This document shows, one piece after another, positions 1 through 64,000 of a stretch of DNA of 64,000 nt (the first letter of the stretch is position 1; each line of letters opens with the position of its first letter). Position numbers and translations under genes: made by a program. Source of the DNA: an uncultured Alphaproteobacteria bacterium (GTDB taxonomy: Bacteria > Pseudomonadota > Alphaproteobacteria > Methylaequorales > Methylaequoraceae); contig CACHGK010000002.1 in the NCBI GenBank assembly GCA_902579395.1, forward strand, positions 155,767 to 219,766, written 5' to 3'. The notes beneath the pieces were generated by a model, which did no database searches, was not told where the DNA came from, and saw nothing but the letters and a program-made list of their open reading frames with translations.

Positions 1-1
1 A

Positions 2-550
2 GTGAATGCTCAACTTTTTCCATGTCCAGCAATTTTTTCTAGCGAGAATCATAAAAAAAGAACTAAATTAAGCAAAATTGCTTTCTCATCTCAATCTTTT
101 ACTGGCTATCAACCTATTGACAAAACAACATATAACTATTGTAGAGAACTTTTAGGTAGGTTATCTAAAAATTATGATATTAGTATTATTGGGCATTATG
201 TCGACGACGTATATGCTTGGAAAGACTTAGGTTTGCCTATCATTTATTCTTACGATTCAAATGATTACTTTGATATTTATAACAATTTTGATTTGACTAT
301 TACTACGAGAGTTCATGGAGCGGGAATCTGTGCATCTTTGGGCATACCTGGGATTGCTATTCATCACTCAGCTAGATCTGGAACAGTTGAGGGTTTTAAA
401 AGTTATCTGGTTAAACCAGATAAGGAAAATTTAGATAATTTAATTCAAAAAATTTCATCAATAAATATCAAAAAATATTCTGAAGAGATTATCAATTTCA
501 AGCTAAAAAGTAAAAAAAGGCTTCAAGATAAATTGATGGAATTACTATAG
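2..550 (+). CDS. Polysaccharide pyruvyl-transferase-like glycan enzyme, C-terminal part (5' end outside window)
   Basis: The ORF is open to the window edge. The segment TTRVHGAGICASLGIPGIAIHH resembles the conserved R-x-H...G-x-P block of pyruvyl-transferase-type enzymes, and the context is a glycan cluster. The family call is from memory only. Confidence 0.35.
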   Translation: MNAQLFPCPAIFSSENHKKRTKLSKIAFSSQSFTGYQPIDKTTYNYCRELLGRLSKNYDISIIGHYVDDVYAWKDLGLPIIYSYDSNDYFDIYNNFDLTITTRVHGAGICASLGIPGIAIHHSARSGTVEGFKSYLVKPDKENLDNLIQKISSINIKKYSEEIINFKLKSKKRLQDKLMELL

Positions 551-649
551 ACTCCATCACTCAAGAAATCTGATATAAGTTTTGATTTCTTAATAATATT
601 AATTAGTACCAAAAAAAAAACTATCTAGTAGAATTTAAAAATTAATCAA

Positions 650-1756
650 ATGAAAAAAATAGTATTTATAAATTTTTTAATTTTTTTTTTAATATTATTA
701 ACAATTGAAACCCTAGTATTTTTATTAAGATATTTTCACGACAAACCAAATATCGGATTTATTAAAACTGGAAGTTTATTTGAAAAAATTGATGATGACT
801 GCCAAAGAATGAAGACACACCCAATTTTGGGACATGTACATGATCATCAGGGAAAGTGTGAAATTTTAGATGGTTCAATTAATAATAATTTTGTACTTTA
901 CGACACAGAAAATAGTAATGCTGAATTTATTATTACATTAGGAGGGTCAACTTCTGACGGTTTTTATAAAAATTTTAGTAATGGTAAAACTTATCCATTC
1001 TTTTTAAGTCAATTATGTAATATTGAAAAATTATGTCGAGTTCTAAATGGCGGGACTGGAGGTTATGGATCATCAAAAGAATTATTAAAGCTATTAACTG
1101 AAGTTTCTAGCTTAAATATTGAGATAAGTCATATTATTTCGTTAAGTGGTATAAATGATATTGAAGGCTACTCTAATCCTAACATAAATGAGTACCTTCA
1201 TGAACCTTATCTTGACAGCAACCAAATGTATATGCTGCAAAATCAAAAGTGGATTATCAAAAATCAAAAACCCTTTATGATCTTTCCAAACATACTTAGT
1301 CTCTTCTATAATTTTGATATTAATCTACCACATTCAAAAAAAAATCAATTTGTCCCTGAATATAATTCCGAATCGCGATTTAAAGATAATGCTGATGTAT
1401 GGTTATTCAATATTAAAACAATGCATGCAATCAGTTTAATTTTAGGAGCAGAATTTTTTGTTTTTCTTCAGCCAACGCTTGGGCTTGAAGGTGCACAGTC
1501 AAAGTTTATTGGTCAGAATGCTCGTGATGAAGAACTTCTTTTAGATTTACTTAAAAATGAAACCTATCTAAATAATCTCAGAAATACCTATTCAAAATTA
1601 AAAAAACATTGTTTGGAAATTACTTACTGTTTTGATATTTCTGATATAGCATTACCCTCCACTAAAAATGTTTACAGTAATAACAGACATCATAATGAAA
1701 GAGGCAATGAAATAATTGCTAACAAAATATTCAAAATCATAAATCAAAGAAATTAG
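650..1756 (+). CDS. Membrane-anchored SGNH/GDSL-like hydrolase or O-acyl-modifying enzyme
   Basis: It has an N-terminal hydrophobic helix. SGNH-like blocks occur in order: GGSTSDG (I), GGTGGYGS (II), SGINDI (III), NNRHHNERGNEIIA (V). Confidence 0.5.
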   Translation: MKKIVFINFLIFFLILLTIETLVFLLRYFHDKPNIGFIKTGSLFEKIDDDCQRMKTHPILGHVHDHQGKCEILDGSINNNFVLYDTENSNAEFIITLGGSTSDGFYKNFSNGKTYPFFLSQLCNIEKLCRVLNGGTGGYGSSKELLKLLTEVSSLNIEISHIISLSGINDIEGYSNPNINEYLHEPYLDSNQMYMLQNQKWIIKNQKPFMIFPNILSLFYNFDINLPHSKKNQFVPEYNSESRFKDNADVWLFNIKTMHAISLILGAEFFVFLQPTLGLEGAQSKFIGQNARDEELLLDLLKNETYLNNLRNTYSKLKKHCLEITYCFDISDIALPSTKNVYSNNRHHNERGNEIIANKIFKIINQRN

Positions 1757-2191
1757 CGAACTATGAAGATAGGCATCCAAGTATTTTGATATTTTCTACC
1801 AAAAGGAAGGAAACATTATACCTGAATGCCCATATATAAAGTTTTCATTAATTTGTTAAAATTTAAATTTATTTGACGAATATTGGGTATTAAGTTTATT
1901 GATGCAGTGTATTTATATGAAAATCATCTGAAATATATCTCTGATTTCTTTAATAATTTCTTTTTCAAAATTTTACATCTTTTATACAAAACTAAATCAA
2001 GAGATTGTATTTTTTCTTTTTTTACATTAAAAAAACTGAATTCTTTTTTGGATTTCAAATTCAGAATTTTAAAATTTTAGTGGAATATTGTTTTAATTTT
2101 AATTTCTGATGCTCAATAAAGACTAAAATATGAAATCCATATAAATTTTATTTGAAAGACTAATCCGAAAAAAAAAAAAAATATTAATTCT

Positions 2192-3523
2192 GTGATATAT
2201 AAAAGAATGCAAAAAAATATTTCTAGTCAAATAATTTTATATTTTTTCTTTGCAAGTTACCTTATTCTGAGTAACAATAAACTATACTCTTCAATCTTTA
2301 TAGATATCGGGCATAATAGCTTTCTGAAATCTGTTTTCTATTTTTTATCCTCTCTAATTTTTTTCTATTTATTCTTCCTATTTTTATCGATAAAAAAAAG
2401 ATATTTAAGATTCTTAATCTGCATTTTATTTTTAATCTCAAGTTTCTTTAGTCAGATATATTCTGATGTCTCAGGAAATATCATTAATATTGATAACATT
2501 GAAATTATGATGATTAATACTGACTCAAATCTTGATTTTTTTTACCAATTTAAAGATCATGTTATAAAAAATTTTTTTATATTTATAGTCGGTCTTGTGG
2601 CAGTTTTAATTGGAAACAGTAAAAAATTTAAAATAAATAAATTTTTAAGTTTTTTTGCAATATTTTTTTTTATTTCAATTCTTATTTTTTCAATTAGTAG
2701 AAAAGGCTACGGAAATCAGGGATTACCATCTCAATTACAATTTCTCGTTCCTTTACCATTAATTTTTTTTTCAAATAATTTTATTTACGAAGATAAAATT
2801 CCAAAGAAAAAAGAGTTAAAAGACAATAACATAGTACTAATAATTGATGAAAGTGTTTCCTTTAAAAAATTGAAAAATCTTGTTAAAAATAATGAAGTAT
2901 TTAAATTTTTAAAAAAATCCTATTCTATTCATAATTGCAGTGCTCAATCAGTTTTTTCATTTATTAACGGACTAAAATTACAGGGAGATCAGCTTATTCT
3001 TCGGAGAAACCTCTGGTTTTTAGCAAAATATAGTGGCTATCAAACAATCTATTTATCAGCTCAAGAAAAGAATGATAGATATCAATATTTACAAATGCCA
3101 TCTGATTTGAAAAATATAGATCAAAAAATGTTTTTTGGAAATATGACACCAGCGATGAGGGATCAAATTATTCTCAAAGAATTAATAGATCTTATTACTA
3201 AAAAATCCAATCAATTTATTGTTGTAATTAAAAATGGGTCCCATTTCCCATACGAGAAAAATCTTGATCAAAAGAAGTATGATTTAAAAAGAAATGAAAG
3301 TCTAGAAACTATTTACAAGCTAAGTCTAAAAGAAAATACAATAAACTTTCTAGAAAAATTAATTTCCTCAAATAATTTAAATACAGAAGTATTATACTTT
3401 TCCGATCATGGACAATCATTCAAATCTAAAAAATTAAGCCATTGTAATAGTTTAAATCCTGATATTGAAGAATGGGAAATACCACTTTTATATTACAAAG
3501 GTAATAAAAATAAAAAAAATTGA
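2192..3523 (+). CDS. Sulfatase-superfamily / phosphoethanolamine-transferase-like membrane protein; the frame ends just after an A8 run
   Basis: Several N-terminal hydrophobic helices are followed by a sulfatase-like domain with IVLIIDESVS and YFSDHGQSF blocks. The start is GTG at 2192, with an alternative ATG at 2207. The stop TGA at 3521-3523 lies directly after A8 (3512-3519). Confidence 0.55.
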   Translation: MIYKRMQKNISSQIILYFFFASYLILSNNKLYSSIFIDIGHNSFLKSVFYFLSSLIFFYLFFLFLSIKKRYLRFLICILFLISSFFSQIYSDVSGNIINIDNIEIMMINTDSNLDFFYQFKDHVIKNFFIFIVGLVAVLIGNSKKFKINKFLSFFAIFFFISILIFSISRKGYGNQGLPSQLQFLVPLPLIFFSNNFIYEDKIPKKKELKDNNIVLIIDESVSFKKLKNLVKNNEVFKFLKKSYSIHNCSAQSVFSFINGLKLQGDQLILRRNLWFLAKYSGYQTIYLSAQEKNDRYQYLQMPSDLKNIDQKMFFGNMTPAMRDQIILKELIDLITKKSNQFIVVIKNGSHFPYEKNLDQKKYDLKRNESLETIYKLSLKENTINFLEKLISSNNLNTEVLYFSDHGQSFKSKKLSHCNSLNPDIEEWEIPLLYYKGNKNKKN

Positions 3524-3677
3524 TATTAATAACAATCTTAAATTTTATGATTTTGTTTTAAGTATGATGGGATTAAAAAATAGTAAGACCACTGATAATA
3601 AAAATATTTTATTTTATGGAAGTATCAACAAACGACTGGATAGTAGCTTAAAATTTAAAGAGGTAGATTTAGATTGA
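3465..3677 (+). pseudogene. Displaced C-terminal fragment of the preceding sulfatase-family gene (+1 frame); meaningful from about 3519
   Basis: From the A8 run onward this frame reads KKIDINNNLKFYDFVLSMMGLKN, which resembles the usual C-terminal sulfatase block (h-x-D-h-h-x-T-h-h-x-h-x-G-h). Its stop TGA (3675-3677) overlaps the TTG start of the next gene (TTGA), a typical coupled junction. Confidence 0.45.
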
Positions 3678-4372
3678 AGCACATTGTTTTCAAAATCTTC
3701 ACATTAATTTTTTTTTCATTTCAGATATTTTTTTATTTATATCCAAAAGTGTCTTATGCAACGGAACTCTGGTTACATAAAGCACAAGAAATGTTTGAAG
3801 AAAATTTAGAAAAAAATCAAATCTCATCAGATTGGGAAGGTTTTGAGATAGATATATTCTATTCAAAAGAAAGTAATAAATTTTTTATAACTCATGATCC
3901 TCCAAGTAATTCAATGCCTTATAGAAATTTAAAAAGCTTAATGAATATAAGAAATCAAAGGATATGGTTTGATATAAAAAACTATAATGATTTAGACTTA
4001 AGAAGTATCAAAATTTTAAAATCAACTCTTAAAACTTTAGCAAAAAATAATGATATTTTTGTAGAAGGTTTTAATCCTATCAAATTAATTTTACTAAACT
4101 CTTCAGAATACAATATTATCTTTAATTTATCATCTATAGCTCACAATAAAATCTTTTTAAAATTTACAAAACTCTTAACAAAATTACTCAAAATAAATAA
4201 TTATAGTATTTCAGCTAATCAATATGAATTGATTAAAGGTTTTTTTCAGGAAGACAGCCTTATGGTATTCACAATAAATAATTCTGAATCTTTATGTAAT
4301 TTTTTAAAGATTTATAAACCGAAAGTTATATTAACAAAAATAAATTCAAGTAAATTAAAATGTATAGAATAA
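3674..4372 (+). CDS. Exported hypothetical protein, weakly GDPD/PI-PLC-like
   Basis: TTG start; signal-like N-terminus. WEGFEIDIFYSKESNKFFITHDPP faintly resembles the G-x-E-x-D...H-D block of glycerophosphodiester phosphodiesterases. The assignment is weak. Confidence 0.35.
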   Translation: MKHIVFKIFTLIFFSFQIFFYLYPKVSYATELWLHKAQEMFEENLEKNQISSDWEGFEIDIFYSKESNKFFITHDPPSNSMPYRNLKSLMNIRNQRIWFDIKNYNDLDLRSIKILKSTLKTLAKNNDIFVEGFNPIKLILLNSSEYNIIFNLSSIAHNKIFLKFTKLLTKLLKINNYSISANQYELIKGFFQEDSLMVFTINNSESLCNFLKIYKPKVILTKINSSKLKCIE

Positions 4373-4415
4373 ATTTTTATATGAAATAATTACTTAAAAA
4401 TTAGAGTAAAAAAAA

Positions 4416-5711
4416 ATGATACGAATCTTTAACAACTACAAATATATTTCTTTTTTTTGGGTTATATTTTCTTTTTATTTTATATTTCTGATGATTGGGC
4501 CTAGAGTTTCAGACGTTAATCAGGAGAATCTTTGTGTAAGAAATTTTAAAATAAATAATTTTCTTGGTCATAGTATGAACTGTGATTCAGCCGATTATAT
4601 GTTAAATGCTTCCAATCCAAAAAGATTATTAGAAGAAGACTCCGTTCGACAGGCACGACCAGGATTAATTGTAAATGCTTTCATATTTTCTTTTTTTATA
4701 GATAATTTTATTAGCTTATTTGGATATCAAAATGATTATCCAAAGATTACTATAATTGAAAATAGTGATAAAAAATATTCGGTTTTCGAAAACTTTAATC
4801 CTAAAATAGTGTATATTTCGTATTTCCTGATTAATTTAAAGTTTTTGCTACTCTCTATTTTTTTTTATTTTAAGCTTTTTAGAAAATCTATTTTTAATCC
4901 CCTTCATTATAAAGATTGGATAATTTGGCTTTCATTACTTCTAGTTATAAACAATGTTGTAAATCAATTCATGTGGTCACCATCAACAAAACTACTGAAT
5001 ATTTTTTGTAGTTTATACACAATTTATTTTTCTCGAGAAATAATACTCAAAGAATTAAGCTCAAAGCAAATCTTACTACTTAATTTAGTTTCAGGAATCT
5101 TAATTTTATATTACGCGGTATTTTTTATAAGTTTTGTTGTTATAAACTTATTTTATGTATTTTCATATAGAAAGCATTTACTTCTTATTATTGCGAGTAG
5201 CATCTGCTTTCTCACACCTTACATGTTATGGTATGGATATGTCGTGAGTTTAAATGGAAAATTCTATTTTTCAAACATTTCAGATTATAATTTTGTGATT
5301 TGGATTATAGATTCATTTAATAACTTTGGATTTTTTAAGACTGCAATTTTAATTCTCGAGGGATATTATTTCTTCTTTTCTTCTTTTTTATCTCAGTATT
5401 TTATATTTATTGCACTTATTTTCTTCATTCTGATTTTTTCAATAAAAAAGAAAATTTTTTATTTTAATAGCCCTGTTATCTTGAGCAGCACAATTTTCAT
5501 TTTTTTTTTTTCTAGCTTCTTTGTAATATTGGGTCATAAACCAATGAATATAACTGCATGTTTAATTGCACCTATTATAATTTTATTTTCAGAAATTCTT
5601 TTAACAAATCGGATTAATATGATTAACGAGAATTTTTTAAAAAAAACTTTTTTTATAATATTCCCTTTTTTTTATTTTTGGTCCTTGATTAAATTTGGTC
5701 CATATTCTTGA
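4416..5711 (+). CDS. Polytopic integral membrane protein (possible glycan polymerase/ligase or GT-C-like enzyme)
   Basis: 431 aa, with at least 10 hydrophobic segments and one larger loop near the N-terminus. It sits in the glycan cluster. No diagnostic motif was recognised. Confidence 0.45.
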   Translation: MIRIFNNYKYISFFWVIFSFYFIFLMIGPRVSDVNQENLCVRNFKINNFLGHSMNCDSADYMLNASNPKRLLEEDSVRQARPGLIVNAFIFSFFIDNFISLFGYQNDYPKITIIENSDKKYSVFENFNPKIVYISYFLINLKFLLLSIFFYFKLFRKSIFNPLHYKDWIIWLSLLLVINNVVNQFMWSPSTKLLNIFCSLYTIYFSREIILKELSSKQILLLNLVSGILILYYAVFFISFVVINLFYVFSYRKHLLLIIASSICFLTPYMLWYGYVVSLNGKFYFSNISDYNFVIWIIDSFNNFGFFKTAILILEGYYFFFSSFLSQYFIFIALIFFILIFSIKKKIFYFNSPVILSSTIFIFFFSSFFVILGHKPMNITACLIAPIIILFSEILLTNRINMINENFLKKTFFIIFPFFYFWSLIKFGPYS

Positions 5712-6756
5712 TTTCATGTTCAGCTATTTTATTAAGGATATCTTCCAGATTATATTTCAAACTCCAACTAGGATAATCATTTTTAAACTTTCTAAAGTCA
5801 CTTATCCACCAAATATGATCACCAACTCTATTTTGATTTTTGTAGTTATATTTTGTTTCGATATTGTAATTAGCTTTGAAAAAATTTATTACCTCAAGAA
5901 TTGAGCAACTATTTTTTCTTCCTCCTCCAATATTATAAATTTTTCCACATTTGGGATTTTTAAAATAACTCCAAAAACAATTCACCAAATCTTTACTGTG
6001 AATGTTATCTCTAACTTGCTTTCCCTTATAACCAAAAATATTATAAGCCTTTTTTCTAACTATAGATTTTACTATGTATGAAAGAAAACCGTGAAGCTCA
6101 ACTCCAGAATGATTTTCTCCAGTTAAACACCCACCTCTAAATGTCACAGTGTTAAGTTTAAAATATTTTCCAAACTCCTGAACATATAAATCTGCACTTA
6201 ACTTTGAAGCTCCAAAAAAAGAATGAGTGCAATTATCAATACTCAAAGACTCGTCAAATCCATGGGAGTAAAATTTATTTTTTGGCGAAATTTCAAATCT
6301 ATATTTTTTTTCAACAAATTCAAATTGATTAGGAATATCTCCATAAACTTTGTTAGTAGATAAATTTATAAAACATGCTTCGGGACAATAGTTTTTATAG
6401 GCATTTAAAAGTTGTACAGTTGAAATTGTATTAACTCTAAAATCTTCAATGATATTAGTTGTCGCCCAATCATGAGAGGGTTGAGCCGCACAATGAACAA
6501 TACATCTAATTTTGCTCCTGTATTTTGATAATAGATCTTCAATTTTTTTTTTATTTAAAATATTCAAAGATAAATGTTCATAGCTTTTGAATTCCAAGAG
6601 TTGATTAATATTTTTACTTACGCTTGCATCATGACCGAAAAACTTTTTTCTACTATCATTGTCTATTCCAATTACTTTAAAACCTTTATTCATAAAAAAA
6701 ATTGAGGTTTCCATCCCAATTAATCCTGCTGAACCTGTGACTAATGCAAATTTCAT
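5689..6756 (-). CDS. NAD-dependent sugar-nucleotide epimerase/dehydratase (extended SDR)
   Basis: N-terminal Rossmann motif LVTGSAGLIGMET; extended-SDR length; a S...Y-x-x-x-K-type segment (GASKLSADLY). Confidence 0.85.
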   Translation of the reverse strand: MKFALVTGSAGLIGMETSIFFMNKGFKVIGIDNDSRKKFFGHDASVSKNINQLLEFKSYEHLSLNILNKKKIEDLLSKYRSKIRCIVHCAAQPSHDWATTNIIEDFRVNTISTVQLLNAYKNYCPEACFINLSTNKVYGDIPNQFEFVEKKYRFEISPKNKFYSHGFDESLSIDNCTHSFFGASKLSADLYVQEFGKYFKLNTVTFRGGCLTGENHSGVELHGFLSYIVKSIVRKKAYNIFGYKGKQVRDNIHSKDLVNCFWSYFKNPKCGKIYNIGGGRKNSCSILEVINFFKANYNIETKYNYKNQNRVGDHIWWISDFRKFKNDYPSWSLKYNLEDILNKIAEHEIKNMDQI

Positions 6757-6821
6757 AATAAACTGATAGAATAAGTTAACTGCTACTTTATAATAACCTT
6801 TGTATTTTTTTTTAAAAGTAT

Positions 6822-8198
6822 ATGAATTATTTTGACTATTATAAAAAAAACTTCAGCAGAAGAATAAAATTTACAAAAAAATATTCATATGTTTACAGAA
6901 TTATTGCTGATGAAATAAATAAATATATGAGCAGTAACTCTCGAATATCTATCTATTGTGCAGGGCATTCAATAATTACAAACTACCTGAAATTTAAAAG
7001 CGCATATGTAGGAGAAATCATTGATGAATTTCTTTGTTTGTTTAAATTAAATAAAAATATTTTTAAGTTAAAGGAAAATAAAAAGGTTGATGAAGTTGTT
7101 GTCTGCGATCTTGAATATGCCTCAAATCCCGTTCAGAAAATGATAGATCTTAATAGACTACTTAATTCTGACGGTAAAGTTTATATTGTTAGTAATAATA
7201 TTTTTTGGAATCCTTTTTTTAAACTCCTAGAAATATTAAATCTAAAATTTAGGCATCCTAGAAAAAATCTGATTAGTTCAAATTTTATTGAAAATCTTTG
7301 TTTTTTAACTGATTTTAGAATTGTAAAAAAAAAAAGATTTTTATTATTTCCATTTAAAATTTTCTTTTTTAGCAGTCTGATGAATAATTTTTTTGCAAAG
7401 ATACCATTTATTAATTATTTTTGTTTGATTCAATTATTTGTTTTAAGATCAAATAATAAAGAAAAACTTTGTTTGGAAAATTTAAAAACCTCAATTATTG
7501 TCCCCTGTAAAAATGAAGAAAAGAATATTAATGCAATTGTTAAGTCAATAAAAAGAATTGGTTCATCAACAGAAATTTTATTCGGCGATGACAATTCCAG
7601 TGATAATACACTATCTGAAATAAAGAAGAATTTAGTTAAAACGAATGATTTAACAATAAAATATTATAAGGGTCCTGGAATATCAAAAGCAGAAAACGTT
7701 TATAAAGGCTTTAACCTAGCAAGTGGCGATATATTAATTATTCATGACGCAGACAATTGTGTTTCTTTTTCTGAATTAGATTTGATGGTAAGAACTTTAA
7801 TTGAAAAAAAATTAGAATTAGTTATTGGCACAAGGTTTATCTATCCAATGGAAGAAAAAGCAATGAGAAGTTTTAATTATTTTGGCAATATAATATTTTC
7901 TTATATTTTTTCTTTTTTATTGCAGCAAAAAATTACTGACACATTGTGCGGCACAAAAATACTTCATAAAAAAGATTGGTTAAAAATAAAAAAACAATGT
8001 GGTAGTTGGGGAATAAAAGACAAATGGGGAGATTTTGATTTACTCCTGGGTGCAAAGGCAAATTTTCTAAAATTAGCAGAAATACCAGTTAATTACAAAA
8101 AGAGAACCGAAGAAGAAAGTAAAATGACAAATGTTTTTTCTAATGGTCTAAGAATGTTAGTTATTTCGGTTATCTCATTTTTTAAATTAAGATTTTAA
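6822..8198 (+). CDS. Family 2 glycosyltransferase with an N-terminal methyltransferase-like extension
   Basis: The C-terminal half has GT2 blocks: SIIVPCKNEEKNI, FGDDNSSDNT, ILIIHDADN. The N-terminal ~210 aa look like a class I methyltransferase fold (LEYASNPVQKMIDLNRLLNSDGKVYIV) but have a degenerate G-x-G-x-G site. Confidence 0.75.
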   Translation: MNYFDYYKKNFSRRIKFTKKYSYVYRIIADEINKYMSSNSRISIYCAGHSIITNYLKFKSAYVGEIIDEFLCLFKLNKNIFKLKENKKVDEVVVCDLEYASNPVQKMIDLNRLLNSDGKVYIVSNNIFWNPFFKLLEILNLKFRHPRKNLISSNFIENLCFLTDFRIVKKKRFLLFPFKIFFFSSLMNNFFAKIPFINYFCLIQLFVLRSNNKEKLCLENLKTSIIVPCKNEEKNINAIVKSIKRIGSSTEILFGDDNSSDNTLSEIKKNLVKTNDLTIKYYKGPGISKAENVYKGFNLASGDILIIHDADNCVSFSELDLMVRTLIEKKLELVIGTRFIYPMEEKAMRSFNYFGNIIFSYIFSFLLQQKITDTLCGTKILHKKDWLKIKKQCGSWGIKDKWGDFDLLLGAKANFLKLAEIPVNYKKRTEEESKMTNVFSNGLRMLVISVISFFKLRF

Positions 8199-8203
8199 AA
8201 GTA

Positions 8204-8917
8204 ATGTTTAGTTATTTTTTTGAAAAAATTATTTTGTATTTAGATAATAAATCTCAAAATAACAATCTAAATTTTATAAAAAAAGTTTACGGTAGAAATC
8301 TGAACATAATCTTTGATATTGGTTGTCACGAAGGTGAGACGATAGATTTAATAAAAAAAAAATTTTGTTATAAGAAGATTTATGCATTTGATCCAAATAA
8401 AGATTTAGTAAATAAATTAATGACCAAGCATTGTGATGTTGATTTCATTAATAAAGCAGTAGGTGAAAAAAGATGTAAAAAAACTTATTTTAAATCTCAA
8501 TTTTCTGCAATAAATACTTTAAATAAAATAAATCAATCATCAGATTACTATCGAAAAAAAAGTAGAATAATCTCTCTTATTTATCCAAAAAAAAGCAAAA
8601 ATGTTAACAATCTAGTAGATGTAATTAGTTTAAAAGAATTTATGGGAGGGAAAAAAATAAAGTCTGTTGATTTAGTCAAAATTGATACTGAAGGTTATGA
8701 ATTTTTTGTTTTAAAAGGAATTGGAAACTATTTAAAGAATATAAAAATGATATTATTTGAACACCATTATGATAATTCATTATTAAAGAATTATAAATTT
8801 TCGGATATAAATTTTTTATTAGATAAAAATGGTTTTTATTTAGCTTATAAAAGTAAAATGATGATGAGAAATATCTTTGAATATATTTATCTAAATAGCA
8901 ATTATTTTAAAAAATAA
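8204..8917 (+). CDS. FkbM-family methyltransferase
   Basis: IIFDIGCHEGET (SAM motif I) and VKIDTEGYEFFVLKG are typical FkbM-family blocks. Confidence 0.75.
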   Translation: MFSYFFEKIILYLDNKSQNNNLNFIKKVYGRNLNIIFDIGCHEGETIDLIKKKFCYKKIYAFDPNKDLVNKLMTKHCDVDFINKAVGEKRCKKTYFKSQFSAINTLNKINQSSDYYRKKSRIISLIYPKKSKNVNNLVDVISLKEFMGGKKIKSVDLVKIDTEGYEFFVLKGIGNYLKNIKMILFEHHYDNSLLKNYKFSDINFLLDKNGFYLAYKSKMMMRNIFEYIYLNSNYFKK

Positions 8918-8979
8918 ATTTATTCAAATAATGTTACAATTCTTAAAAAATTTATATAAATTATAAATTAAATTATCTT

Positions 8980-9057
8980 GGTGGCTGTAGCTCAGTTGGT
9001 TAGAGCGCTGGTTTGTGGTACCGGAGGCCGGGGGTTCAAATCCCCTCAGCCACCCCA
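8980..9057 (+). tRNA. tRNA-His (anticodon GTG) with G-1 and encoded CCA
   Basis: Manual cloverleaf: G-1; acceptor GTGGCTG/CAGCCAC; D arm GCTC-AGTTGGTTA-GAGC; anticodon arm CTGGT-TTGTGGT-ACCGG; variable AGGCC; T arm GGGGG-TTCAAAT-CCCCT; discriminator C; CCA. Confidence 0.95.
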
Positions 9058-9086
9058 TTTAGTTTAGTTGTATCTTCATATATTAA

Positions 9087-10937
9087 CTACTCGGAAGTTA
9101 AAAATTGTCTAAAATCTTTATAAATGTCAGTAATTTCACCTGCCAAACCATATAGACCTTCAGTATTTTTATGACCTTTTTTTAGGTGATGAACAAAAGG
9201 GTTACAAATTAAAAATCTATGAGCATGTGTTGAGTTGTAACCTTTACTATCAAAATAAACATTATAATCCCTTGAACCTGTAACCCTCTCTTCTTTATTT
9301 AAAAAATATTGAATTGATAATTTTTCAATTTTTGTTAATTCGCAAAAAAGCTTATTTTGAGATATAACTTCATTATCTTTGATTACAAAAATTTTATAGT
9401 TTTTTAGTATTGTTGTCAGAGATTCTTTATCAAAAGAGATGTATTTTTGTAAAAGTCCACCATACCCATAATTATTTAATGAATTAACAAGAGAAATAAT
9501 TTTTACTTTTCGGAAAACTGAAAATATTTTTCTTAGAACAATATTGATATTTTTTATAAAATATTTTCTTTTGACATATATTAGGTCAGTTAAATCCAAT
9601 TGTTTATAACCAATTAATTGAATGGTTTTTTTTGAAAGATTTACAACATGATCTTTATTATTTTTATACCAACTTTCTGTTAAAATTTTTTCATTGTTAA
9701 TAAATTTATATAGACTAAAAATCCTTTTGTTATAAGTAAGTTTCTTTAACGATGAAAAAAAAAAGTTATAATACCTAAAATCAATAGAGGGGTGTTTTTC
9801 AAAAAGAATCTCAATGTTACCAAAAGAGTATAATAAAAAAAAGTTTTTCTCTTTTTGTTCATCAAATGCTATAGCAAAATCCAATAAAAAAAAAAAGAAA
9901 TTTTTTGGATAGATTTTTTTTGTAAAATTATTTGTAACCAACCAATTTGGAATTTCATTAGTTTTAATTGGAGTTTCTTTTAGAAGTTTGTTAAGCATTC
10001 TAAGTATATTTACAAAATTAAAATATTTTAAATTAATTTTAATTTTTTCTAATAATCTATCTTCGTACTGCCTCACCCTTTCTCTTGATAGTTCTTTAGT
10101 AAAATTGTATTGGTCTGGCTTTTTCCCAATTGAATCTAAAGTTCTTAGAGGATATTTATCATTGGGCATATACCTAGAAAAAAATATCTTGCTTTCAGTC
10201 TCAGATAATTTACTCGTTTTAATAAGATGTAAAATATCATCTTCAATATATTTAGAATCTATTGAAACTTTAGGATAAATTTTATTAAAATTTTGATTGT
10301 GATAATCTTCAAGTTCTTGTCTTGAGGGAATATTTCTTATTTTACTCCCAAATGATAATTCATAACCTGATAAAATAATTGAAAGTTTTGTAATTGTTTC
10401 AAACCCAACTTTAGGTATGCGATTTAAGTTTTCATAATCAAGTTGGATTAGATCCAATAAAAAGATGATTTCATTCGATTCTGAAATTCTTTTTATTTTT
10501 GCATCAAGAGTTATTTCAGATATTTTTTTTAATAGTATGTTTTTTTTTTTTTCTTCAATTTCTAAAAAAGTTTTATTAATGACGAACTTTTCGTCACAAA
10601 AAAGCTTTCCCAGATATGCTGAATTTTGTAATCTACCAATTTTTATATTTTCATCTTTAACTTTAATATTATTAATTCTTCTGTAAATGCCTATCATTGT
10701 CCCAAGTTCATAGATTTTAATGTTAAGAATTGATGAAACAATTGATTTATTCTTTCTTTTCTCTAAGAATAACTTATAAATTTCTCCTAATTCTTTTTCT
10801 AATATATTTTTATATTCTAATGCTAGATTTGAATTCCGATCTTTATTTTTGAGATATAAATTGGCATAGGTAGTAATATGTTTCAAAGGTATTTTCATAT
10901 AGAAACTTAAGTATATAAAAAATAAAAGAATTGACAA
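9087..10937 (-). CDS. Large hypothetical protein with a sigma-70 region-4-type helix-turn-helix
   Basis: The central segment LSETESKIFFSRYMPNDKYPLRTLDSIG...LSRERVRQYEDRLLEKIK matches the sigma70_r4 pattern (L-x-x-R-E-R...S-R-E-R-V-R-Q-x-E). A possible HhH-like NLNRIPKVGFETITKL lies upstream of it. The likelier start is MKIPLKH at 10898. The stop is 29 nt from the tRNA. Confidence 0.65.
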   Translation of the reverse strand: MSILLFFIYLSFYMKIPLKHITTYANLYLKNKDRNSNLALEYKNILEKELGEIYKLFLEKRKNKSIVSSILNIKIYELGTMIGIYRRINNIKVKDENIKIGRLQNSAYLGKLFCDEKFVINKTFLEIEEKKKNILLKKISEITLDAKIKRISESNEIIFLLDLIQLDYENLNRIPKVGFETITKLSIILSGYELSFGSKIRNIPSRQELEDYHNQNFNKIYPKVSIDSKYIEDDILHLIKTSKLSETESKIFFSRYMPNDKYPLRTLDSIGKKPDQYNFTKELSRERVRQYEDRLLEKIKINLKYFNFVNILRMLNKLLKETPIKTNEIPNWLVTNNFTKKIYPKNFFFFLLDFAIAFDEQKEKNFFLLYSFGNIEILFEKHPSIDFRYYNFFFSSLKKLTYNKRIFSLYKFINNEKILTESWYKNNKDHVVNLSKKTIQLIGYKQLDLTDLIYVKRKYFIKNINIVLRKIFSVFRKVKIISLVNSLNNYGYGGLLQKYISFDKESLTTILKNYKIFVIKDNEVISQNKLFCELTKIEKLSIQYFLNKEERVTGSRDYNVYFDSKGYNSTHAHRFLICNPFVHHLKKGHKNTEGLYGLAGEITDIYKDFRQFLTSE

Positions 10938-11117
10938 AGAAAATAAAACAATATAAATTTAAAATGGGTGATTAATAGCTACAACTATTAAACCTAGGAA
11001 ATTGAAGTTTTGATTAGTCTAATGGATTAATCATACTTAAAGAAGCAATTAATTTGGTTCTTTTGCGAAGTTGCCAGTCTCCTTATTGATTATTAATATT
11101 TAACAAAGGAGATAAAA

Positions 11118-13139
11118 ATGTCTTTTGATAATCAGATAAATTTAGTAAATAAAATTAAAAAGTCAGGTGAGTTAAAATTTTTTGGTACTCAATCTGCGTT
11201 TAAAAGTATGCAAAGCAATGCTTCGTATGATAATGAGGCTATGGCTATTAATGACTTAATTGACAACAGCTTAGATGCTCATGCATCTGAAGTTAACATA
11301 CTTCTAGTAACAGGAGCCGAAAGAACTCCTGATGATTACTCTATGCATGATTCTGGAAGAAAACGTGCTGATAGAGTTTCTGCAATTCTTGTTCAAGATA
11401 ATGGAACAGGTATGGCAGATGGCTTTACCCGTGCTGCAGTTGCTTACGGTTGGTCATCCAAAAAAGATAAAAAAACATTAGGTACATTTGGTTTTGGAAT
11501 TAAAAACGCCGGTATTGCATTTGGATCTAGGTTAGAAGTGTATTCTAAAAATAAAAATGGAAAATGGGAATTCTGTTACATTGATGTGAATGAATTTACT
11601 GATGAGAAACTAAGAGAATTAAAAGGTGAACCACCTCAAGCCATTGAGAAAAGTCCATCTGAGAAGTACCCTTTTTACAGTGAATATTTTGATAATTTAA
11701 AAACAGGAACAATAATTTCTCTGGAAAATCTTGATCCAGCAAAAATTAAATGGTCTACAACATCGAGTTTTAAAAAAAATGCTCTACAAGAAATAGCTAC
11801 AACATTTTATAAAAAAGCTGGAGATATTAGTTTGAATTTTGATGATGGAACTGGTCCTGAAAAAGTTGATTTTATAGATCCACTGTTTCAAACACCTACC
11901 TTAAGATATTTTAAGTGTAAACATCCTCAAACTGGAAGAGTAGATAATGAAAAGGTAAAAATATATAATTCTGTTACTTACCCAGTAATTGATAAGGTAA
12001 CAAAACAGTTGAGAGGTAACGTTGTCGCAAGATTTAGTCTTATGTCACCCACCTTTAATCATTATACTAAAGATCCTTCCTCTTCAAAAGAAAACCTAGC
12101 TAAGTTTAATAAAAATGATGATTATAATCCTCGTAATAAGGTTATGGCAGATCATAAAGGTATAGTAATTTGTAGAAATGGTAGAAAAATATTTATGCAA
12201 AACCATTTACCGGATATAGATATAGGAAATAATTATAGACAAGTAGGAATGGAACTAGACTTTGATGGTTCACTTGATGAGATTTTGGGATTAACCACTC
12301 AAAAAGATAAAGTTCGCTTTGGCAAAGAATTTTTTAATTTTTTGAGAGAAAAAGGTTTTATTGAAACAATAAGAGCTATTTATTCTGAAAGACAAAAACT
12401 TTTCTCAGAACACAGAGAAAAACTGGAAAAAATTAAATCCTCCAAAGACCCTAAAAAATCCTACGATCATACTCAAGTGGCAGCTATGAAAGCTGTTGAA
12501 GATGCAAGAAAAAAACCATCTGATGAAACTTTAAAACGTTTGAAAGAGATTGGAAAAGAAAATCTTGATTCTCAAGCTGAAAATATAGCTAGAGAAGCGG
12601 GTAAAGATAAATCAGATGTTCTAAAAGAGCTAAATAAAGAAACCAACGATGTTCCTTTTAATGTAAGAGAAAAACATCTCTCTAGAAGTGCAGACTTTAT
12701 TAACTTTGTAAGAGAGGGTGCAACGACTTGGCTTGAGTTTAATAAGGATCATATTTATTGGGAAAAGTTAGAGGGAAATCCTACTATTTCAGGTGATGCC
12801 AGGCAATATATGCATTTTGTTTTCTACGCCTTTTACCAGGCTTTAATTACCAGAGAAACAATTAATAAAGGAGAAGTAGATAAATTTATTCTGGATTCAA
12901 ATTTCTTTTTTAATTTAATGAAAGACTGGAGTGAACATATGCATTCATTATTTGAAAGTTTAAGTCAGGTTAAACAATCTGTTGACAATGATTCTTCAAT
13001 CACTCTTGAAGAAATTACTCAGCAGCGAATAAAAGATGAAATGTATAAAAAAAAACTACTTAAATCTAAACAAAAAGATAATCAAGATAAGAGTTCAAAA
13101 ACTGTTGAAGATTATTTAGAGGATGGTTTATTAAATTAA
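11118..13139 (+). CDS. MORC-like GHKL (Bergerat-fold) ATPase, HATPase_c_3-type
   Basis: Strong SD (AAAGGAGATAAAAATG). Ordered ATP-binding motifs are INDLIDNSLDAHA (N box), VQDNGTGM (G1) and GTFGFGIKNAG (G2). The long charged C-terminal half is probably coiled-coil. Confidence 0.8.
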   Translation: MSFDNQINLVNKIKKSGELKFFGTQSAFKSMQSNASYDNEAMAINDLIDNSLDAHASEVNILLVTGAERTPDDYSMHDSGRKRADRVSAILVQDNGTGMADGFTRAAVAYGWSSKKDKKTLGTFGFGIKNAGIAFGSRLEVYSKNKNGKWEFCYIDVNEFTDEKLRELKGEPPQAIEKSPSEKYPFYSEYFDNLKTGTIISLENLDPAKIKWSTTSSFKKNALQEIATTFYKKAGDISLNFDDGTGPEKVDFIDPLFQTPTLRYFKCKHPQTGRVDNEKVKIYNSVTYPVIDKVTKQLRGNVVARFSLMSPTFNHYTKDPSSSKENLAKFNKNDDYNPRNKVMADHKGIVICRNGRKIFMQNHLPDIDIGNNYRQVGMELDFDGSLDEILGLTTQKDKVRFGKEFFNFLREKGFIETIRAIYSERQKLFSEHREKLEKIKSSKDPKKSYDHTQVAAMKAVEDARKKPSDETLKRLKEIGKENLDSQAENIAREAGKDKSDVLKELNKETNDVPFNVREKHLSRSADFINFVREGATTWLEFNKDHIYWEKLEGNPTISGDARQYMHFVFYAFYQALITRETINKGEVDKFILDSNFFFNLMKDWSEHMHSLFESLSQVKQSVDNDSSITLEEITQQRIKDEMYKKKLLKSKQKDNQDKSSKTVEDYLEDGLLN

Positions 13140-13158
13140 ATCTTTATAAATCAATTTT

Positions 13159-13186
13159 TACTCACGGTAAAAAATTACCGTGAGTA
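13159..13186 (+). promoter_or_regulatory. Perfect 12-bp stem / 4-nt loop hairpin between cassette genes 2 and 3, covering the GTG start of gene 3
   Basis: TACTCACGGTAA-AAAA-TTACCGTGAGTA. The GTG at 13180-13182 lies in the 3' arm. An in-frame TAA at 13168-13170 prevents an earlier start. Confidence 0.5.
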
Positions 13187-15102
13187 TTAATATTAAAAAA
13201 GTTAAATCAAAAATTTTAGGAAACGAATTTGATTACGCTCATAACATTGCTTATGACTACATAGGTTATGAGGGAGAAGAGTATGTTCATAAAGATTTAA
13301 AAATTTTTAAAGATTCTTACAATTCAATTTTACAAAGATATAAAAAATTAACTGAATATGAAAAAATATATTTAAAAACTTTATTTCAATTATTTGTGAA
13401 TTACCTTGAAATGAATTGGGTTATAAAACTATCAAAAAATAAATCTTTTGAATGCTTCCCCAAAAAAAGGTTAACAAAAAAATCAATTCAAATTAACCTT
13501 AGAAAATCAAAACAACGTAATATAAGAAAATACACCAACTTAATTTCAACTGTTCAAAGTCCAAAAAGTAAACCAAATAAAACAATTTTTGAAATTATTT
13601 CATCAGGAGAAGAATTATACAAAAATTTTCAGAAATTAAAAAAACTACCTGAAAATGAAAGAGTTTTAAATCTAAGTAAGTTGATTCAACCCAAAGTTTT
13701 TTTAGCTGATCAGTCAATTGATAAAATTACTGGAAATAAACTTTCAGATATTTGGACTTATCTACGCTTGTACTGGACAATACCATTTGAATCAACACCT
13801 GGAAGAACAATGCCTTTCATCATAAGAAATATGGCATTCGAAAATATGCCAATTATAGGAATTGGAATGTTAGCAAGTCCAGTATTAAGGTTGACTGTAA
13901 GAGATAGTTGGATAGGTTGGAATTTGGAGGCATTACATAAAAAACTTTTTGAAGAGAAATACAATCCATCAGAGATTATTGATTTGTTTTATTCAGTTCT
14001 ATTTAAGCATATAGATAATACATATTATGAGGATCTGCCATTAAATGAGAAAATTATAAATAAACCAACAATTGAAAATATTGTTGCAGTTGAGAAAATA
14101 GTTAAAATCAGTGAAAAGGAAAGACAATTTGATATTATAAACAAAAATTCTATTTACAAGGAAAAGCCTGACTTGTTAAATATGAGTAATGATGAAATTC
14201 TTGCATGGACAAAAAGACCTTTATATAAAAAAAAAAGATCAAGTAAACTTTCTAAAATTTTAGAGATTTTAAGAATATTTGAACAATTTAAATTAAAAGA
14301 AAATCCAAAAAACTTATTTATAATGTTAAAAGTTGATTTTGGAAAATCAGCTATTTCATATGTTTTAGATTTAATCAGGGTTGATGGATTGTCTAGCGAA
14401 GTTGCTGATTTGTCTATTTGTGGTGCAATACCTCCGTATAATGAAATTTTATGTGGAAAATTAACATGTCTGATAAGTGGTTCACAAGAAATTCAAGAAA
14501 TGTATAAAAAGAGATATGAGAATACAATATCAGAAATTTCAACCTTTACAGCTGGAAAGGCAATATTTAGGGATGTAAATTTAAAAGTTTTAACAACAAC
14601 AAGTTTGTATGGAAGATCTAGTCAATACAATAGGATTAAAATTTTGAAAAATAAAGAGAATAGCCTTAAAAATGATTTAATTTGGAATCATCTTGGATCC
14701 ACTAGAGGTTACGGTGTATTTCACTTTGATGAAAAAACAACAGAATTATTGCAAACAGTTTATGAAATTAAAAATGGTTACAGAAATGTAAATAGTGTTT
14801 TTGGTGAAGGCACAAGTCCAAAACTTAGAAAAATTAGAGATGGTTTGTCAATTTTCAAAATTGACGGCGATACTGGAATAAAGCATGGTCAAGTCAGAGA
14901 TTCTTATGCAACTGAGTTGTTTGATTTTGCTAGAGAAGAGTTAATATTTAAAACGCTCCGTAATTCTAGAAATTCAAAGGATTCTATTAAAAATATTACA
15001 GATTGTTGGATTAAAAGATGGTTGGTAAGAAGAATTGAAAATGAAGAAGTAATGCAAAGATTAAAATATTCAGGAAAATCTAAAATTATTGAGAATATTT
15101 AG
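13180..15102 (+). CDS. DUF4338 (DruA-like) domain protein, enlarged
   Basis: PGRTMPFIIRN...GMLASPVLRLTVRDSWIGWN, then ADLSICGAIPPYNEILCGKL...VLTTTSLYGRSSQYNRI...WNHLGSTRGYG. These match my memory of the DUF4338 blocks (G-x-x-L-R-Y...R-D-x-W-I-G-W...N-N-S-R-F-L-I-L-P...E-T-F-V-D...G-x-T-x-G). Confidence 0.65.
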   Translation: MSINIKKVKSKILGNEFDYAHNIAYDYIGYEGEEYVHKDLKIFKDSYNSILQRYKKLTEYEKIYLKTLFQLFVNYLEMNWVIKLSKNKSFECFPKKRLTKKSIQINLRKSKQRNIRKYTNLISTVQSPKSKPNKTIFEIISSGEELYKNFQKLKKLPENERVLNLSKLIQPKVFLADQSIDKITGNKLSDIWTYLRLYWTIPFESTPGRTMPFIIRNMAFENMPIIGIGMLASPVLRLTVRDSWIGWNLEALHKKLFEEKYNPSEIIDLFYSVLFKHIDNTYYEDLPLNEKIINKPTIENIVAVEKIVKISEKERQFDIINKNSIYKEKPDLLNMSNDEILAWTKRPLYKKKRSSKLSKILEILRIFEQFKLKENPKNLFIMLKVDFGKSAISYVLDLIRVDGLSSEVADLSICGAIPPYNEILCGKLTCLISGSQEIQEMYKKRYENTISEISTFTAGKAIFRDVNLKVLTTTSLYGRSSQYNRIKILKNKENSLKNDLIWNHLGSTRGYGVFHFDEKTTELLQTVYEIKNGYRNVNSVFGEGTSPKLRKIRDGLSIFKIDGDTGIKHGQVRDSYATELFDFAREELIFKTLRNSRNSKDSIKNITDCWIKRWLVRRIENEEVMQRLKYSGKSKIIENI

Positions 15103-15646
15103 AGTTGTTAATTTTTCTAAATCTGAAAATTAATAATAATTAGTTTCTGGAAACTATATAAAAAGGTTATATTTTAAATTTTACCGTTTTGTTAATAATG
15201 AAAAAAACTTTCCTTTCAACTTTTGGGCATTAGTTCTATTCAATGCACTAAAAGTTTTTCTATTTTTTTTATTGTACAATACATTTTTTTTAAATTTTAT
15301 AACAAATTCAAGTTTCATTTATGGAATCAAATATAGTTTTGTTTATATGGTATTATCGATTCCTATTTCATTAATTATTTACCTAAACCCATTAGAATTT
15401 TTAACAATTATTTATAACACAATTGAAAAAATAACTGATTGGTTATTGCTAAAATGTATTCTTTTTTTTATAAGAAAATAAATGAAAATAAGATTAATTT
15501 AATAATCTCTAAAAATAAAATTTTTTCACAATATATGATTATGTACAAAAAAGTTAATAAATGGTGTATTTTTAGTTATAAAAAAATAATATATAGAGTA
15601 GTCTAGAAATTCGTTAAAATATAGGGTTTATGGGGGTATCATCAGT

Positions 15647-15693
15647 TTTGTGGTACCGGATGTCGGGGGTTCAAATCCCCTCAGCCACCCCAT
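15647..15693 (+). repeat. Direct repeat of the tRNA-His 3' half (att-like), 45/47 identical
   Basis: Aligns to 9012-9058. The only differences are in the variable loop (AGGCC becomes ATGTC). The upstream sequence cannot form the 5' half of a tRNA. Confidence 0.85.
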
Positions 15694-15694
15694 T

Positions 15695-16201
15695 TTATTT
15701 TGTTGAGATTGTATAAAATGTTTCGGTATTTCCAGCGGAGTAGCCTGTTTCAGGGTTAAATTCTGTTTGTCCTTTACCATAACCAATTACTCCTTTGTAG
15801 ACCCCAGTCCCTCCCGTTATTGTAATTGTAGTATTAACAAGACCATTTTTACTAACGTCCTCTGGAGTTTGAGCAACACCATCAACTCGAGAGAAGATTT
15901 TACTACCATCGTCGTAAATCCCAATTGAATAACCTGTTACTTTTCCATTCTTATTAATGTAGTCGCTAATACCATAAAAATCTGTCTTGATTATCTTTAG
16001 ACCCTCACAATTTTTTTTTGATTTTTTATGATTGGTTTCTGTTTTGAAAATTCTTATTACATGACCTTCGATGTCATCAACTTTTATAGATTTCTGAATA
16101 GTGTATTTAACTTCATCATTTGAAGTTGAATTTTTAAATTTGCATGATGCATTAAGATTAAAACAAAACAACAGAATGATAAAAAGAAGTATAGAATTCA
16201 T
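15695..16201 (-). CDS. Small secreted hypothetical protein (beta-rich, possibly dirigent/AOC-barrel-like)
   Basis: Signal-like N-terminus MNSILLFIILLFCFNLNA. ITGGTGVYKG recalls the G-G-T-G-x-F/Y-x-G block of dirigent/allene-oxide-cyclase-like barrels (weak). It is the sole ORF of the second att-bounded segment. Confidence 0.5.
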   Translation of the reverse strand: MNSILLFIILLFCFNLNASCKFKNSTSNDEVKYTIQKSIKVDDIEGHVIRIFKTETNHKKSKKNCEGLKIIKTDFYGISDYINKNGKVTGYSIGIYDDGSKIFSRVDGVAQTPEDVSKNGLVNTTITITGGTGVYKGVIGYGKGQTEFNPETGYSAGNTETFYTISTK

Positions 16202-16284
16202 TCAACTATTATTACTGTACAAAAACATTTTACAAGAAGTTTGTATATATTATTATAGAATTAATAAGTTCAAATTTTAATTGT

Positions 16285-16330
16285 TTTGTGCTATTGGATG
16301 TCATGGGTTCAAATCCCCTCAGCGGCATTA
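16285..16330 (+). repeat. Degenerate direct repeat of the tRNA-His 3' half (att-like relic)
   Basis: Manual alignment to 9012-9057 gives about 12 mismatches in 46 nt. The T-arm core GGGTTCAAATCCCCTCAGC is intact. It shares the ATGTC variable-loop variant with the 15647 copy. Confidence 0.7.
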
Positions 16331-16349
16331 TTTGTTTTAAAGTTGATTT

Positions 16350-17177
16350 ATGAAAATTGAAAAATTTAATTTGGATGATGGAACTTACATCAGATTTAAA
16401 AAAATAGGAAAAGGGAAGCCTATCCTGTTACTTCACACTTTCAGAAATAGACTAGAATATTCTGACAAACTAGGTGAATTATTAAGAAATAAATTTACAG
16501 TATATTCAATTGACCTTCCAGGTTTTGGTGATTCTCCGATCAACACAGCAACAAATTATAGTCTTGATTTTTTTACTAAATCAATAGTAAGTTTTGTGCA
16601 AAAGTTAAAGATTAAAAATCTTACAGTCGCTGGAGAATCCATAGGAGCAAACTTAGGAGCTAGCTTATCAGTTGAACTTCCAAAAATAGTAAAAAAAATA
16701 TATATGTTTAATCCTTATGACTACGATTCATATTTTGGTGAAGGAATTCAAAGAGGTAATTTTTTTGCAAAATTTATTTTGTTTCATGTTGGCTTGCCAG
16801 TTATTGGAAATTTATTTTCAAGTTTAGAGAATAAATTTATTTTAAAAAATATTATGAATGGTGGGTTTTTTGATAATACTAAACTTCCAGATAGCTATTT
16901 AAATTTATTGTGTAATTCTCTGAAAAAAAAGGGGTATATCTATCATTTCAGAAATGTACTATCACAATTCAACAAAGATAATGGAATTAAAAAGGTTTAT
17001 GAAAAAGTCAATGTTCCTGTAAAACTTATTTATGGAAAAGATGATTGGGCTAAAGAATCAGATAGATTGCTTACAAAAAATTTATTAAAACTTAGTAAGT
17101 ATGAAATAATAAACGATTCTAGTCATTTTTCTTTTTTAGAAAATACTGATAAAGTTGAAGAAATCATCAAATCATAA
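16350..17177 (+). CDS. Alpha/beta-fold hydrolase
   Basis: PILLLHTF (oxyanion region), nucleophile elbow GESIGAN, C-terminal DSSHF (His). It is the sole ORF of the third att-bounded segment. Confidence 0.8.
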   Translation: MKIEKFNLDDGTYIRFKKIGKGKPILLLHTFRNRLEYSDKLGELLRNKFTVYSIDLPGFGDSPINTATNYSLDFFTKSIVSFVQKLKIKNLTVAGESIGANLGASLSVELPKIVKKIYMFNPYDYDSYFGEGIQRGNFFAKFILFHVGLPVIGNLFSSLENKFILKNIMNGGFFDNTKLPDSYLNLLCNSLKKKGYIYHFRNVLSQFNKDNGIKKVYEKVNVPVKLIYGKDDWAKESDRLLTKNLLKLSKYEIINDSSHFSFLENTDKVEEIIKS

Positions 17178-17190
17178 CAAAAGACATTAA

Positions 17191-17238
17191 GTTTGTGGTA
17201 CCGGAGGCCGGGGGTTCAAATCCCCTCAGCCACCCCAT
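17191..17238 (+). repeat. Exact 48-nt direct repeat of the tRNA-His 3' half (distal island boundary, attR-like)
   Basis: Identical to 9011-9058 (GTTTGTGGTACCGGAGGCCGGGGGTTCAAATCCCCTCAGCCACCCCAT). Confidence 0.9.
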
Positions 17239-17262
17239 CTGAATGAAACTAATAGAAATATT

Positions 17263-18075
17263 TTACTGACAACTTTCTATATCTACTTTTGTGTCTAAAA
17301 ATTCATCTCCATTATAATTAGTTTTTACACCTTTAATCATAGAGGCATCTTCAAAGTCAAATCCTGTGCTTATTCTTATATATTTATCGTCAATACATTT
17401 TTTATGAGATGGATCAAATGCCACCCAACCCAAATCCTTTATAAAAATTTCTGCCCAGGCATGAGAAGTATTTTCACCAGAAGTAGTTTCTTCCAACAAA
17501 AAACCATTAACATATCTAGCAGGAAATTGATTAAACCTTGCAGCACTAATAAGTATGTGTGCAAAATCTTGACAAACTCCTTTTTTTTGCTTTAAAGCAT
17601 CCTTTGAACACGTAGAAGTTGTGGTTGATCCACTTACGTATTTAATTGAGTTTGATACTATTAAATTTAGTTTATGTACAAATTCAATATAATTCTTATT
17701 ATTATTTTTTTTTGCTTCAGATGAAATTTTTTCAATATTTTTACAGGGTTTCGTTAAATCAGTTTCTCTCAGAAAACAAAGTGGATGAACTTTTTCCTTC
17801 AATCCTTTGACAATACCAGATAAATCTTTGGTTTTTAATATTCCTTGTGAGGTGATTTTAAGTTGTCCACTAAAATTCTTTATAAAAATATTCTGTACTC
17901 TGTGTCCTAGTCCATCAAAGTGAGATTCAATTATTTTTCCGTTACTGGTAGATGTTTCCCAGTCTAATATTTCTTGATTATCGCATATTGATGGATAGAG
18001 TTTTAAACATTGTATAAGCCTTGGTACTGTGGAACTGTATTTATAAGTTGTTGAGTGTTTGATTTTAATTTTCAT
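17263..18075 (-). CDS. Transglutaminase-like cysteine peptidase family protein
   Basis: GVCQDFAHILISAARFNQFPARYVNGF...HAWAEIF...WVAFDPS supplies the Cys-His-Asp transglutaminase core blocks. Confidence 0.85.
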   Translation of the reverse strand: MKIKIKHSTTYKYSSTVPRLIQCLKLYPSICDNQEILDWETSTSNGKIIESHFDGLGHRVQNIFIKNFSGQLKITSQGILKTKDLSGIVKGLKEKVHPLCFLRETDLTKPCKNIEKISSEAKKNNNKNYIEFVHKLNLIVSNSIKYVSGSTTTSTCSKDALKQKKGVCQDFAHILISAARFNQFPARYVNGFLLEETTSGENTSHAWAEIFIKDLGWVAFDPSHKKCIDDKYIRISTGFDFEDASMIKGVKTNYNGDEFLDTKVDIESCQ

Positions 18076-19031
18076 GTCTCTAGACCAAAAAAGTATTTCT
18101 GTTCAAATTTTTTGTAAACAAAATTTATTTCTTCAATAAAGGATTTTAAAAATTCATGTAAACCAATTTCTGTGATTTTATTAGCATTTAAATTTTTTAT
18201 ATTTTTATACATCAGTCCTATTTTTTTGTTTGAAGTCGAGGTTTGTTTATAAAATTTTGACAACCTTCCTAAATGATGATTAATTTTTTCTATTGAAAAA
18301 ATTAAAGATCTTGGGCAAGTCATATTCAGAATTAAAAAATCTATGATTTTGGTGTATGTAATTTCTTGTCCACCATATGCCCACTTAAATGCCCTGAATG
18401 ATGAAATTGACCTTAACATCAAACTCCATTGAAAATTATCAATGTCACTGCCAACATAATTGATACTTGGAAGTAAAATAAAATATTTTACGTTAATAAT
18501 TCTTGCAGTAAAATCTGCTCTTTCAAAATAAGTTCCTAATATTAAAAAATCATAGCCATCATTTATTAGTTGGGTGTTAAGTATTGTACCTCTTATTAAA
18601 TTTACTTGTCTTTTTATCCATTCAATAATTTCGGGTAATTCTTTTAAGATACTTTTAGTATCTTTCATATTTTTGTCTAATTCGTGATATGACGAATTAA
18701 CTGCATTCCATACTTCGAGTGTTACAGCAGTTCTGACCATTCTAATATTTTCTCTTGCAGTTTTTATACAGTTTTTAACTGAAGAAGAGTTTTCAGGGTC
18801 AAAAAGTAGATAGAAAATAATTTTTTCTTTAGATATTTTTTTATATTTTTTAAGATATTCATCTTTTATTCCAGAAGTTTCTAGAATTGATTCCCATTCG
18901 TTTGTATAACCTCTTTCAGTATTGGGAATCAAAGAAATTCTGTAACCAACCTCTAAAAGTCTAGCTAATGAATCAGCTCGCTCAATATATCTAGCTGACC
19001 AAAATAAATTTTCTGCGGTTCTACTTAACAT
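18072..19031 (-). CDS. Alpha-E domain protein (DUF403 type)
   Basis: The N-terminus MLSRTAENLFWSARYIERADSLARLL is the hallmark of alpha-E proteins. It overlaps the neighbouring gene by 4 nt. Confidence 0.85.
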   Translation of the reverse strand: MLSRTAENLFWSARYIERADSLARLLEVGYRISLIPNTERGYTNEWESILETSGIKDEYLKKYKKISKEKIIFYLLFDPENSSSVKNCIKTARENIRMVRTAVTLEVWNAVNSSYHELDKNMKDTKSILKELPEIIEWIKRQVNLIRGTILNTQLINDGYDFLILGTYFERADFTARIINVKYFILLPSINYVGSDIDNFQWSLMLRSISSFRAFKWAYGGQEITYTKIIDFLILNMTCPRSLIFSIEKINHHLGRLSKFYKQTSTSNKKIGLMYKNIKNLNANKITEIGLHEFLKSFIEEINFVYKKFEQKYFFGLET

Positions 19032-19036
19032 ATTAA

Positions 19037-20443
19037 TTATTCATTTAGGATCCATGTATCTTTAACCCCTCCACCTTGAGATGAATTAACCACTAATGAA
19101 CCCTTATTCAAAGCCACCCTTGTTAGTCCACCATCAACTAATTTTGTTTTATTTGCACCAACTAAACAAAATGGTCTAAGATCAACGTGTCTTGGAGATA
19201 ATTTCTTTTTATCAAAGATGGGTACTGAGGATAATTCGAGTATGGGTTGGGCTATATAGTTTTCTGGGTTTAAAAGAATTTTTTTCCTAAAAATTTCAAT
19301 TTCTTTTTTTGAAGATCTACTTCCAATTAATAAACCATAACCTCCAGAGCCATGAACCTCTTTAACAACTAATTTATTTAAATTATTTATAACGTATTTT
19401 TTTGCATCATCTTCATAGCACCTCCACGTTTTAACATTTTCTAGAATAGGTTCTTCTCCTAGATAAAATTTAATTATATCAGGTATATAAGAGTAAATAG
19501 CTTTATCATCAGCTATACCTGAACCTGGAGCTGAACAAATATTTACATTACCAGACTTGTACGAATCAAATAAACCAGGAATTCCAATTAGTGATGAACT
19601 ATCAAAAGTGATTGGATCAATAAATTTATCATCAATCCTTCTATAAATTATGTCCACTTTTTCTGGACCCCGAGTTGTTTTCATATATGTTATCGAATCA
19701 TTAACAAAAAGATCAGTTCCTTGAACTAACTCAACTCCCATAAGATCAGCGAGAAAACTATGCTCATAATAAGCACTATTAAAAGAGCCAGGAGTTAAAA
19801 TCACTACTTTTGGTTCTTTATTACATTTTTTTGGGGCTAGACTTTTTAAAACATCTAACAAATAACTCGGATAATTTTCTACTGTTTCAATTTTCAATTT
19901 CTCAAATAATTCTGGAAACATTCTCATCATTATTTCTCTATTTTCGATCATATATGAAACTCCAGACGGAGTTCGACAATTATCCTCTAGAACTTTAAAA
20001 ATATTTTCATTAATTCTTACTATATCTGATCCAATTATTGGGCTATAGATTCTTTTGGGAACCTTAAAACCAATCATTTTAATTTCATATGCTGGGTTTT
20101 TATAAATTAAATTTTCTGGTATTAATTTTGCTTTTATAATTTCGCCAGAATTATAAATGTCATTAAGAAAAGCATTAATAGCTAATGCTCTTTGAATAAC
20201 CCCTTTTTTAATTCTTTTCCATTCTATTGAGGAAATTATCCTTGGAAACATGTCAAATGGAATTAAACGCTCTGAAGAATCAAAGTTATTATAAACGGAA
20301 AATGTTATACCTATCTTTTTAAAGAGATTTTCAGCCTCATTTTTTTTTTTTACAATCACATTTTCGGGCAAAGACTTAGCCCAATCATATATTTGATTAT
20401 AAAATTTTCTTACTTTTGAGTTTTTATAAACTTCGTTGTACAT
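19037..20443 (-). CDS. Circularly permuted type-2 ATP-grasp protein
   Basis: 468 aa with a conserved C-terminus (...GGLTRVAL..GSLVVNSSQGGGVKDTW). It sits in the known ATP-grasp / alpha-E / transglutaminase gene triad. Confidence 0.8.
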   Translation of the reverse strand: MYNEVYKNSKVRKFYNQIYDWAKSLPENVIVKKKNEAENLFKKIGITFSVYNNFDSSERLIPFDMFPRIISSIEWKRIKKGVIQRALAINAFLNDIYNSGEIIKAKLIPENLIYKNPAYEIKMIGFKVPKRIYSPIIGSDIVRINENIFKVLEDNCRTPSGVSYMIENREIMMRMFPELFEKLKIETVENYPSYLLDVLKSLAPKKCNKEPKVVILTPGSFNSAYYEHSFLADLMGVELVQGTDLFVNDSITYMKTTRGPEKVDIIYRRIDDKFIDPITFDSSSLIGIPGLFDSYKSGNVNICSAPGSGIADDKAIYSYIPDIIKFYLGEEPILENVKTWRCYEDDAKKYVINNLNKLVVKEVHGSGGYGLLIGSRSSKKEIEIFRKKILLNPENYIAQPILELSSVPIFDKKKLSPRHVDLRPFCLVGANKTKLVDGGLTRVALNKGSLVVNSSQGGGVKDTWILNE

Positions 20444-20707
20444 TTTATTTAACTTGTAAGCGGAGTAGTAAGAGACAGATGGATGCGTTCCTTCGGCTTC
20501 AAACCTACTTCCGACCTCAAGGGTTGAACGTATATTAAAGATTATAACTAATAATTTTCTAAATCAAGATTTATTTGTTTTGTTTTACAGGCTAGAGTTT
20601 TTAAATTTACTAAACCACCCTCTGCTTATTATTTAATTTAATTCCGATATGTAATCGATTTTTAAAATTTCGATTGCTTTTGAAGGTCAAATGATTAGAT
20701 TTTCATA

Positions 20708-21016
20708 ATGAAAAGTTTTTTTTTAATTGCATTTCTTCTTTCATACAGTTTTTTATCAGAAGCTAAAAATCCTGAGGAAAAAGATCTTAGTTGTATAACT
20801 TTATTAAAATTAGCAAGTGAAAAAAGCAAAATGGATGGTGAAATGATAAAGTATGAAAAACTTAAAAAGCTAAAAAAGAGTATAAAAGCTAAATACAATA
20901 ATAATCATTTTTCAGAAAAAGATACTCAATTAAAATTAGACGAACATAATTTGAATATAATTGAAAAGGGTCAAAGATATATAAATAAAAATCTACAGAA
21001 GTGTGGATTAAAATAA
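20708..21016 (+). CDS. Small secreted hypothetical protein
   Basis: Signal-like N-terminus MKSFFLIAFLLSYSFLSEA, then a charged helical body with two Cys. It competes with an antisense 67-aa ORF. No homology was recognised. Confidence 0.35.
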   Translation: MKSFFLIAFLLSYSFLSEAKNPEEKDLSCITLLKLASEKSKMDGEMIKYEKLKKLKKSIKAKYNNNHFSEKDTQLKLDEHNLNIIEKGQRYINKNLQKCGLK

Positions 21017-21377
21017 AAATCATACTTTTTTAAAAACAATTAAAAATTTAAATTAAAAATTACTTTAAAATATTGTAATATAAGCAAATGATAAAATTGT
21101 TTTCTTAATTTTCTTACTAGTAGAATTTTATCAAAGATAATTATTCATAAAAAATAAAAGTGAATAAACTTTAAAATGCGAAAATAAAAAATTTATTTTT
21201 TTATATATCGATTATATTTGGCGTATAAACATATGGAACTGTTTCGATTATAATTAATTGACTTTAGTATGACAAACCAATTAATCTTTAAATTTAAGTT
21301 AATAAAAAGTCTAAAATGACGAAGAAGGTTTGATTATGTAAATTATTTTCTATAATCAATAAAGAAAGGAGTGAATT

Positions 21378-22109
21378 ATGGAAAAAGTGGCATTTATTTC
21401 AGGAGCAAATAGGGGAATAGGTTTAGAAACCTCAAAAAAGTTAGCAGAAACAGGAGTTAAGGTGATTTTAGGATCTAGAAATATAGAGAATGGTGAAAAA
21501 GCAGTTGAGCAACTATCGAAACTTGGACTAGAAACAGACTTAGTTCAGTATGATGCATTTGATTTAGATGCACCTCAAAAAGTTTTTGATTTTATTTCGC
21601 AAAAATATAATAAATTAGATATTCTTATTAACAATGCAGGAGTTCTTTTAAATAATAATTTATTTGTTACTAATAGTTCAAGTGTAAGTGATAAGGATAT
21701 AAAAAACACATTTCAAACAAATCTTTTCGCCGTAATTTCTCTTACTCAAAAATTACTTCCTCTATTAAAAAAATCTGATGCTGGCAGGATAGTTAATGTG
21801 TCAACTATCTTAAGTTCTTTAACATTACACTCGTCTAAAGACTCACCAATTGCACCAGCCAAGGAATTTTCTTACAATGCTTCTAAGACTGCTTTGAATG
21901 CATATACAATTCATCTTGCAGCAGAATTAAAGGACACAAAAATTAAAGTTAACTCTGGTCATCCCGGGTGGGTGAAAACCGAGTTAGGTGGACCAAATGC
22001 CCCCATGGAAATAAAAGACAGCTATAAAACATCACTTCGGTTAGCTACATTAAATGAGGACGGACCAACTGGTGGACTATTTCATGAAGAAGATACAATA
22101 CCATGGTAA
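21378..22109 (+). CDS. Short-chain dehydrogenase/reductase (carbonyl-reductase-like)
   Basis: SD AAAGGAG; cofactor motif ISGANRGIGLE; NNAG; catalytic YNASK. Confidence 0.85.
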   Translation: MEKVAFISGANRGIGLETSKKLAETGVKVILGSRNIENGEKAVEQLSKLGLETDLVQYDAFDLDAPQKVFDFISQKYNKLDILINNAGVLLNNNLFVTNSSSVSDKDIKNTFQTNLFAVISLTQKLLPLLKKSDAGRIVNVSTILSSLTLHSSKDSPIAPAKEFSYNASKTALNAYTIHLAAELKDTKIKVNSGHPGWVKTELGGPNAPMEIKDSYKTSLRLATLNEDGPTGGLFHEEDTIPW

Positions 22110-22173
22110 TTATTAATTCTTTTTAAAAAAATTTATTCTTTGGAAATCATCAATGGATTAAAAAATCTAGATA

Positions 22174-22569
22174 ATGTATAAATCAGTTTCTTACAAATTT
22201 TTTTTTATTTTTTGTATTTTTGTTTTTGAGTGTATAGCAAAAACATTTGAATCAGTTCCATTTATTTGTGCAGATGAAGTTGGACCAACTTTAGAATTTT
22301 CTATACCAAAATTTAAAGAAGACCAAAAACAAGATAAAATATCATTTAAAATTTACGACTCAGAGAATAGAAAATCTTTTAATATCATTGAAGGAAATGT
22401 AGAAAAGAAATCAAGTCCAATAGACACATCTTATTTTTTCTATAATGTTAACACCTTAAATAAAAACGATATGCAGGAAATCAATTTTCAATTTTTTCCC
22501 CCTTCTCATTTATTACTCAAAAAAAAAAATTCGCAATTTACTGATCAAATTTGTTGGATTGATAAATAG
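22174..22569 (+). CDS. Small exported hypothetical protein
   Basis: N-terminal hydrophobic segment. No recognisable motif. Confidence 0.35.
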   Translation: MYKSVSYKFFFIFCIFVFECIAKTFESVPFICADEVGPTLEFSIPKFKEDQKQDKISFKIYDSENRKSFNIIEGNVEKKSSPIDTSYFFYNVNTLNKNDMQEINFQFFPPSHLLLKKKNSQFTDQICWIDK

Positions 22570-22656
22570 TGTGGTTAGAATTTAATCAGCTTTTCCGCTA
22601 CTTTTAGCAATTTTTGAAGAATTTCTGTTTTTTAAATATTAATCTAATAACAATAC

Positions 22657-23547
22657 TTATTTTAAAATTGTTAAATTTTTCTTTTTTAAAGCTTCAATCA
22701 GTTTGTCAATACTTGAATCATTAATAAAGTTTGAAAATTCTGATTTTTTTGTTGCAATTTCACTTACTGAACCAGCCAAGAGAACATCAAAAATCTTCCA
22801 TTTATTTTTTGTTTTTGTAAGTAAATAATCAATATTTATGTTTTCACTGTTATCTATATTTAGAACAGTCTTAACCATCCTAAAATCTTCATTGATTTTT
22901 TGAGTTTCCATTTTTTCAAACTTTATATTTGTCATTTTATGGAATCTTTTCAAATAATTTTTTGCAATATATTCTTCAAAAACTTTTTTAAGTTCATTTT
23001 GTTTTTCACTTGAAAGTTTCTTCCAGATATTACCTACAATCATTCCAGTCATTTTGTGAGTATCATAAGTAGTTTTTATCAATTCTAATACCTTTGCGTA
23101 ATTATTTAGTTTACCTTCACTAATTTTTTTTAGCCCAGCATGCAACTCACCTACAGTATGATTAGGGTCTTTATTAACCCCTTTTGTGTCAATTTCTTTC
23201 GCTTCAACAATTTTTTTTGCTTTATTAAGTGTTTCAGCTGTAGTTATTTTTTGTTCGTTCTTTTTCTTATCAGGTATTGATTTAAGAGGTTGTTCCTTTA
23301 ATTTTGATTGTTCTTTGGTTCCCTCACTCTTATTATTTAATAAATTATCATTAATAATATTATGAGAACTGTCATCATTATATTGATTATCATCTGAATT
23401 AATCTGAGTAGAAATTTCCTTTTCTATCTTTTTCTCGTTATTAAAAAAAACATAGAAAGAAATAACAATTAAAACTGTAATTATTAATACAACGGTAAAT
23501 CCATACTTTGACTTTAAAATTACCTTAATACTTAATTTGCTGTTCAT
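22657..23547 (-). CDS. MlaC/Ttg2D-like phospholipid-binding protein with membrane anchor and long low-complexity linker
   Basis: N-terminal TM helix, then about 100 aa of N/D/K/E-rich linker. The C-terminal domain (WKKLSSEKQNELKKVFEEYIAKNYLKRF...WKIFDVLLAGSVSEIATKKSEF) resembles MlaC-family blocks. Confidence 0.5.
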   Translation of the reverse strand: MNSKLSIKVILKSKYGFTVVLIITVLIVISFYVFFNNEKKIEKEISTQINSDDNQYNDDSSHNIINDNLLNNKSEGTKEQSKLKEQPLKSIPDKKKNEQKITTAETLNKAKKIVEAKEIDTKGVNKDPNHTVGELHAGLKKISEGKLNNYAKVLELIKTTYDTHKMTGMIVGNIWKKLSSEKQNELKKVFEEYIAKNYLKRFHKMTNIKFEKMETQKINEDFRMVKTVLNIDNSENINIDYLLTKTKNKWKIFDVLLAGSVSEIATKKSEFSNFINDSSIDKLIEALKKKNLTILK

Positions 23548-24383
23548 TTTTTTTCTATGTGAATATATTAACTAAAATAATAAATAGATCACATACTATA
23601 TTTTAATATTTTATATTTATCATAATTTTTTTTTATAACTCTTATACAATCTATTTTAAATTATTTTGTATTTTATTGCTTTTTTGCTGAGCCTTAAATA
23701 AAGTAACTTTTTTAATTATTTTGAGTTACTCAATTTAACATAATAATATTCTAGTTTTTCTTAATATGAATTAATATTATCATACCACTTTACTATCATT
23801 TTAGTAAAAACCTAACTATTCTTATAAATATCATTAATTTATTAAATATTATGTGTAGCCACACGTATTTCCGTGATTAAAATACATATCTTCAAGTCCA
23901 CAGATTACAGGCATTTTCAAAGATACTAATTAAAATAATATTATAATTTATCATTATTTTTATAATATTATAAAATTTGGTTGTTCTTACTTTCGAATTA
24001 AATTAACTTATTTTTTATCGTATTATATCGATAGATATTTAAAATATTATTAGAATTTTCTAAATAAATATTTATATCCTAAATTTAACATTGATGTAGC
24101 AAGGGATAGTTTTTAACTTGCACAAAATTAATTCTTTATTATTTTTTTGAATTTATTTTCATTTAGTACATTTTCTCAATATTAATTAAAAGATGTATTG
24201 TTACAAATTCACAAGTAAATCAATTCTAGTTATCATTATAAAAAAATTATCAATAATTAAAAAGTTTCTAATTATATTCTAAAAAATTCATGCAAAAAAA
24301 GATTATCGTTACTTAACTATTATTTTTTTATGTTTAATCATTCTTGAAAGCACTCTTACTATTATCTAATTTAATAGTCCAAA

Positions 24384-24962
24384 CTATAAAGTTATTAAAT
24401 AAACGATTATTAAAAGTATTAATATTGTACTTGCCGTTAAAACATTTTTTTTAATTATTTCAATTGATTTCTCCCCGTATTTATAAATTAAAAATGAAAC
24501 CAGAAAAAATCTCAAGCCTCTTGCCAACAAAGAAGCAAAAATAAATTGAATGAAATTAACACTCAATATGCCACATGCCAAACATGTAATTTTAAATGGA
24601 AATGGAGAGAAACCTCCAATCAATATCAAAACAATACCAAGCTCAGAGAAATCTTTTTCAAAAGCTTCTATTAAATTGTTTATATTTGGGTAAGAAACAC
24701 TTACCAATGGATAGAATAAATCCCATAGAGAACTTCCAATGTAATATGTAAAGATTCCACCAGCGACTGAAAATAGAGTTATAAAAAAAGCTAATCTAAG
24801 AAATTTATTTTCTGCAATTATGTAAGGTATAATAAATGGATCTGTCGGCAAAGGAAAAATTATTGATTCTGAAAAAGAAATAAAATACAAGACCCATTTC
24901 GAATTAGTTTTTTTACAAAAGTTTATTATTCTCTTGTATAAATAATCAAATATATTTGACAC
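24384..24962 (-). CDS. YqaA/DedA-superfamily membrane protein
   Basis: FISFSESIIFPLPTDPFIIP motif and about 5 TM segments. Confidence 0.6.
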   Translation of the reverse strand: MSNIFDYLYKRIINFCKKTNSKWVLYFISFSESIIFPLPTDPFIIPYIIAENKFLRLAFFITLFSVAGGIFTYYIGSSLWDLFYPLVSVSYPNINNLIEAFEKDFSELGIVLILIGGFSPFPFKITCLACGILSVNFIQFIFASLLARGLRFFLVSFLIYKYGEKSIEIIKKNVLTASTILILLIIVYLITL

Positions 24963-25093
24963 ATGTATTTATAACATTAAAAAATCAAATTGAATTATTC
25001 TTTTTGTTAATTTAACAATTTTGAATTTATTTCTTTAAAATTAAATCTATAAATATATTAGTATAAATTGAACTTACATTTACTAGATCTTTT

Positions 25094-25726
25094 ATGTCAA
25101 CAATAAATATCAATAGTGCAAAAGCTTGGCAATCCAAACATGAGTTAAGTGATTTTAATCCCAAGTTTATTTTTGAAAAAGACTTAACCATTAAAGAAGT
25201 TTTATTTTCTCTTGGTTTTTTTCTTTCCGTAATGTCGATCGAAACCCTTTTCAATCAGCCATTTCAGAGAAAAATTAAGATTTTCCATAATCACATCTTT
25301 AAGAAAATATTTCGAATAAAGTATGAAAAAATTGAAAGAGTTGAAATTAATTCTTTTGCATATAGTTTCTTTTTAATATTGCAAAAAGTATTTGAAGAGA
25401 ACGAAAGCCTTAAAAGATATACAAAAGAAATAATAGAAAACACCACTTGTCATTGGTGTAATATAGAGAACTTGAACGACAGTGAATTTTCCAATCGTCT
25501 TAATATTATTAATACTTTATGGATGAATAATAAGCATATAATTTTATCAAGGACTTATGAATCAAGAATTGATCTTATTTTTCTTTTGTACAAAAGTTTT
25601 GAACTGGGTATAAGCGATAAAAAAATAATAAAAAAAAATCTATCTGTTCTAATCTTCTCTGTAAGTAAAACACAAAAAGAATTTCGCTATGATGTGCTCA
25701 ACGAGTTGAAAAATAAAAAATTATAA
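25094..25726 (+). CDS. Hypothetical protein
   Basis: ORF only; the true start may be internal (MSIETLF...). No motif recognised. Confidence 0.35.
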   Translation: MSTININSAKAWQSKHELSDFNPKFIFEKDLTIKEVLFSLGFFLSVMSIETLFNQPFQRKIKIFHNHIFKKIFRIKYEKIERVEINSFAYSFFLILQKVFEENESLKRYTKEIIENTTCHWCNIENLNDSEFSNRLNIINTLWMNNKHIILSRTYESRIDLIFLLYKSFELGISDKKIIKKNLSVLIFSVSKTQKEFRYDVLNELKNKKL

Positions 25727-25890
25727 TAAGCTTGCCTTAAAGATTTTAAATTTATTTTTTAATAATTTTATTTTCTTAATTACACAAGTTTGTAATTAAA
25801 TTATTATTTTATTTAAATCTAAATTATATTTAAAGAGAGCTCAAAATTATAAAAAAAATTTTTATATCTGTTTATACTATTATTGCATCA

Positions 25891-26532
25891 GTGATTTTTG
25901 TTATATTCATTTTTAACCATGAATTCCTTTTCTCTTTAAATTTTAATCTCCTTTATGAGTATTATTTAGATTTAAAATCTTATGTTAACGAAAATCTGAT
26001 TATATTAATGACGGGATATTTAATTTTTTCTATAGTTTGGATTACTTTTATCGGTCTTGGATCTCCAGTGATTCTATTAGCCACTTTTATGTTTGGATAT
26101 GTTGGTGCATTTTTATCTATTTTTTCTTTTACTATCGGATCTACATTTTCATTCTTATTCGCTAAAAACTTTAGTCACTTTATAAAAAATTCTATTGTAA
26201 ATCTAAAAATTACTAATAATTCTTTTTTCCTTTTTGTAATTTTTAGATTTATACCTGGAATTCCGTTAATTATTAAAAATTTTTCAGGAATTTTTTTTAA
26301 TGTTAGTAATATTCAGTTTATCAAGGCGACAGTAATTGCTGAAGTTCCTCAAATAATCCTTGTTACTTTTATCATTCAAAGACTGATTGAATCCTCCGAA
26401 TTACTAATTTACAATTTTGATATTTCAGTTTTATCAGAAAAGCTTTTCATCCCTATTTTTCTGATGTTAATTTTTGTAATTTTTATTTTCATTCTTAAAG
26501 TAAAGTTTCATAAATTTTTCATAAAAAATTAA
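25891..26532 (+). CDS. TVP38/TMEM64 (DedA-related, SNARE-associated) family membrane protein
   Basis: Multiple TM segments; RFIPGIPLIIKNFSGIFFNVSNIQFIKATVIAEVP matches the family core (R-x-x-P-x-x-P...G). Confidence 0.6.
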   Translation: MIFVIFIFNHEFLFSLNFNLLYEYYLDLKSYVNENLIILMTGYLIFSIVWITFIGLGSPVILLATFMFGYVGAFLSIFSFTIGSTFSFLFAKNFSHFIKNSIVNLKITNNSFFLFVIFRFIPGIPLIIKNFSGIFFNVSNIQFIKATVIAEVPQIILVTFIIQRLIESSELLIYNFDISVLSEKLFIPIFLMLIFVIFIFILKVKFHKFFIKN

Positions 26533-26583
26533 ATCTTCTTTTTTAAATTATTAATTTCTATATAATTTATATTGGAGAATAGT

Positions 26584-26715
26584 ATGAGTAATAAACAAGA
26601 ATGCGGGTGCGGAAGATCACCGACTGGCTTTTGCATTGGTTGGCATGATTTATCTGAATCCGAATACAAAGATAAATTGACTAAATACGAAAATCGAAAA
26701 AAATCTAAAAAATAA
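26584..26715 (+). CDS. Unlisted 43-codon Cys-rich small protein (below the ORF-track cutoff)
   Basis: GGAG 8 nt upstream of the ATG. It encodes MSNKQECGCGRSPTGFCIGWHDLSESEYKDKLTKYENRKKSKK. The codons of the CGCGRSPTGFCIGWH part are locally GC-rich against the AT-rich background. Confidence 0.5.
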   Translation: MSNKQECGCGRSPTGFCIGWHDLSESEYKDKLTKYENRKKSKK

Positions 26716-26718
26716 GCT

Positions 26719-27480
26719 TTAGAATTTAAATTTCTTAATATGTTTCCAAAGCCTTTTAAATCCAGTTGGAGCATTAGTTTTTCGTCTCTTTGGCCATTTT
26801 CTAGTTGGATCAAAGATAGTTTGATCAAGACCAATATCCTTCACAGCTGGTTTTTCTATTATAACAGTGTAAAAACCTTTATTTTTATATGTAACTCCAA
26901 TATCTAATTCATTTTTGTAATTTTTATATCCACCAATCAAATTATAATCTTTCATTCTTTTTACACCTGGTCTGAATGAAAAATATCCCCATTCCCAGCC
27001 TTCTTTACAAAATACTTTTCTAAAACCCACACCATTATGCTTTATAAGTGGACCATAACTAAAAATATCTAATCTACTTGCACTCTTTTTACTTTCAAGC
27101 CAGACTTGGATAATTTTAGGGTCATAATCCAGTATCTTTAAGGAATCCTGTATAAAGTTCTTTCTTGTGTAAATCCAATCATCCTCGCAATGGAATACAT
27201 AAGGAGTTTTAATAAGTTTATAGGCATCGACTATAGATTTAATTTGTCCCTTTTTCTTTTCATTAAGAAGTAGGTTCAGTTTACTAGACCAGTTTTTCTC
27301 AACATTTTTGTACACCTCTTTATCTACAGAGTCCTCAGTAAGATAAAGTGATTCCAAAGGAAAGTCATTAAATTGAAAAAAACTCTTTAAAGTTTTGTTT
27401 AGAAGTTCCGTCCTACCGCAACTGGTTAGGACAAATGACATTTCATTATTCATCTTTGTGCTTATAAAATCATCTAACAA
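26719..27480 (-). CDS. GT-A-fold glycosyltransferase-like protein
   Basis: SFVLTSCGRTELLNKTLKSF plus TEDS and CEDDW (DxD-like) follow the GT2/GT-A pattern. The start is probably at an internal Met (MNNEMSF). Confidence 0.4.
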   Translation of the reverse strand: MLDDFISTKMNNEMSFVLTSCGRTELLNKTLKSFFQFNDFPLESLYLTEDSVDKEVYKNVEKNWSSKLNLLLNEKKKGQIKSIVDAYKLIKTPYVFHCEDDWIYTRKNFIQDSLKILDYDPKIIQVWLESKKSASRLDIFSYGPLIKHNGVGFRKVFCKEGWEWGYFSFRPGVKRMKDYNLIGGYKNYKNELDIGVTYKNKGFYTVIIEKPAVKDIGLDQTIFDPTRKWPKRRKTNAPTGFKRLWKHIKKFKF

Positions 27481-27543
27481 TCAAATAGTTATCATGGATC
27501 CTTTTTTTTTCAATTAAAGAATAATATTATTTTTCTTATTCTT

Positions 27544-28992
27544 CTAGAATGGGAGCCTAGTTTTACCCATCAAAAATTTATCTACATTATGAGCAACCTG
27601 TCTTCCTTCTCTTATTGCCCAGACTACTAAGGACTGTCCTCTTCTCATATCTCCTGATACGAAAACCTTTTTGAGATTAGTTTTATAGTCAACTTCGTTA
27701 GCTTCAACATTACCTCTTTTATCCAGTTTAAGTCCAGAATCATTAATGAGTTTGTCTTTTACAGGGTGAACAAAACCCATTGCAAGAAGAACTAAATCAG
27801 CTTTTATTTTGATTTCAGAATCTTTACTTGTACTTTGCTCCATTTTCATTTTTCCATCATCATTTCTTTTCCAAGAAATTTTTTGAAGTGTCAGGCTTTT
27901 TACACCGCTTGAATTGCCTTCAAATTTCTTTGTTGACACACTCCAGTTTCTATTGGCTCCTTCTTCATGCGAAGATGAAGTTCTTAATTTTAAAGGCCAA
28001 TTTGGCCATGTTAACATCTTATCTTCTTTTACAGGTGGTTTCTCAAGAATCTCTAGTTGAGTTATAGACCGAGCTCCTTGACGATTTGATGTTCCTATGC
28101 AATCAGAGCCAGTATCTCCTCCTCCGATAACCACCACATCTTTATCTTTAGCGCAAAACTCCGGTTCCAACTTGATATTGTCTCCTTCACAAATTTTGTT
28201 TTGTCTAGTTAAAAAATCCATCGCAAAATGAACACCCCGTAATTCTCTTCCGGGTATATCTAAATCTCTTGGTTGTTCTGAACCACATGCTAATATAATA
28301 GCATCAAAATTTGAGGTAAGATCTTTAATTGTTATATCTTCACCCACTCTAGAGTTACACTTAAATTGAACACCTTCTTTTTCCATTTGTTCAATTCTTT
28401 TGTCTATTAAATGCTTTTCCATTTTAAAATTGGGGATTCCGTATCTCAGTAATCCTCCAATTCTGTCATTCTTTTCAAAAATAACCACCTCATGTCCAGC
28501 TCTTGCAAGTTGTTGAGAACAAGCCAGACCAGCTGGTCCAGAACCGACAACTGCTACCTTCTTATTTGTTTTTTGATGGTTTATTTCTGGAATGATCCAT
28601 CCTTTTTCATAGGCCTTATCTATGATAGATCGCTCAATACTTTTTATAGTAACTGGGCTATCATCAATATTTAATGTACAGGCTGCTTCACAAGGAGCGG
28701 GACAAATTCTACTTGTAAACTCAGGAAAATTGTTTGTGGAGTGCAGCACATTTAAAGCAATTTTCCAATCTCTTTCATAAACCAAATTATTCCACTCTGG
28801 AATAATATTATTTATAGGGCAAGAATTGTGACAATATGGGATACCACAATCCATGCATCTTGATGCTTGTTCGTTTAATGTTTTCTCAGGAAAGGGCAAT
28901 ACGAATTCTTCAAAATTCTTGAGTCTAGATTTTGGGCTGATAGCTTTACTCTCAGCTCTTTCATGTTCTAAAAATCCAGTTACTTTTGCCAT
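27544..28992 (-). CDS. gltD: Glutamate synthase (NADPH) small subunit
   Basis: N-terminal Fe-S Cys clusters (CMDCGIPYC, CPAPCEAAC), the dinucleotide motif VAVVGSGPAGL, and a position downstream of gltB with a 13-nt overlap. Confidence 0.95.
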   Translation of the reverse strand: MAKVTGFLEHERAESKAISPKSRLKNFEEFVLPFPEKTLNEQASRCMDCGIPYCHNSCPINNIIPEWNNLVYERDWKIALNVLHSTNNFPEFTSRICPAPCEAACTLNIDDSPVTIKSIERSIIDKAYEKGWIIPEINHQKTNKKVAVVGSGPAGLACSQQLARAGHEVVIFEKNDRIGGLLRYGIPNFKMEKHLIDKRIEQMEKEGVQFKCNSRVGEDITIKDLTSNFDAIILACGSEQPRDLDIPGRELRGVHFAMDFLTRQNKICEGDNIKLEPEFCAKDKDVVVIGGGDTGSDCIGTSNRQGARSITQLEILEKPPVKEDKMLTWPNWPLKLRTSSSHEEGANRNWSVSTKKFEGNSSGVKSLTLQKISWKRNDDGKMKMEQSTSKDSEIKIKADLVLLAMGFVHPVKDKLINDSGLKLDKRGNVEANEVDYKTNLKKVFVSGDMRRGQSLVVWAIREGRQVAHNVDKFLMGKTRLPF

Positions 28993-31900
28993 AAATTCAC
29001 AACCTTTTTATCTCTTTCATTTTGTATTTTTTTTAATAATACATTTTCAAAATCAATTGGTAAAACTTTAACAAAATTTTTTAGTTCTACATCAAAGTTT
29101 TCAAGAATTTTTTTTGCCACTTTGGAGCCTGTATTGCTAAAATGCTTTTCAACCATTACCTTTATTCTTAGCTCATCATTAAATAAAAAATTATACTTAT
29201 CAAAAAGTTTATCTGGCAAGATGTGTTTTCTTTTCTTTATGGGAGATATGTTAACCATTGATAAATTACATTTACTTCTAAAATCAGTTTCATCTTGATA
29301 AACATAAGCTATTCCACCACTCATTCCAGCTCCAAAATTTATGCCGGTTTTACCTAAAACCATAACAATACCCCCAGTCATGTATTCACAACAATGGTCG
29401 CCAGTCCCTTCAACAACAGCAGTAGCGCCAGAATTTCTGACCGCGAATCTTTCTCCAGCAACACCTGAAAAATAACATTCACCTGAAATAGCGCCATACA
29501 AGACAGTATTACCTACTATGATATTCTCATTAGTCTTATAATTTGAGTTCTTAAATGGTTTAATAATTATCTTTCCGCCTGACAAACCCTTGCCAACATA
29601 ATCATTTGCTTCACCATCAAGATTTAAAGTAATTCCCGATGATAAAAATGTTCCAAAACTTTGACCTGCTGTACCTTCAAGGTTTATCGTGATTGAGTCA
29701 TTTCTTAATCCTTTATGTCCAAAACTCATAGCAACCTTGCCAGATAACATTGCTCCAAAGCTTCGATCGATATTTTTAATTTGTTTTTTAACATTTATAG
29801 TAGACAACTTCTTATTTAGAACTGGCTCAACTTCTTTTATTACTTCCTTGTCTAAAACTTTTTCAAGATCGTGTTCTTGACAAGAAGAGTTATATATATC
29901 TTCTGACTTGCTGAATTCTGGTTTGTATAAAATTTTCGAAAGATCAATATTTTTAGCTTTCCAATGGTTGATAGCTTTATTTTTAGTTAAAAATTCAGAT
30001 TTACCGATAAGATCCTGAAACTTTTTAACACCCAAATCTGCCATAATTTCTCTCACCTCTTCAGCAACCATAAAAAAATAATTAATTACATTTTCTGGAG
30101 TACCCACAAATTTCTTTCTTAAAAATTCATTCTGTGTAGCTATACCAACAGGACAAGTATTGAGGTGACATTTTCTCATCATAATACAACCAACTGAAAC
30201 TAATGGAGCAGTTGAAAAGCCAAACTCATCAGCACCCAAAAGAGCACCAATCACGACATCTCTTCCAGTTTTTAAACCTCCATCAACTTGGAGAGAAATT
30301 CTGTTTCTTAACTTGTTTAATACCAAAGTTTGGTGAGTCTCGGCTAGTCCCAATTCCCAGGGTGTACCAGCATTTTTTATAGACGTTAGGGGTGAAGCTC
30401 CTGTCCCTCCATCATAACCGGCAATTGTAATATGATCTGCCTTACACTTAGTAACCCCAGCAGCTACGACTCCTACTCCAAATTCTGAAACTAATTTCAC
30501 ACTTATTCTTGCTTTAGGGTTAACATTTTTTAAATCAAAAATTAATTGTGCTAAATCTTCAATTGAATAGATATCATGGTGAGGTGGCGGAGAAATTAAA
30601 CCTACACCAGGTGTTGAATGTCTAACACTAGCAATTTTTTCATCAACTTTATGTCCTGGCAACTGACCACCTTCACCTGGCTTTGCCCCTTGGCTTATTT
30701 TAATTTGAATGTCCTTTGCATTGACTAGATATTCTGCTGTTACTCCAAAACGTCCAGAAGCAACCTGCTTTATAGCACTTTTCATAGAGTCACCATTTTT
30801 TAAGATGGAAAATCTTTCTGGTTCTTCACCCCCTTCGCCGGTATTAGATTTTCCTCCAATTCTGTTCATTGCTAAAGCTAGGGTTGTATGAGCCTCTCTC
30901 GAAATCGATCCATAAGACATCGCCCCCGTTGAAAATCTTTTTACAATTTCAGTTGCAGGCTCCACTTCACTTAAGTTGATTTTCTTTTTATTTTTGAACT
31001 CAAATAAACTTCTAATAGTAAACATTGATTTGTTATGATCGTTAATTTTAGTTGAAAAATTACTAAAAGATTCTTTTGAATTTATTCTGACTGCTTTTTG
31101 CAGACTGGTAATTGTATCGGGTGACCAAGAATGTTTTTCTCCCCTTATTCTAAATGCATATTCACCTCCAACATCAAGTCCATGTTCAATTTCATCTGAA
31201 GATAAAGATTTTGCATACCGGTTGAGAGTCTCCTCTTGAATCTGATTTAAACTCAACCCCCCTATAAGTGTTGCTGTTCCCGGGAAATATTTGTTTACCA
31301 CATCTTCTGAAATACCGACTGCATCAAAAATTTGTGCTCCACAATAGGATTTAAGAGTCGATATACCCATTTTTGACATTATCTTGAGAATAGCTTTGCC
31401 AGATGCTTTTATAAAATTTGTTTCAGAAAGTTTGTAGTCCTCTTTTTTAACTAATGAAGAAATTGTATCAAAAACCAAGTAAGGGTTGATTGCTTCAGCT
31501 CCATATCCTGCTAAAACTGCAAAATGATGAAGTTCTCTTGCTTCACCGGTTTCAATAACAATGCTTACATTCATTCTTAATCCTTCTTTGATCAAAAAAT
31601 GATGTACGCATGAGACAGCTAAAAGGGAAGGGATTGGCGCCGTTACTTTTGAAACGTTTATATCAGATAATATTAAAATATTTGCTCCATCAAGAATTTG
31701 TGATTTAGCTTCAAAACAAATTCTTTCAAGCCCATCGCTTAATTCTTTACCTTTATTTGAGTTTTTAAAGAGAATATCAATTGTAGAAGCTTTGAACTTG
31801 CCTCTGGTGATTTCTTCAATATCTTTAATTTTTAGCATATCAGTGTTCGTCAAGATTGGTTGCTCAATTTCTAATCTTGGTTTTACGTTTTCATCAGGGG

Positions 31901-33545
31901 AATCAAAAATATTTGGTTTTTCTCCTAATGTCATATCCAAAGACATTACTAGTTCTTCTCTAATGGGATCAATAGGGGGATTAGTAACTTGCGCAAAACA
32001 TTGTTTGAAATATGAAAAAAGAAGCTTTGGTTTATCAGAAAGTAAAGATATTGGAGTGTCCGTTCCCATCGATCCGATAGGTTCGATACCCAATTTTAGA
32101 ATTGGTTCAATAAAAAAATTAATATCTTCTTTTGTATAACCAAATCCTGATTGCAACCTCTTAACTTCGTTTGTATCTAATTGGCCTTTATTAGTAATAT
32201 TATTTAATTCTTTTAAGTAAATTTGGCTTTTATTAAGTGATTTTTTGTAGTCAAACTTTCTGGCTAATTTTGTTTTTATCTCATCATTCCCAATTACTCT
32301 TTTCTCTATCAGATCTATTAAAAAAAGTTTTCCAGGTTCTAATCTCCATCTTTTCACAACCGATTTTGGGTCAATATCCAAAACACCCATTTCTGATGAT
32401 AATAAGATCATCCCATTATCGGTTTGAACATACCTTGAAGGTCTCAACCCATTTCTGTCAAGTATTGCTCCAATTTTTTTTCCATTTGTAAAACACATTG
32501 CTGCGGGACCATCCCAAGGTTCGATGTAATTGGAGTAGTACTGATAATAGTCCTTCATTTTGGTATCACGATCATTCTTTTCCCATGCTTCTGGTATCAA
32601 GAGCATCATTGCATGCTCTATATCATATCCACCCATCATCAAATATTCCAAAGCATTATCAAATGCGGCAGAATCTGACAAACCATCGAAGATTAGGGGA
32701 TTAAGATTTTGGAATTCTTTTAAAAACAATTCTGATTTAGAAACAGAGGCTCTTGCATTCATCCAATTAGCATTACCTCGAAGAGTATTAATTTCTCCGT
32801 TGTGACACAAAAATCTAAATGGTTGTGCAAGATCCCAACTCGGGAAAGTATTTGTAGAGAATCTTTGATGAACTATTGCCAGAGACGAGATAAACATTTC
32901 ATCTTTCAAATCATCGAAGTAATCTTTCAGAGAATCTGACATTATCATACCTTTATATACAACAACTTTGCTTGAAAGAGAGGCTATATAGAAGTCAAAG
33001 GATTTAAGTTCAATTTCTATTCTTCTCCTAGCAATAAAAAGTCTTTGTTCAAATTCATTTATTTTACTTGCTTGAAATTTTTGTTTGATAAATATTTGTA
33101 GAATAAAGGGTTCGTTACCTTTAATTGATTCGCCTAAGACAGACTTATCTCTCGGCACTTCTCTAATGTAAAGATTTTCTAACTTTAACCTGGATAAATA
33201 TTTATCAATAATTTTAATGCAGTGATTTCTCTCTTCAGAATCCCTTGGCAAAAAAAACATTCCGATGGCATAATCATCTGGTCTGGGCAAAATAATATTT
33301 TTTTTAGAGAGTTCTCTTTGAAAAAACTGATGCGGTATTTGAGATAACAACCCAACACCATCTCCAGCTCTTGGGTCTGCACTTACAGCACCCCTATGGG
33401 TCAGATTGCAAAGAATTTTAAGACCCTTTTCCACTATCTCACGAGAGGGTATATCGTAAATATTGGCGACAAAGCCTATGCCACAGGAATCTTTTTCATT
33501 TTTAGCGTCGTATAGACCCTTTTTTAACTCATTTAACATTCTCAT
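28980..33545 (-). CDS. gltB: Glutamate synthase large subunit
   Basis: 1521 aa. It has an Ntn amidotransferase start (KDSCGIGFVA), an FMN/3Fe-4S central domain and a C-terminal GXGXG beta-helix region. Confidence 0.97.
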   Translation of the reverse strand: MRMLNELKKGLYDAKNEKDSCGIGFVANIYDIPSREIVEKGLKILCNLTHRGAVSADPRAGDGVGLLSQIPHQFFQRELSKKNIILPRPDDYAIGMFFLPRDSEERNHCIKIIDKYLSRLKLENLYIREVPRDKSVLGESIKGNEPFILQIFIKQKFQASKINEFEQRLFIARRRIEIELKSFDFYIASLSSKVVVYKGMIMSDSLKDYFDDLKDEMFISSLAIVHQRFSTNTFPSWDLAQPFRFLCHNGEINTLRGNANWMNARASVSKSELFLKEFQNLNPLIFDGLSDSAAFDNALEYLMMGGYDIEHAMMLLIPEAWEKNDRDTKMKDYYQYYSNYIEPWDGPAAMCFTNGKKIGAILDRNGLRPSRYVQTDNGMILLSSEMGVLDIDPKSVVKRWRLEPGKLFLIDLIEKRVIGNDEIKTKLARKFDYKKSLNKSQIYLKELNNITNKGQLDTNEVKRLQSGFGYTKEDINFFIEPILKLGIEPIGSMGTDTPISLLSDKPKLLFSYFKQCFAQVTNPPIDPIREELVMSLDMTLGEKPNIFDSPDENVKPRLEIEQPILTNTDMLKIKDIEEITRGKFKASTIDILFKNSNKGKELSDGLERICFEAKSQILDGANILILSDINVSKVTAPIPSLLAVSCVHHFLIKEGLRMNVSIVIETGEARELHHFAVLAGYGAEAINPYLVFDTISSLVKKEDYKLSETNFIKASGKAILKIMSKMGISTLKSYCGAQIFDAVGISEDVVNKYFPGTATLIGGLSLNQIQEETLNRYAKSLSSDEIEHGLDVGGEYAFRIRGEKHSWSPDTITSLQKAVRINSKESFSNFSTKINDHNKSMFTIRSLFEFKNKKKINLSEVEPATEIVKRFSTGAMSYGSISREAHTTLALAMNRIGGKSNTGEGGEEPERFSILKNGDSMKSAIKQVASGRFGVTAEYLVNAKDIQIKISQGAKPGEGGQLPGHKVDEKIASVRHSTPGVGLISPPPHHDIYSIEDLAQLIFDLKNVNPKARISVKLVSEFGVGVVAAGVTKCKADHITIAGYDGGTGASPLTSIKNAGTPWELGLAETHQTLVLNKLRNRISLQVDGGLKTGRDVVIGALLGADEFGFSTAPLVSVGCIMMRKCHLNTCPVGIATQNEFLRKKFVGTPENVINYFFMVAEEVREIMADLGVKKFQDLIGKSEFLTKNKAINHWKAKNIDLSKILYKPEFSKSEDIYNSSCQEHDLEKVLDKEVIKEVEPVLNKKLSTINVKKQIKNIDRSFGAMLSGKVAMSFGHKGLRNDSITINLEGTAGQSFGTFLSSGITLNLDGEANDYVGKGLSGGKIIIKPFKNSNYKTNENIIVGNTVLYGAISGECYFSGVAGERFAVRNSGATAVVEGTGDHCCEYMTGGIVMVLGKTGINFGAGMSGGIAYVYQDETDFRSKCNLSMVNISPIKKRKHILPDKLFDKYNFLFNDELRIKVMVEKHFSNTGSKVAKKILENFDVELKNFVKVLPIDFENVLLKKIQNERDKKVVNLWQK

Positions 33546-33585
33546 TACCTAATTAGCAATTAGTTCATATATATTATATAATCAA

Positions 33586-34275
33586 TCAGTCATCTATTAA
33601 CATAGTTTTTTCGTAAATAATTCTGCCCATTGTTTCCGAATCTGATTTTTCTTCTCTCTTGTATTTGAGCAATCCTAAACCTTTAGCAAACCAAGTTGTT
33701 GTAAAAATTTCAATGTTGATATTTCCCAAAGTTGGATCAGGATAATAACTTGTTTTTCCATAGCCAGAAACTTTTATGCAATTTTTTATTTTTTCTCCAT
33801 TTAAAGAGATTGTTTCATTCGTACTTACGATTTTATTATTTAATTTGAATGGCAAGTTTGTGTTATAAAATCTATCATACCCTAACTTCATTTGAATTGT
33901 TGTCTTATCATCTGTTTGCCATTCCACATCTTCTTCAATTGGGAAAGCGAGTAAAATTTCTGAGTTTTCGTCATATGCTTTATTATTTTTTGAAGACAAA
34001 AAATCTTGCATGGTTTTTTTTAAAATACCTTGTTTATCAAAAACATAAAATATTATTTCACCATCGTTTTTTAAAACAGGTATAGAATTTTCAATCTTTG
34101 GTAAAAAATAAAAGCTCTGCCTGAAGTTTTTTTTATTATTTTCTTTGTCTTTAAAAAAAACGTCATAAGATATTTGTTTACCTTCATTGTAGGGGAAGTA
34201 ATCTTCTTCGAAGTTACATGAAGACAATAATAAAAAAAGTAAAAAATGGTATTTTTTAAATATATGAGATTTCAT
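33586..34275 (-). CDS. Lipoprotein, function unknown
   Basis: Lipobox LLLSSC near the N-terminus. Confidence 0.55.
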   Translation of the reverse strand: MKSHIFKKYHFLLFLLLSSCNFEEDYFPYNEGKQISYDVFFKDKENNKKNFRQSFYFLPKIENSIPVLKNDGEIIFYVFDKQGILKKTMQDFLSSKNNKAYDENSEILLAFPIEEDVEWQTDDKTTIQMKLGYDRFYNTNLPFKLNNKIVSTNETISLNGEKIKNCIKVSGYGKTSYYPDPTLGNINIEIFTTTWFAKGLGLLKYKREEKSDSETMGRIIYEKTMLIDD

Positions 34276-34299
34276 AATGCAAAGTTGATTTTCATTTTA

Positions 34300-34908
34300 T
34301 TACTTAATTTGTTCTTTTACAAAAGTGGCCAGTCCGAGCTTTGCTTCTAAAGCATTGCACAAGATCTGACCTACTAATATGTGAGCCTCTTGAATTCTTG
34401 AAGTATTAATAGCAGGTATAGATATAATTTCGTCGCTAATACTTTCAACATGTTTAATATTATTTCCTGTGAAAACCACTGATTTCATTCCGTTCTTTTT
34501 TGCATAATCTAATGCCTTAATTACATTTTTACTCTTACCAGAGGTTGATATTCCAACTACAACATCACCTTTTTGTCCGATTGCCTCTAATTGTCTAACA
34601 AAGAGATATTCAAAACCAAAGTCATTTCCAATAGCAGAAATTGTTGAAGTATCAGTTACCAAAGATATTGCAGGGATTGATTTTCTATTTTTTGAAAATC
34701 TAACTGTCAATTCAGTTGATAAATGTTGAGCATCAGAAGCACTACCCCCATTACCAAAGAAAATTATCTTTCTATTTTTTTTTACAGCACTATACCAAAT
34801 CTCTAATACTTTTATAAATTTTTCCTCAACACGTTCTTTTAATTTTTTTATAACAAGTTGGTGTTCAGATATTTGAGAATGAAAAAAATTTCTGTATAAA
34901 TTGCTCAT
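34300..34908 (-). CDS. gmhA: SIS-domain phosphoheptose isomerase (GmhA/DiaA family)
   Basis: FFGNGGSASDAQHLSTEL, GISTSGKSKNV and RIQEAHILVGQILC are GmhA-type blocks. Confidence 0.8.
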   Translation of the reverse strand: MSNLYRNFFHSQISEHQLVIKKLKERVEEKFIKVLEIWYSAVKKNRKIIFFGNGGSASDAQHLSTELTVRFSKNRKSIPAISLVTDTSTISAIGNDFGFEYLFVRQLEAIGQKGDVVVGISTSGKSKNVIKALDYAKKNGMKSVVFTGNNIKHVESISDEIISIPAINTSRIQEAHILVGQILCNALEAKLGLATFVKEQIK

Positions 34909-34917
34909 AATTTTTCG

Positions 34918-34993
34918 TGGTGATCTTATCTGGACTCGAACCAGAAACTAATCCTTAGGAGGGACTCGTTATATCCAGTTTAACTATAAGACC
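34918..34993 (-). tRNA. tRNA-Arg (anticodon CCT) with encoded CCA
   Basis: Minus-strand cloverleaf: acceptor GGTCTTA/TAAGATC; D arm GTTA-AACTGGATA-TAAC; anticodon arm AGTCC-CTCCTAA-GGATT; variable AGTT; T arm TCTGG-TTCGAGT-CCAGA; discriminator A; CCA. Confidence 0.9.
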
Positions 34994-34996
34994 CCA

Positions 34997-35518
34997 TTAA
35001 TTTCCTAATGGAATTTGATATTTTAAGACTAATGTTTCCGATCCTGGATTTTTCTTTCCACTATCTGCATTAGAAATATGAAATATTCCAACTCCTATTC
35101 TAGCATTATTTTTAAAACGATAAAACATATCGATACCTATATAGAATTCAAGAGGATTACCTGCTTTTATCTCTCTACCATCCTTATAGTAACCGCATGC
35201 TAAACTTGGAGTCATAATAAAGTTCTTTTTTCTTCCATAATAACCATCAATGCCAAATCCTCCATAAGCGTAGTATGCATTTTCATTTGTTCCTAAAAAA
35301 CCTGCAAATGGTTTTATCAAATTAAACATTTTTCTCCCACTATGAATTTCTAGGTTGATCATACCTGATTGGTCATTGTGAGGCGGAGATCCGTCCTCCA
35401 TGTAATTAAATACGCCAATTCCAACAGAATATCTTGCAGAGTCTTTTGCCGAAATATCAAAACTATAAATAATAATGAACAAACTAATAATTATATTTGT
35501 AAAAAAAAAATCCTTCAT
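34997..35518 (-). CDS. PagL-like outer-membrane acyloxyacyl hydrolase (lipid A deacylase family)
   Basis: Signal peptide; C-terminal GVGIFHISNADSGKKNPGSETLVLKYQIPL carries the H-x-S-N catalytic block and a beta-barrel terminus. Confidence 0.65.
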   Translation of the reverse strand: MKDFFFTNIIISLFIIIYSFDISAKDSARYSVGIGVFNYMEDGSPPHNDQSGMINLEIHSGRKMFNLIKPFAGFLGTNENAYYAYGGFGIDGYYGRKKNFIMTPSLACGYYKDGREIKAGNPLEFYIGIDMFYRFKNNARIGVGIFHISNADSGKKNPGSETLVLKYQIPLGN

Positions 35519-35524
35519 GTGACT

Positions 35525-36112
35525 CTAAAATGGTATTTGATATTTAAATAATATAGACTCTGTTCCAGGGTTTTCTTTGCCTAAGCCTGCATTAGAAATA
35601 TGATAAAGCCCAACTCCAACCCTGACGTTATTTCTAAATCTATATGATAAATCTCCTCCACTCATAAATTCTAATCTACTATACATTTTTATTTCATCTC
35701 CGTCTACATACCAACCTGCTGCAAAGCTTGGTGTTAAAACTAAACACTTACAATTACCAAAATAAAAATCGACTGAAACTCCGGTATAACCATATGTGGC
35801 ATTTTTGCTAGTACCTAAAAATCCAATTTTTGGTTTAAATATTTTTAAAAACCTTTTATCAGATTGGTATTCAAGTTGATATGCAATTGACGTTTCTGAA
35901 ACTGTTTCTTCTCTAAAGCATGTACTATCCGTGTGGGTCAATGTGCATCTTTTTTCACCATTTTCCATAAAATTGTAAATACCTCCACCGAGTATTAACC
36001 TACCCTCTTTTTCTCTAGCAACTAGATTTTTATCGATAAAAGATAATAAAAATATTATAAAAAAAATTCCTAAATAATTTCTCATTAATTTATTACAATA
36101 ACACAAATACAA
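35525..36112 (-). CDS. PagL-like outer-membrane acyloxyacyl hydrolase, tandem paralogue
   Basis: GVGLYHISNAGLGKENPGTESILFKYQIPF; similar overall to the adjacent gene. Confidence 0.65.
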   Translation of the reverse strand: MYLCYCNKLMRNYLGIFFIIFLLSFIDKNLVAREKEGRLILGGGIYNFMENGEKRCTLTHTDSTCFREETVSETSIAYQLEYQSDKRFLKIFKPKIGFLGTSKNATYGYTGVSVDFYFGNCKCLVLTPSFAAGWYVDGDEIKMYSRLEFMSGGDLSYRFRNNVRVGVGLYHISNAGLGKENPGTESILFKYQIPF

Positions 36113-36126
36113 ACTATCATTTAATA

Positions 36127-37575
36127 ATGAAAAATAAAATTAATAATTCCTTTTTAATAATTTCATTTTTGGTTTTGATAGCTGCTCTTTTTGGTTGTCA
36201 AAAAAATCCTGCAACTGGTCAGAATGAATTCAACATAATGTCAGAGAAAGAGGAGGATCAAATTGGTAAAAATGAACATGAAAAAATAGTAAATCAATTT
36301 GGAGGAGAATATAAAGATGAGAAACTCAATAACTATATTAATAGTCTTGGGAATTTCTTAGTCAATACTTCCGAACTTCCTGAAAAGCAATTTAGATTCA
36401 CAATTTTAAATACCCCCATTGTGAATGCTTTCGCTCTCCCAGGAGGTTATATTTATTTGACCAGAGGACTTTTATATCTATGCCAAAATGAGGCGCAACT
36501 TGCAGGCGTAATTGCTCATGAGATTGGACACATAACAGCAAGACATACTGCAAAAAGATATACTAAGACAGTAGGAACAGGAGTTTTACTTCAAGTTTTA
36601 AACGTAATTTCTAAAAATAGTGTATTTAATAATTTGTTTGGACAATCTGCTCAGTTATTTTTACTTTCATATTCCAGATCACAGGAATTTCAAGCAGATC
36701 AATTAGCGGTTAGATATATGACAAGAGCTGGTTTTGATCCAAACGAAATGGCTAATTTTTTGAGACTAATGGAAGAGTACTCAAATTTACAAAGAAAAAT
36801 TCTAAAAATAAATAATGAAGTATCTGAACTTCTTAAAACGCACCCTAATTCATCAAAAAGAGTTCAAGAGGTAATAAATAATTTTAAAGGGAAAATTCCA
36901 TTAAATCCAATAATAGGAGAAGAGGTTTTTTTAAAGAAAATTGATGGGATGCTTTATGGGCACAGAAATGAAGAGGGCTTTTTTATCAGAAACCAATTTA
37001 TACATAAACCACTAAAGATAAGATTTAATTTTGATGATGATTTCTATTTCTTAAACAATCCAAAATCATTAGTTGGCATCACAAATGACGAAACAAAACT
37101 AATTTTTGATCTTGAAGAAACAAATGAAAAAAATGATTTAAACTATTTGTCAAAATGGATTTCTATTTCAAAAAAAAAAATATCAGAGTTTGAATACTTT
37201 TCAAATAATGGTTTCATGATTTCAAAAGGAATTTCAAAAAAGAAGAAAAAAAAAATAATGTTTGCTTCTTTGAAAGATAAACAGGGTATTACTTATCGAT
37301 TTGCTTTAATTTCCAATGATAAGGAATTAAAATCACTTAAAAAAAAGTTTAATGAAATAGTTTTAAGTTTTAATAGAATTAAGGATGAAGATTTAGACTT
37401 ATTGTCTCCGCCTAGGATAAAAATTATTTCGACAAATTCTGAAAATGATACAATTAGCAAAATAACTCATAAATTAAATTTACAGGAAAAGTATTCAGAA
37501 GAAATTTTCAAACAAATAAACGACCTTAAAGGACAGGAAATAAAAATAGGCAAAAAAATCAAATCGATTTACTGA
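36127..37575 (+). CDS. M48-family zinc metalloprotease (lipoprotein)
   Basis: Lipobox-like LFGC; HEIGHITARH zinc motif. Confidence 0.85.
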   Translation: MKNKINNSFLIISFLVLIAALFGCQKNPATGQNEFNIMSEKEEDQIGKNEHEKIVNQFGGEYKDEKLNNYINSLGNFLVNTSELPEKQFRFTILNTPIVNAFALPGGYIYLTRGLLYLCQNEAQLAGVIAHEIGHITARHTAKRYTKTVGTGVLLQVLNVISKNSVFNNLFGQSAQLFLLSYSRSQEFQADQLAVRYMTRAGFDPNEMANFLRLMEEYSNLQRKILKINNEVSELLKTHPNSSKRVQEVINNFKGKIPLNPIIGEEVFLKKIDGMLYGHRNEEGFFIRNQFIHKPLKIRFNFDDDFYFLNNPKSLVGITNDETKLIFDLEETNEKNDLNYLSKWISISKKKISEFEYFSNNGFMISKGISKKKKKKIMFASLKDKQGITYRFALISNDKELKSLKKKFNEIVLSFNRIKDEDLDLLSPPRIKIISTNSENDTISKITHKLNLQEKYSEEIFKQINDLKGQEIKIGKKIKSIY

Positions 37576-38069
37576 TTTAATAATTCCTCTAATTTTGTTT
37601 TAGCAACTTTTTTTTCTAGATTTTGAACTGCTGCGTATTCATTGCTTAATCTATTTAAAGCCGTCAAATAAATTTGTCTTTCTGAATAAGATTGTTGCTC
37701 AAGTGAATCTTCCTTCTTATGAAGGTCTCGAACAACTTCTGCTATTAAAACAGGGTCTCCGCTATTTATATTTTTTTCATACTCCTTTGCTCTTTTAATC
37801 CACATATCTTTTTTCACTGATGGCTTTTCATTTAAAACATCCAAGGCTTTTGATAATCGATTTTTATTGCTTAATTTCCTCAATCCTGAGCTAGATGCTT
37901 TTGATTTTGGAATCCTTAATTTCATTTTGTCCTGTTTGAAATTAATCAGTATAAAGTCTTGAATAGCACCATCTATGTTATAAGAATCAAAATCCTCTAT
38001 TTCTCCAACACCATAGGTTGGGTAAACTACTAGATCTCCGATATCTAGTTCTAAATCTTTTTTTTTCAA
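37569..38069 (-). CDS. CarD/CdnL-family transcriptional regulator
   Basis: The N-terminal GDLVVYPTYGVGEI motif is typical of the CarD_CdnL_TRCF domain. Confidence 0.85.
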   Translation of the reverse strand: MKKKDLELDIGDLVVYPTYGVGEIEDFDSYNIDGAIQDFILINFKQDKMKLRIPKSKASSSGLRKLSNKNRLSKALDVLNEKPSVKKDMWIKRAKEYEKNINSGDPVLIAEVVRDLHKKEDSLEQQSYSERQIYLTALNRLSNEYAAVQNLEKKVAKTKLEELLNQ

Positions 38070-38136
38070 AAATCTCTCCAGTTGAATTTAACTTGTGGAT
38101 AATATACTAAAAGTTTTTAAGTTTAAAGTTAAAAGA

Positions 38137-38475
38137 TTATGAGCCTTTTCCTGGATTAGGACTAAAGTGTTCTTCAAATTTATTTTTTTTATCCTTCCAT
38201 TCATCTCCATCAGGGGGAGGAGTTCCCATTTTGTTGATATTTGGCCATTTTTCAGCATACTCTCTGTTGATATCCACCCATTTTTGAGCATCTTCGCCTG
38301 AATCGTCACTTATAGCTTCTACAGGGCACTCTGGTTCACAAACACCACAGTCAATGCATTCGTCAGGGTGTATAACAAGAAAATTTTCACCTTCATAAAA
38401 ACAGTCTACGGGACAGACCTCAACGCAATCCATATATTTACATTTAACACATGGGTCTTTCACAATGTAAGTCAT
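38137..38475 (-). CDS. fdxA: 7Fe ferredoxin
   Basis: [18 protein letters not shown] and [12 protein letters not shown] cluster motifs. Confidence 0.95.
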
Positions 38476-38536
38476 AAACTTTTATATAGAACAGAAAGTT
38501 AATATATTCAAGATAAATAGAATACTATTTTTACTT

Positions 38537-40873
38537 TTAAAAAAGAAAACTTTTAGGATTCTTGAAAAAAAACTTTTCGAATTTATTGTTAGGAATGAAT
38601 TTTATATTTTGCTTTTTTCTCAAGAAAAATATTTTGTTTGAGAGTTTTTCAAAGTACAAATGATGAATTAAAAAGGTTTCTTTGTTAAATTTAATTAAAT
38701 AAAAACCCATTTTTTTAAGAAAGGGGATTTGCTTTGAAATTTTTTTATCTGAACTAAGTGATGAAATATTTGCATTTATAAATTTCTTTAAACTATTTTT
38801 GAAAAAAATATTAATTAACATTTGTTTAAAGAAACATAATTTCTTTGAATTATAATAAAAAAAGTTTACTCCTGTTTTGAAGCCCAACAATTTATATTGT
38901 TCTATTTCTGATTTTGATAGCTGATTAAAGAAGTTTTTAATCTCACTTTTTTCGCAATGACCTAAATTTTCCAATAAACAAAAGTTAATAGCTCTAGATG
39001 AAGTTGAAATGTTATTTGCTTCTCTGATTTTTGGTAAAAAAGGCATTTCTTTATTAATCAAAAATTTAAAGAATTCTTTTAATCTACTCATTATTTGATC
39101 TTCATGTTTTATAAAATAATTATCAAGAAAGGACTTCATTTTCGGATTAAGAAGATGTTGTCCTTTTTCAAATTTTCCAATAGCTTGATTTTTCCAATAA
39201 ATTGTTCCATCTACACTAAAATCAAAAAAATTAAACTTTGCTTTTTTGAATTCATTTGTAATTTTTTTAGCCTCTAAAGATAATTCTTTTTCTAAAACTT
39301 TGTTGTTAAAAATATTTTTACTTTTTTTAAAACTTGAATTAATTCTAAAATTAAAACCCTCGACTACGCCAATATTTTCTTTCCCAAAGAAAATTTTGTT
39401 ATCCTCCAACCTTACTATTTCGGTTTTTTGAACAAGATCATTATATGAACTTATTTGAATACTTTTAAACTCTCCAATAAATTCTGAAATTAATTCCTCA
39501 TGAAGCTTTGTAGATAATCTTAGTTCCAAATTTCTGACCTCAATTTGGAATTTATTTTCAGTTTCAATCCAACTTTTTTTATATGAAATAAACGACCATG
39601 TTCTTACTTGTGAAATCTTATAATTTAATTCTGCAATTTTTTTTGATTTTCTTCTAATTGCTTCAATATTTTTTTTTACCCATTCATTTGGTATCCTTTT
39701 ATTTTCTCCGATTAAGAAAAGAAAAATTTTCTTTAAAAAAAGAGTATGATACTCATCCAAATTCTTCGAATAATCTGGAACTCCGCACACTTCCCATAGT
39801 TTTTTAAGCTTTAGTGGATTTATGATTTTACTTTCCACTTCACTGTCATTTAAAAGAATTCTAAGGTATCTATGGTCATCACCATTTTTTTTTAATCTAA
39901 AAAATTTCTCATTCGATTTTCTAGATAGAGAATTCAACAGATGTTTTGGAGAAGAAAAGTTTAGTTTATTATTCCTCCAAAAAATATTCTTAATTTCTGT
40001 ATATTCGTAATTTTCTAAAAAATTTACAATGTCATTATTTAAATTTTTTAAATCTCCTGTTGTTCCAAAAAAACCGTTATTACCGAATCTACCGGCTCTA
40101 CCAGCGATTTGTGAAATTTCATCGTATTTAAGATATCTTTCATGAAAACCATCGAATTTTTTCAGGCAAGTAAAAAAAATATTTTTAATATTTAAATTTA
40201 ATCCCATGCCAATTGCATCTGTTGCTACAATATAGTCAACTTTTTCATCCTCAAATAGCTTTACTTGTGCATTACGCACATCAGGTGATAGGGCGCCCAG
40301 AACCACTGAGACACCTCCATGAGACTGCTTGATTTTATTTGCAATTTCGTAAACATCGACTTGAGAAAATGCAATAATTGCAGAACGCTTTGGTAACCTT
40401 GTTATATTTTTATAACCAATGTAAGAGAGCTTTGATAACCTTGGTTTATAAATTATTACAATATCTGGAAATATTTTTTTCAAAATATTTTCGATACTTT
40501 TTGAGCCTAAAAATAATGTTTCTCTAGTGCCACGCATATTTAGAATTTTCTCAGTAAAGATATATCCCCTGTTGTAATCCGAAGCCATTTGAACTTCATC
40601 AATTGCAACAAATTCGAAAGGTTGATTCTCCGGAATTGATTCTACTGTACAAAAAAAATACTTAGCGGTACTTGGTATGATTTTTTCTTCTCCAGTAATT
40701 AATGCAACTAATTTCTTAGTATACTTTTTTTTTGCAATTTCGTAATTTTCTCGTGCAAGAAGCCTTAATGGAAAGCCAATAACACCTGACTGGTATCTGA
40801 ATAATTTTTGAATTGCAGCATAAGTTTTACCTGTATTTGTGGGACCTAAAATAGCTGAGATTTTTTTTTTCAT
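38537..40873 (-). CDS. Superfamily-2 helicase, SUV3-like
   Basis: Walker A GPTNTGKTY, DEVQ box (AIDEVQM) and helicase C blocks (GMGLNL, QIAGRAGR). Confidence 0.7.
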   Translation of the reverse strand: MKKKISAILGPTNTGKTYAAIQKLFRYQSGVIGFPLRLLARENYEIAKKKYTKKLVALITGEEKIIPSTAKYFFCTVESIPENQPFEFVAIDEVQMASDYNRGYIFTEKILNMRGTRETLFLGSKSIENILKKIFPDIVIIYKPRLSKLSYIGYKNITRLPKRSAIIAFSQVDVYEIANKIKQSHGGVSVVLGALSPDVRNAQVKLFEDEKVDYIVATDAIGMGLNLNIKNIFFTCLKKFDGFHERYLKYDEISQIAGRAGRFGNNGFFGTTGDLKNLNNDIVNFLENYEYTEIKNIFWRNNKLNFSSPKHLLNSLSRKSNEKFFRLKKNGDDHRYLRILLNDSEVESKIINPLKLKKLWEVCGVPDYSKNLDEYHTLFLKKIFLFLIGENKRIPNEWVKKNIEAIRRKSKKIAELNYKISQVRTWSFISYKKSWIETENKFQIEVRNLELRLSTKLHEELISEFIGEFKSIQISSYNDLVQKTEIVRLEDNKIFFGKENIGVVEGFNFRINSSFKKSKNIFNNKVLEKELSLEAKKITNEFKKAKFNFFDFSVDGTIYWKNQAIGKFEKGQHLLNPKMKSFLDNYFIKHEDQIMSRLKEFFKFLINKEMPFLPKIREANNISTSSRAINFCLLENLGHCEKSEIKNFFNQLSKSEIEQYKLLGFKTGVNFFYYNSKKLCFFKQMLINIFFKNSLKKFINANISSLSSDKKISKQIPFLKKMGFYLIKFNKETFLIHHLYFEKLSNKIFFLRKKQNIKFIPNNKFEKFFFKNPKSFLF

Positions 40874-40890
40874 TTACAGTCTTAAAAAAA

Positions 40891-43494
40891 TTAAATCTTA
40901 TTCATCACATATGGAAGAATTCCGTCACTTTCAAAATATTTAATTTCATTTTCAGTATCTATTCTACTAAGTACTTTTAGAGAAAATTTCTCTCCATTTT
41001 TTTTTTCAATATAAATTTCTTTTTTCACATTTGGTTCGATTAGATAGTCTCTCAATTTTCCTAAATAAAAAATTTCGTCACCATTAAAATCAGTCTTATC
41101 CTTACTAATATCTAATAATTGAAGTGGGAGAACCCCCATGCCAACCAAGTTTGATCTATGAATTCTCTCAAAACTCTCTGCAATTACTGCCTTTATTCCC
41201 AAAAGTTTAGTCCCTTTCGCAGCCCAGTCTCTAGAAGATCCAGTTCCGTATTCTTTTCCAGCAATTACCACAAGTGGGACTTTCTCTTGTTCATATTTTT
41301 TTGCTACATCGTAAATTTCTCCTTCGTAATTAGACGGGAAATGTTTTGTAAAGCCTCCCGGCTTTTTTACTATTTTGTTTTGAATTCTAATATTTGCAAA
41401 AGTCCCTCTTGTCATAATTTCATGATTACCTCTTCTTGATCCATAAGAATTAAAGTCATGTGAAGATACTTGCCTTTCACGCAAGAATTTTCCAGCAGAA
41501 CTCTCTTCTTTTATAACTCCTGCAGGAGAAATATGGTCTGTTGTTATTGAATCGCCTAATACCAATAGAGGTCGTGCTTCAAGAGATCTATCAAGATCAT
41601 TATTAGTATTATCGAGGAAAGGTGGCTTTTTTATATATGTTGAGGATAATGACCATTCATAGGTTGAAGACTCTTTTACGTTTAATTTCTCCCATTCTTC
41701 GTCTCCTTTAAAAATTGTTGAATAATTCTTTTTATAAAATTCACTTTTTAAAGTTTTTTCTAAGATATTTTCAACTTCATTCTTTTGGGGCCAAAGTTCA
41801 TTAAAAAAAATCTCTTTACCATCAATTATGTTAACTGGGTTCTTTTCGAAATCTATATCTACCTTACCTGCTAGTGCAAAAATTACAACTAGTGGAGGGG
41901 ATGCAAGAAAATTTGATTTTATGAGTGGATGTATTCTACCTTCAAAATTTCTATTTCCTGAAATTACACTACAAACATTTAAATTATTTTTTTCAATTTC
42001 ATTGCTAACTTGATCATCTAAGGGACCTGAATTTCCAATGCAAGTTGTGCAACCGTAACCAACGATGTTGAACCCAAGTTTATTAAGAGGTTCGATTAGA
42101 TCTGATTCTTTTAGGTATTCGTCCACCACTTTACTTCCAGGCGCGAAAGATGTTTTTACCCACCAAGGCACTTTCATACCTAATTTTACGGCTTTTTTTG
42201 CGATTAAACCTGCCATTATTAGAACCGACGGATTTGAGGTGTTTGTACAGCTAGTTATGGCTGCAAGACATACATCACCATGTTTTAATTTATTTGATGC
42301 TTGTTCATTTCCTTTTTCGTGTTCCTCTAAGCTATTAGTAAATTCTTTTGAAAGGTTTTGAAGATTTACTCTGTCTTGAGGTCTTTTTGGACCTGATACA
42401 CAAGGTTCAATCAAATCTAAATCAATGTTTATTTTTTGATTATAATTTATTTCTTCAGATTTATCTCTCCAAATTAATTGTTCCTTAGAATACTTTTCGA
42501 TTATTTCTATATGATTTTCATCTCTTCCAGTTATCCTTAAATAATTGACGGTTTCCTCATCAATAGGAAAGATTCCACAAGTAGCACCATACTCTGGAGC
42601 CATATTTGATATAGTTGATCGTTCTGATAAATTTAATTTGCTTACACCATCACCAAAAAATTCAACAAACTTCCCAACAACACCTAGTTTTCTTAACTCT
42701 TCAGTAATATAAAGAACAAGATCCGTAGCCGTTAATCCATCTTTTAATTTTCCTGTTAAATTTACACCAACAACTTCAGGGAGTTGCATAGAAATTGGTT
42801 GGCCTAGCATTACGGCTTCTGCTTCGATACCCCCGACTCCCCAACCAAGAACTGATAGGGAATTTACCATTGTAGTATGACTGTCAGTTCCAACAACTGA
42901 ATCTAAAAATAGTAAATTATTTTTTATTTGAACAACTTTTGCTAAAAACTCTAGATTTATTTGATGACAAATTCCAGAACCTGGGGGGAATAATGAAAAA
43001 TTTTTTAATGATCCTTGAGCCCATTTTAACAATCTATACCTTTCTGTATTTCTTTCATATTCCATCTTAACATTATGAAGCATTGAGCTTTTCTTTGAAT
43101 AACTATCAACATTTATCGAATGATCAATCACCAAACTAACCGGCACCATTGGGTTTATTTTTTCAGGATCATCACCTTGACTTTTTAGTTTATCTCTCAT
43201 TGCTGCCAGATCTGCAACTGCAGGCACACCCGTGTAATCTTGCATAAGGACCCTACTTGGAGAGAATAAAATTTCTTCTCCAGTGTTTTGGTTTATAACA
43301 TTTTTAAGATCTTCTAATTCAATATTGATATCATCTATTCTTCGAATTAAATTCTCAAGAAGAATCCTGTATGAGATTGGAATTTTTAAAATATCAAACT
43401 CTAAAACATCCTGCGCTTTTTTTAAACTGAAAAAATTGTATCTTTTTTTATTTAACTCTAGACTGTCGGTAAAATTTGTTGTTGTTAGATTCAT
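40891..43494 (-). CDS. acnA: Aconitate hydratase
   Basis: 867 aa with aconitase blocks including the Fe-S Cys ligands (ITSCTNTSNP, GCTTCIGNSG). Confidence 0.95.
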   Translation of the reverse strand: MNLTTTNFTDSLELNKKRYNFFSLKKAQDVLEFDILKIPISYRILLENLIRRIDDINIELEDLKNVINQNTGEEILFSPSRVLMQDYTGVPAVADLAAMRDKLKSQGDDPEKINPMVPVSLVIDHSINVDSYSKKSSMLHNVKMEYERNTERYRLLKWAQGSLKNFSLFPPGSGICHQINLEFLAKVVQIKNNLLFLDSVVGTDSHTTMVNSLSVLGWGVGGIEAEAVMLGQPISMQLPEVVGVNLTGKLKDGLTATDLVLYITEELRKLGVVGKFVEFFGDGVSKLNLSERSTISNMAPEYGATCGIFPIDEETVNYLRITGRDENHIEIIEKYSKEQLIWRDKSEEINYNQKINIDLDLIEPCVSGPKRPQDRVNLQNLSKEFTNSLEEHEKGNEQASNKLKHGDVCLAAITSCTNTSNPSVLIMAGLIAKKAVKLGMKVPWWVKTSFAPGSKVVDEYLKESDLIEPLNKLGFNIVGYGCTTCIGNSGPLDDQVSNEIEKNNLNVCSVISGNRNFEGRIHPLIKSNFLASPPLVVIFALAGKVDIDFEKNPVNIIDGKEIFFNELWPQKNEVENILEKTLKSEFYKKNYSTIFKGDEEWEKLNVKESSTYEWSLSSTYIKKPPFLDNTNNDLDRSLEARPLLVLGDSITTDHISPAGVIKEESSAGKFLRERQVSSHDFNSYGSRRGNHEIMTRGTFANIRIQNKIVKKPGGFTKHFPSNYEGEIYDVAKKYEQEKVPLVVIAGKEYGTGSSRDWAAKGTKLLGIKAVIAESFERIHRSNLVGMGVLPLQLLDISKDKTDFNGDEIFYLGKLRDYLIEPNVKKEIYIEKKNGEKFSLKVLSRIDTENEIKYFESDGILPYVMNKI

Positions 43495-43530
43495 TTTCTT
43501 CTCTAATGTTTATAATAAGGGTTTTTTTTT

Positions 43531-44199
43531 ATGGTTCTAGAGATTATATCGGTCTGTTTAAAAAGAAATAAAAGAGTAATTTTTAATAACTTTAATTTAA
43601 AATTAAATAAATCTCAAATAATGATTTTAATTGGAGAAAATGGTGCAGGAAAAACTAGTTTGCTCGACTTAGTTGCAGGGGTTTTGGAACCTGAAAAAGG
43701 AACCATAAAAATTAACAATATTTCAAGTAAAAATTTAAACTCTAATAAAAGAGATATGTATACTTATCTTTCAAATAAAGATGCATTAAAGGAAAATTTA
43801 ACCATAGAAGAAAATTTAATGATGTGGTCTAAAATTTCTTCCAATAAATTCATAGAAACAGAATCAAATAATGTTCTCGATTATTTTGGTTTAAGAAATT
43901 TAAGAAAAAATTTAGTTGGAAACTTATCTCAGGGACAAAGAAAAAAGGTAACACTTAGTAAACTTTTACTCTCAAAAGCAAAGTTATGGCTTCTTGATGA
44001 ACCTTTTAACAGTCTAGACTCAAAATCAGTTAAGAAAACAATTAAATTGATTTACACTCATTCAAAAAATGGAGGTTCAATATTGCTAACAAATCATATT
44101 GACCTAAATTTTAGGAATTCAAAAAAAATTACTCTTGTTAATTCACATTCTAAATTAAAGAAAAATAAACCAACTTTTCATAAATGGGGAGATTTCTAA
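43531..44199 (+). CDS. ccmA: Heme exporter ATP-binding subunit
   Basis: Walker A GENGAGKTS, signature LSQGQRKKV, Walker B LWLLDEP. It is the first gene of the ccm cluster. Confidence 0.85.
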   Translation: MVLEIISVCLKRNKRVIFNNFNLKLNKSQIMILIGENGAGKTSLLDLVAGVLEPEKGTIKINNISSKNLNSNKRDMYTYLSNKDALKENLTIEENLMMWSKISSNKFIETESNNVLDYFGLRNLRKNLVGNLSQGQRKKVTLSKLLLSKAKLWLLDEPFNSLDSKSVKKTIKLIYTHSKNGGSILLTNHIDLNFRNSKKITLVNSHSKLKKNKPTFHKWGDF

Positions 44200-44201
44200 T
44201 T

Positions 44202-44867
44202 ATGAGTGAATTTAAAAATCTTTTTCAAAGAGAATTATTGATAAATTTGAAAAATTTTTTGGTTCTTTTTACCTTTTCTAGTTTTTTTATTATTTCAATA
44301 ATGATATTTGTTTTTGCATTTGGTTCTGATTTCTCTGCGATTGATGGGTTATATAAACCTATAATATGGGTTATACTCATTTTTTCAATAACTCTGGTTT
44401 CTGAACATTTTATCTACAATGATTTCTTTGACGGAAGCTTGAAAGAACTTGAATTTCTTGGTTACAGCAATGAGCTAATTATATTTTGTAAGAGCTTTGT
44501 GATGTGGCTTTTGATTATTTTTACCACATTTTTTTTAGTACCAATTTTTTCTATTTTTTTTAATATTTCTTTAAAAGAAACTTTATTTCTTTTTTTCTAT
44601 ATTGTTTTTGCCACTCCAAGTTTAACATTAATTTCAGTTGTCTCAGCGCTTTTTTCGATACAACTTGGTAGAAATAAAATTATTCAATTTATTCTTGTGT
44701 TTCCTTTCTATATTCCAATAGTTATTTTTACAACCTCATCAAATAATATTCAAACAACTACAAATTCTCACAACAGTAATTTTTTAATTTTAATTGGAAT
44801 TTTTTTCATTACATTACCATTATGCTTATTTATAAGCAGATTAATTATGAGAGAGTTAAATAGATGA
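44202..44867 (+). CDS. ccmB: Heme exporter membrane subunit
   Basis: Six-TM protein between ccmA and ccmC. ATG 44202 is preferred over the track start 44184, which overlaps ccmA. Confidence 0.75.
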   Translation: MSEFKNLFQRELLINLKNFLVLFTFSSFFIISIMIFVFAFGSDFSAIDGLYKPIIWVILIFSITLVSEHFIYNDFFDGSLKELEFLGYSNELIIFCKSFVMWLLIIFTTFFLVPIFSIFFNISLKETLFLFFYIVFATPSLTLISVVSALFSIQLGRNKIIQFILVFPFYIPIVIFTTSSNNIQTTTNSHNSNFLILIGIFFITLPLCLFISRLIMRELNR

Positions 44868-45583
44868 TCTTTAAATTTGCAAACCCACTTAAATTTCAAA
44901 AATTAACAGATAGTATTCAGCCATTTGTTTCTTACTTAGCTTTAATTTTATTGATTTTGGGACTATTTTTCGGTTTTTTTATGAGTCCCCCAGATTATCT
45001 CCAGGGTGAAACAGTTAGAATAATGTATGTTCATGTACCATGCGCTTGGTTTTCATTAATGATATATTCTGTAATTGCTTTATGTGCTGTATTTGCAATA
45101 GTTTTCAAACACACACTTGCATATATTATCTCAAGAGCATGTGCACCCATTGGGGCATGTTTTACAATAGCAACATTATTAACTGGATCAATTTGGGGTA
45201 AGCCTACATGGGGTACTTGGTGGGTTTGGGATGCAAGATTAACCTCTGAGCTCATTCTTTTATTTATTTACATAGGTCTAATGATAATTCACAACTCCTA
45301 TGACGATAAATCAAAAAGCGATAGGTACGCTTCAATATTAGCATTGATTGGAGTAGTAAACTTGCCAATAATTAAATGGTCGGTGGATTGGTGGAATACT
45401 CTCCATCAACCAGCAAGTATATCAAAGTTTTCTTCCCCTTCTATAGATAGTTCGATGATGGTTCCCCTTTTTATAATGACTTTTTCAATTTTCTGTTTTT
45501 TCATATCAATTTTACTCATTAGAATTAAAGGTGAGATTATTCAACGAAAAATTGATGTTCTCAGGCTTAATCAATTAAAATAA
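44864..45583 (+). CDS. ccmC: Heme exporter / heme-handling protein CcmC
   Basis: WGTWWVWDARLTSE tryptophan-rich motif. Confidence 0.9.
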   Translation: MIFKFANPLKFQKLTDSIQPFVSYLALILLILGLFFGFFMSPPDYLQGETVRIMYVHVPCAWFSLMIYSVIALCAVFAIVFKHTLAYIISRACAPIGACFTIATLLTGSIWGKPTWGTWWVWDARLTSELILLFIYIGLMIIHNSYDDKSKSDRYASILALIGVVNLPIIKWSVDWWNTLHQPASISKFSSPSIDSSMMVPLFIMTFSIFCFFISILLIRIKGEIIQRKIDVLRLNQLK

Positions 45584-45753
45584 TGAAAAATTTTTTAGAT
45601 TTTGTAAACTCTGGTGAACATTTTTCTTATGTATTATCATCGTATTTTATTGTATTTCTCATACTTTTTCTTATCTTCATAACTAGTTCAATAAAAACAA
45701 AAAAACTCGAAAAAGAATTTGCAAGCCTATCAAAAAATGAAGCAAAAAAATAA
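45583..45753 (+). CDS. ccmD: Heme exporter protein D (unlisted 56-codon ORF)
   Basis: The ATG overlaps the ccmC stop (TAATG). It has a single TM helix (YVLSSYFIVFLILFLIFI) followed by a basic tail, and it sits in the canonical position between ccmC and ccmE. Confidence 0.75.
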   Translation: MKNFLDFVNSGEHFSYVLSSYFIVFLILFLIFITSSIKTKKLEKEFASLSKNEAKK

Positions 45754-46192
45754 AAGACTTCTTGTACTAACTCTCTCATTAATTTTGTTTGCAACAGGAT
45801 CAGTTATTATACTAACAAACTTGAGAGATAATCTTATTTTTTTTTATTCTCCATCGGAAGTAATGGAAAAAAAAATTAAACCCAATCAGACAATTAGATT
45901 GGGTGGAATGGTTAAAGAAGAAAGCTTACAAAAAAAAGTGATTAATATTGATGGCCGGAGCTTAGAAGAAATTTCTTTCATAGTTACTGATTTTAATGAA
46001 GAAATTAAAATTTACTACATAGGTATTCTGCCTGATTTATTTAAGGAAGGTCAAGGTGTCGTTGTAGAAGGTATAGTTGAAAATAACGGAATATTTAATG
46101 CTAAATATGTGCTTGCCAAGCATGATGAAAATTATATGCCACCTGAAATTAATGATATAGAATCAATAAAGGATAGAAGAAATGATATCTGA
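45737..46192 (+). CDS. ccmE: Cytochrome c-type biogenesis heme chaperone
   Basis: LAKHDENYMPPE heme-binding His motif. ATG 45737 is preferred over the track's TTG at 45719. Confidence 0.9.
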   Translation: MKQKNKRLLVLTLSLILFATGSVIILTNLRDNLIFFYSPSEVMEKKIKPNQTIRLGGMVKEESLQKKVINIDGRSLEEISFIVTDFNEEIKIYYIGILPDLFKEGQGVVVEGIVENNGIFNAKYVLAKHDENYMPPEINDIESIKDRRNDI

Positions 46193-48089
46193 ATTAGGAT
46201 TTCTACTTTTAATAATTGTTTTTTTGGTTTCTAGTCTCAGCTCATTTGAACTATTGATGAATACAAAATACCCTAAAAACTTTTCCTTTGATCAAGACAA
46301 ACTTTCTAAACTTATATTTCTATTAACACTTTCTTCGTTCATATGTCTTTCTTTCTCCTTTGTTAATTCAGATTTCTCATTAAATGTAGTTTCTAAAAAC
46401 TCAAATAGCCAACTCCCAATTATATACAAATTTACTGGAGTTTGGGGAAATCATGAAGGTTCAATACTGCTCTGGTTATTAGTAATGACTTTTTTTGGGT
46501 TTTTATTCTCGAAAAGTATTTTTGCATCTACAAACTTCAAAAATGATGTTTTGAAAATCCACAATACTTTATGTTTTTTAATAGTTTCATTTATTCTATT
46601 TACCTCGAACCCATTTGAAAAAACATTTCCTCCACCAATTGAAGGATCTGATCTAAATCCGCTTCTACAAGACCCGGGATTAGCTATTCATCCTCCATTT
46701 TTATACTTAGGTTATGTAGGCTTCTCAATAATTTACTCAATATCAGTCGCTGCATTATCTTATAAAAATAAAGCATTATTTATAAAGATTCTAAGACCAT
46801 GGGTTTTTATGTCTTGGATATTTCTTACATGTGGCATTGGTCTTGGAAGTTGGTGGGCATATTATGAATTAGGATGGGGAGGGTTTTGGTTCTGGGATCC
46901 CGTGGAGAATGCATCACTTTTACCGTGGCTCACTGCCTCTGCGCTTTTACATACTATTGTCATTGCAGACAAAAGGGGTTTATTAGTTAACTGGACAATT
47001 GTTTTATCCATTCTGACATTTATATTAAGTCTTTTAGGAACATTCTTAGTGAGATCGGGAGTTTTAGTTTCCGTACACGCTTTTGCAAATGATCCAACAA
47101 GAGGAATTTACATACTTCTACTTCTTTTCTCTATCAGCGCATTTGGAGTTATAAAATATTTGAATAATAATACATTCACGTCCAGCCAATCAAAAATCAA
47201 TTTGGTATCTAGAGAAGGTATGATTTCTTTGAACAATATTTTTATGCTTTCTCTTGCATTTACAGTATTGCTAGGGACAATTTATCCTCTATTCTCAAAT
47301 GTTATTTTTAACTCCAAAATTTCTGTAGGTGCACCTTTTTTTAACTCCATTTTAATGCCCGTAATGTTTCCTTTTGTGTTTGGAATGATAATAGGACCGT
47401 ATGCTCGATGGGGAAAAGATGATCTTATAAAAATTCTTAATAGGTTAAAAATATTACTTTTTTCATTTATTATAATTTCATTTGCAGTATGGTACTTAAA
47501 TTATAAAGATCCAGTTTTAGCAATTATATTTATTATACTTGGATGCTGGATTATAATAAGCTCTTTATTTGAGCTAGTTCAATTTCAAAAAGTAAATAGA
47601 AATATTTTCCATATCCCTAACAAAATGATTGCACAAGTATCTGCCCATATTGGGATTGGCTTGTTAATAATAGGTGCAACAGGAAGTAGTATTCTTAAAA
47701 AAGAAAAAATTCAATTTCAAGAAGTTGGAGAGATAGTAAAAGTAAATAAATTTGATGTTCAATTTCAAGGAGTTAAGAAAGTAGAGGGACCAAATTATAT
47801 AAGTCAAATGGGATTTTTCAAAATTTTCAGCAAAGACAAATTAATAACAATCCTCAAGCCTGAAAAAAGATTTTATAATTCTGGTAATCAAGTAACAACA
47901 GAAGCAGCAATATACTCAACTATCTTAGGTGACCTCTATATCGCAATAGGGGATGTACATCAAAATAAAATAAAATGGACTTCAAGAATATGGTATAATC
48001 CTTACACTATTTGGATTTGGATAGGTGTGGTATTCCTTGCTATTGGTGGTTCATTTTCTTTTGTAAATAGCTTGAGAAGAAAAAAATGA
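46182..48089 (+). CDS. ccmF: Cytochrome c heme lyase subunit CcmF
   Basis: 635-aa polytopic protein with the WGGFWFWDPVEN tryptophan-rich motif. Confidence 0.9.
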   Translation: MISELGFLLLIIVFLVSSLSSFELLMNTKYPKNFSFDQDKLSKLIFLLTLSSFICLSFSFVNSDFSLNVVSKNSNSQLPIIYKFTGVWGNHEGSILLWLLVMTFFGFLFSKSIFASTNFKNDVLKIHNTLCFLIVSFILFTSNPFEKTFPPPIEGSDLNPLLQDPGLAIHPPFLYLGYVGFSIIYSISVAALSYKNKALFIKILRPWVFMSWIFLTCGIGLGSWWAYYELGWGGFWFWDPVENASLLPWLTASALLHTIVIADKRGLLVNWTIVLSILTFILSLLGTFLVRSGVLVSVHAFANDPTRGIYILLLLFSISAFGVIKYLNNNTFTSSQSKINLVSREGMISLNNIFMLSLAFTVLLGTIYPLFSNVIFNSKISVGAPFFNSILMPVMFPFVFGMIIGPYARWGKDDLIKILNRLKILLFSFIIISFAVWYLNYKDPVLAIIFIILGCWIIISSLFELVQFQKVNRNIFHIPNKMIAQVSAHIGIGLLIIGATGSSILKKEKIQFQEVGEIVKVNKFDVQFQGVKKVEGPNYISQMGFFKIFSKDKLITILKPEKRFYNSGNQVTTEAAIYSTILGDLYIAIGDVHQNKIKWTSRIWYNPYTIWIWIGVVFLAIGGSFSFVNSLRRKK

Positions 48090-48589
48090 GAATTTTATTT
48101 TTAATTTTCTTCTGTTTCTTTTTTTTTATATTTTATGAAGGACTAAAAAAAGATCCAAAAGAAATTCCATCTAATTTAATCTCAAAAAAAATTCCAGAAT
48201 TCAATTTAAAGGGTTTTAATAGCTCCGAAATGACTAATTATGATTTGTATAAAAGTGAAATAAAAATTATTAACTTTTTTGCCTCATGGTGTCCTCCCTG
48301 TCAAATTGAGCATGAGCAACTTATGCACCTAAGTAAAAAAAATTCTGTATTTGGTATTGCAAAAAAAAATCAGTTAGATGAACTTTCATCTTGGCTAAAA
48401 AGATTAGGCAATCCATATACTAAGATTGGAATGGACTTAGAGGGAGATGTAAGTATAGACTGGGGAGTTTATGGGTTACCAGAGACTTTTATAGTTGATG
48501 AAGAAGGTATAATCAAATATAAGCACGTTGGACCAATTATGAAACGTGATTTAAAAGAGTTAGAGTCAGTTATTAAAAATCTAAGATGA
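48086..48589 (+). CDS. ccmG: Thiol:disulfide oxidoreductase CcmG/DsbE
   Basis: Thioredoxin fold with WCPPC and the GVYGLPETF block. Confidence 0.9.
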   Translation: MRILFLIFFCFFFFIFYEGLKKDPKEIPSNLISKKIPEFNLKGFNSSEMTNYDLYKSEIKIINFFASWCPPCQIEHEQLMHLSKKNSVFGIAKKNQLDELSSWLKRLGNPYTKIGMDLEGDVSIDWGVYGLPETFIVDEEGIIKYKHVGPIMKRDLKELESVIKNLR

Positions 48590-48951
48590 AATATATAATA
48601 ATTTTTATGAGTTTATTTTTTTTGCAGGCAAATTCTATTGAGCCTGATGAAATGTTAGAAGATACAAGACTTGAAAAAATAGCTAGAGAAATTGGAAAAG
48701 AACTTAGGTGTCTGGTGTGTCAAAATGAAGACATCCAAAATTCAAATGCTGACATTGCAAAAGATCTTAGAAAAATTGTACGAAAAAAACTTTTAAATGG
48801 TGAATCAAAAAAACAAATAATAGATTATATTCATTCTAGATACGGAGATTTTGTTCTTTTTTCACCTCCAATAAGAATTGATACTTTTGGATTATGGTTA
48901 TTACCAATAATATTTTTCTTTTTTTTAACTTTCTTGATCTTTAGAAAATGA
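48586..48951 (+). CDS. ccmH: Cytochrome c-type biogenesis protein CcmH (CycL)
   Basis: LRCLVCQNEDI (CxxC) motif and a C-terminal TM segment. Confidence 0.85.
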   Translation: MKYIIIFMSLFFLQANSIEPDEMLEDTRLEKIAREIGKELRCLVCQNEDIQNSNADIAKDLRKIVRKKLLNGESKKQIIDYIHSRYGDFVLFSPPIRIDTFGLWLLPIIFFFFLTFLIFRK

Positions 48952-49589
48952 AAATGATACCTTTTTTTATTTTCATTTTCTTAATTATAGCTTTTTGTTC
49001 AATCTACTTAAATAAATCAAAAACAAACTTTAAGTTTACCTTTTTAATTTTTTTTTTTTTATCCCTTCCCACAGTGTTTATTTATCTTAAAAAAGGAGGT
49101 ATTGAAACATTCACTTTCGAAGAGAAACTCAATGACATCATAGAAGATGTTATAAAAAAAACTAAAAATATAAATGAAGTTGACCCAAAAATAATGATTA
49201 CTTTCTTGGAAAAAAAATTAAATGAAGATCCAAATGATATTGAAGGATGGCTTATTCTGGCAAGAACATCTGTAATAAGTGGATACTTCCAAAAAGGAGA
49301 CATGCATTACAAGAGTGCACTTAAATATTTTCCAGATAATGAAAATGCCTTATTAGAATATTCAATTCTAAAAAAGAACACCAATCAAACTGAAAGTGCT
49401 ATGAAACTTTTGTTAAGATTAAAAGAAATTAACCCAAAAAATATAAGAGCTAGAGAAATGATAATTGAAATACTTTTCAAAAACTCCAAAGAAAAACAAG
49501 CACTTAAAGAAATAAAAAAACTACTTGAAATCAAAAAAGAAGATTCGGTTTTTATAAATAATCTTAAAAAAAAATATAATTTAAAGTAA
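48948..49589 (+). CDS. ccmI: CcmI/CycH-like TPR protein
   Basis: N-terminal TM helices and TPR-like C-terminal repeats. It is the terminal gene of the ccm cluster. Confidence 0.5.
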   Translation: MKMIPFFIFIFLIIAFCSIYLNKSKTNFKFTFLIFFFLSLPTVFIYLKKGGIETFTFEEKLNDIIEDVIKKTKNINEVDPKIMITFLEKKLNEDPNDIEGWLILARTSVISGYFQKGDMHYKSALKYFPDNENALLEYSILKKNTNQTESAMKLLLRLKEINPKNIRAREMIIEILFKNSKEKQALKEIKKLLEIKKEDSVFINNLKKKYNLK

Positions 49590-50462
49590 TTCTAATCTTT
49601 CCCTTTTTTTATAATCATCCGAGAAATATTTAATTAACTCTTTTGTATCCCTAGATATTTTAAATTTTTTCTTCTCTAACTGCCTCACAGGCATAATTTT
49701 TAATATAGAATTTGTAATGAACATTTCATTGTAAGAATTTATGTTTGTTTTCTTTATTTCAACTTCCTCAACTTTTTCAAAGAATTTTTTAGATTTTTCA
49801 ATAATGACTTGCCTCATTACTCCTTTGATTCCAGAGTGATTTATTAAAGGCGTAAAGAGCATCTTTCCTCTAGCAAAAAAAATATTAGTCATAGTTCCTT
49901 CAATTATATTTTCTTTATCATCAACTAAAATACCTTCAAAAAAATTTTTATTATTCCATTCTGATCTCCCCATTACTGAATCAAGTCTATTGAGGTGTTT
50001 AAGTCCAGCTAATTGATGATTTTTGAAAATTGGAGATTCACAAAATCTTGTTCTAACCCCTTTGGAATATAGAGAGTAATTTAAATCTACTCGAGGGAAG
50101 GATAAAAAAATGATTGTAGGTTGCATATTACTTTCATACTTATATCCTCTTCCTCCAATACCTCTTGTAATAATTATTTTTAGAATACCCTGGGTAATTC
50201 CGGAATTGAAAGATTTTTCAAGAATTTTTGCTTTAAAATTATTTAGTAGTTTAGTTGAGGGTAATTTAATTTTTGTTATCAAACAGCTTTTCTCAATTCT
50301 TTTTAAATGTCTTTTCCAAAACTCCACGCCCAGTTGCCCTTTATCTTTTAAAAAACTCCATGACATTGTTTCAAAAATTCCATCGCCATACGATAAACCT
50401 CGATCTAACACAGAAATTGAATTTGTAAATTCACCATTTATCAACGAAAAATAATTATTCAT
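49581..50462 (-). CDS. pabC: Class IV aminotransferase-fold enzyme, probably aminodeoxychorismate lyase
   Basis: Fold-type IV blocks (RGLSYGDGIFET, ...TNIFF...). It overlaps and follows the PabB-like gene. Confidence 0.6.
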   Translation of the reverse strand: MNNYFSLINGEFTNSISVLDRGLSYGDGIFETMSWSFLKDKGQLGVEFWKRHLKRIEKSCLITKIKLPSTKLLNNFKAKILEKSFNSGITQGILKIIITRGIGGRGYKYESNMQPTIIFLSFPRVDLNYSLYSKGVRTRFCESPIFKNHQLAGLKHLNRLDSVMGRSEWNNKNFFEGILVDDKENIIEGTMTNIFFARGKMLFTPLINHSGIKGVMRQVIIEKSKKFFEKVEEVEIKKTNINSYNEMFITNSILKIMPVRQLEKKKFKISRDTKELIKYFSDDYKKRERLELL

Positions 50463-51855
50463 TTTTAAATGATCCGACTGCTTTTAACATTCCGTTAGCT
50501 TTAGCCTCTGTTTCTAATGTTTCGTTTTGAGGAATCGAATCAGCAACAATACCTCCCCCAGCACGAAAGAAGAGATCGCTATTTTCTTTTAAAATAGTTC
50601 TTATCAGTATGTTAAAATCCATATTCCCGTTATGATTAACGTAACCAAAAGAACCGGTATAGGGACCTCTACCCTGTTTTTCCAATTGTCCCAATATTTC
50701 CATACATCTTACTTTTGGACAGCCTGTTATGGTTCCACCCGGAAAAACTGATTTTATTACATCACCAGGAAGAATATTTTCTTTCTTCCTACCACTTATG
50801 TTCGATACAATGTGATGAACATGGGCGTAAGTTTCAATTGTCATCATCTCGTCAACTTTTACCGAACCAGGCTCACAGACTTTAGAGATATCATTTCTTT
50901 CTAAATCGACTAGCATCAAATGCTCAGCTTTTTCTTTATCTGAATTTATCAACTCTTTAGTTAATTCTATGTCAAGCAATCCGTTGCTTCCTCTTGGTCT
51001 TGTGCCAGCTATTGGTCTGGTTTGCAAATGTTCTCCAGTAATTGAAATCAACCTTTCTGGAGAAGAACTAATAATTGTACTATTGTTAAACTTTACTATA
51101 CCAGAAAAAGGAGACGGGTTTTTCTGTCGTAGTTGTCGATATATTTGAGTATCTAGAACATTGTTTTGAATTTTAAATCTCCACAATCTAGACAAATTGG
51201 CCTGAAAAATTTCACCTTGGTAAATATAATCAATACATGAACGGACTTGTTTCTGATGTTCGTCTGATGTTCCTTTAGAATGAATTTTTACTGAACCATG
51301 TGAAAAATTATCCAGATTTTCATTTGTCAAATTTAAAAGATCATTAATTATTTCATCAAAATCATCACCACTTTTGTCTTTGTCAGAGGTGATAATTAAT
51401 ATTTCATCTATGTGATCATAGATAATTGCAGAATGGACTCTTGCTGCAAATGCATCAGGTAAAAAAAACGGGGACTTTGGAATTTGGAGTTTCTTTTCAA
51501 TTTCTCTTGCAATTTCATATCCAAGGTACACAAACCAGCCACCATAAAAAGGTAGTGGTTTTCCATTATATTTCGCTTGATCTTGTCTTATTTTTTTTTT
51601 TTTCCATAGAGAATTGAACTCATCAAGAAAATCAATATTTTCATTGTCTTTAATTAAGGTTAATTTGGGTTTAAAAAATATAATTGAATAACGATTTTGA
51701 ATATTTCCTCTTGATGAACTTTCTAAAAAATATGGATACTTTTCTGGATATTTTTCTACAAGCCGCAACAGATCAATGTTTTCCCCATTTCTAAACTGGG
51801 CAACAAGGCCGTTCCAACCTTCTCCATTTATTTTTAGAGTTGTTAATTTCTTCAT
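50455..51855 (-). CDS. pabB: Chorismate-utilising enzyme, aminodeoxychorismate synthase component I (TrpE/PabB family)
   Basis: C-terminal chorismate-binding blocks ([23 protein letters not shown]). The pairing with a class IV lyase favours PabB over TrpE. Confidence 0.75.
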
Positions 51856-51933
51856 AAATTTTGTTGTAAATAAGTATTTTAATACTATATTTCATGTTTT
51901 ATAGTAACAATTGAAAAATTTTAATATGAAATT

Positions 51934-53214
51934 ATGTATCACACAATTGTAATAGGAGGAGGATGTTTAGGTGCATCAGCTGCAATATCCCTCCAAAGAA
52001 AGCTTAATAAAAAAGGAAAACAAGAAAAAGTTTGCCTTGTCGAGAAAGCAGTCTTGTGTGCTGCGGAATCATCGAGACACTCTGGAATAGTAAGATCTGC
52101 GAATGCCGACCCCGATGCATCAATGATGGCTATGATTAGTACTAAAATGTGGAAGAACCTCTCTGAAGTTTGGGGATTAGATATGGAGCTAGATGAATTT
52201 GGTGCTATATGGATCGCGAAAAAAAATTCTGAAGGTGAAAACCCTGTGTGGAATGATCTTTCTAAGAGAATGAATAAAATAAATTTGGTTTTTGAGGAAA
52301 TCAATTCATCATCAGCAGTGGAAAAATGCGGTACAACCTTACTAACAGATGAAAATGAGTCATATTTTTATGAACCTGACGCTTTTCAATTAGATCCTAG
52401 CATTTTACGCTCAACACTTTATGACGCCTTAGATCACAATGGTGTAGAACTAATGGAGAAAACTGAGGTTGACACAATATTAACTAAAGGTAGCGAAATT
52501 GTTGGTTTAACAACCAATAATGGTAAGATATCAGCTAAAAATTTTATCAATGCAACTGGTGCTTGGAGTTCACAACTTTTTTCAAAAATAGGAATTAAAA
52601 TCCCAGTAACAATAGAACCAGTATCTGTTGTCAATTGGATGGAAAGTCCTAAACAAATCAGATATGAATACCCAATAATTGCTGATTACACAAATCTTTG
52701 TTACTTTAGATCTTGGAGAGGAAATAAAATGCATGCTCATCAGCCAAGAAAAAGATCCGTTTATGAGATAGCAAAAAATTTTCTCAACGATCTTACAACT
52801 GTAAACGGAGGAGAATATCTTAATGAGCCAATGAATCAGTCCCTAGCCTACAATCAGATCAAGAACTATGAAGATATTTCAAAGAAAAGATTTTCTAACA
52901 TCGATAAAACTGTCTATGCCTCTGGCTACCGATCTTTCTTTGATATAACTCCAGATTTAAGATTCATTTTAGGTAAAGATTCAAAATACAACAATCTATT
53001 TCACAACTTAGGATCTGGTCAAGCAATGAAATATTGCCCGGTATTAGGTGAAAGCATTGCCGAAGAAATAATGAACGATTATGATTTAATTAATAAATTT
53101 GATTATAAAAAATTTAACATTAATAGATTTAGCGATGATTACATGAAAGAATTTTGGAATCTAGTTCAAGGAGAAGAAAATACTCTGCATAGACAAGGTA
53201 AAAATACACTTTAG
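51934..53214 (+). CDS. FAD-dependent oxidoreductase (DAO / sarcosine-oxidase-beta-like family)
   Basis: N-terminal dinucleotide motif IVIGGGCLGASAA; DAO-like length and layout. Confidence 0.7.
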   Translation: MYHTIVIGGGCLGASAAISLQRKLNKKGKQEKVCLVEKAVLCAAESSRHSGIVRSANADPDASMMAMISTKMWKNLSEVWGLDMELDEFGAIWIAKKNSEGENPVWNDLSKRMNKINLVFEEINSSSAVEKCGTTLLTDENESYFYEPDAFQLDPSILRSTLYDALDHNGVELMEKTEVDTILTKGSEIVGLTTNNGKISAKNFINATGAWSSQLFSKIGIKIPVTIEPVSVVNWMESPKQIRYEYPIIADYTNLCYFRSWRGNKMHAHQPRKRSVYEIAKNFLNDLTTVNGGEYLNEPMNQSLAYNQIKNYEDISKKRFSNIDKTVYASGYRSFFDITPDLRFILGKDSKYNNLFHNLGSGQAMKYCPVLGESIAEEIMNDYDLINKFDYKKFNINRFSDDYMKEFWNLVQGEENTLHRQGKNTL

Positions 53215-53615
53215 TCATCATCCTCGGATAACGATGTAACAAGGTTTAAATTTCTCCAAAAATCCTCGCTTTTCAGGTTTATATCATTCAACCTCATCAA
53301 CAAGCTTCTTACTATAGCCCTAACAACTGGATCAGCCTCCTTAAGTTTTTGTTTTAAGGTTTTTTCATTAATTGGATATAAAATACAATTTGTAGCTGCC
53401 TCAGCTGTAACTGACCTTGATTCATCAAGAGAAGGTCCTCTTTCTCCAAAAATCTCTCCCTCACCAATTTTTCCAAGCAATAATCCACCTGGACTATAAA
53501 TATTTACTTTTCCTGAATGAACATAATAAGCTGAATGAGCTGCATCTCCTTTTGCATATATTTCTTTTCCTTTGGAAAATTTAAGCTGGCTTATACCTAT
53601 TTTTTTTTCTTTCAT
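53211..53615 (-). CDS. Stand-alone cyclic-nucleotide-binding domain protein
   Basis: GEIFGE...RSVTAEA pattern of cNMP-binding beta-barrels. There is no DNA-binding domain. Confidence 0.65.
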   Translation of the reverse strand: MKEKKIGISQLKFSKGKEIYAKGDAAHSAYYVHSGKVNIYSPGGLLLGKIGEGEIFGERGPSLDESRSVTAEAATNCILYPINEKTLKQKLKEADPVVRAIVRSLLMRLNDINLKSEDFWRNLNLVTSLSEDDD

Positions 53616-53620
53616 AAAAG

Positions 53621-55039
53621 TTAACCTATTCCTAAATATTTCTTATTTTGCAAGTATCTTTTTGTTATAATTCTATTAGAATTTCTAAATCTAGCAAACA
53701 AACCTTTTTTTTTAAAGTCATAATCATATGAAACTAAACACTCTATCTTCACGGATTTTAATTCCAGCAATACCGACAAAATCTCTTCAATTTTTTCTGA
53801 AACAAGCGATTCTTTATTAGATGGAAAATAAATTTTCTCTCCCACGAGATAAATGGGGATATTCACACTCTTTAATTTATTAATTAGAAGAAAAAAGCTT
53901 TTGGAAAGGAATTCGTCCCACTTTACTTTAACTTTTCTTGAAGCAAATGGAACAAATGCTCTATTATCTATTATATTGTTGACAAGTGCATTTTTGACTA
54001 CATCATTCGAAAATTTATGAAGATTTAATTTTTTCTTCTCAATTAAAACTGACTTTACAAAACTTTTATTACTAGATGATCTGAAATATTTCAAAGTTAA
54101 ATAACATAATTGCTCAAAATTTAGTTTGCTTGCAAATGTCTTGGGTTTCAAAATAACATTAGTATTTGAAATTTTAGTCAAGTATTCCCCAAAAAAATTG
54201 TAAAAACTAAAATGACTTGTTTTTTGGTGATTAATAATAAGCTTGTCTCTAATTTTTGACGATAAATTAAAATCTAGTTTATTCCACCAGCAACCGTCAA
54301 TCATAATGTTTGTTTGATCATCAGCATGATATGAGTAGGAACAAGAGGAAAAATTAGATATAACAATTTTTCTTTTATCCGTCCTCGTTAAAAATTCTCC
54401 ATGCTGATCAGGTATATCAAAAAGATTTTTAGAAATTAACCTGTTGTAGTATTTTAAAACCTGTCCTATTTCATTGGTTTCATATGTATCAGTATATTCG
54501 CATAATTTACCTTTATCGTAAATTAGAACAAATTCTCTTTTAAGATGATTAAAATTCTGGACTTCTAGTGAATTAATTTTTTGAAATTGATAAATCAGAG
54601 ATTGAGAAGCTCTAATTCTTGATAGCCTACTTTTTTTTGTTCTGGAATCAAAAAAACCTGGATAAAATTCTATGAATTTCTTTTTTTCAAGAAACTTTAT
54701 TATTTTAATCAAAAATGAAGAAATACTATTTGGGTTATATCTTGATTTAGAGTTATAACCTCTTTTTGACATCGAAACACAAAGAAATTGAGATTCAGAT
54801 TCAGACCAACAAAGGAATAATTCAAAAACTAAAAGTCTTAGGTGCTTTGAAAATAAATCATTTACATTTTCAGTCTCCAAAATAAGATCTATACAATTAT
54901 TAATAATATTCGTATTTATATTTCTTTGAAGGTCAATTAATCTGCTAAAATCAAAATCTAATTGATCACTTTTACTTTTCATAATAGATTCTAACTTATT
55001 ATGTTCTTTGTTGATTTTTTTGCATATATCCTTTTTCAA
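53621..55039 (-). CDS. Large hypothetical protein, unplaced
   Basis: A long uninterrupted ORF in an AT-rich genome. The start is probably at MKSKSDQ (54982), which avoids overlap with yggT. No diagnostic motif. Confidence 0.5.
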   Translation of the reverse strand: MKKDICKKINKEHNKLESIMKSKSDQLDFDFSRLIDLQRNINTNIINNCIDLILETENVNDLFSKHLRLLVFELFLCWSESESQFLCVSMSKRGYNSKSRYNPNSISSFLIKIIKFLEKKKFIEFYPGFFDSRTKKSRLSRIRASQSLIYQFQKINSLEVQNFNHLKREFVLIYDKGKLCEYTDTYETNEIGQVLKYYNRLISKNLFDIPDQHGEFLTRTDKRKIVISNFSSCSYSYHADDQTNIMIDGCWWNKLDFNLSSKIRDKLIINHQKTSHFSFYNFFGEYLTKISNTNVILKPKTFASKLNFEQLCYLTLKYFRSSSNKSFVKSVLIEKKKLNLHKFSNDVVKNALVNNIIDNRAFVPFASRKVKVKWDEFLSKSFFLLINKLKSVNIPIYLVGEKIYFPSNKESLVSEKIEEILSVLLELKSVKIECLVSYDYDFKKKGLFARFRNSNRIITKRYLQNKKYLGIG

Positions 55040-55288
55040 TTATTACAGTTCTATAAATATGCAGTAATAATTTATGTAATAATTAGCATGTTAGTTTCTT
55101 TCAATATTATCAATACAAATAATAAAATTATATCAATTATTATGGATTTTTTATTTAGGTTGATTGAACCTTTACTTAGAGCTATAAGAAAAGTAATTCC
55201 AAGTTTTGGTGCAATTGATATTTCACCTGTGATATTAATAATTTTAATTGAAGCATTTCAGTATATAATAACAAAATACGGATTTTAA
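55001..55288 (+). CDS. YggT-family membrane protein
   Basis: LIEPLLRAIRKVIPSFGAIDISPVILIILIE matches the YGGT repeat block. Confidence 0.75.
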   Translation: MFFVDFFAYILFQLLQFYKYAVIIYVIISMLVSFNIINTNNKIISIIMDFLFRLIEPLLRAIRKVIPSFGAIDISPVILIILIEAFQYIITKYGF

Positions 55289-55289
55289 A

Positions 55290-56189
55290 ATGGTAGATAA
55301 CAAAGTTATTGACGGTAAACTTATCTCTTCTGAAATAAGAGAAAAAATTAAAATTTTTGGTGAAGAACTTAAAAAAAAATCGGGAAAAACTCCTGGATTG
55401 GCAGTTGTTCTTGTTGGCGAAAATCCAGCTAGCAAAGTATATGTTAAAAATAAAACAGAAAAAACAAAAGAAGTCGGGTTCAATTCAATTGAACATAAAT
55501 TAGAAGAAAGTGTTTCTGAAAATGAACTTTTAAAATTAGTTAATAAACTTAATAATGATGAAAATGTTCAAGGTATTCTTGTTCAACTTCCACTTCCAAA
55601 ACATATAAATTCAGAAAAAGTTTTAGATAGTATTAAGCCAGAAAAAGATGTTGATGGTTTTCATGCACAAAATGTTGGAAAATTGTGGTCAGGCTTAAAT
55701 TCTTTGGTTCCATGTACTCCTCTGGGTTGTAGCATTTTAGTTAAAAAACTGGCAAGTGATCTTTCCGGGAAACATGCAGTAATTATTGGAAGATCAAATA
55801 TAGTAGGAAAACCAATGGCTGCTTTACTTTTGAGCATGAATGCAACAGTAACTATATGTCATTCAAGAACAAAAAGTCTTGCTGATGTTTGTAAAGATGC
55901 AGATATTCTCGTGGCCGCAGTAGGAATTCCAGAAATGGTGAAATCCGATTGGGTGAAAAAAGATGCTATTATTATTGATGTTGGAATAAATAGAATTGAA
56001 AGAAATGAAAAAAAAATTCTGGTTGGTGACGTAGATTATCAAGACTGTTTTGAAAAATGCAAAATGATAACACCAGTTCCTGGCGGGGTTGGGCCAATGA
56101 CAATTGCATGTTTACTATTAAATACTTTATTAACATCCTACAGCCAGTTTAACCAAGAAGCTCCAGATTTAACCTCTATTCTTGAGTGA
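55290..56189 (+). CDS. folD: Bifunctional methylenetetrahydrofolate dehydrogenase/cyclohydrolase
   Basis: [41 protein letters not shown] and [10 protein letters not shown] blocks. Confidence 0.95.
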
Positions 56190-57371
56190 CTTAAGTCTTA
56201 ATGCGTTTAATTTAATAAATCCCTCTGCATCACTCTGGTCATAAACCTCATCTTCTTCGAATGTTGCCATTTCTGCAGAATATAAACTATTCTTTGACTT
56301 TCTTCCCTCAACAACTACATTTCCTTTATAAATTTTTAATCTAACGATGCCACTGACCTTTTTTTGAGATTCATCTATAAGCTTTTGGAGCATTTCTCTT
56401 TCTGGTGAAAACCAGAAACCGTTATAAATTAATTCTGCATACTTCGGCATTAATTCATCTTTAAGGTGAGCTACAGACTTATCTAAAGTAATGCTCTCAA
56501 TTGCTCTTCTGGCCACCAAAAGTATTTCACCTCCAGGTGTCTCATAAACACCCCGTGATTTCATTCCAATAAATCTATTCTCCACAATATCAATTCTCCC
56601 TATCCCATTATCACCACCTATTTTATTTAGCTCACTTAATAAAATATGAGGTTCTAATTTTCTGTTATTAATTGAAACAGGATCACCACTTTTAAATTCA
56701 ATAATCATAGTTGTAGGCTTATCTGGAGCTTCTTCACAAGATTTAGTCCTTGAAAACATTGATTCATCTGGCTTAACCCATGGATCTTCAAGGATTTTTC
56801 CTTCATATGAAGTATGTAGTAAATTTGCATCCATAGAATAGGGAGGATCATTTAACTTTTCTTTTGGGATTTTAATCTGACTCATTTCAGCATATTTTAT
56901 TAGATCATTTCTTGACTTTAAGTCCCATTCTCTCCAAGGAGCTATTACTCTAATTTTAGGATTATTGGCATAGTAACCCAACTCAAATCTTATTTGATCA
57001 TTACCCTTGCCAGTCGAGCCATGAGAAACAAAGTTTGCTCCAACCTTTTTGGCTATTTCTAATTGCCTCTTTGCTATCAATGGTCTAGCTATTGATGTGC
57101 CAAGTAAATAATATCCCTCATAAATAGCATTAGCTCTAAACATTGGAAAGACATAGTCTTTAACGAACTCTTTTTTTAAATCCTCTATAAAAATTTCTTT
57201 AACGCCCAAATCCTTTGCCTTTTTTTTTGCTTCTATAATTTCATTGCCTTGGCCAATATCTGCTGTAAATGTAACAACCTCCATATTTTTTTCGTTTTGT
57301 AACCATTTAAGAATTATTGATGTATCCAATCCACCTGAAAAGGCCAAAACAACTTTTTCTCTCTTAATCAT
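56169..57371 (-). CDS. argG: Argininosuccinate synthase
   Basis: [12 protein letters not shown]-pyrophosphatase motif; 400 aa, type I length. Confidence 0.95.
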
Positions 57372-57379
57372 AAATGCTT

Positions 57380-57904
57380 CTATTTTTTTTTGCAGGCTTC
57401 GTTTATTTTTTGGAAAGCCTTGCTAAAACCTATTAAAGAATATGTATCAGTAGTTATTGTTCCTCTAGCCGATGTACCAACCACCTTCATTTTCATTGAA
57501 GATTTAAGAAATTTAATAATTTTTTCGTCATCAGGTGGGCTAAAACTCCAAGCTCTTGAACCAGATGTGAAGAGTTGAAATTTTGCATCGCCAATAGTTA
57601 CCTCAGGGTTGCTATCTGCCTTAAAATTATATCCAGCAATGATACTAAACTCATTCCATTTATTTTGACCAGGTAGGTGAGTAATAACCGCGAAAATTTC
57701 TCCTCTCCTTTTATAGTTCCCCTCAGCTTTTTTTGGCTTTGAAACTGCCATACAGGCTAAATTTTTTCCTTCACCCTCTGCATAAGCACTCCAATCATTA
57801 AATTTTGCTATTTCCTTAGAGACTGATGAAGAAAAATAAAATGGTAGTGGTAAAAATAGAAGTATTCTTAAAGAAATTTTAAAATTCATTATTTTTATTG
57901 ACAC
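57380..57904 (-). CDS. Periplasmic hypothetical protein (possibly IalB-like)
   Basis: Signal peptide; W...C...C spacing recalls invasion-associated-locus-B-type proteins (weak). Confidence 0.45.
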
Positions 57905-57945
57905 ATATGCAAATAAATTGCAAGAAACTATAATTCTAAATAAAA

Positions 57946-58812
57946 ATGTTACCTATTTTTTTGCTCATTTTATCATGTCTTTTGTTCTCAATTATGGCTG
58001 CATTAGTTAAATTTAATTCACAATTTATACACCCAATTGAACAGTCATTTTTCAGGAACTTTATAAGCATTTTTATTTTACTTCCTTTTGTTTTTAAGGC
58101 TAAGAAATTTTTAAATAAAAAAAAAAATATTAAACTACTTTTTCTAAGAGGGCTTTTTGGTGGTATTACCATGATTCTCCTCTTCTGTTCCTATACCTTG
58201 ATTCCACTATCTCAAGCGATGGCAGTTAGTTTTAGCACGCCTCTTTTTATTTATTTGGGTGGAATTATTTTTTTTAAGGAAAAAACTAGCAAGTTTAATC
58301 TATCCATGCTTTTTATCGGATTTATTTTAACAATAATTATTATTAGACCTGATTTAGAAATTAAGCTTGGAACACTTCTAGCATTATTTGCAGCCTTAAC
58401 ACATGCAGTAGCAGGTTTATTAGTAAAGGAAATATCGAGGAGTGAGTCAACAATTATCTTGATGTTTAGTATGGTAATTCTAATGAGTCCAATTACTTTC
58501 TTACCTTCAATATATGTTTGGACATCTTTCAAAAACTTAGATTCTTATCTTATTCTTTTTTTAATTGCTGTTATAGCAACTCTTGGCAATTATTGCTGGA
58601 CAAGGGCTTTGAGTGATTCTAAATTAACAAATCTGATGCCTTTTGATTTCTCAAGATTAATCTTTGCGACTGCTATAGGTTTAATATTTTTTGATGAGAA
58701 GGTTGATTTTATAACAATATTTTGCGGATTATGTCTTATAATTTGCACGAACTTGACAGCCTTAAAAATAAAGAAAAATGCAGATTCTAAAACCGTATTA
58801 TCAAATAATTAG
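57946..58812 (+). CDS. DMT-superfamily (EamA-type) transporter
   Basis: Ten hydrophobic segments in a two-EamA-repeat layout. Confidence 0.75.
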   Translation: MLPIFLLILSCLLFSIMAALVKFNSQFIHPIEQSFFRNFISIFILLPFVFKAKKFLNKKKNIKLLFLRGLFGGITMILLFCSYTLIPLSQAMAVSFSTPLFIYLGGIIFFKEKTSKFNLSMLFIGFILTIIIIRPDLEIKLGTLLALFAALTHAVAGLLVKEISRSESTIILMFSMVILMSPITFLPSIYVWTSFKNLDSYLILFLIAVIATLGNYCWTRALSDSKLTNLMPFDFSRLIFATAIGLIFFDEKVDFITIFCGLCLIICTNLTALKIKKNADSKTVLSNN

Positions 58813-59617
58813 TTGTTTCTTTTTTGCTCTATTAGGAGTTCAAATTAAGATATCTCTCAATTACACTGACATAGAGAATATTGTTTTTCATAGATCTTTT
58901 TTTGGATCAATTATACTTTTTTTATTAATCCTACTTGGTAAAGAAAAAATTTCTAGTCTATTTATTACAAACAATCTAAAAATTCATTTTTTAAGAGCAA
59001 TTTTTGGAATCTTAGCTATGTATTTTGGCTACAACGCTTTAAAATACTTGTCCCTAGCCCAAGCAAGCACTATTGGATTTTCAAAGGTTTTCTTTACATG
59101 TATAATTTCATCTGTAATTTTCTCTGAAAAATTAAATTTTAAGATATTTTTTTTGATTTTTTTTGGACTTCTTGGAATTTTTTTTATTACAAACCCTGAC
59201 CAGATAAATAGTCAAACAGGGCTATATATGTCATTATTTTCCGCTCTATGTGTTTCAGGAGGAATAATCTCAATCTCGTATCTTAGTAAAAGAGAAGAAA
59301 CAAGAATTATTCTTTTTTATCATTCATTAATTTCAACAGTAATTTTTTTTATATTATTTCTAAAAAAAATAAACTTTGAAATAAATCAGAATTTAGTAAA
59401 CCTTTTTATATTAACAATAACTGCTTTAATTGGTCAATATTTTAACACTGAATCATACAAAGAGTCTGAAACTAAGAATATTGTAATACTAAGTTATACT
59501 CGTATTATCTTTTCGGTTTTTTTTGGATACATTTTTTTTGAAGAAAACTTAACGAGTTTAAATATCTTAGGAATAATTATTGTCATTATTTCAAGTTTTA
59601 TGGTTCAAAGGAAATAA
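58778..59617 (+). CDS. DMT-superfamily (EamA-type) transporter, second copy
   Basis: Same architecture as the preceding gene. The starts/ends overlap, so the true start may be internal. Confidence 0.7.
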   Translation: MQILKPYYQIISCFFFALLGVQIKISLNYTDIENIVFHRSFFGSIILFLLILLGKEKISSLFITNNLKIHFLRAIFGILAMYFGYNALKYLSLAQASTIGFSKVFFTCIISSVIFSEKLNFKIFFLIFFGLLGIFFITNPDQINSQTGLYMSLFSALCVSGGIISISYLSKREETRIILFYHSLISTVIFFILFLKKINFEINQNLVNLFILTITALIGQYFNTESYKESETKNIVILSYTRIIFSVFFGYIFFEENLTSLNILGIIIVIISSFMVQRK

Positions 59618-59618
59618 T

Positions 59619-60659
59619 TTAAGGACAAGGATATGGATCATCATTATGTACTTTCTCAATCTCATCAATAATATCATTGGATAAATTAACTTTATACGAA
59701 TTGATGTTTTCTTTTAATTGATCTAAATTTGTGGCGCCTATAATGTTGCTGGTCAAGAAGTCCTTTGAATTCACATAACCTAAAGCCATTGAGGATGGCT
59801 TCAAGTTATGCCTTCTAGCTATGTCATTAAACCTTTCAGAACACCTCAAACCTTTTATTTTTGTATATCTTGTATACATGTCTCCATAAATTGTTAGTCT
59901 AGCACCATCAGGTTTCGCGCCATTATCATACTTGCCAGTCAACATTCCAAATGCCAAAGGTGAATATGCTAGTAACCCACAATTTTCCCTCATCGAAATT
60001 TCTGCCATACCAACTTCGTAACTTCTGTTAAGCAAAGAGTAAGGATTTTGAACTGACACTATCCTAGGCAGATTGTATTTATCTGCTACTGAAAGAAATT
60101 TCATTAATCCCCAAGGAGTTTCATTAGATAAACCAATATATCTTATCTTTCCATCTTTAATATTATCTGCTAAAACTTCAAGTTGAGTTTTTATATCAAT
60201 AAAGTCATTTTCTTCTTGATGTGTATATCCTAACTTACCAAAGAAATTTGCTTTCCTGTCTGGCCAGTGCAACTGATATAAATCAATATAATCTGTATTT
60301 AGTCTTTTAAGGCTTCCATTAATAGCCTCATTTATTTGTTCTTTATTGAGCCTTGTCTCTTTATTTCTAAACCACTTCATTCCCGATCTGCCAACTACCT
60401 TTGTTGCAATAATAATTTTATCTCTGCATTTTTTGTGATTAAGCCAATTTCCAATTATTGTCTCAGTTACCCCCCAAGTTTCTTTTCTGGGTGGAACTGA
60501 ATACAATTCAGCTGTATCAAAAAAATTTACCCCCTCATCAACCGCCAGGTCCATTTGATCAAAACCCTCCTTCTCAGTGTTTTGTTCTCCCCAAGTCATA
60601 GTTCCTAAACATATTAAACTAACTTTAATATCTGTATTTCCCAATTTTTTATATTTCAT
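59619..60659 (-). CDS. NADP-dependent aldo/keto reductase (Tas-like)
   Basis: LGTMTWG, FFDTAELY, DLYQLHWPD and IGLSNETPWG blocks. Confidence 0.9.
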   Translation of the reverse strand: MKYKKLGNTDIKVSLICLGTMTWGEQNTEKEGFDQMDLAVDEGVNFFDTAELYSVPPRKETWGVTETIIGNWLNHKKCRDKIIIATKVVGRSGMKWFRNKETRLNKEQINEAINGSLKRLNTDYIDLYQLHWPDRKANFFGKLGYTHQEENDFIDIKTQLEVLADNIKDGKIRYIGLSNETPWGLMKFLSVADKYNLPRIVSVQNPYSLLNRSYEVGMAEISMRENCGLLAYSPLAFGMLTGKYDNGAKPDGARLTIYGDMYTRYTKIKGLRCSERFNDIARRHNLKPSSMALGYVNSKDFLTSNIIGATNLDQLKENINSYKVNLSNDIIDEIEKVHNDDPYPCP

Positions 60660-60765
60660 AATTCAATAAAATTCTTGATTTAAAAAATTTCTAACATATT
60701 TTAACTATTAATTAATAATAGTAGTATAATATGCTACATGTAAACATTTTTATAAGGAGTTTATA

Positions 60766-61497
60766 ATGTCTTACGACTATGAAAGAGATCTTAAATCAAA
60801 AACTACTTCAGTAGAAATTGATCTGGGACTAAAGGCCTACATGAATAAGGTCTATTCTTTTATGGCAGTTGGTTTGGCACTTACGGGTGTTATTGCCCAT
60901 CTGACATCGACGTTGGCGTTTAATTTTTCAACAAATACTTACACTAACTTTGGTGCTACAATATATGGATCGCCTCTAGCATTCCTAATAATGCTTGCTC
61001 CATTAGGTTTCATAATAGCCTTAAACATGGGTATTTCAAAGATGAAAGAAAGCACTGTTCAAATATTATTTTGGGCTTTTGCTTCTGTAATGGGTTTATC
61101 CCTTTCTTCGATATTTATCCAGTATACAGGTGAATCCGTCGCTAGAGTGTTTTTTATTTCTGCCAGTGCTTTTGGAGCACTTAGCTTATATGGTTACACT
61201 ACAAAGAAAGATCTTACAGGTTGGGGGTCATTCTTATTTATCGGGTTAATTGGAATTATAATAGCATCTATTGTTAATATATTTGTAGCCAGCACCGCCT
61301 TACAATTTGGTATTTCAGTCATTGGAGTTTTGGTCTTTGCAGGCTTAACTGCCTATGATACCCAAAGAATTAAAGCGATGTATTATGATGGATCTGGACA
61401 AGAAGGCAAAAAAGCGATAATGGGAGCTTTAACCTTATATCTTGATTTCATCAATCTATTTATTATGTTGATTCAACTATTTGGCCAACGAAGATAG
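60766..61497 (+). CDS. Bax-inhibitor-1/YccA-family membrane protein
   Basis: SD AAGGAG; seven TM segments; LTAYDTQRIK and LYLDFINLF blocks. Confidence 0.9.
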   Translation: MSYDYERDLKSKTTSVEIDLGLKAYMNKVYSFMAVGLALTGVIAHLTSTLAFNFSTNTYTNFGATIYGSPLAFLIMLAPLGFIIALNMGISKMKESTVQILFWAFASVMGLSLSSIFIQYTGESVARVFFISASAFGALSLYGYTTKKDLTGWGSFLFIGLIGIIIASIVNIFVASTALQFGISVIGVLVFAGLTAYDTQRIKAMYYDGSGQEGKKAIMGALTLYLDFINLFIMLIQLFGQRR

Positions 61498-61503
61498 TTT
61501 TAA

Positions 61504-61530
61504 GGGTTAATTAGTAATACTAATTAACCC
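61504..61530. terminator. Perfect 27-nt palindrome (13-nt arms) after the BI-1 gene: terminator-like hairpin or operator
   Basis: GGGTTAATTAGTA-A-TACTAATTAACCC, 7 nt after the TAG stop. It has GGG/CCC clamps but no downstream T tract. Confidence 0.4.
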
Positions 61531-61555
61531 ACCTATCAATGATCTTTTACCTACA

Positions 61556-62227
61556 GTGAAATTTCTTATTACACTAATCCTGCTGAAACTATTTTTTTTT
61601 ACCCAAAGTACTTTAAAGTCAGGTGATTTAAAACCGGACGACATTTTTTTCAATGTTTACAGGAATGACAGTCATATAGGATTCCATAAAATTAATTTTT
61701 TCAAAGATAATAATTTTTTAAAGGCTCTTATAGAAATCAAGTTTGAGGTAAAATTTCTGGGTTTTGTTGTTTATGATTATTTTCATAATAATACTGAAAT
61801 CTGGAACAAAAATTCTCTTGTAGAACTTAATTCAAGTACTGATAAAAATGGTGATCTATTAAATTGTAGTCTAAAAAAAACACCTACTGGATTATTAGTC
61901 GAGGGAACCAACGGTAATGAAAATCTTAACTCACCTCCTTTACCTTCAAGTTATTGGAATAAGATTTTAGTTGAAACGGGAGATAAAAAAATTCTTAATA
62001 CTCAAGATTGTAGTTACATTGACTTTAAAATCAATTTTATTGGCGAAGAAAAAATATATAAAAATTCATTAATTGCAGATCATTATAAATTACTTGGAAA
62101 AGAAATAACAGGCGAGCTAGTTGATATTGACATATGGTATAATAAATCAAATCAATGGGTAAAAATGGTATTTGTAAAAGATGGAAGTACCATTAAATAT
62201 CATTTAGATAAATATGACTCAGAATAA
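61556..62227 (+). CDS. Exported hypothetical protein
   Basis: GTG start; signal-like N-terminus. It overlaps the next gene by 14 nt. Confidence 0.5.
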   Translation: MKFLITLILLKLFFFTQSTLKSGDLKPDDIFFNVYRNDSHIGFHKINFFKDNNFLKALIEIKFEVKFLGFVVYDYFHNNTEIWNKNSLVELNSSTDKNGDLLNCSLKKTPTGLLVEGTNGNENLNSPPLPSSYWNKILVETGDKKILNTQDCSYIDFKINFIGEEKIYKNSLIADHYKLLGKEITGELVDIDIWYNKSNQWVKMVFVKDGSTIKYHLDKYDSE

Positions 62228-62984
62228 AAAAAAAATTGTTTGGATTACAGGTGGTGGAACAGGAATTGGGAAAGAACTTGCGAAAAACTTTTCTGATAGA
62301 AATTTTAGAGTCATTGTAAGCGGAAGGCGTCTAAAAAAGCTCAAAGATGTTCAAAAATACAATAAAACCAATATTATTCCAATAAGTCTAGATGTCTCCG
62401 ATCATAAAAAATGTAAAAAAGTTTCAGACCTAATTTTAAAAAAATATAAATCAATTGACATTATAGTTTTGAATGCAGCAACATATAGTCCCGGGTCTCT
62501 AGAGAAAATAAATGTCATTGAAATAAAAAAGATAGTAGAGACAAATATTTTAGGACCAATGAATTGTTTTTCTCCTTTTCTGGAATCTATGAAAAAAAAA
62601 AGAAAAGGTCACCTTGTTTTTGTTTCTTCACCAGCTGGATATCGAGGATTACCAGGAGCTGGAATTTATGGAGTAACAAAATCGGCAATAACTTTTCTTG
62701 CCGAAACACTTAAACTTGAATACGATCCCTATAACATTAAGGTTCAAGTTGTACATCCCGGGTTCATTAAAACTCCAATGACAGACAAAAATACTTTTGA
62801 TATGCCTTTTATAATGTCAGCAAAAAGAGCTGCGGATATTATAACTAAAAATATCTTTTCAAAAAAATTTGATATTTATTTTCCAAAAAGATTAATTTTA
62901 CCAATGAAGCTTTTACAGATTATACCCTTTTCTATATATTCTTTTTTAATGAGATATTTTGTTAAAAGAAAATTAAATGGATAA
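62214..62984 (+). CDS. Short-chain dehydrogenase/reductase
   Basis: ITGGGTGIGKE, NAA and YGVTK blocks. Confidence 0.85.
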   Translation: MTQNKKKIVWITGGGTGIGKELAKNFSDRNFRVIVSGRRLKKLKDVQKYNKTNIIPISLDVSDHKKCKKVSDLILKKYKSIDIIVLNAATYSPGSLEKINVIEIKKIVETNILGPMNCFSPFLESMKKKRKGHLVFVSSPAGYRGLPGAGIYGVTKSAITFLAETLKLEYDPYNIKVQVVHPGFIKTPMTDKNTFDMPFIMSAKRAADIITKNIFSKKFDIYFPKRLILPMKLLQIIPFSIYSFLMRYFVKRKLNG

Positions 62985-63381
62985 AGTACTTAAAAATTAT
63001 ATAAAATCTTTTGAAAATTTGAACGAAAATAATATCTCTAAACTTACAAAGCTTTGTTCTGAAGATGTGATTTTTATAGATCCATTTAATAAAATAAAAG
63101 GGAAAAAAAATTTAGAAAAAATGCTTATGGCAATGTTTCAAAAAACACAAAACCCCTCATTTAAAGTTATTTATTCCATTGGTAGTTCAAAACAAAGCAT
63201 AATAAAATGGAATTTTTCATGTCGTATCTTTAAAAAGTTTATTGAATTTGAAGGACTAAGCGAAATAAAAATAAAAAAGGGCTTGATAATAAAACACGAA
63301 GATTTTTGGGATAGTGGGAGTAACTTTTACGCTAACATTCCGATAGTTGGAAGATTGTTTAGAAATATAAAAAAAAATTAA
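62977..63381 (+). CDS. NTF2/SnoaL-like small protein
   Basis: Size and a DPF...G pattern. It sits between an SDR and a DUF3833 gene, as in the widespread lipid-modification cluster. Confidence 0.5.
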   Translation: MDKVLKNYIKSFENLNENNISKLTKLCSEDVIFIDPFNKIKGKKNLEKMLMAMFQKTQNPSFKVIYSIGSSKQSIIKWNFSCRIFKKFIEFEGLSEIKIKKGLIIKHEDFWDSGSNFYANIPIVGRLFRNIKKN

Positions 63382-63899
63382 TTTATTTTAAGAAACGTTA
63401 TAGTTACAACTCCTACAGTGAAACCCCACTTTTTTACTTCTGCTCGATTCATCAAAATGTTTCTATCTTGTAAAAACATCCAGTCGTCAAAATCCACCTG
63501 GATTGTGGAATCTTTAACTTTGAGATTTAATTTATATTTCCAATTCAAAGCATTTCCCTCAGACTCACCCAATGCTTCACCAACCACGTCATCTGCTGTT
63601 CCAGTATATTTTTTATTTCCCAATATCTTTATCTTCCATATTCTTTGATCTAATTCACCATCATCATAGACAAATTTTTCATCAAGGGTCAGTATGTCTT
63701 CGGATAATGTGCCTTGGATGTCTACTTTAAATGTCCTTTTCAGATTACCAAATCTGTCGTGAAATAATCCCCAAGCTTCGGTTCTTCCTAAAAAATATTC
63801 TTCAAGGGTAAATGTGGGTTTTGAATTAGAAAAATTATTTAAATTCATATCACTGGTACAAGAAGTTAAAAAAAATAGAATTAAGAAAAATAATCTCAC
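63378..63899 (-). CDS. DUF3833-family lipoprotein
   Basis: Lipobox LTSC. LEEYFLGRTEAWGLFHDRFG...YTGTADDVVGEA...FDDWMFL match my memory of the DUF3833 blocks. Confidence 0.75.
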   Translation of the reverse strand: MRLFFLILFFLTSCTSDMNLNNFSNSKPTFTLEEYFLGRTEAWGLFHDRFGNLKRTFKVDIQGTLSEDILTLDEKFVYDDGELDQRIWKIKILGNKKYTGTADDVVGEALGESEGNALNWKYKLNLKVKDSTIQVDFDDWMFLQDRNILMNRAEVKKWGFTVGVVTITFLKIN

Positions 63900-64000
63900 C
63901 TAACTAATATAGTAAATTAAAAATCGAATTCATCACTTAATTTTTTTTTGAATATTTATTAAATCTTGTTTAGATGATTTGACGTTTCTTAGAATATAAA

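Follow-up and report, generated by a model that had tools for sequence, protein, structure and literature searches.

Partial tRNA-His copies are attachment-site scars in a probable additive genomic island of a TMED127 marine alphaproteobacterium

Results

The tRNA-His gene and its partial copies

The window, i.e. the whole 64 kb stretch of DNA that was analysed, contains an intact tRNA-His gene followed by three partial copies of that gene, which together delimit an array of 8.2 kb. The features of the locus are as follows.

8981-9057 (+): intact tRNA-His (GTG) (ARAGORN; Rfam RF00005, 67.6 bits); its 3' part from 9011 is the attL core, or attachment site
9059-15645: segment 1, 6.6 kb, 26% G+C, unique to this genome among those compared
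9087-10937 (-): 616-aa orphan DNA-binding protein (RpoA-CTD-like helix-hairpin-helix and sigma-70 region-4-like HTH)
11118-13139 (+): HATPase_c_3 (GHKL/MORC-type ATPase), first of a recurrent gene pair (Pfam PF13589, 1.2e-17)
13180-15102 (+): DruA/DUF4338, candidate defence gene (PADLOC DruA 5.9e-123; Pfam PF14236 5.4e-31)
15542-15645 (+): remnant of the left arm (P arm) of a phage attP, directly adjoining att copy 2 (blastn)
15646-15693 (+): att copy 2, attR scar by its sequence, with the ATGTC variable-loop allele
15695-16201 (-): segment 2 cargo, 168-aa protein, family F5, no family match (Pfam, PADLOC, PHROGs)
16284-16330 (+): att copy 3, decayed, 13/47 mismatches
16350-17177 (+): segment 3 cargo, alpha/beta hydrolase, family F13 (Pfam PF00561, 8.2e-17)
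17191-17238 (+): att copy 4, with the same sequence as 9011-9058, at the outer end of the polymorphic array of 8.2 kb
17263-20532 (-): right flank, transglutaminase-like, Alpha-E and circularly permuted ATP-grasp genes (Pfam)
20482-20532: glutamine riboswitch ahead of the ATP-grasp operon (Rfam RF01739)

Both ARAGORN and Rfam call the tRNA-His that the first-pass annotation of this DNA had recognised, and the three recurrences described there are borne out: 9011-9058 is repeated at 17191-17238 with 48/48 identity, the copy at 15647-15693 departs from the tRNA only in two variable-loop bases (AGGCC to ATGTC), and the decayed copy at 16284-16330 has the ATGTC allele as well. The start-to-start distances between copies are 6635, 638 and 907 nt, in line with the segments of about 6.6, 0.6 and 0.9 kb given earlier. 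The 5' strand of the anticodon stem occupies 9008-9012, the loop 9013-9019 and the anticodon 9015-9017; every copy starts at the equivalent of 9011/9012, i.e. in that strand, as expected from the earlier claim that all copies begin in the anticodon loop or stem, and the 5' half of the tRNA is missing from all of them (22-23 of the 30 upstream bases differ).

When the 77-nt tRNA was aligned to the whole window by the Smith-Waterman method, copies 2, 3 and 4 scored 82, 44 and 94, respectively, whereas shuffled sequence reached 20 at most, and no further copy was detected in the 64 kb. In relatives, the partial copies are confined to the same island. Those of the window all lie behind tRNA-His and correspond in register to its 3' half. 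Since the copies score far above shuffled sequence and occur at this one locus only, they are derived from tRNA-His; a dispersed repeat family or a chance similarity unrelated to the tRNA has practically no probability as their origin, and was ruled out by the whole-window scan together with the register of the copies, which lie solely downstream of tRNA-His.

Cargo genes of the segments

Homologues of the three proteins of segment 1 are absent from the 21 closest related loci (L001-L021, L047). The 616-aa protein has no match in Pfam, PADLOC or PHROGs, and no word-based homologue among 5.8 billion proteins. Its residues 134-206 have PDB matches to the RNA polymerase alpha CTD, and its distant relatives, found by an exhaustive HMMER search that returned nothing else, carry RNA_pol_A_CTD and Sigma70_r4 domains; a single-sequence AlphaFold model was uninformative (pLDDT 34). 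With no match in these family collections and only these distant relatives found, the ORF, which lies beside the tRNA, was rejected as a hidden recombinase.

The HATPase_c_3 and DruA genes form a pair that recurs in L082 and L083, and in another alphaproteobacterial MAG the pair lies on a bona fide element with a tRNA-Gly, an integrase, AlpA and a primase. DruA has 527 homologues, the closest being ~35% identical. The pair in this newest segment is likely to be a defence module. A full Druantia system was ruled out with Pfam and PADLOC: Druantia type I consists of DruA with DruB, DruC, DruD and the DruE helicase, whereas the island has DruA alone, next to the HATPase_c_3 protein and the orphan.

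The 168-aa gene of segment 2 was found at 10 loci, and its stop codon lies 2 nt from a tRNA-His 3' end in the window as well as in L008, L013, L014, L015 and L018. Furthermore, L014 and L013 possess the equivalent of att copy 3 to the right of this gene, and the cassette is kept from att to att in three different contexts. Homologues of the hydrolase of segment 3 (~80% identity) are differently placed in L003, L004, L008, L011, L015, L019 and L047, and in L011 and L047 the gene is followed by an att copy. Close relatives of DruA, the HATPase, the 168-aa protein and the hydrolase are absent from viral contigs, and these genes were therefore rejected as phage morons. The ATP-grasp operon of the right flank has far-side att copies in L005 (exact), L002, L006, L013 and L019, whereas in the window a decayed copy past this operon was undetectable by Smith-Waterman alignment.

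Absence of a recombinase

The earlier observation that no segment encodes a recombinase held in every search. Pfam, PADLOC and PHROGs detected no recombinase domain in any of the five island ORFs, and a custom tyrosine-recombinase HMM, which scored the positive control (9e-15), matched nothing else, neither among the six-frame ORFs of the 64 kb window nor at 37 loci, 35 of which are related host loci. About 20 gene families from the islands of relatives are ordinary cargo according to Pfam (phosphatases, transporters, photolyase), and no integrase was found in ~20 related islands.

Matching attachment sites in a temperate phage family

An ATGTC-type attP-like copy beside an integrase, which the first-pass annotation had put forward as something to look for, was found in uncultured temperate phages, ~430 nt upstream of a tyrosine integrase. 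In phage contig L056 the integrase gene occupies 5681-6817, and small ORFs separating it from attP are candidate excisionases. The phage attP consists of the tRNA-His 3' half, from the anticodon stem to the 3' end, and on the left its identity begins 1-6 nt further 5' than in the window copies. Three phage integrase lineages (100%, 61% and 57% identical) each have this tRNA half beside the integrase, and the contigs bear phage genes on both sides of attP and lack the full tRNA. Among the integrases of 50,697 deposited phage records, none exceeds 26% identity to the one found here, and the literature searched yielded no report on phages of this host lineage. A viral scan with an allele-neutral core returned ATGTC-type phage contigs only, and no AGGCC-type attP.

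Att copy 2 matches, from 15647 on, both the phage attP and the tRNA-His 3' half of L002, L006, L008, L009, L012, L014, L016 and L019. To its left, ~105 nt correspond to a surviving phage attP left arm, and arm and att together (155 nt) are 85-86% identical to phage contigs L057, L059, L075 and L079-81 (blastn E down to 5e-44); the homology stops at the tRNA 3' end. Because the left arm adjoins this copy, the copy is, judged by its sequence, a genuine attR scar that has retained part of the phage attP left arm, and the three partial tRNA copies are shown to be attachment-site scars of tyrosine-integrase integrations. Of the three scars, only this one has a recognisable arm, and the putative arm-site motifs of the relic, the P-arm motif AGTAGTGTA included, are degenerate; current mobilisability by an integrase is therefore at most putative.

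Beyond 15542-15695 and the att cores, blastn and tblastx revealed no match between the window and the phage loci. Compared with a prophage of this family, the window has the attR with left arm and att core, but lacks the attL with right arm and the phage genes (integrase, ERF, SSB, tail, lysis), and no phage right arm adjoins the intact tRNA. In a lysogen, the attL junction would read as the full tRNA-His followed by TCTAAAACCCGCAG. No such junction of full tRNA and right arm was present in the viral contigs or in one metagenome scan, which covered the tRNA 3' end with the right arm of the L056-type phage lineage only and gave six matches, all in attP configuration.

An empty site and variation among relatives

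The first-pass annotation had proposed that related genomes might show empty sites, joining 9057 to 17239, and different segment combinations, and both were found at this tRNA-His. L001, from the single-cell genome GCA_902521775.1, corresponds to window positions 8915-9058 (100%) fused to 17191-20804 (99.92%), and thus has 17239 immediately after 9058: in this 99.9%-identical cell the site is exactly empty. With 3 differences from the window in 3614 bases, L001 represents a different cell. The whole 8.2 kb array is thereby shown to vary in presence between near-identical cells, with limits that coincide exactly with the identical outer 48-nt repeats. The contig is evidence of presence and absence at the repeats, and not of direction, enzyme or circular intermediate; RecA recombination between the repeats would yield the same 9058/17239 junction.

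In 13 related TMED127 ('Methylaequorales') loci, less than 10 kb separates tRNA-His from the same flank gene; the inserts there range from ~25 nt to 6.0 kb, compared with 8.2 kb in the window. Four of these loci, from related species (L002, L006, L012, L016), have the tRNA ~25 nt from the transglutaminase gene, and the other nine, including L009, L014, L013, L005, L018, L015, L008 and L019, carry 1.2-6.0 kb of other cassettes. The order of cassettes also varies: the 168-aa gene precedes family F33 in L014 and follows it in L013, which points to independent acquisitions.

Discussion

Proposed history of the island

Taken together, the locus is probably a tRNA-His-anchored additive genomic island of a streamlined TMED127 marine alphaproteobacterium that arose through integrations mediated by integrases whose modules have since been lost. 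Crossover would have taken place in the anticodon loop; for temperate phages, integration into tRNA genes from this loop onward was reportedly described by Williams in 2002. Each integration would rebuild the tRNA from the copy of the incoming element and shift the old 3' half, with all behind it, downstream, and later deletion of the integrase-bearing parts would leave the cargo cassettes and the scars. As the outermost copy is perfect and an inner one decayed, a purely serial, in-place history fits poorly, and the empty-site variant suggests instead a last event in which the complete composite of 8.2 kb moved as a single unit. In this latest event, segment 1, a scar, the 168-aa cassette, a scar and the hydrolase may have been transferred together, in the form of one circle that entered or left a vacant tRNA-His, either by an integrase that an infecting or resident phage supplied in trans or by RecA working on the repeats of 48 nt. 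The HATPase and DruA pair, as the newest cargo, may act in phage defence. Counting against this history are the missing lysogen junction in the viral contigs and the L056-type right-arm scan, the absence of a phage right arm beside the intact tRNA, the single recognisable arm with its degenerate motifs, and the lack of close viral relatives of the cassette genes.

The earlier proposal of serial integrations at one tRNA by elements with two att types is supported, as all the checks suggested with it turned out in agreement, and calls for two refinements. Site-specific integration is supported by the phage attP and the arm relic, but the purely serial order is not favoured, and the AGGCC and ATGTC 'att types' are natural variable-loop alleles of tRNA-His: both occur in real tRNA-His genes of related species, and the alleles also vary within the attP of a single phage lineage. 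They mark donors or hosts with different alleles, and not necessarily two kinds of element.

Alternative explanations

The scars could instead be old and inert, and RecA-dependent exchange with incoming DNA could account for the gain, loss and shuffling of cassettes, the conserved tRNA, the 47-48-nt repeats and the conserved flank genes serving as homology anchors. Homologous recombination is the mechanism proposed for flexible-island exchange in SAR11 and HIMB59 (PMC11796062; PMC10734472), and it would agree with the lack of integrases across the ~20 related islands, with the sole recognisable relic and its degenerate motifs, and with the changes in relative order of cassettes such as the hydrolase, the photolyase or the ATP-grasp operon, which are seen also at places without a detectable att copy. 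However, the array boundary at the empty site and the boundaries of the 168-aa cassette lie exactly at att copies, 47 nt is a short substrate for RecA, and the match to a phage attP and integrase together with the arm relic in the window implies that at least some events were site-specific. We thus regard an explanation by homologous recombination alone as unlikely.

Alternatively, L001 could be an artefact, i.e. a multiple-displacement-amplification chimera or an assembler jump over the 48-nt repeat, and the array a fixed, immobile relic in the population. Amplification chimeras arise at short repeats, and L001 is a contig of 3.7 kb from one amplified single-cell genome that reaches only 96 nt to the left of the repeat, so that chimera or misassembly retains some residual probability. 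On the other hand, L001 comes from another cell, none of the four island proteins tested is in the collection containing that assembly (exact-protein look-ups gave no record) although flank proteins are recorded there, and four related species independently have the same empty arrangement, all of which makes an artefact very improbable.

Integrase-mediated construction of the island admits a tentative extension, possible although on balance doubtful, in which the att-bounded, integrase-less cassettes form an integron-like pool: the tyrosine integrase of the tRNA-His phages, acting in trans, would excise, circularise and re-insert single cassettes or composites, and infection would drive the shuffling and exchange of cassettes in TMED127. 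Examples of such units are the 168-aa gene in its cassette of 0.64 kb and, in L005, the ATP-grasp operon between exact repeats. If this were true, the islands would amount to a cassette pool for a bacterial order without mobile elements of its own.

Significance

Streamlined ocean bacteria have large flexible gene pools and almost never carry integrases or mobile elements, and the construction of their islands is therefore debated. For TMED127, an abundant uncultured methylotroph order, the present locus offers a concrete link, in that the island repeat is the att site of an identifiable temperate phage family. With a phage att site, an arm-bearing scar and a near-clonal empty site, the question of integrase in trans versus homologous recombination becomes testable with a defined integrase, attP and substrates. 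As by-products, a host is predicted for an unassigned marine phage family, and the recurrent HATPase and DruA pair is flagged as a candidate defence module.

Comparison with known systems

The Prochlorococcus tycheposons form tandem segments split only by partial copies of the island tRNA, and such arrays have been read as successive integrations that push older elements inward; their islands also contain scattered degraded remnants and extra partial tRNAs, with cargo for nutrient acquisition and defence (Hackl et al., bioRxiv 10.1101/2020.12.28.424599). By definition, a tycheposon has its own site-specific integrase, of a largely monophyletic clade, and usually a replication module (Hackl et al., bioRxiv 10.1101/2020.12.28.424599). 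The resemblance noted in the first-pass annotation is valid as an analogy, since the present array too lies between a full-length tRNA and an incomplete copy of it and is split by partial tRNAs. Unlike tycheposons, however, the island has no integrase of its own (neither a tycheposon-clade tyrosine recombinase nor a large serine recombinase) and no replication module (primase, helicase, polymerase) among its five ORFs, and the ~20 related islands likewise have neither; the sole linked integrase is that of the phage, and the host is an alphaproteobacterium. Lacking these modules, the locus is not a tycheposon.

HTVC019P-type pelagiphages are temperate and integrate into the 3' part of tRNA genes (bioRxiv 10.1101/410191). 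As in temperate tRNA phages generally, the attP here is a tRNA 3' part from the anticodon stem to the 3' end, beside a tyrosine integrase, and integration makes the tRNA whole again while a partial copy remains at the distal end, but in place of a prophage the window has only an arm relic of ~105 nt. Integron arrays are likewise rows of short, promoter-poor, single-gene cassettes with a repeated recombination site between them and an order that varies between relatives; in the present island, unlike in integrons, the repeated site is a tRNA 3' half and not attC, a resident IntI integrase and attI are absent, and cassette-by-cassette mobility is putative.

The closest counterparts are the additive flexible islands GI-20/30/50/58 of SAR11 gMED, with tRNA-fragment repeats (PMC11796062), and fGI-2 of Methylophilaceae, in which the last 20 bp of tRNA-Lys recur (PMC10872708). 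They share with the present locus a tRNA-anchored hotspot in which partial repeats of the same tRNA mark cassette insertions, the absence of canonical mobile elements and near absence of integrases, and small metabolic, stress or defence cassettes as cargo, including photolyases. As in additive flexible islands, the same tRNA-adjacent position holds cassette-varying content in 13 related loci, and partial tRNA repeats lie at the cassette borders. The host order differs, being TMED127 here, and the present repeats are tied to a phage attP and integrase family, an arm-bearing scar and a near-clonal empty site, links of which those papers, as far as consulted, make no mention. Rather than a new kind of system, the locus represents a well-supported instance of a type of island that has been reported from marine bacteria before.

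Partial copies of tRNA-His and the genes between them

The tRNA-His gene of the window is followed by three copies of its 3' half, located by a repeat search and a fuzzy scan, which divide the 8.2 kb island into three segments.

Features of the island and its right flank (window coordinates; strand where assigned)
8981-9057, +, tRNA-His(GTG), called by both ARAGORN and Rfam
9059-15645, segment 1: three genes (616-aa orphan, HATPase_c_3, DruA/DUF4338)
9087-10937, -, 616-aa ORF
11118-15102, HATPase_c_3 and DruA (DUF4338) pair
15646-15692, 3'-half copy; 3 mismatches when counting starts at 9011, including the two-base variable-loop change AGGCC to ATGTC
segment 2: one gene, 168 aa, function unknown
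16284-16330, 3'-half copy; 13/47 mismatches, ATGTC kept
segment 3: alpha/beta hydrolase
17191-17237, 3'-half copy; 0 mismatches, identity running one flanking base more, to 17238
17263-18075, transglutaminase-like
18072-19031, Alpha-E
19037-20443, ATP-grasp (circularly permuted)
20482-20532, -, glutamine riboswitch RF01739, 52.3 bits, upstream of the ATP-grasp operon

The copies are spaced 6635, 638 and 907 nt from start to start; the left edge of each falls within the anticodon stem, on its 5' strand (position 9011/9012), and the 5' half of the tRNA is missing. A Smith-Waterman comparison over the whole window found no further copy (the copies score 44-94, shuffled sequences at most 20), and the first-pass annotation proved correct on the repeats in every checkable detail, as it did on the identity of the tRNA. 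It had also seen no recombinase among the island ORFs; none was recognised among these genes, and a tyrosine-recombinase HMM, built in-house from 14 integrases, gave no match in the window or in 35 related host loci (control integrase, 9e-15).

The empty site in a nearly identical cell

Looking up the exact protein of the flank gene led to a single contig, CABYTC010000036.1 (SAG GCA_902521775.1), the first 144 nt of which are 100% identical to window 8915-9058, and which then runs straight on into window 17239-20804; against window 17191-20804 it shows 3 mismatches in 3614 nt. An empty-site junction, which the first-pass annotation had proposed to look for, was found precisely at the outer repeats. 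The collection with this SAG lists the flank proteins but, by exact look-up, not one of four island proteins that were queried, and it lacks the window genome itself; the contig thus comes from a different cell of the same population. Such a junction could in principle still arise through an artefact of amplification or assembly, but the same empty arrangement occurs in four other species.

Variable cassettes in related genomes

The closest kin of the right-flank genes are found in single-cell genomes and MAGs labelled Alphaproteobacteria or 'Rickettsiales', two of which, AG-892-F10 and MED715, have been assigned to the order TMED127, for which the name 'Methylaequorales' is proposed (bioRxiv 10.1101/2025.06.11.659106). 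Members of TMED127 are uncultured marine methylotrophs with small genomes. We have oriented 20 related loci by the transglutaminase-like gene beyond the last repeat, and measured the distance to it from the 3' end of tRNA-His. This distance is about 25 nt (empty) in L002, L006, L012 and L016, 1.2 kb in L009, 2.0 kb in L014, 2.2 kb in L013, 3.9 kb in L005, 4.4 kb in L018, 5.1 kb in L015, 5.2 kb in L008, 6.0 kb in L019 and 8.2 kb in the window. The different segment combinations anticipated for relatives do exist, as varying cassettes over 1.2 to 6.0 kb: their inserts are made up of small cassettes, differently combined and in many cases separated by partial tRNA-His copies. According to Pfam, the cargo includes PhoD and PhoA phosphatases, an MFS transporter, methyltransferases, a periplasmic binding protein, a HAD hydrolase and an amylase-family enzyme, and a DNA photolyase is encoded outside the tRNA-to-flank-gene interval, in the surrounding variable region.

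The 168-aa cassette is present in 10 loci, and in the window, L008, L013, L014, L015 and L018 2 nt separate the stop codon of its gene from a tRNA-His 3' end. It is kept from att to att in the window, L014 and L013, with unlike sequence outside. Since its order relative to a second cassette, F33, is opposite in L014 and L013, the two cassettes were acquired independently, and inheritance is not their sole source.

The tRNA-His gene can evidently itself be duplicated or displaced at this locus. A second near-full-length tRNA-His with 5 mismatches and no ARAGORN call lies within the island of L015 (original coordinates 6668-6714 plus upstream), and a decayed full-length tRNA-His-like sequence stands beside the flank gene in L010 (10833-10879) and L020 (569-615), neither of which has an intact tRNA-His within 10 kb.

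A phage with the matching attP

Viral contigs were scanned with an allele-neutral tRNA-His 3' end, which returned three contigs of one phage. They lack a full tRNA-His but carry its 3' half, in the ATGTC variant, and a 378-aa tyrosine integrase (Pfam 6.7e-10; PHROG integrase 1.2e-38) is encoded about 430 nt downstream of it, so that the attP-like copy beside an integrase foreseen in the first pass does occur. On one side are DUF7483 tail-fibre-like and PD-(D/E)XK endonuclease-like genes and on the other ERF and a repressor, with M15 peptidase and SSB at the corresponding positions of related phage contigs; a tRNA 3' half beside an integrase, with phage genes on both sides, is the configuration of an attP. 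In the phage L056, attP is at 5199-5246 and the integrase at 5681-6817. Integrase homologues that are 61% and 57% identical occur on metagenome contigs with unchanged gene order and a tRNA-His 3' half at the equivalent place. The 378-aa integrase shares at most 26% identity with any integrase in deposited phage genomes. The left edge of tRNA identity in the phage copy lies 1-6 nt 5' of that in the window copies.

This uncultured, temperate phage family (L055-L081; about 32% G+C) has the gene order tail fibre DUF7483, M15 peptidase, attP, integrase, SSB, ERF, repressor, and includes IMGVR_UViG_3300023178_000140 (35.7 kb) and Ga0255743_10000463 (35.9 kb). The attP region of the latter recurs at its two ends (at least 236 nt, 3 mismatches), consistent with a complete phage genome. 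The identity of attP to the TMED127 tRNA-His 3' half predicts TMED127/'Methylaequorales' as the host; the literature searched gave no report on phages of TMED127.

The phage contigs align to the window by blastn at the four att cores and over 155 nt at 15542-15693 (85-86% identity, E down to 5e-44). About 105 nt leftward of the 15646 copy match the left arm of attP, and the match ends at the tRNA 3' end; judged by this alignment, the copy with its left-arm relic is an attR structure. The phage arms carry the repeated motif AGTAGTGTA, three times in the left arm and twice, inverted, in the right, plausibly as putative arm-type integrase sites; its copies are degenerate in the relic. The same comparison detected no phage right arm or phage genes remaining in the window.

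History of the island

The first-pass annotation had proposed serial integration at one tRNA by elements with two att sequence types. The AGGCC and ATGTC copies are real, but the types are host and phage alleles, since AGGCC, ATGTC and GAAGGCC all occur in genuine tRNA-His genes of related hosts, and in a single phage lineage whose arms are identical (L078-L081 versus L056) attP carries ATGTC or GAAGGTC. This mirroring may reflect exchange with hosts or an adaptation of host range. Integration at the tRNA is borne out by the phage attP and integrase and by the attR relic, but under a strictly serial history in place the outermost copy should be the oldest, yet that copy is perfect and the 16284 copy is decayed.

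We infer from the sequence that a composite origin is the simplest reading. The inner scars would be old and carried along inside the composite, and in the last event the whole 8.2 kb would have entered an empty AGGCC-type tRNA-His, or left it to give the form of CABYTC010000036.1. A crossover in the anticodon loop would leave the recipient's own tRNA 3' end as the distal copy, hence its perfect match. Either a phage integrase acting in trans or RecA acting on 48 nt could have served, the sequence being compatible with both. One metagenome scan with the right arm of the L056-type lineage found no lysogen junction.

Cargo of segment 1

The HATPase_c_3 and DruA pair, cargo of what would be the newest segment, was found again in two further alphaproteobacterial MAGs (L082:7542-11977 and L083:907-4708) with no other Druantia genes, in L082 within an integrative element with tRNA-Gly, integrase, AlpA and Prim-Pol. 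A Druantia system was ruled out because DruB-E are missing beside the window DruA; the pair is a candidate stand-alone two-gene defence module on integrative elements.

The 616-aa orphan carries RpoA-CTD-like and sigma-70 region-4-like DNA-binding domains. A word-based search of 5.8 billion proteins returned no homologue; its kin are metagenome fragments 94-97% identical, one partial match at 44%, and the remainder at merely 21-28%. All 10 relatives scanned with Pfam have RpoA-CTD-like repeats, most of them also the sigma-70 region-4 HTH, and the protein may regulate the adjoining pair.

Flanks of the island

In L005 the ATP-grasp operon is bracketed by an exact pair of tRNA-His 3' halves (original coordinates 7452-7498 and 14709-14755), and in L002, L006, L013 and L019 decayed copies lie beyond its far end. 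This ATP-grasp/Alpha-E/transglutaminase operon, the 'core' right flank of the window, changes its place among genomes with respect to the cassettes for the photolyase and the hydrolase; the variable region therefore reaches well past 17238. The glutamine riboswitch implies nitrogen-status control of the operon.

To the left of tRNA-His, window 1-8917 holds a sugar-modification cluster of low G+C (21-27%) that encodes an FkbM methyltransferase and a GT2 glycosyltransferase and includes an ORF judged epimerase-like by eye. Of the eight ORFs of this cluster just one has a homologue in the related loci; most relatives in which tRNA-His is intact carry the conserved gene families F11, F6, F7, F8 and F9 in its place, and metagenome contigs with the methyltransferase all terminate near the tRNA. 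The cluster resembles an envelope island of the replacement type adjoining tRNA-His.

Comparison with known systems

In Prochlorococcus islands, partial tRNAs stand between tandem elements, together with degraded remnants (Hackl et al., bioRxiv 10.1101/2020.12.28.424599). The resemblance to tycheposons drawn in the first pass holds for the tandem segments between partial tRNAs; however, tycheposons are defined by integrase and replication modules, and the locus, having neither, falls outside that family. In SAR11, four islands repeat part of their boundary tRNA, and integrases are nearly absent (PMC11796062), the same pattern as in the window. The locus thus matches the already known 'additive' type of flexible genomic island, in a new host order, and supplies an unusually complete chain of evidence, which runs from the att site through a phage attP and its integrase to the arm relic and the clonal empty site.
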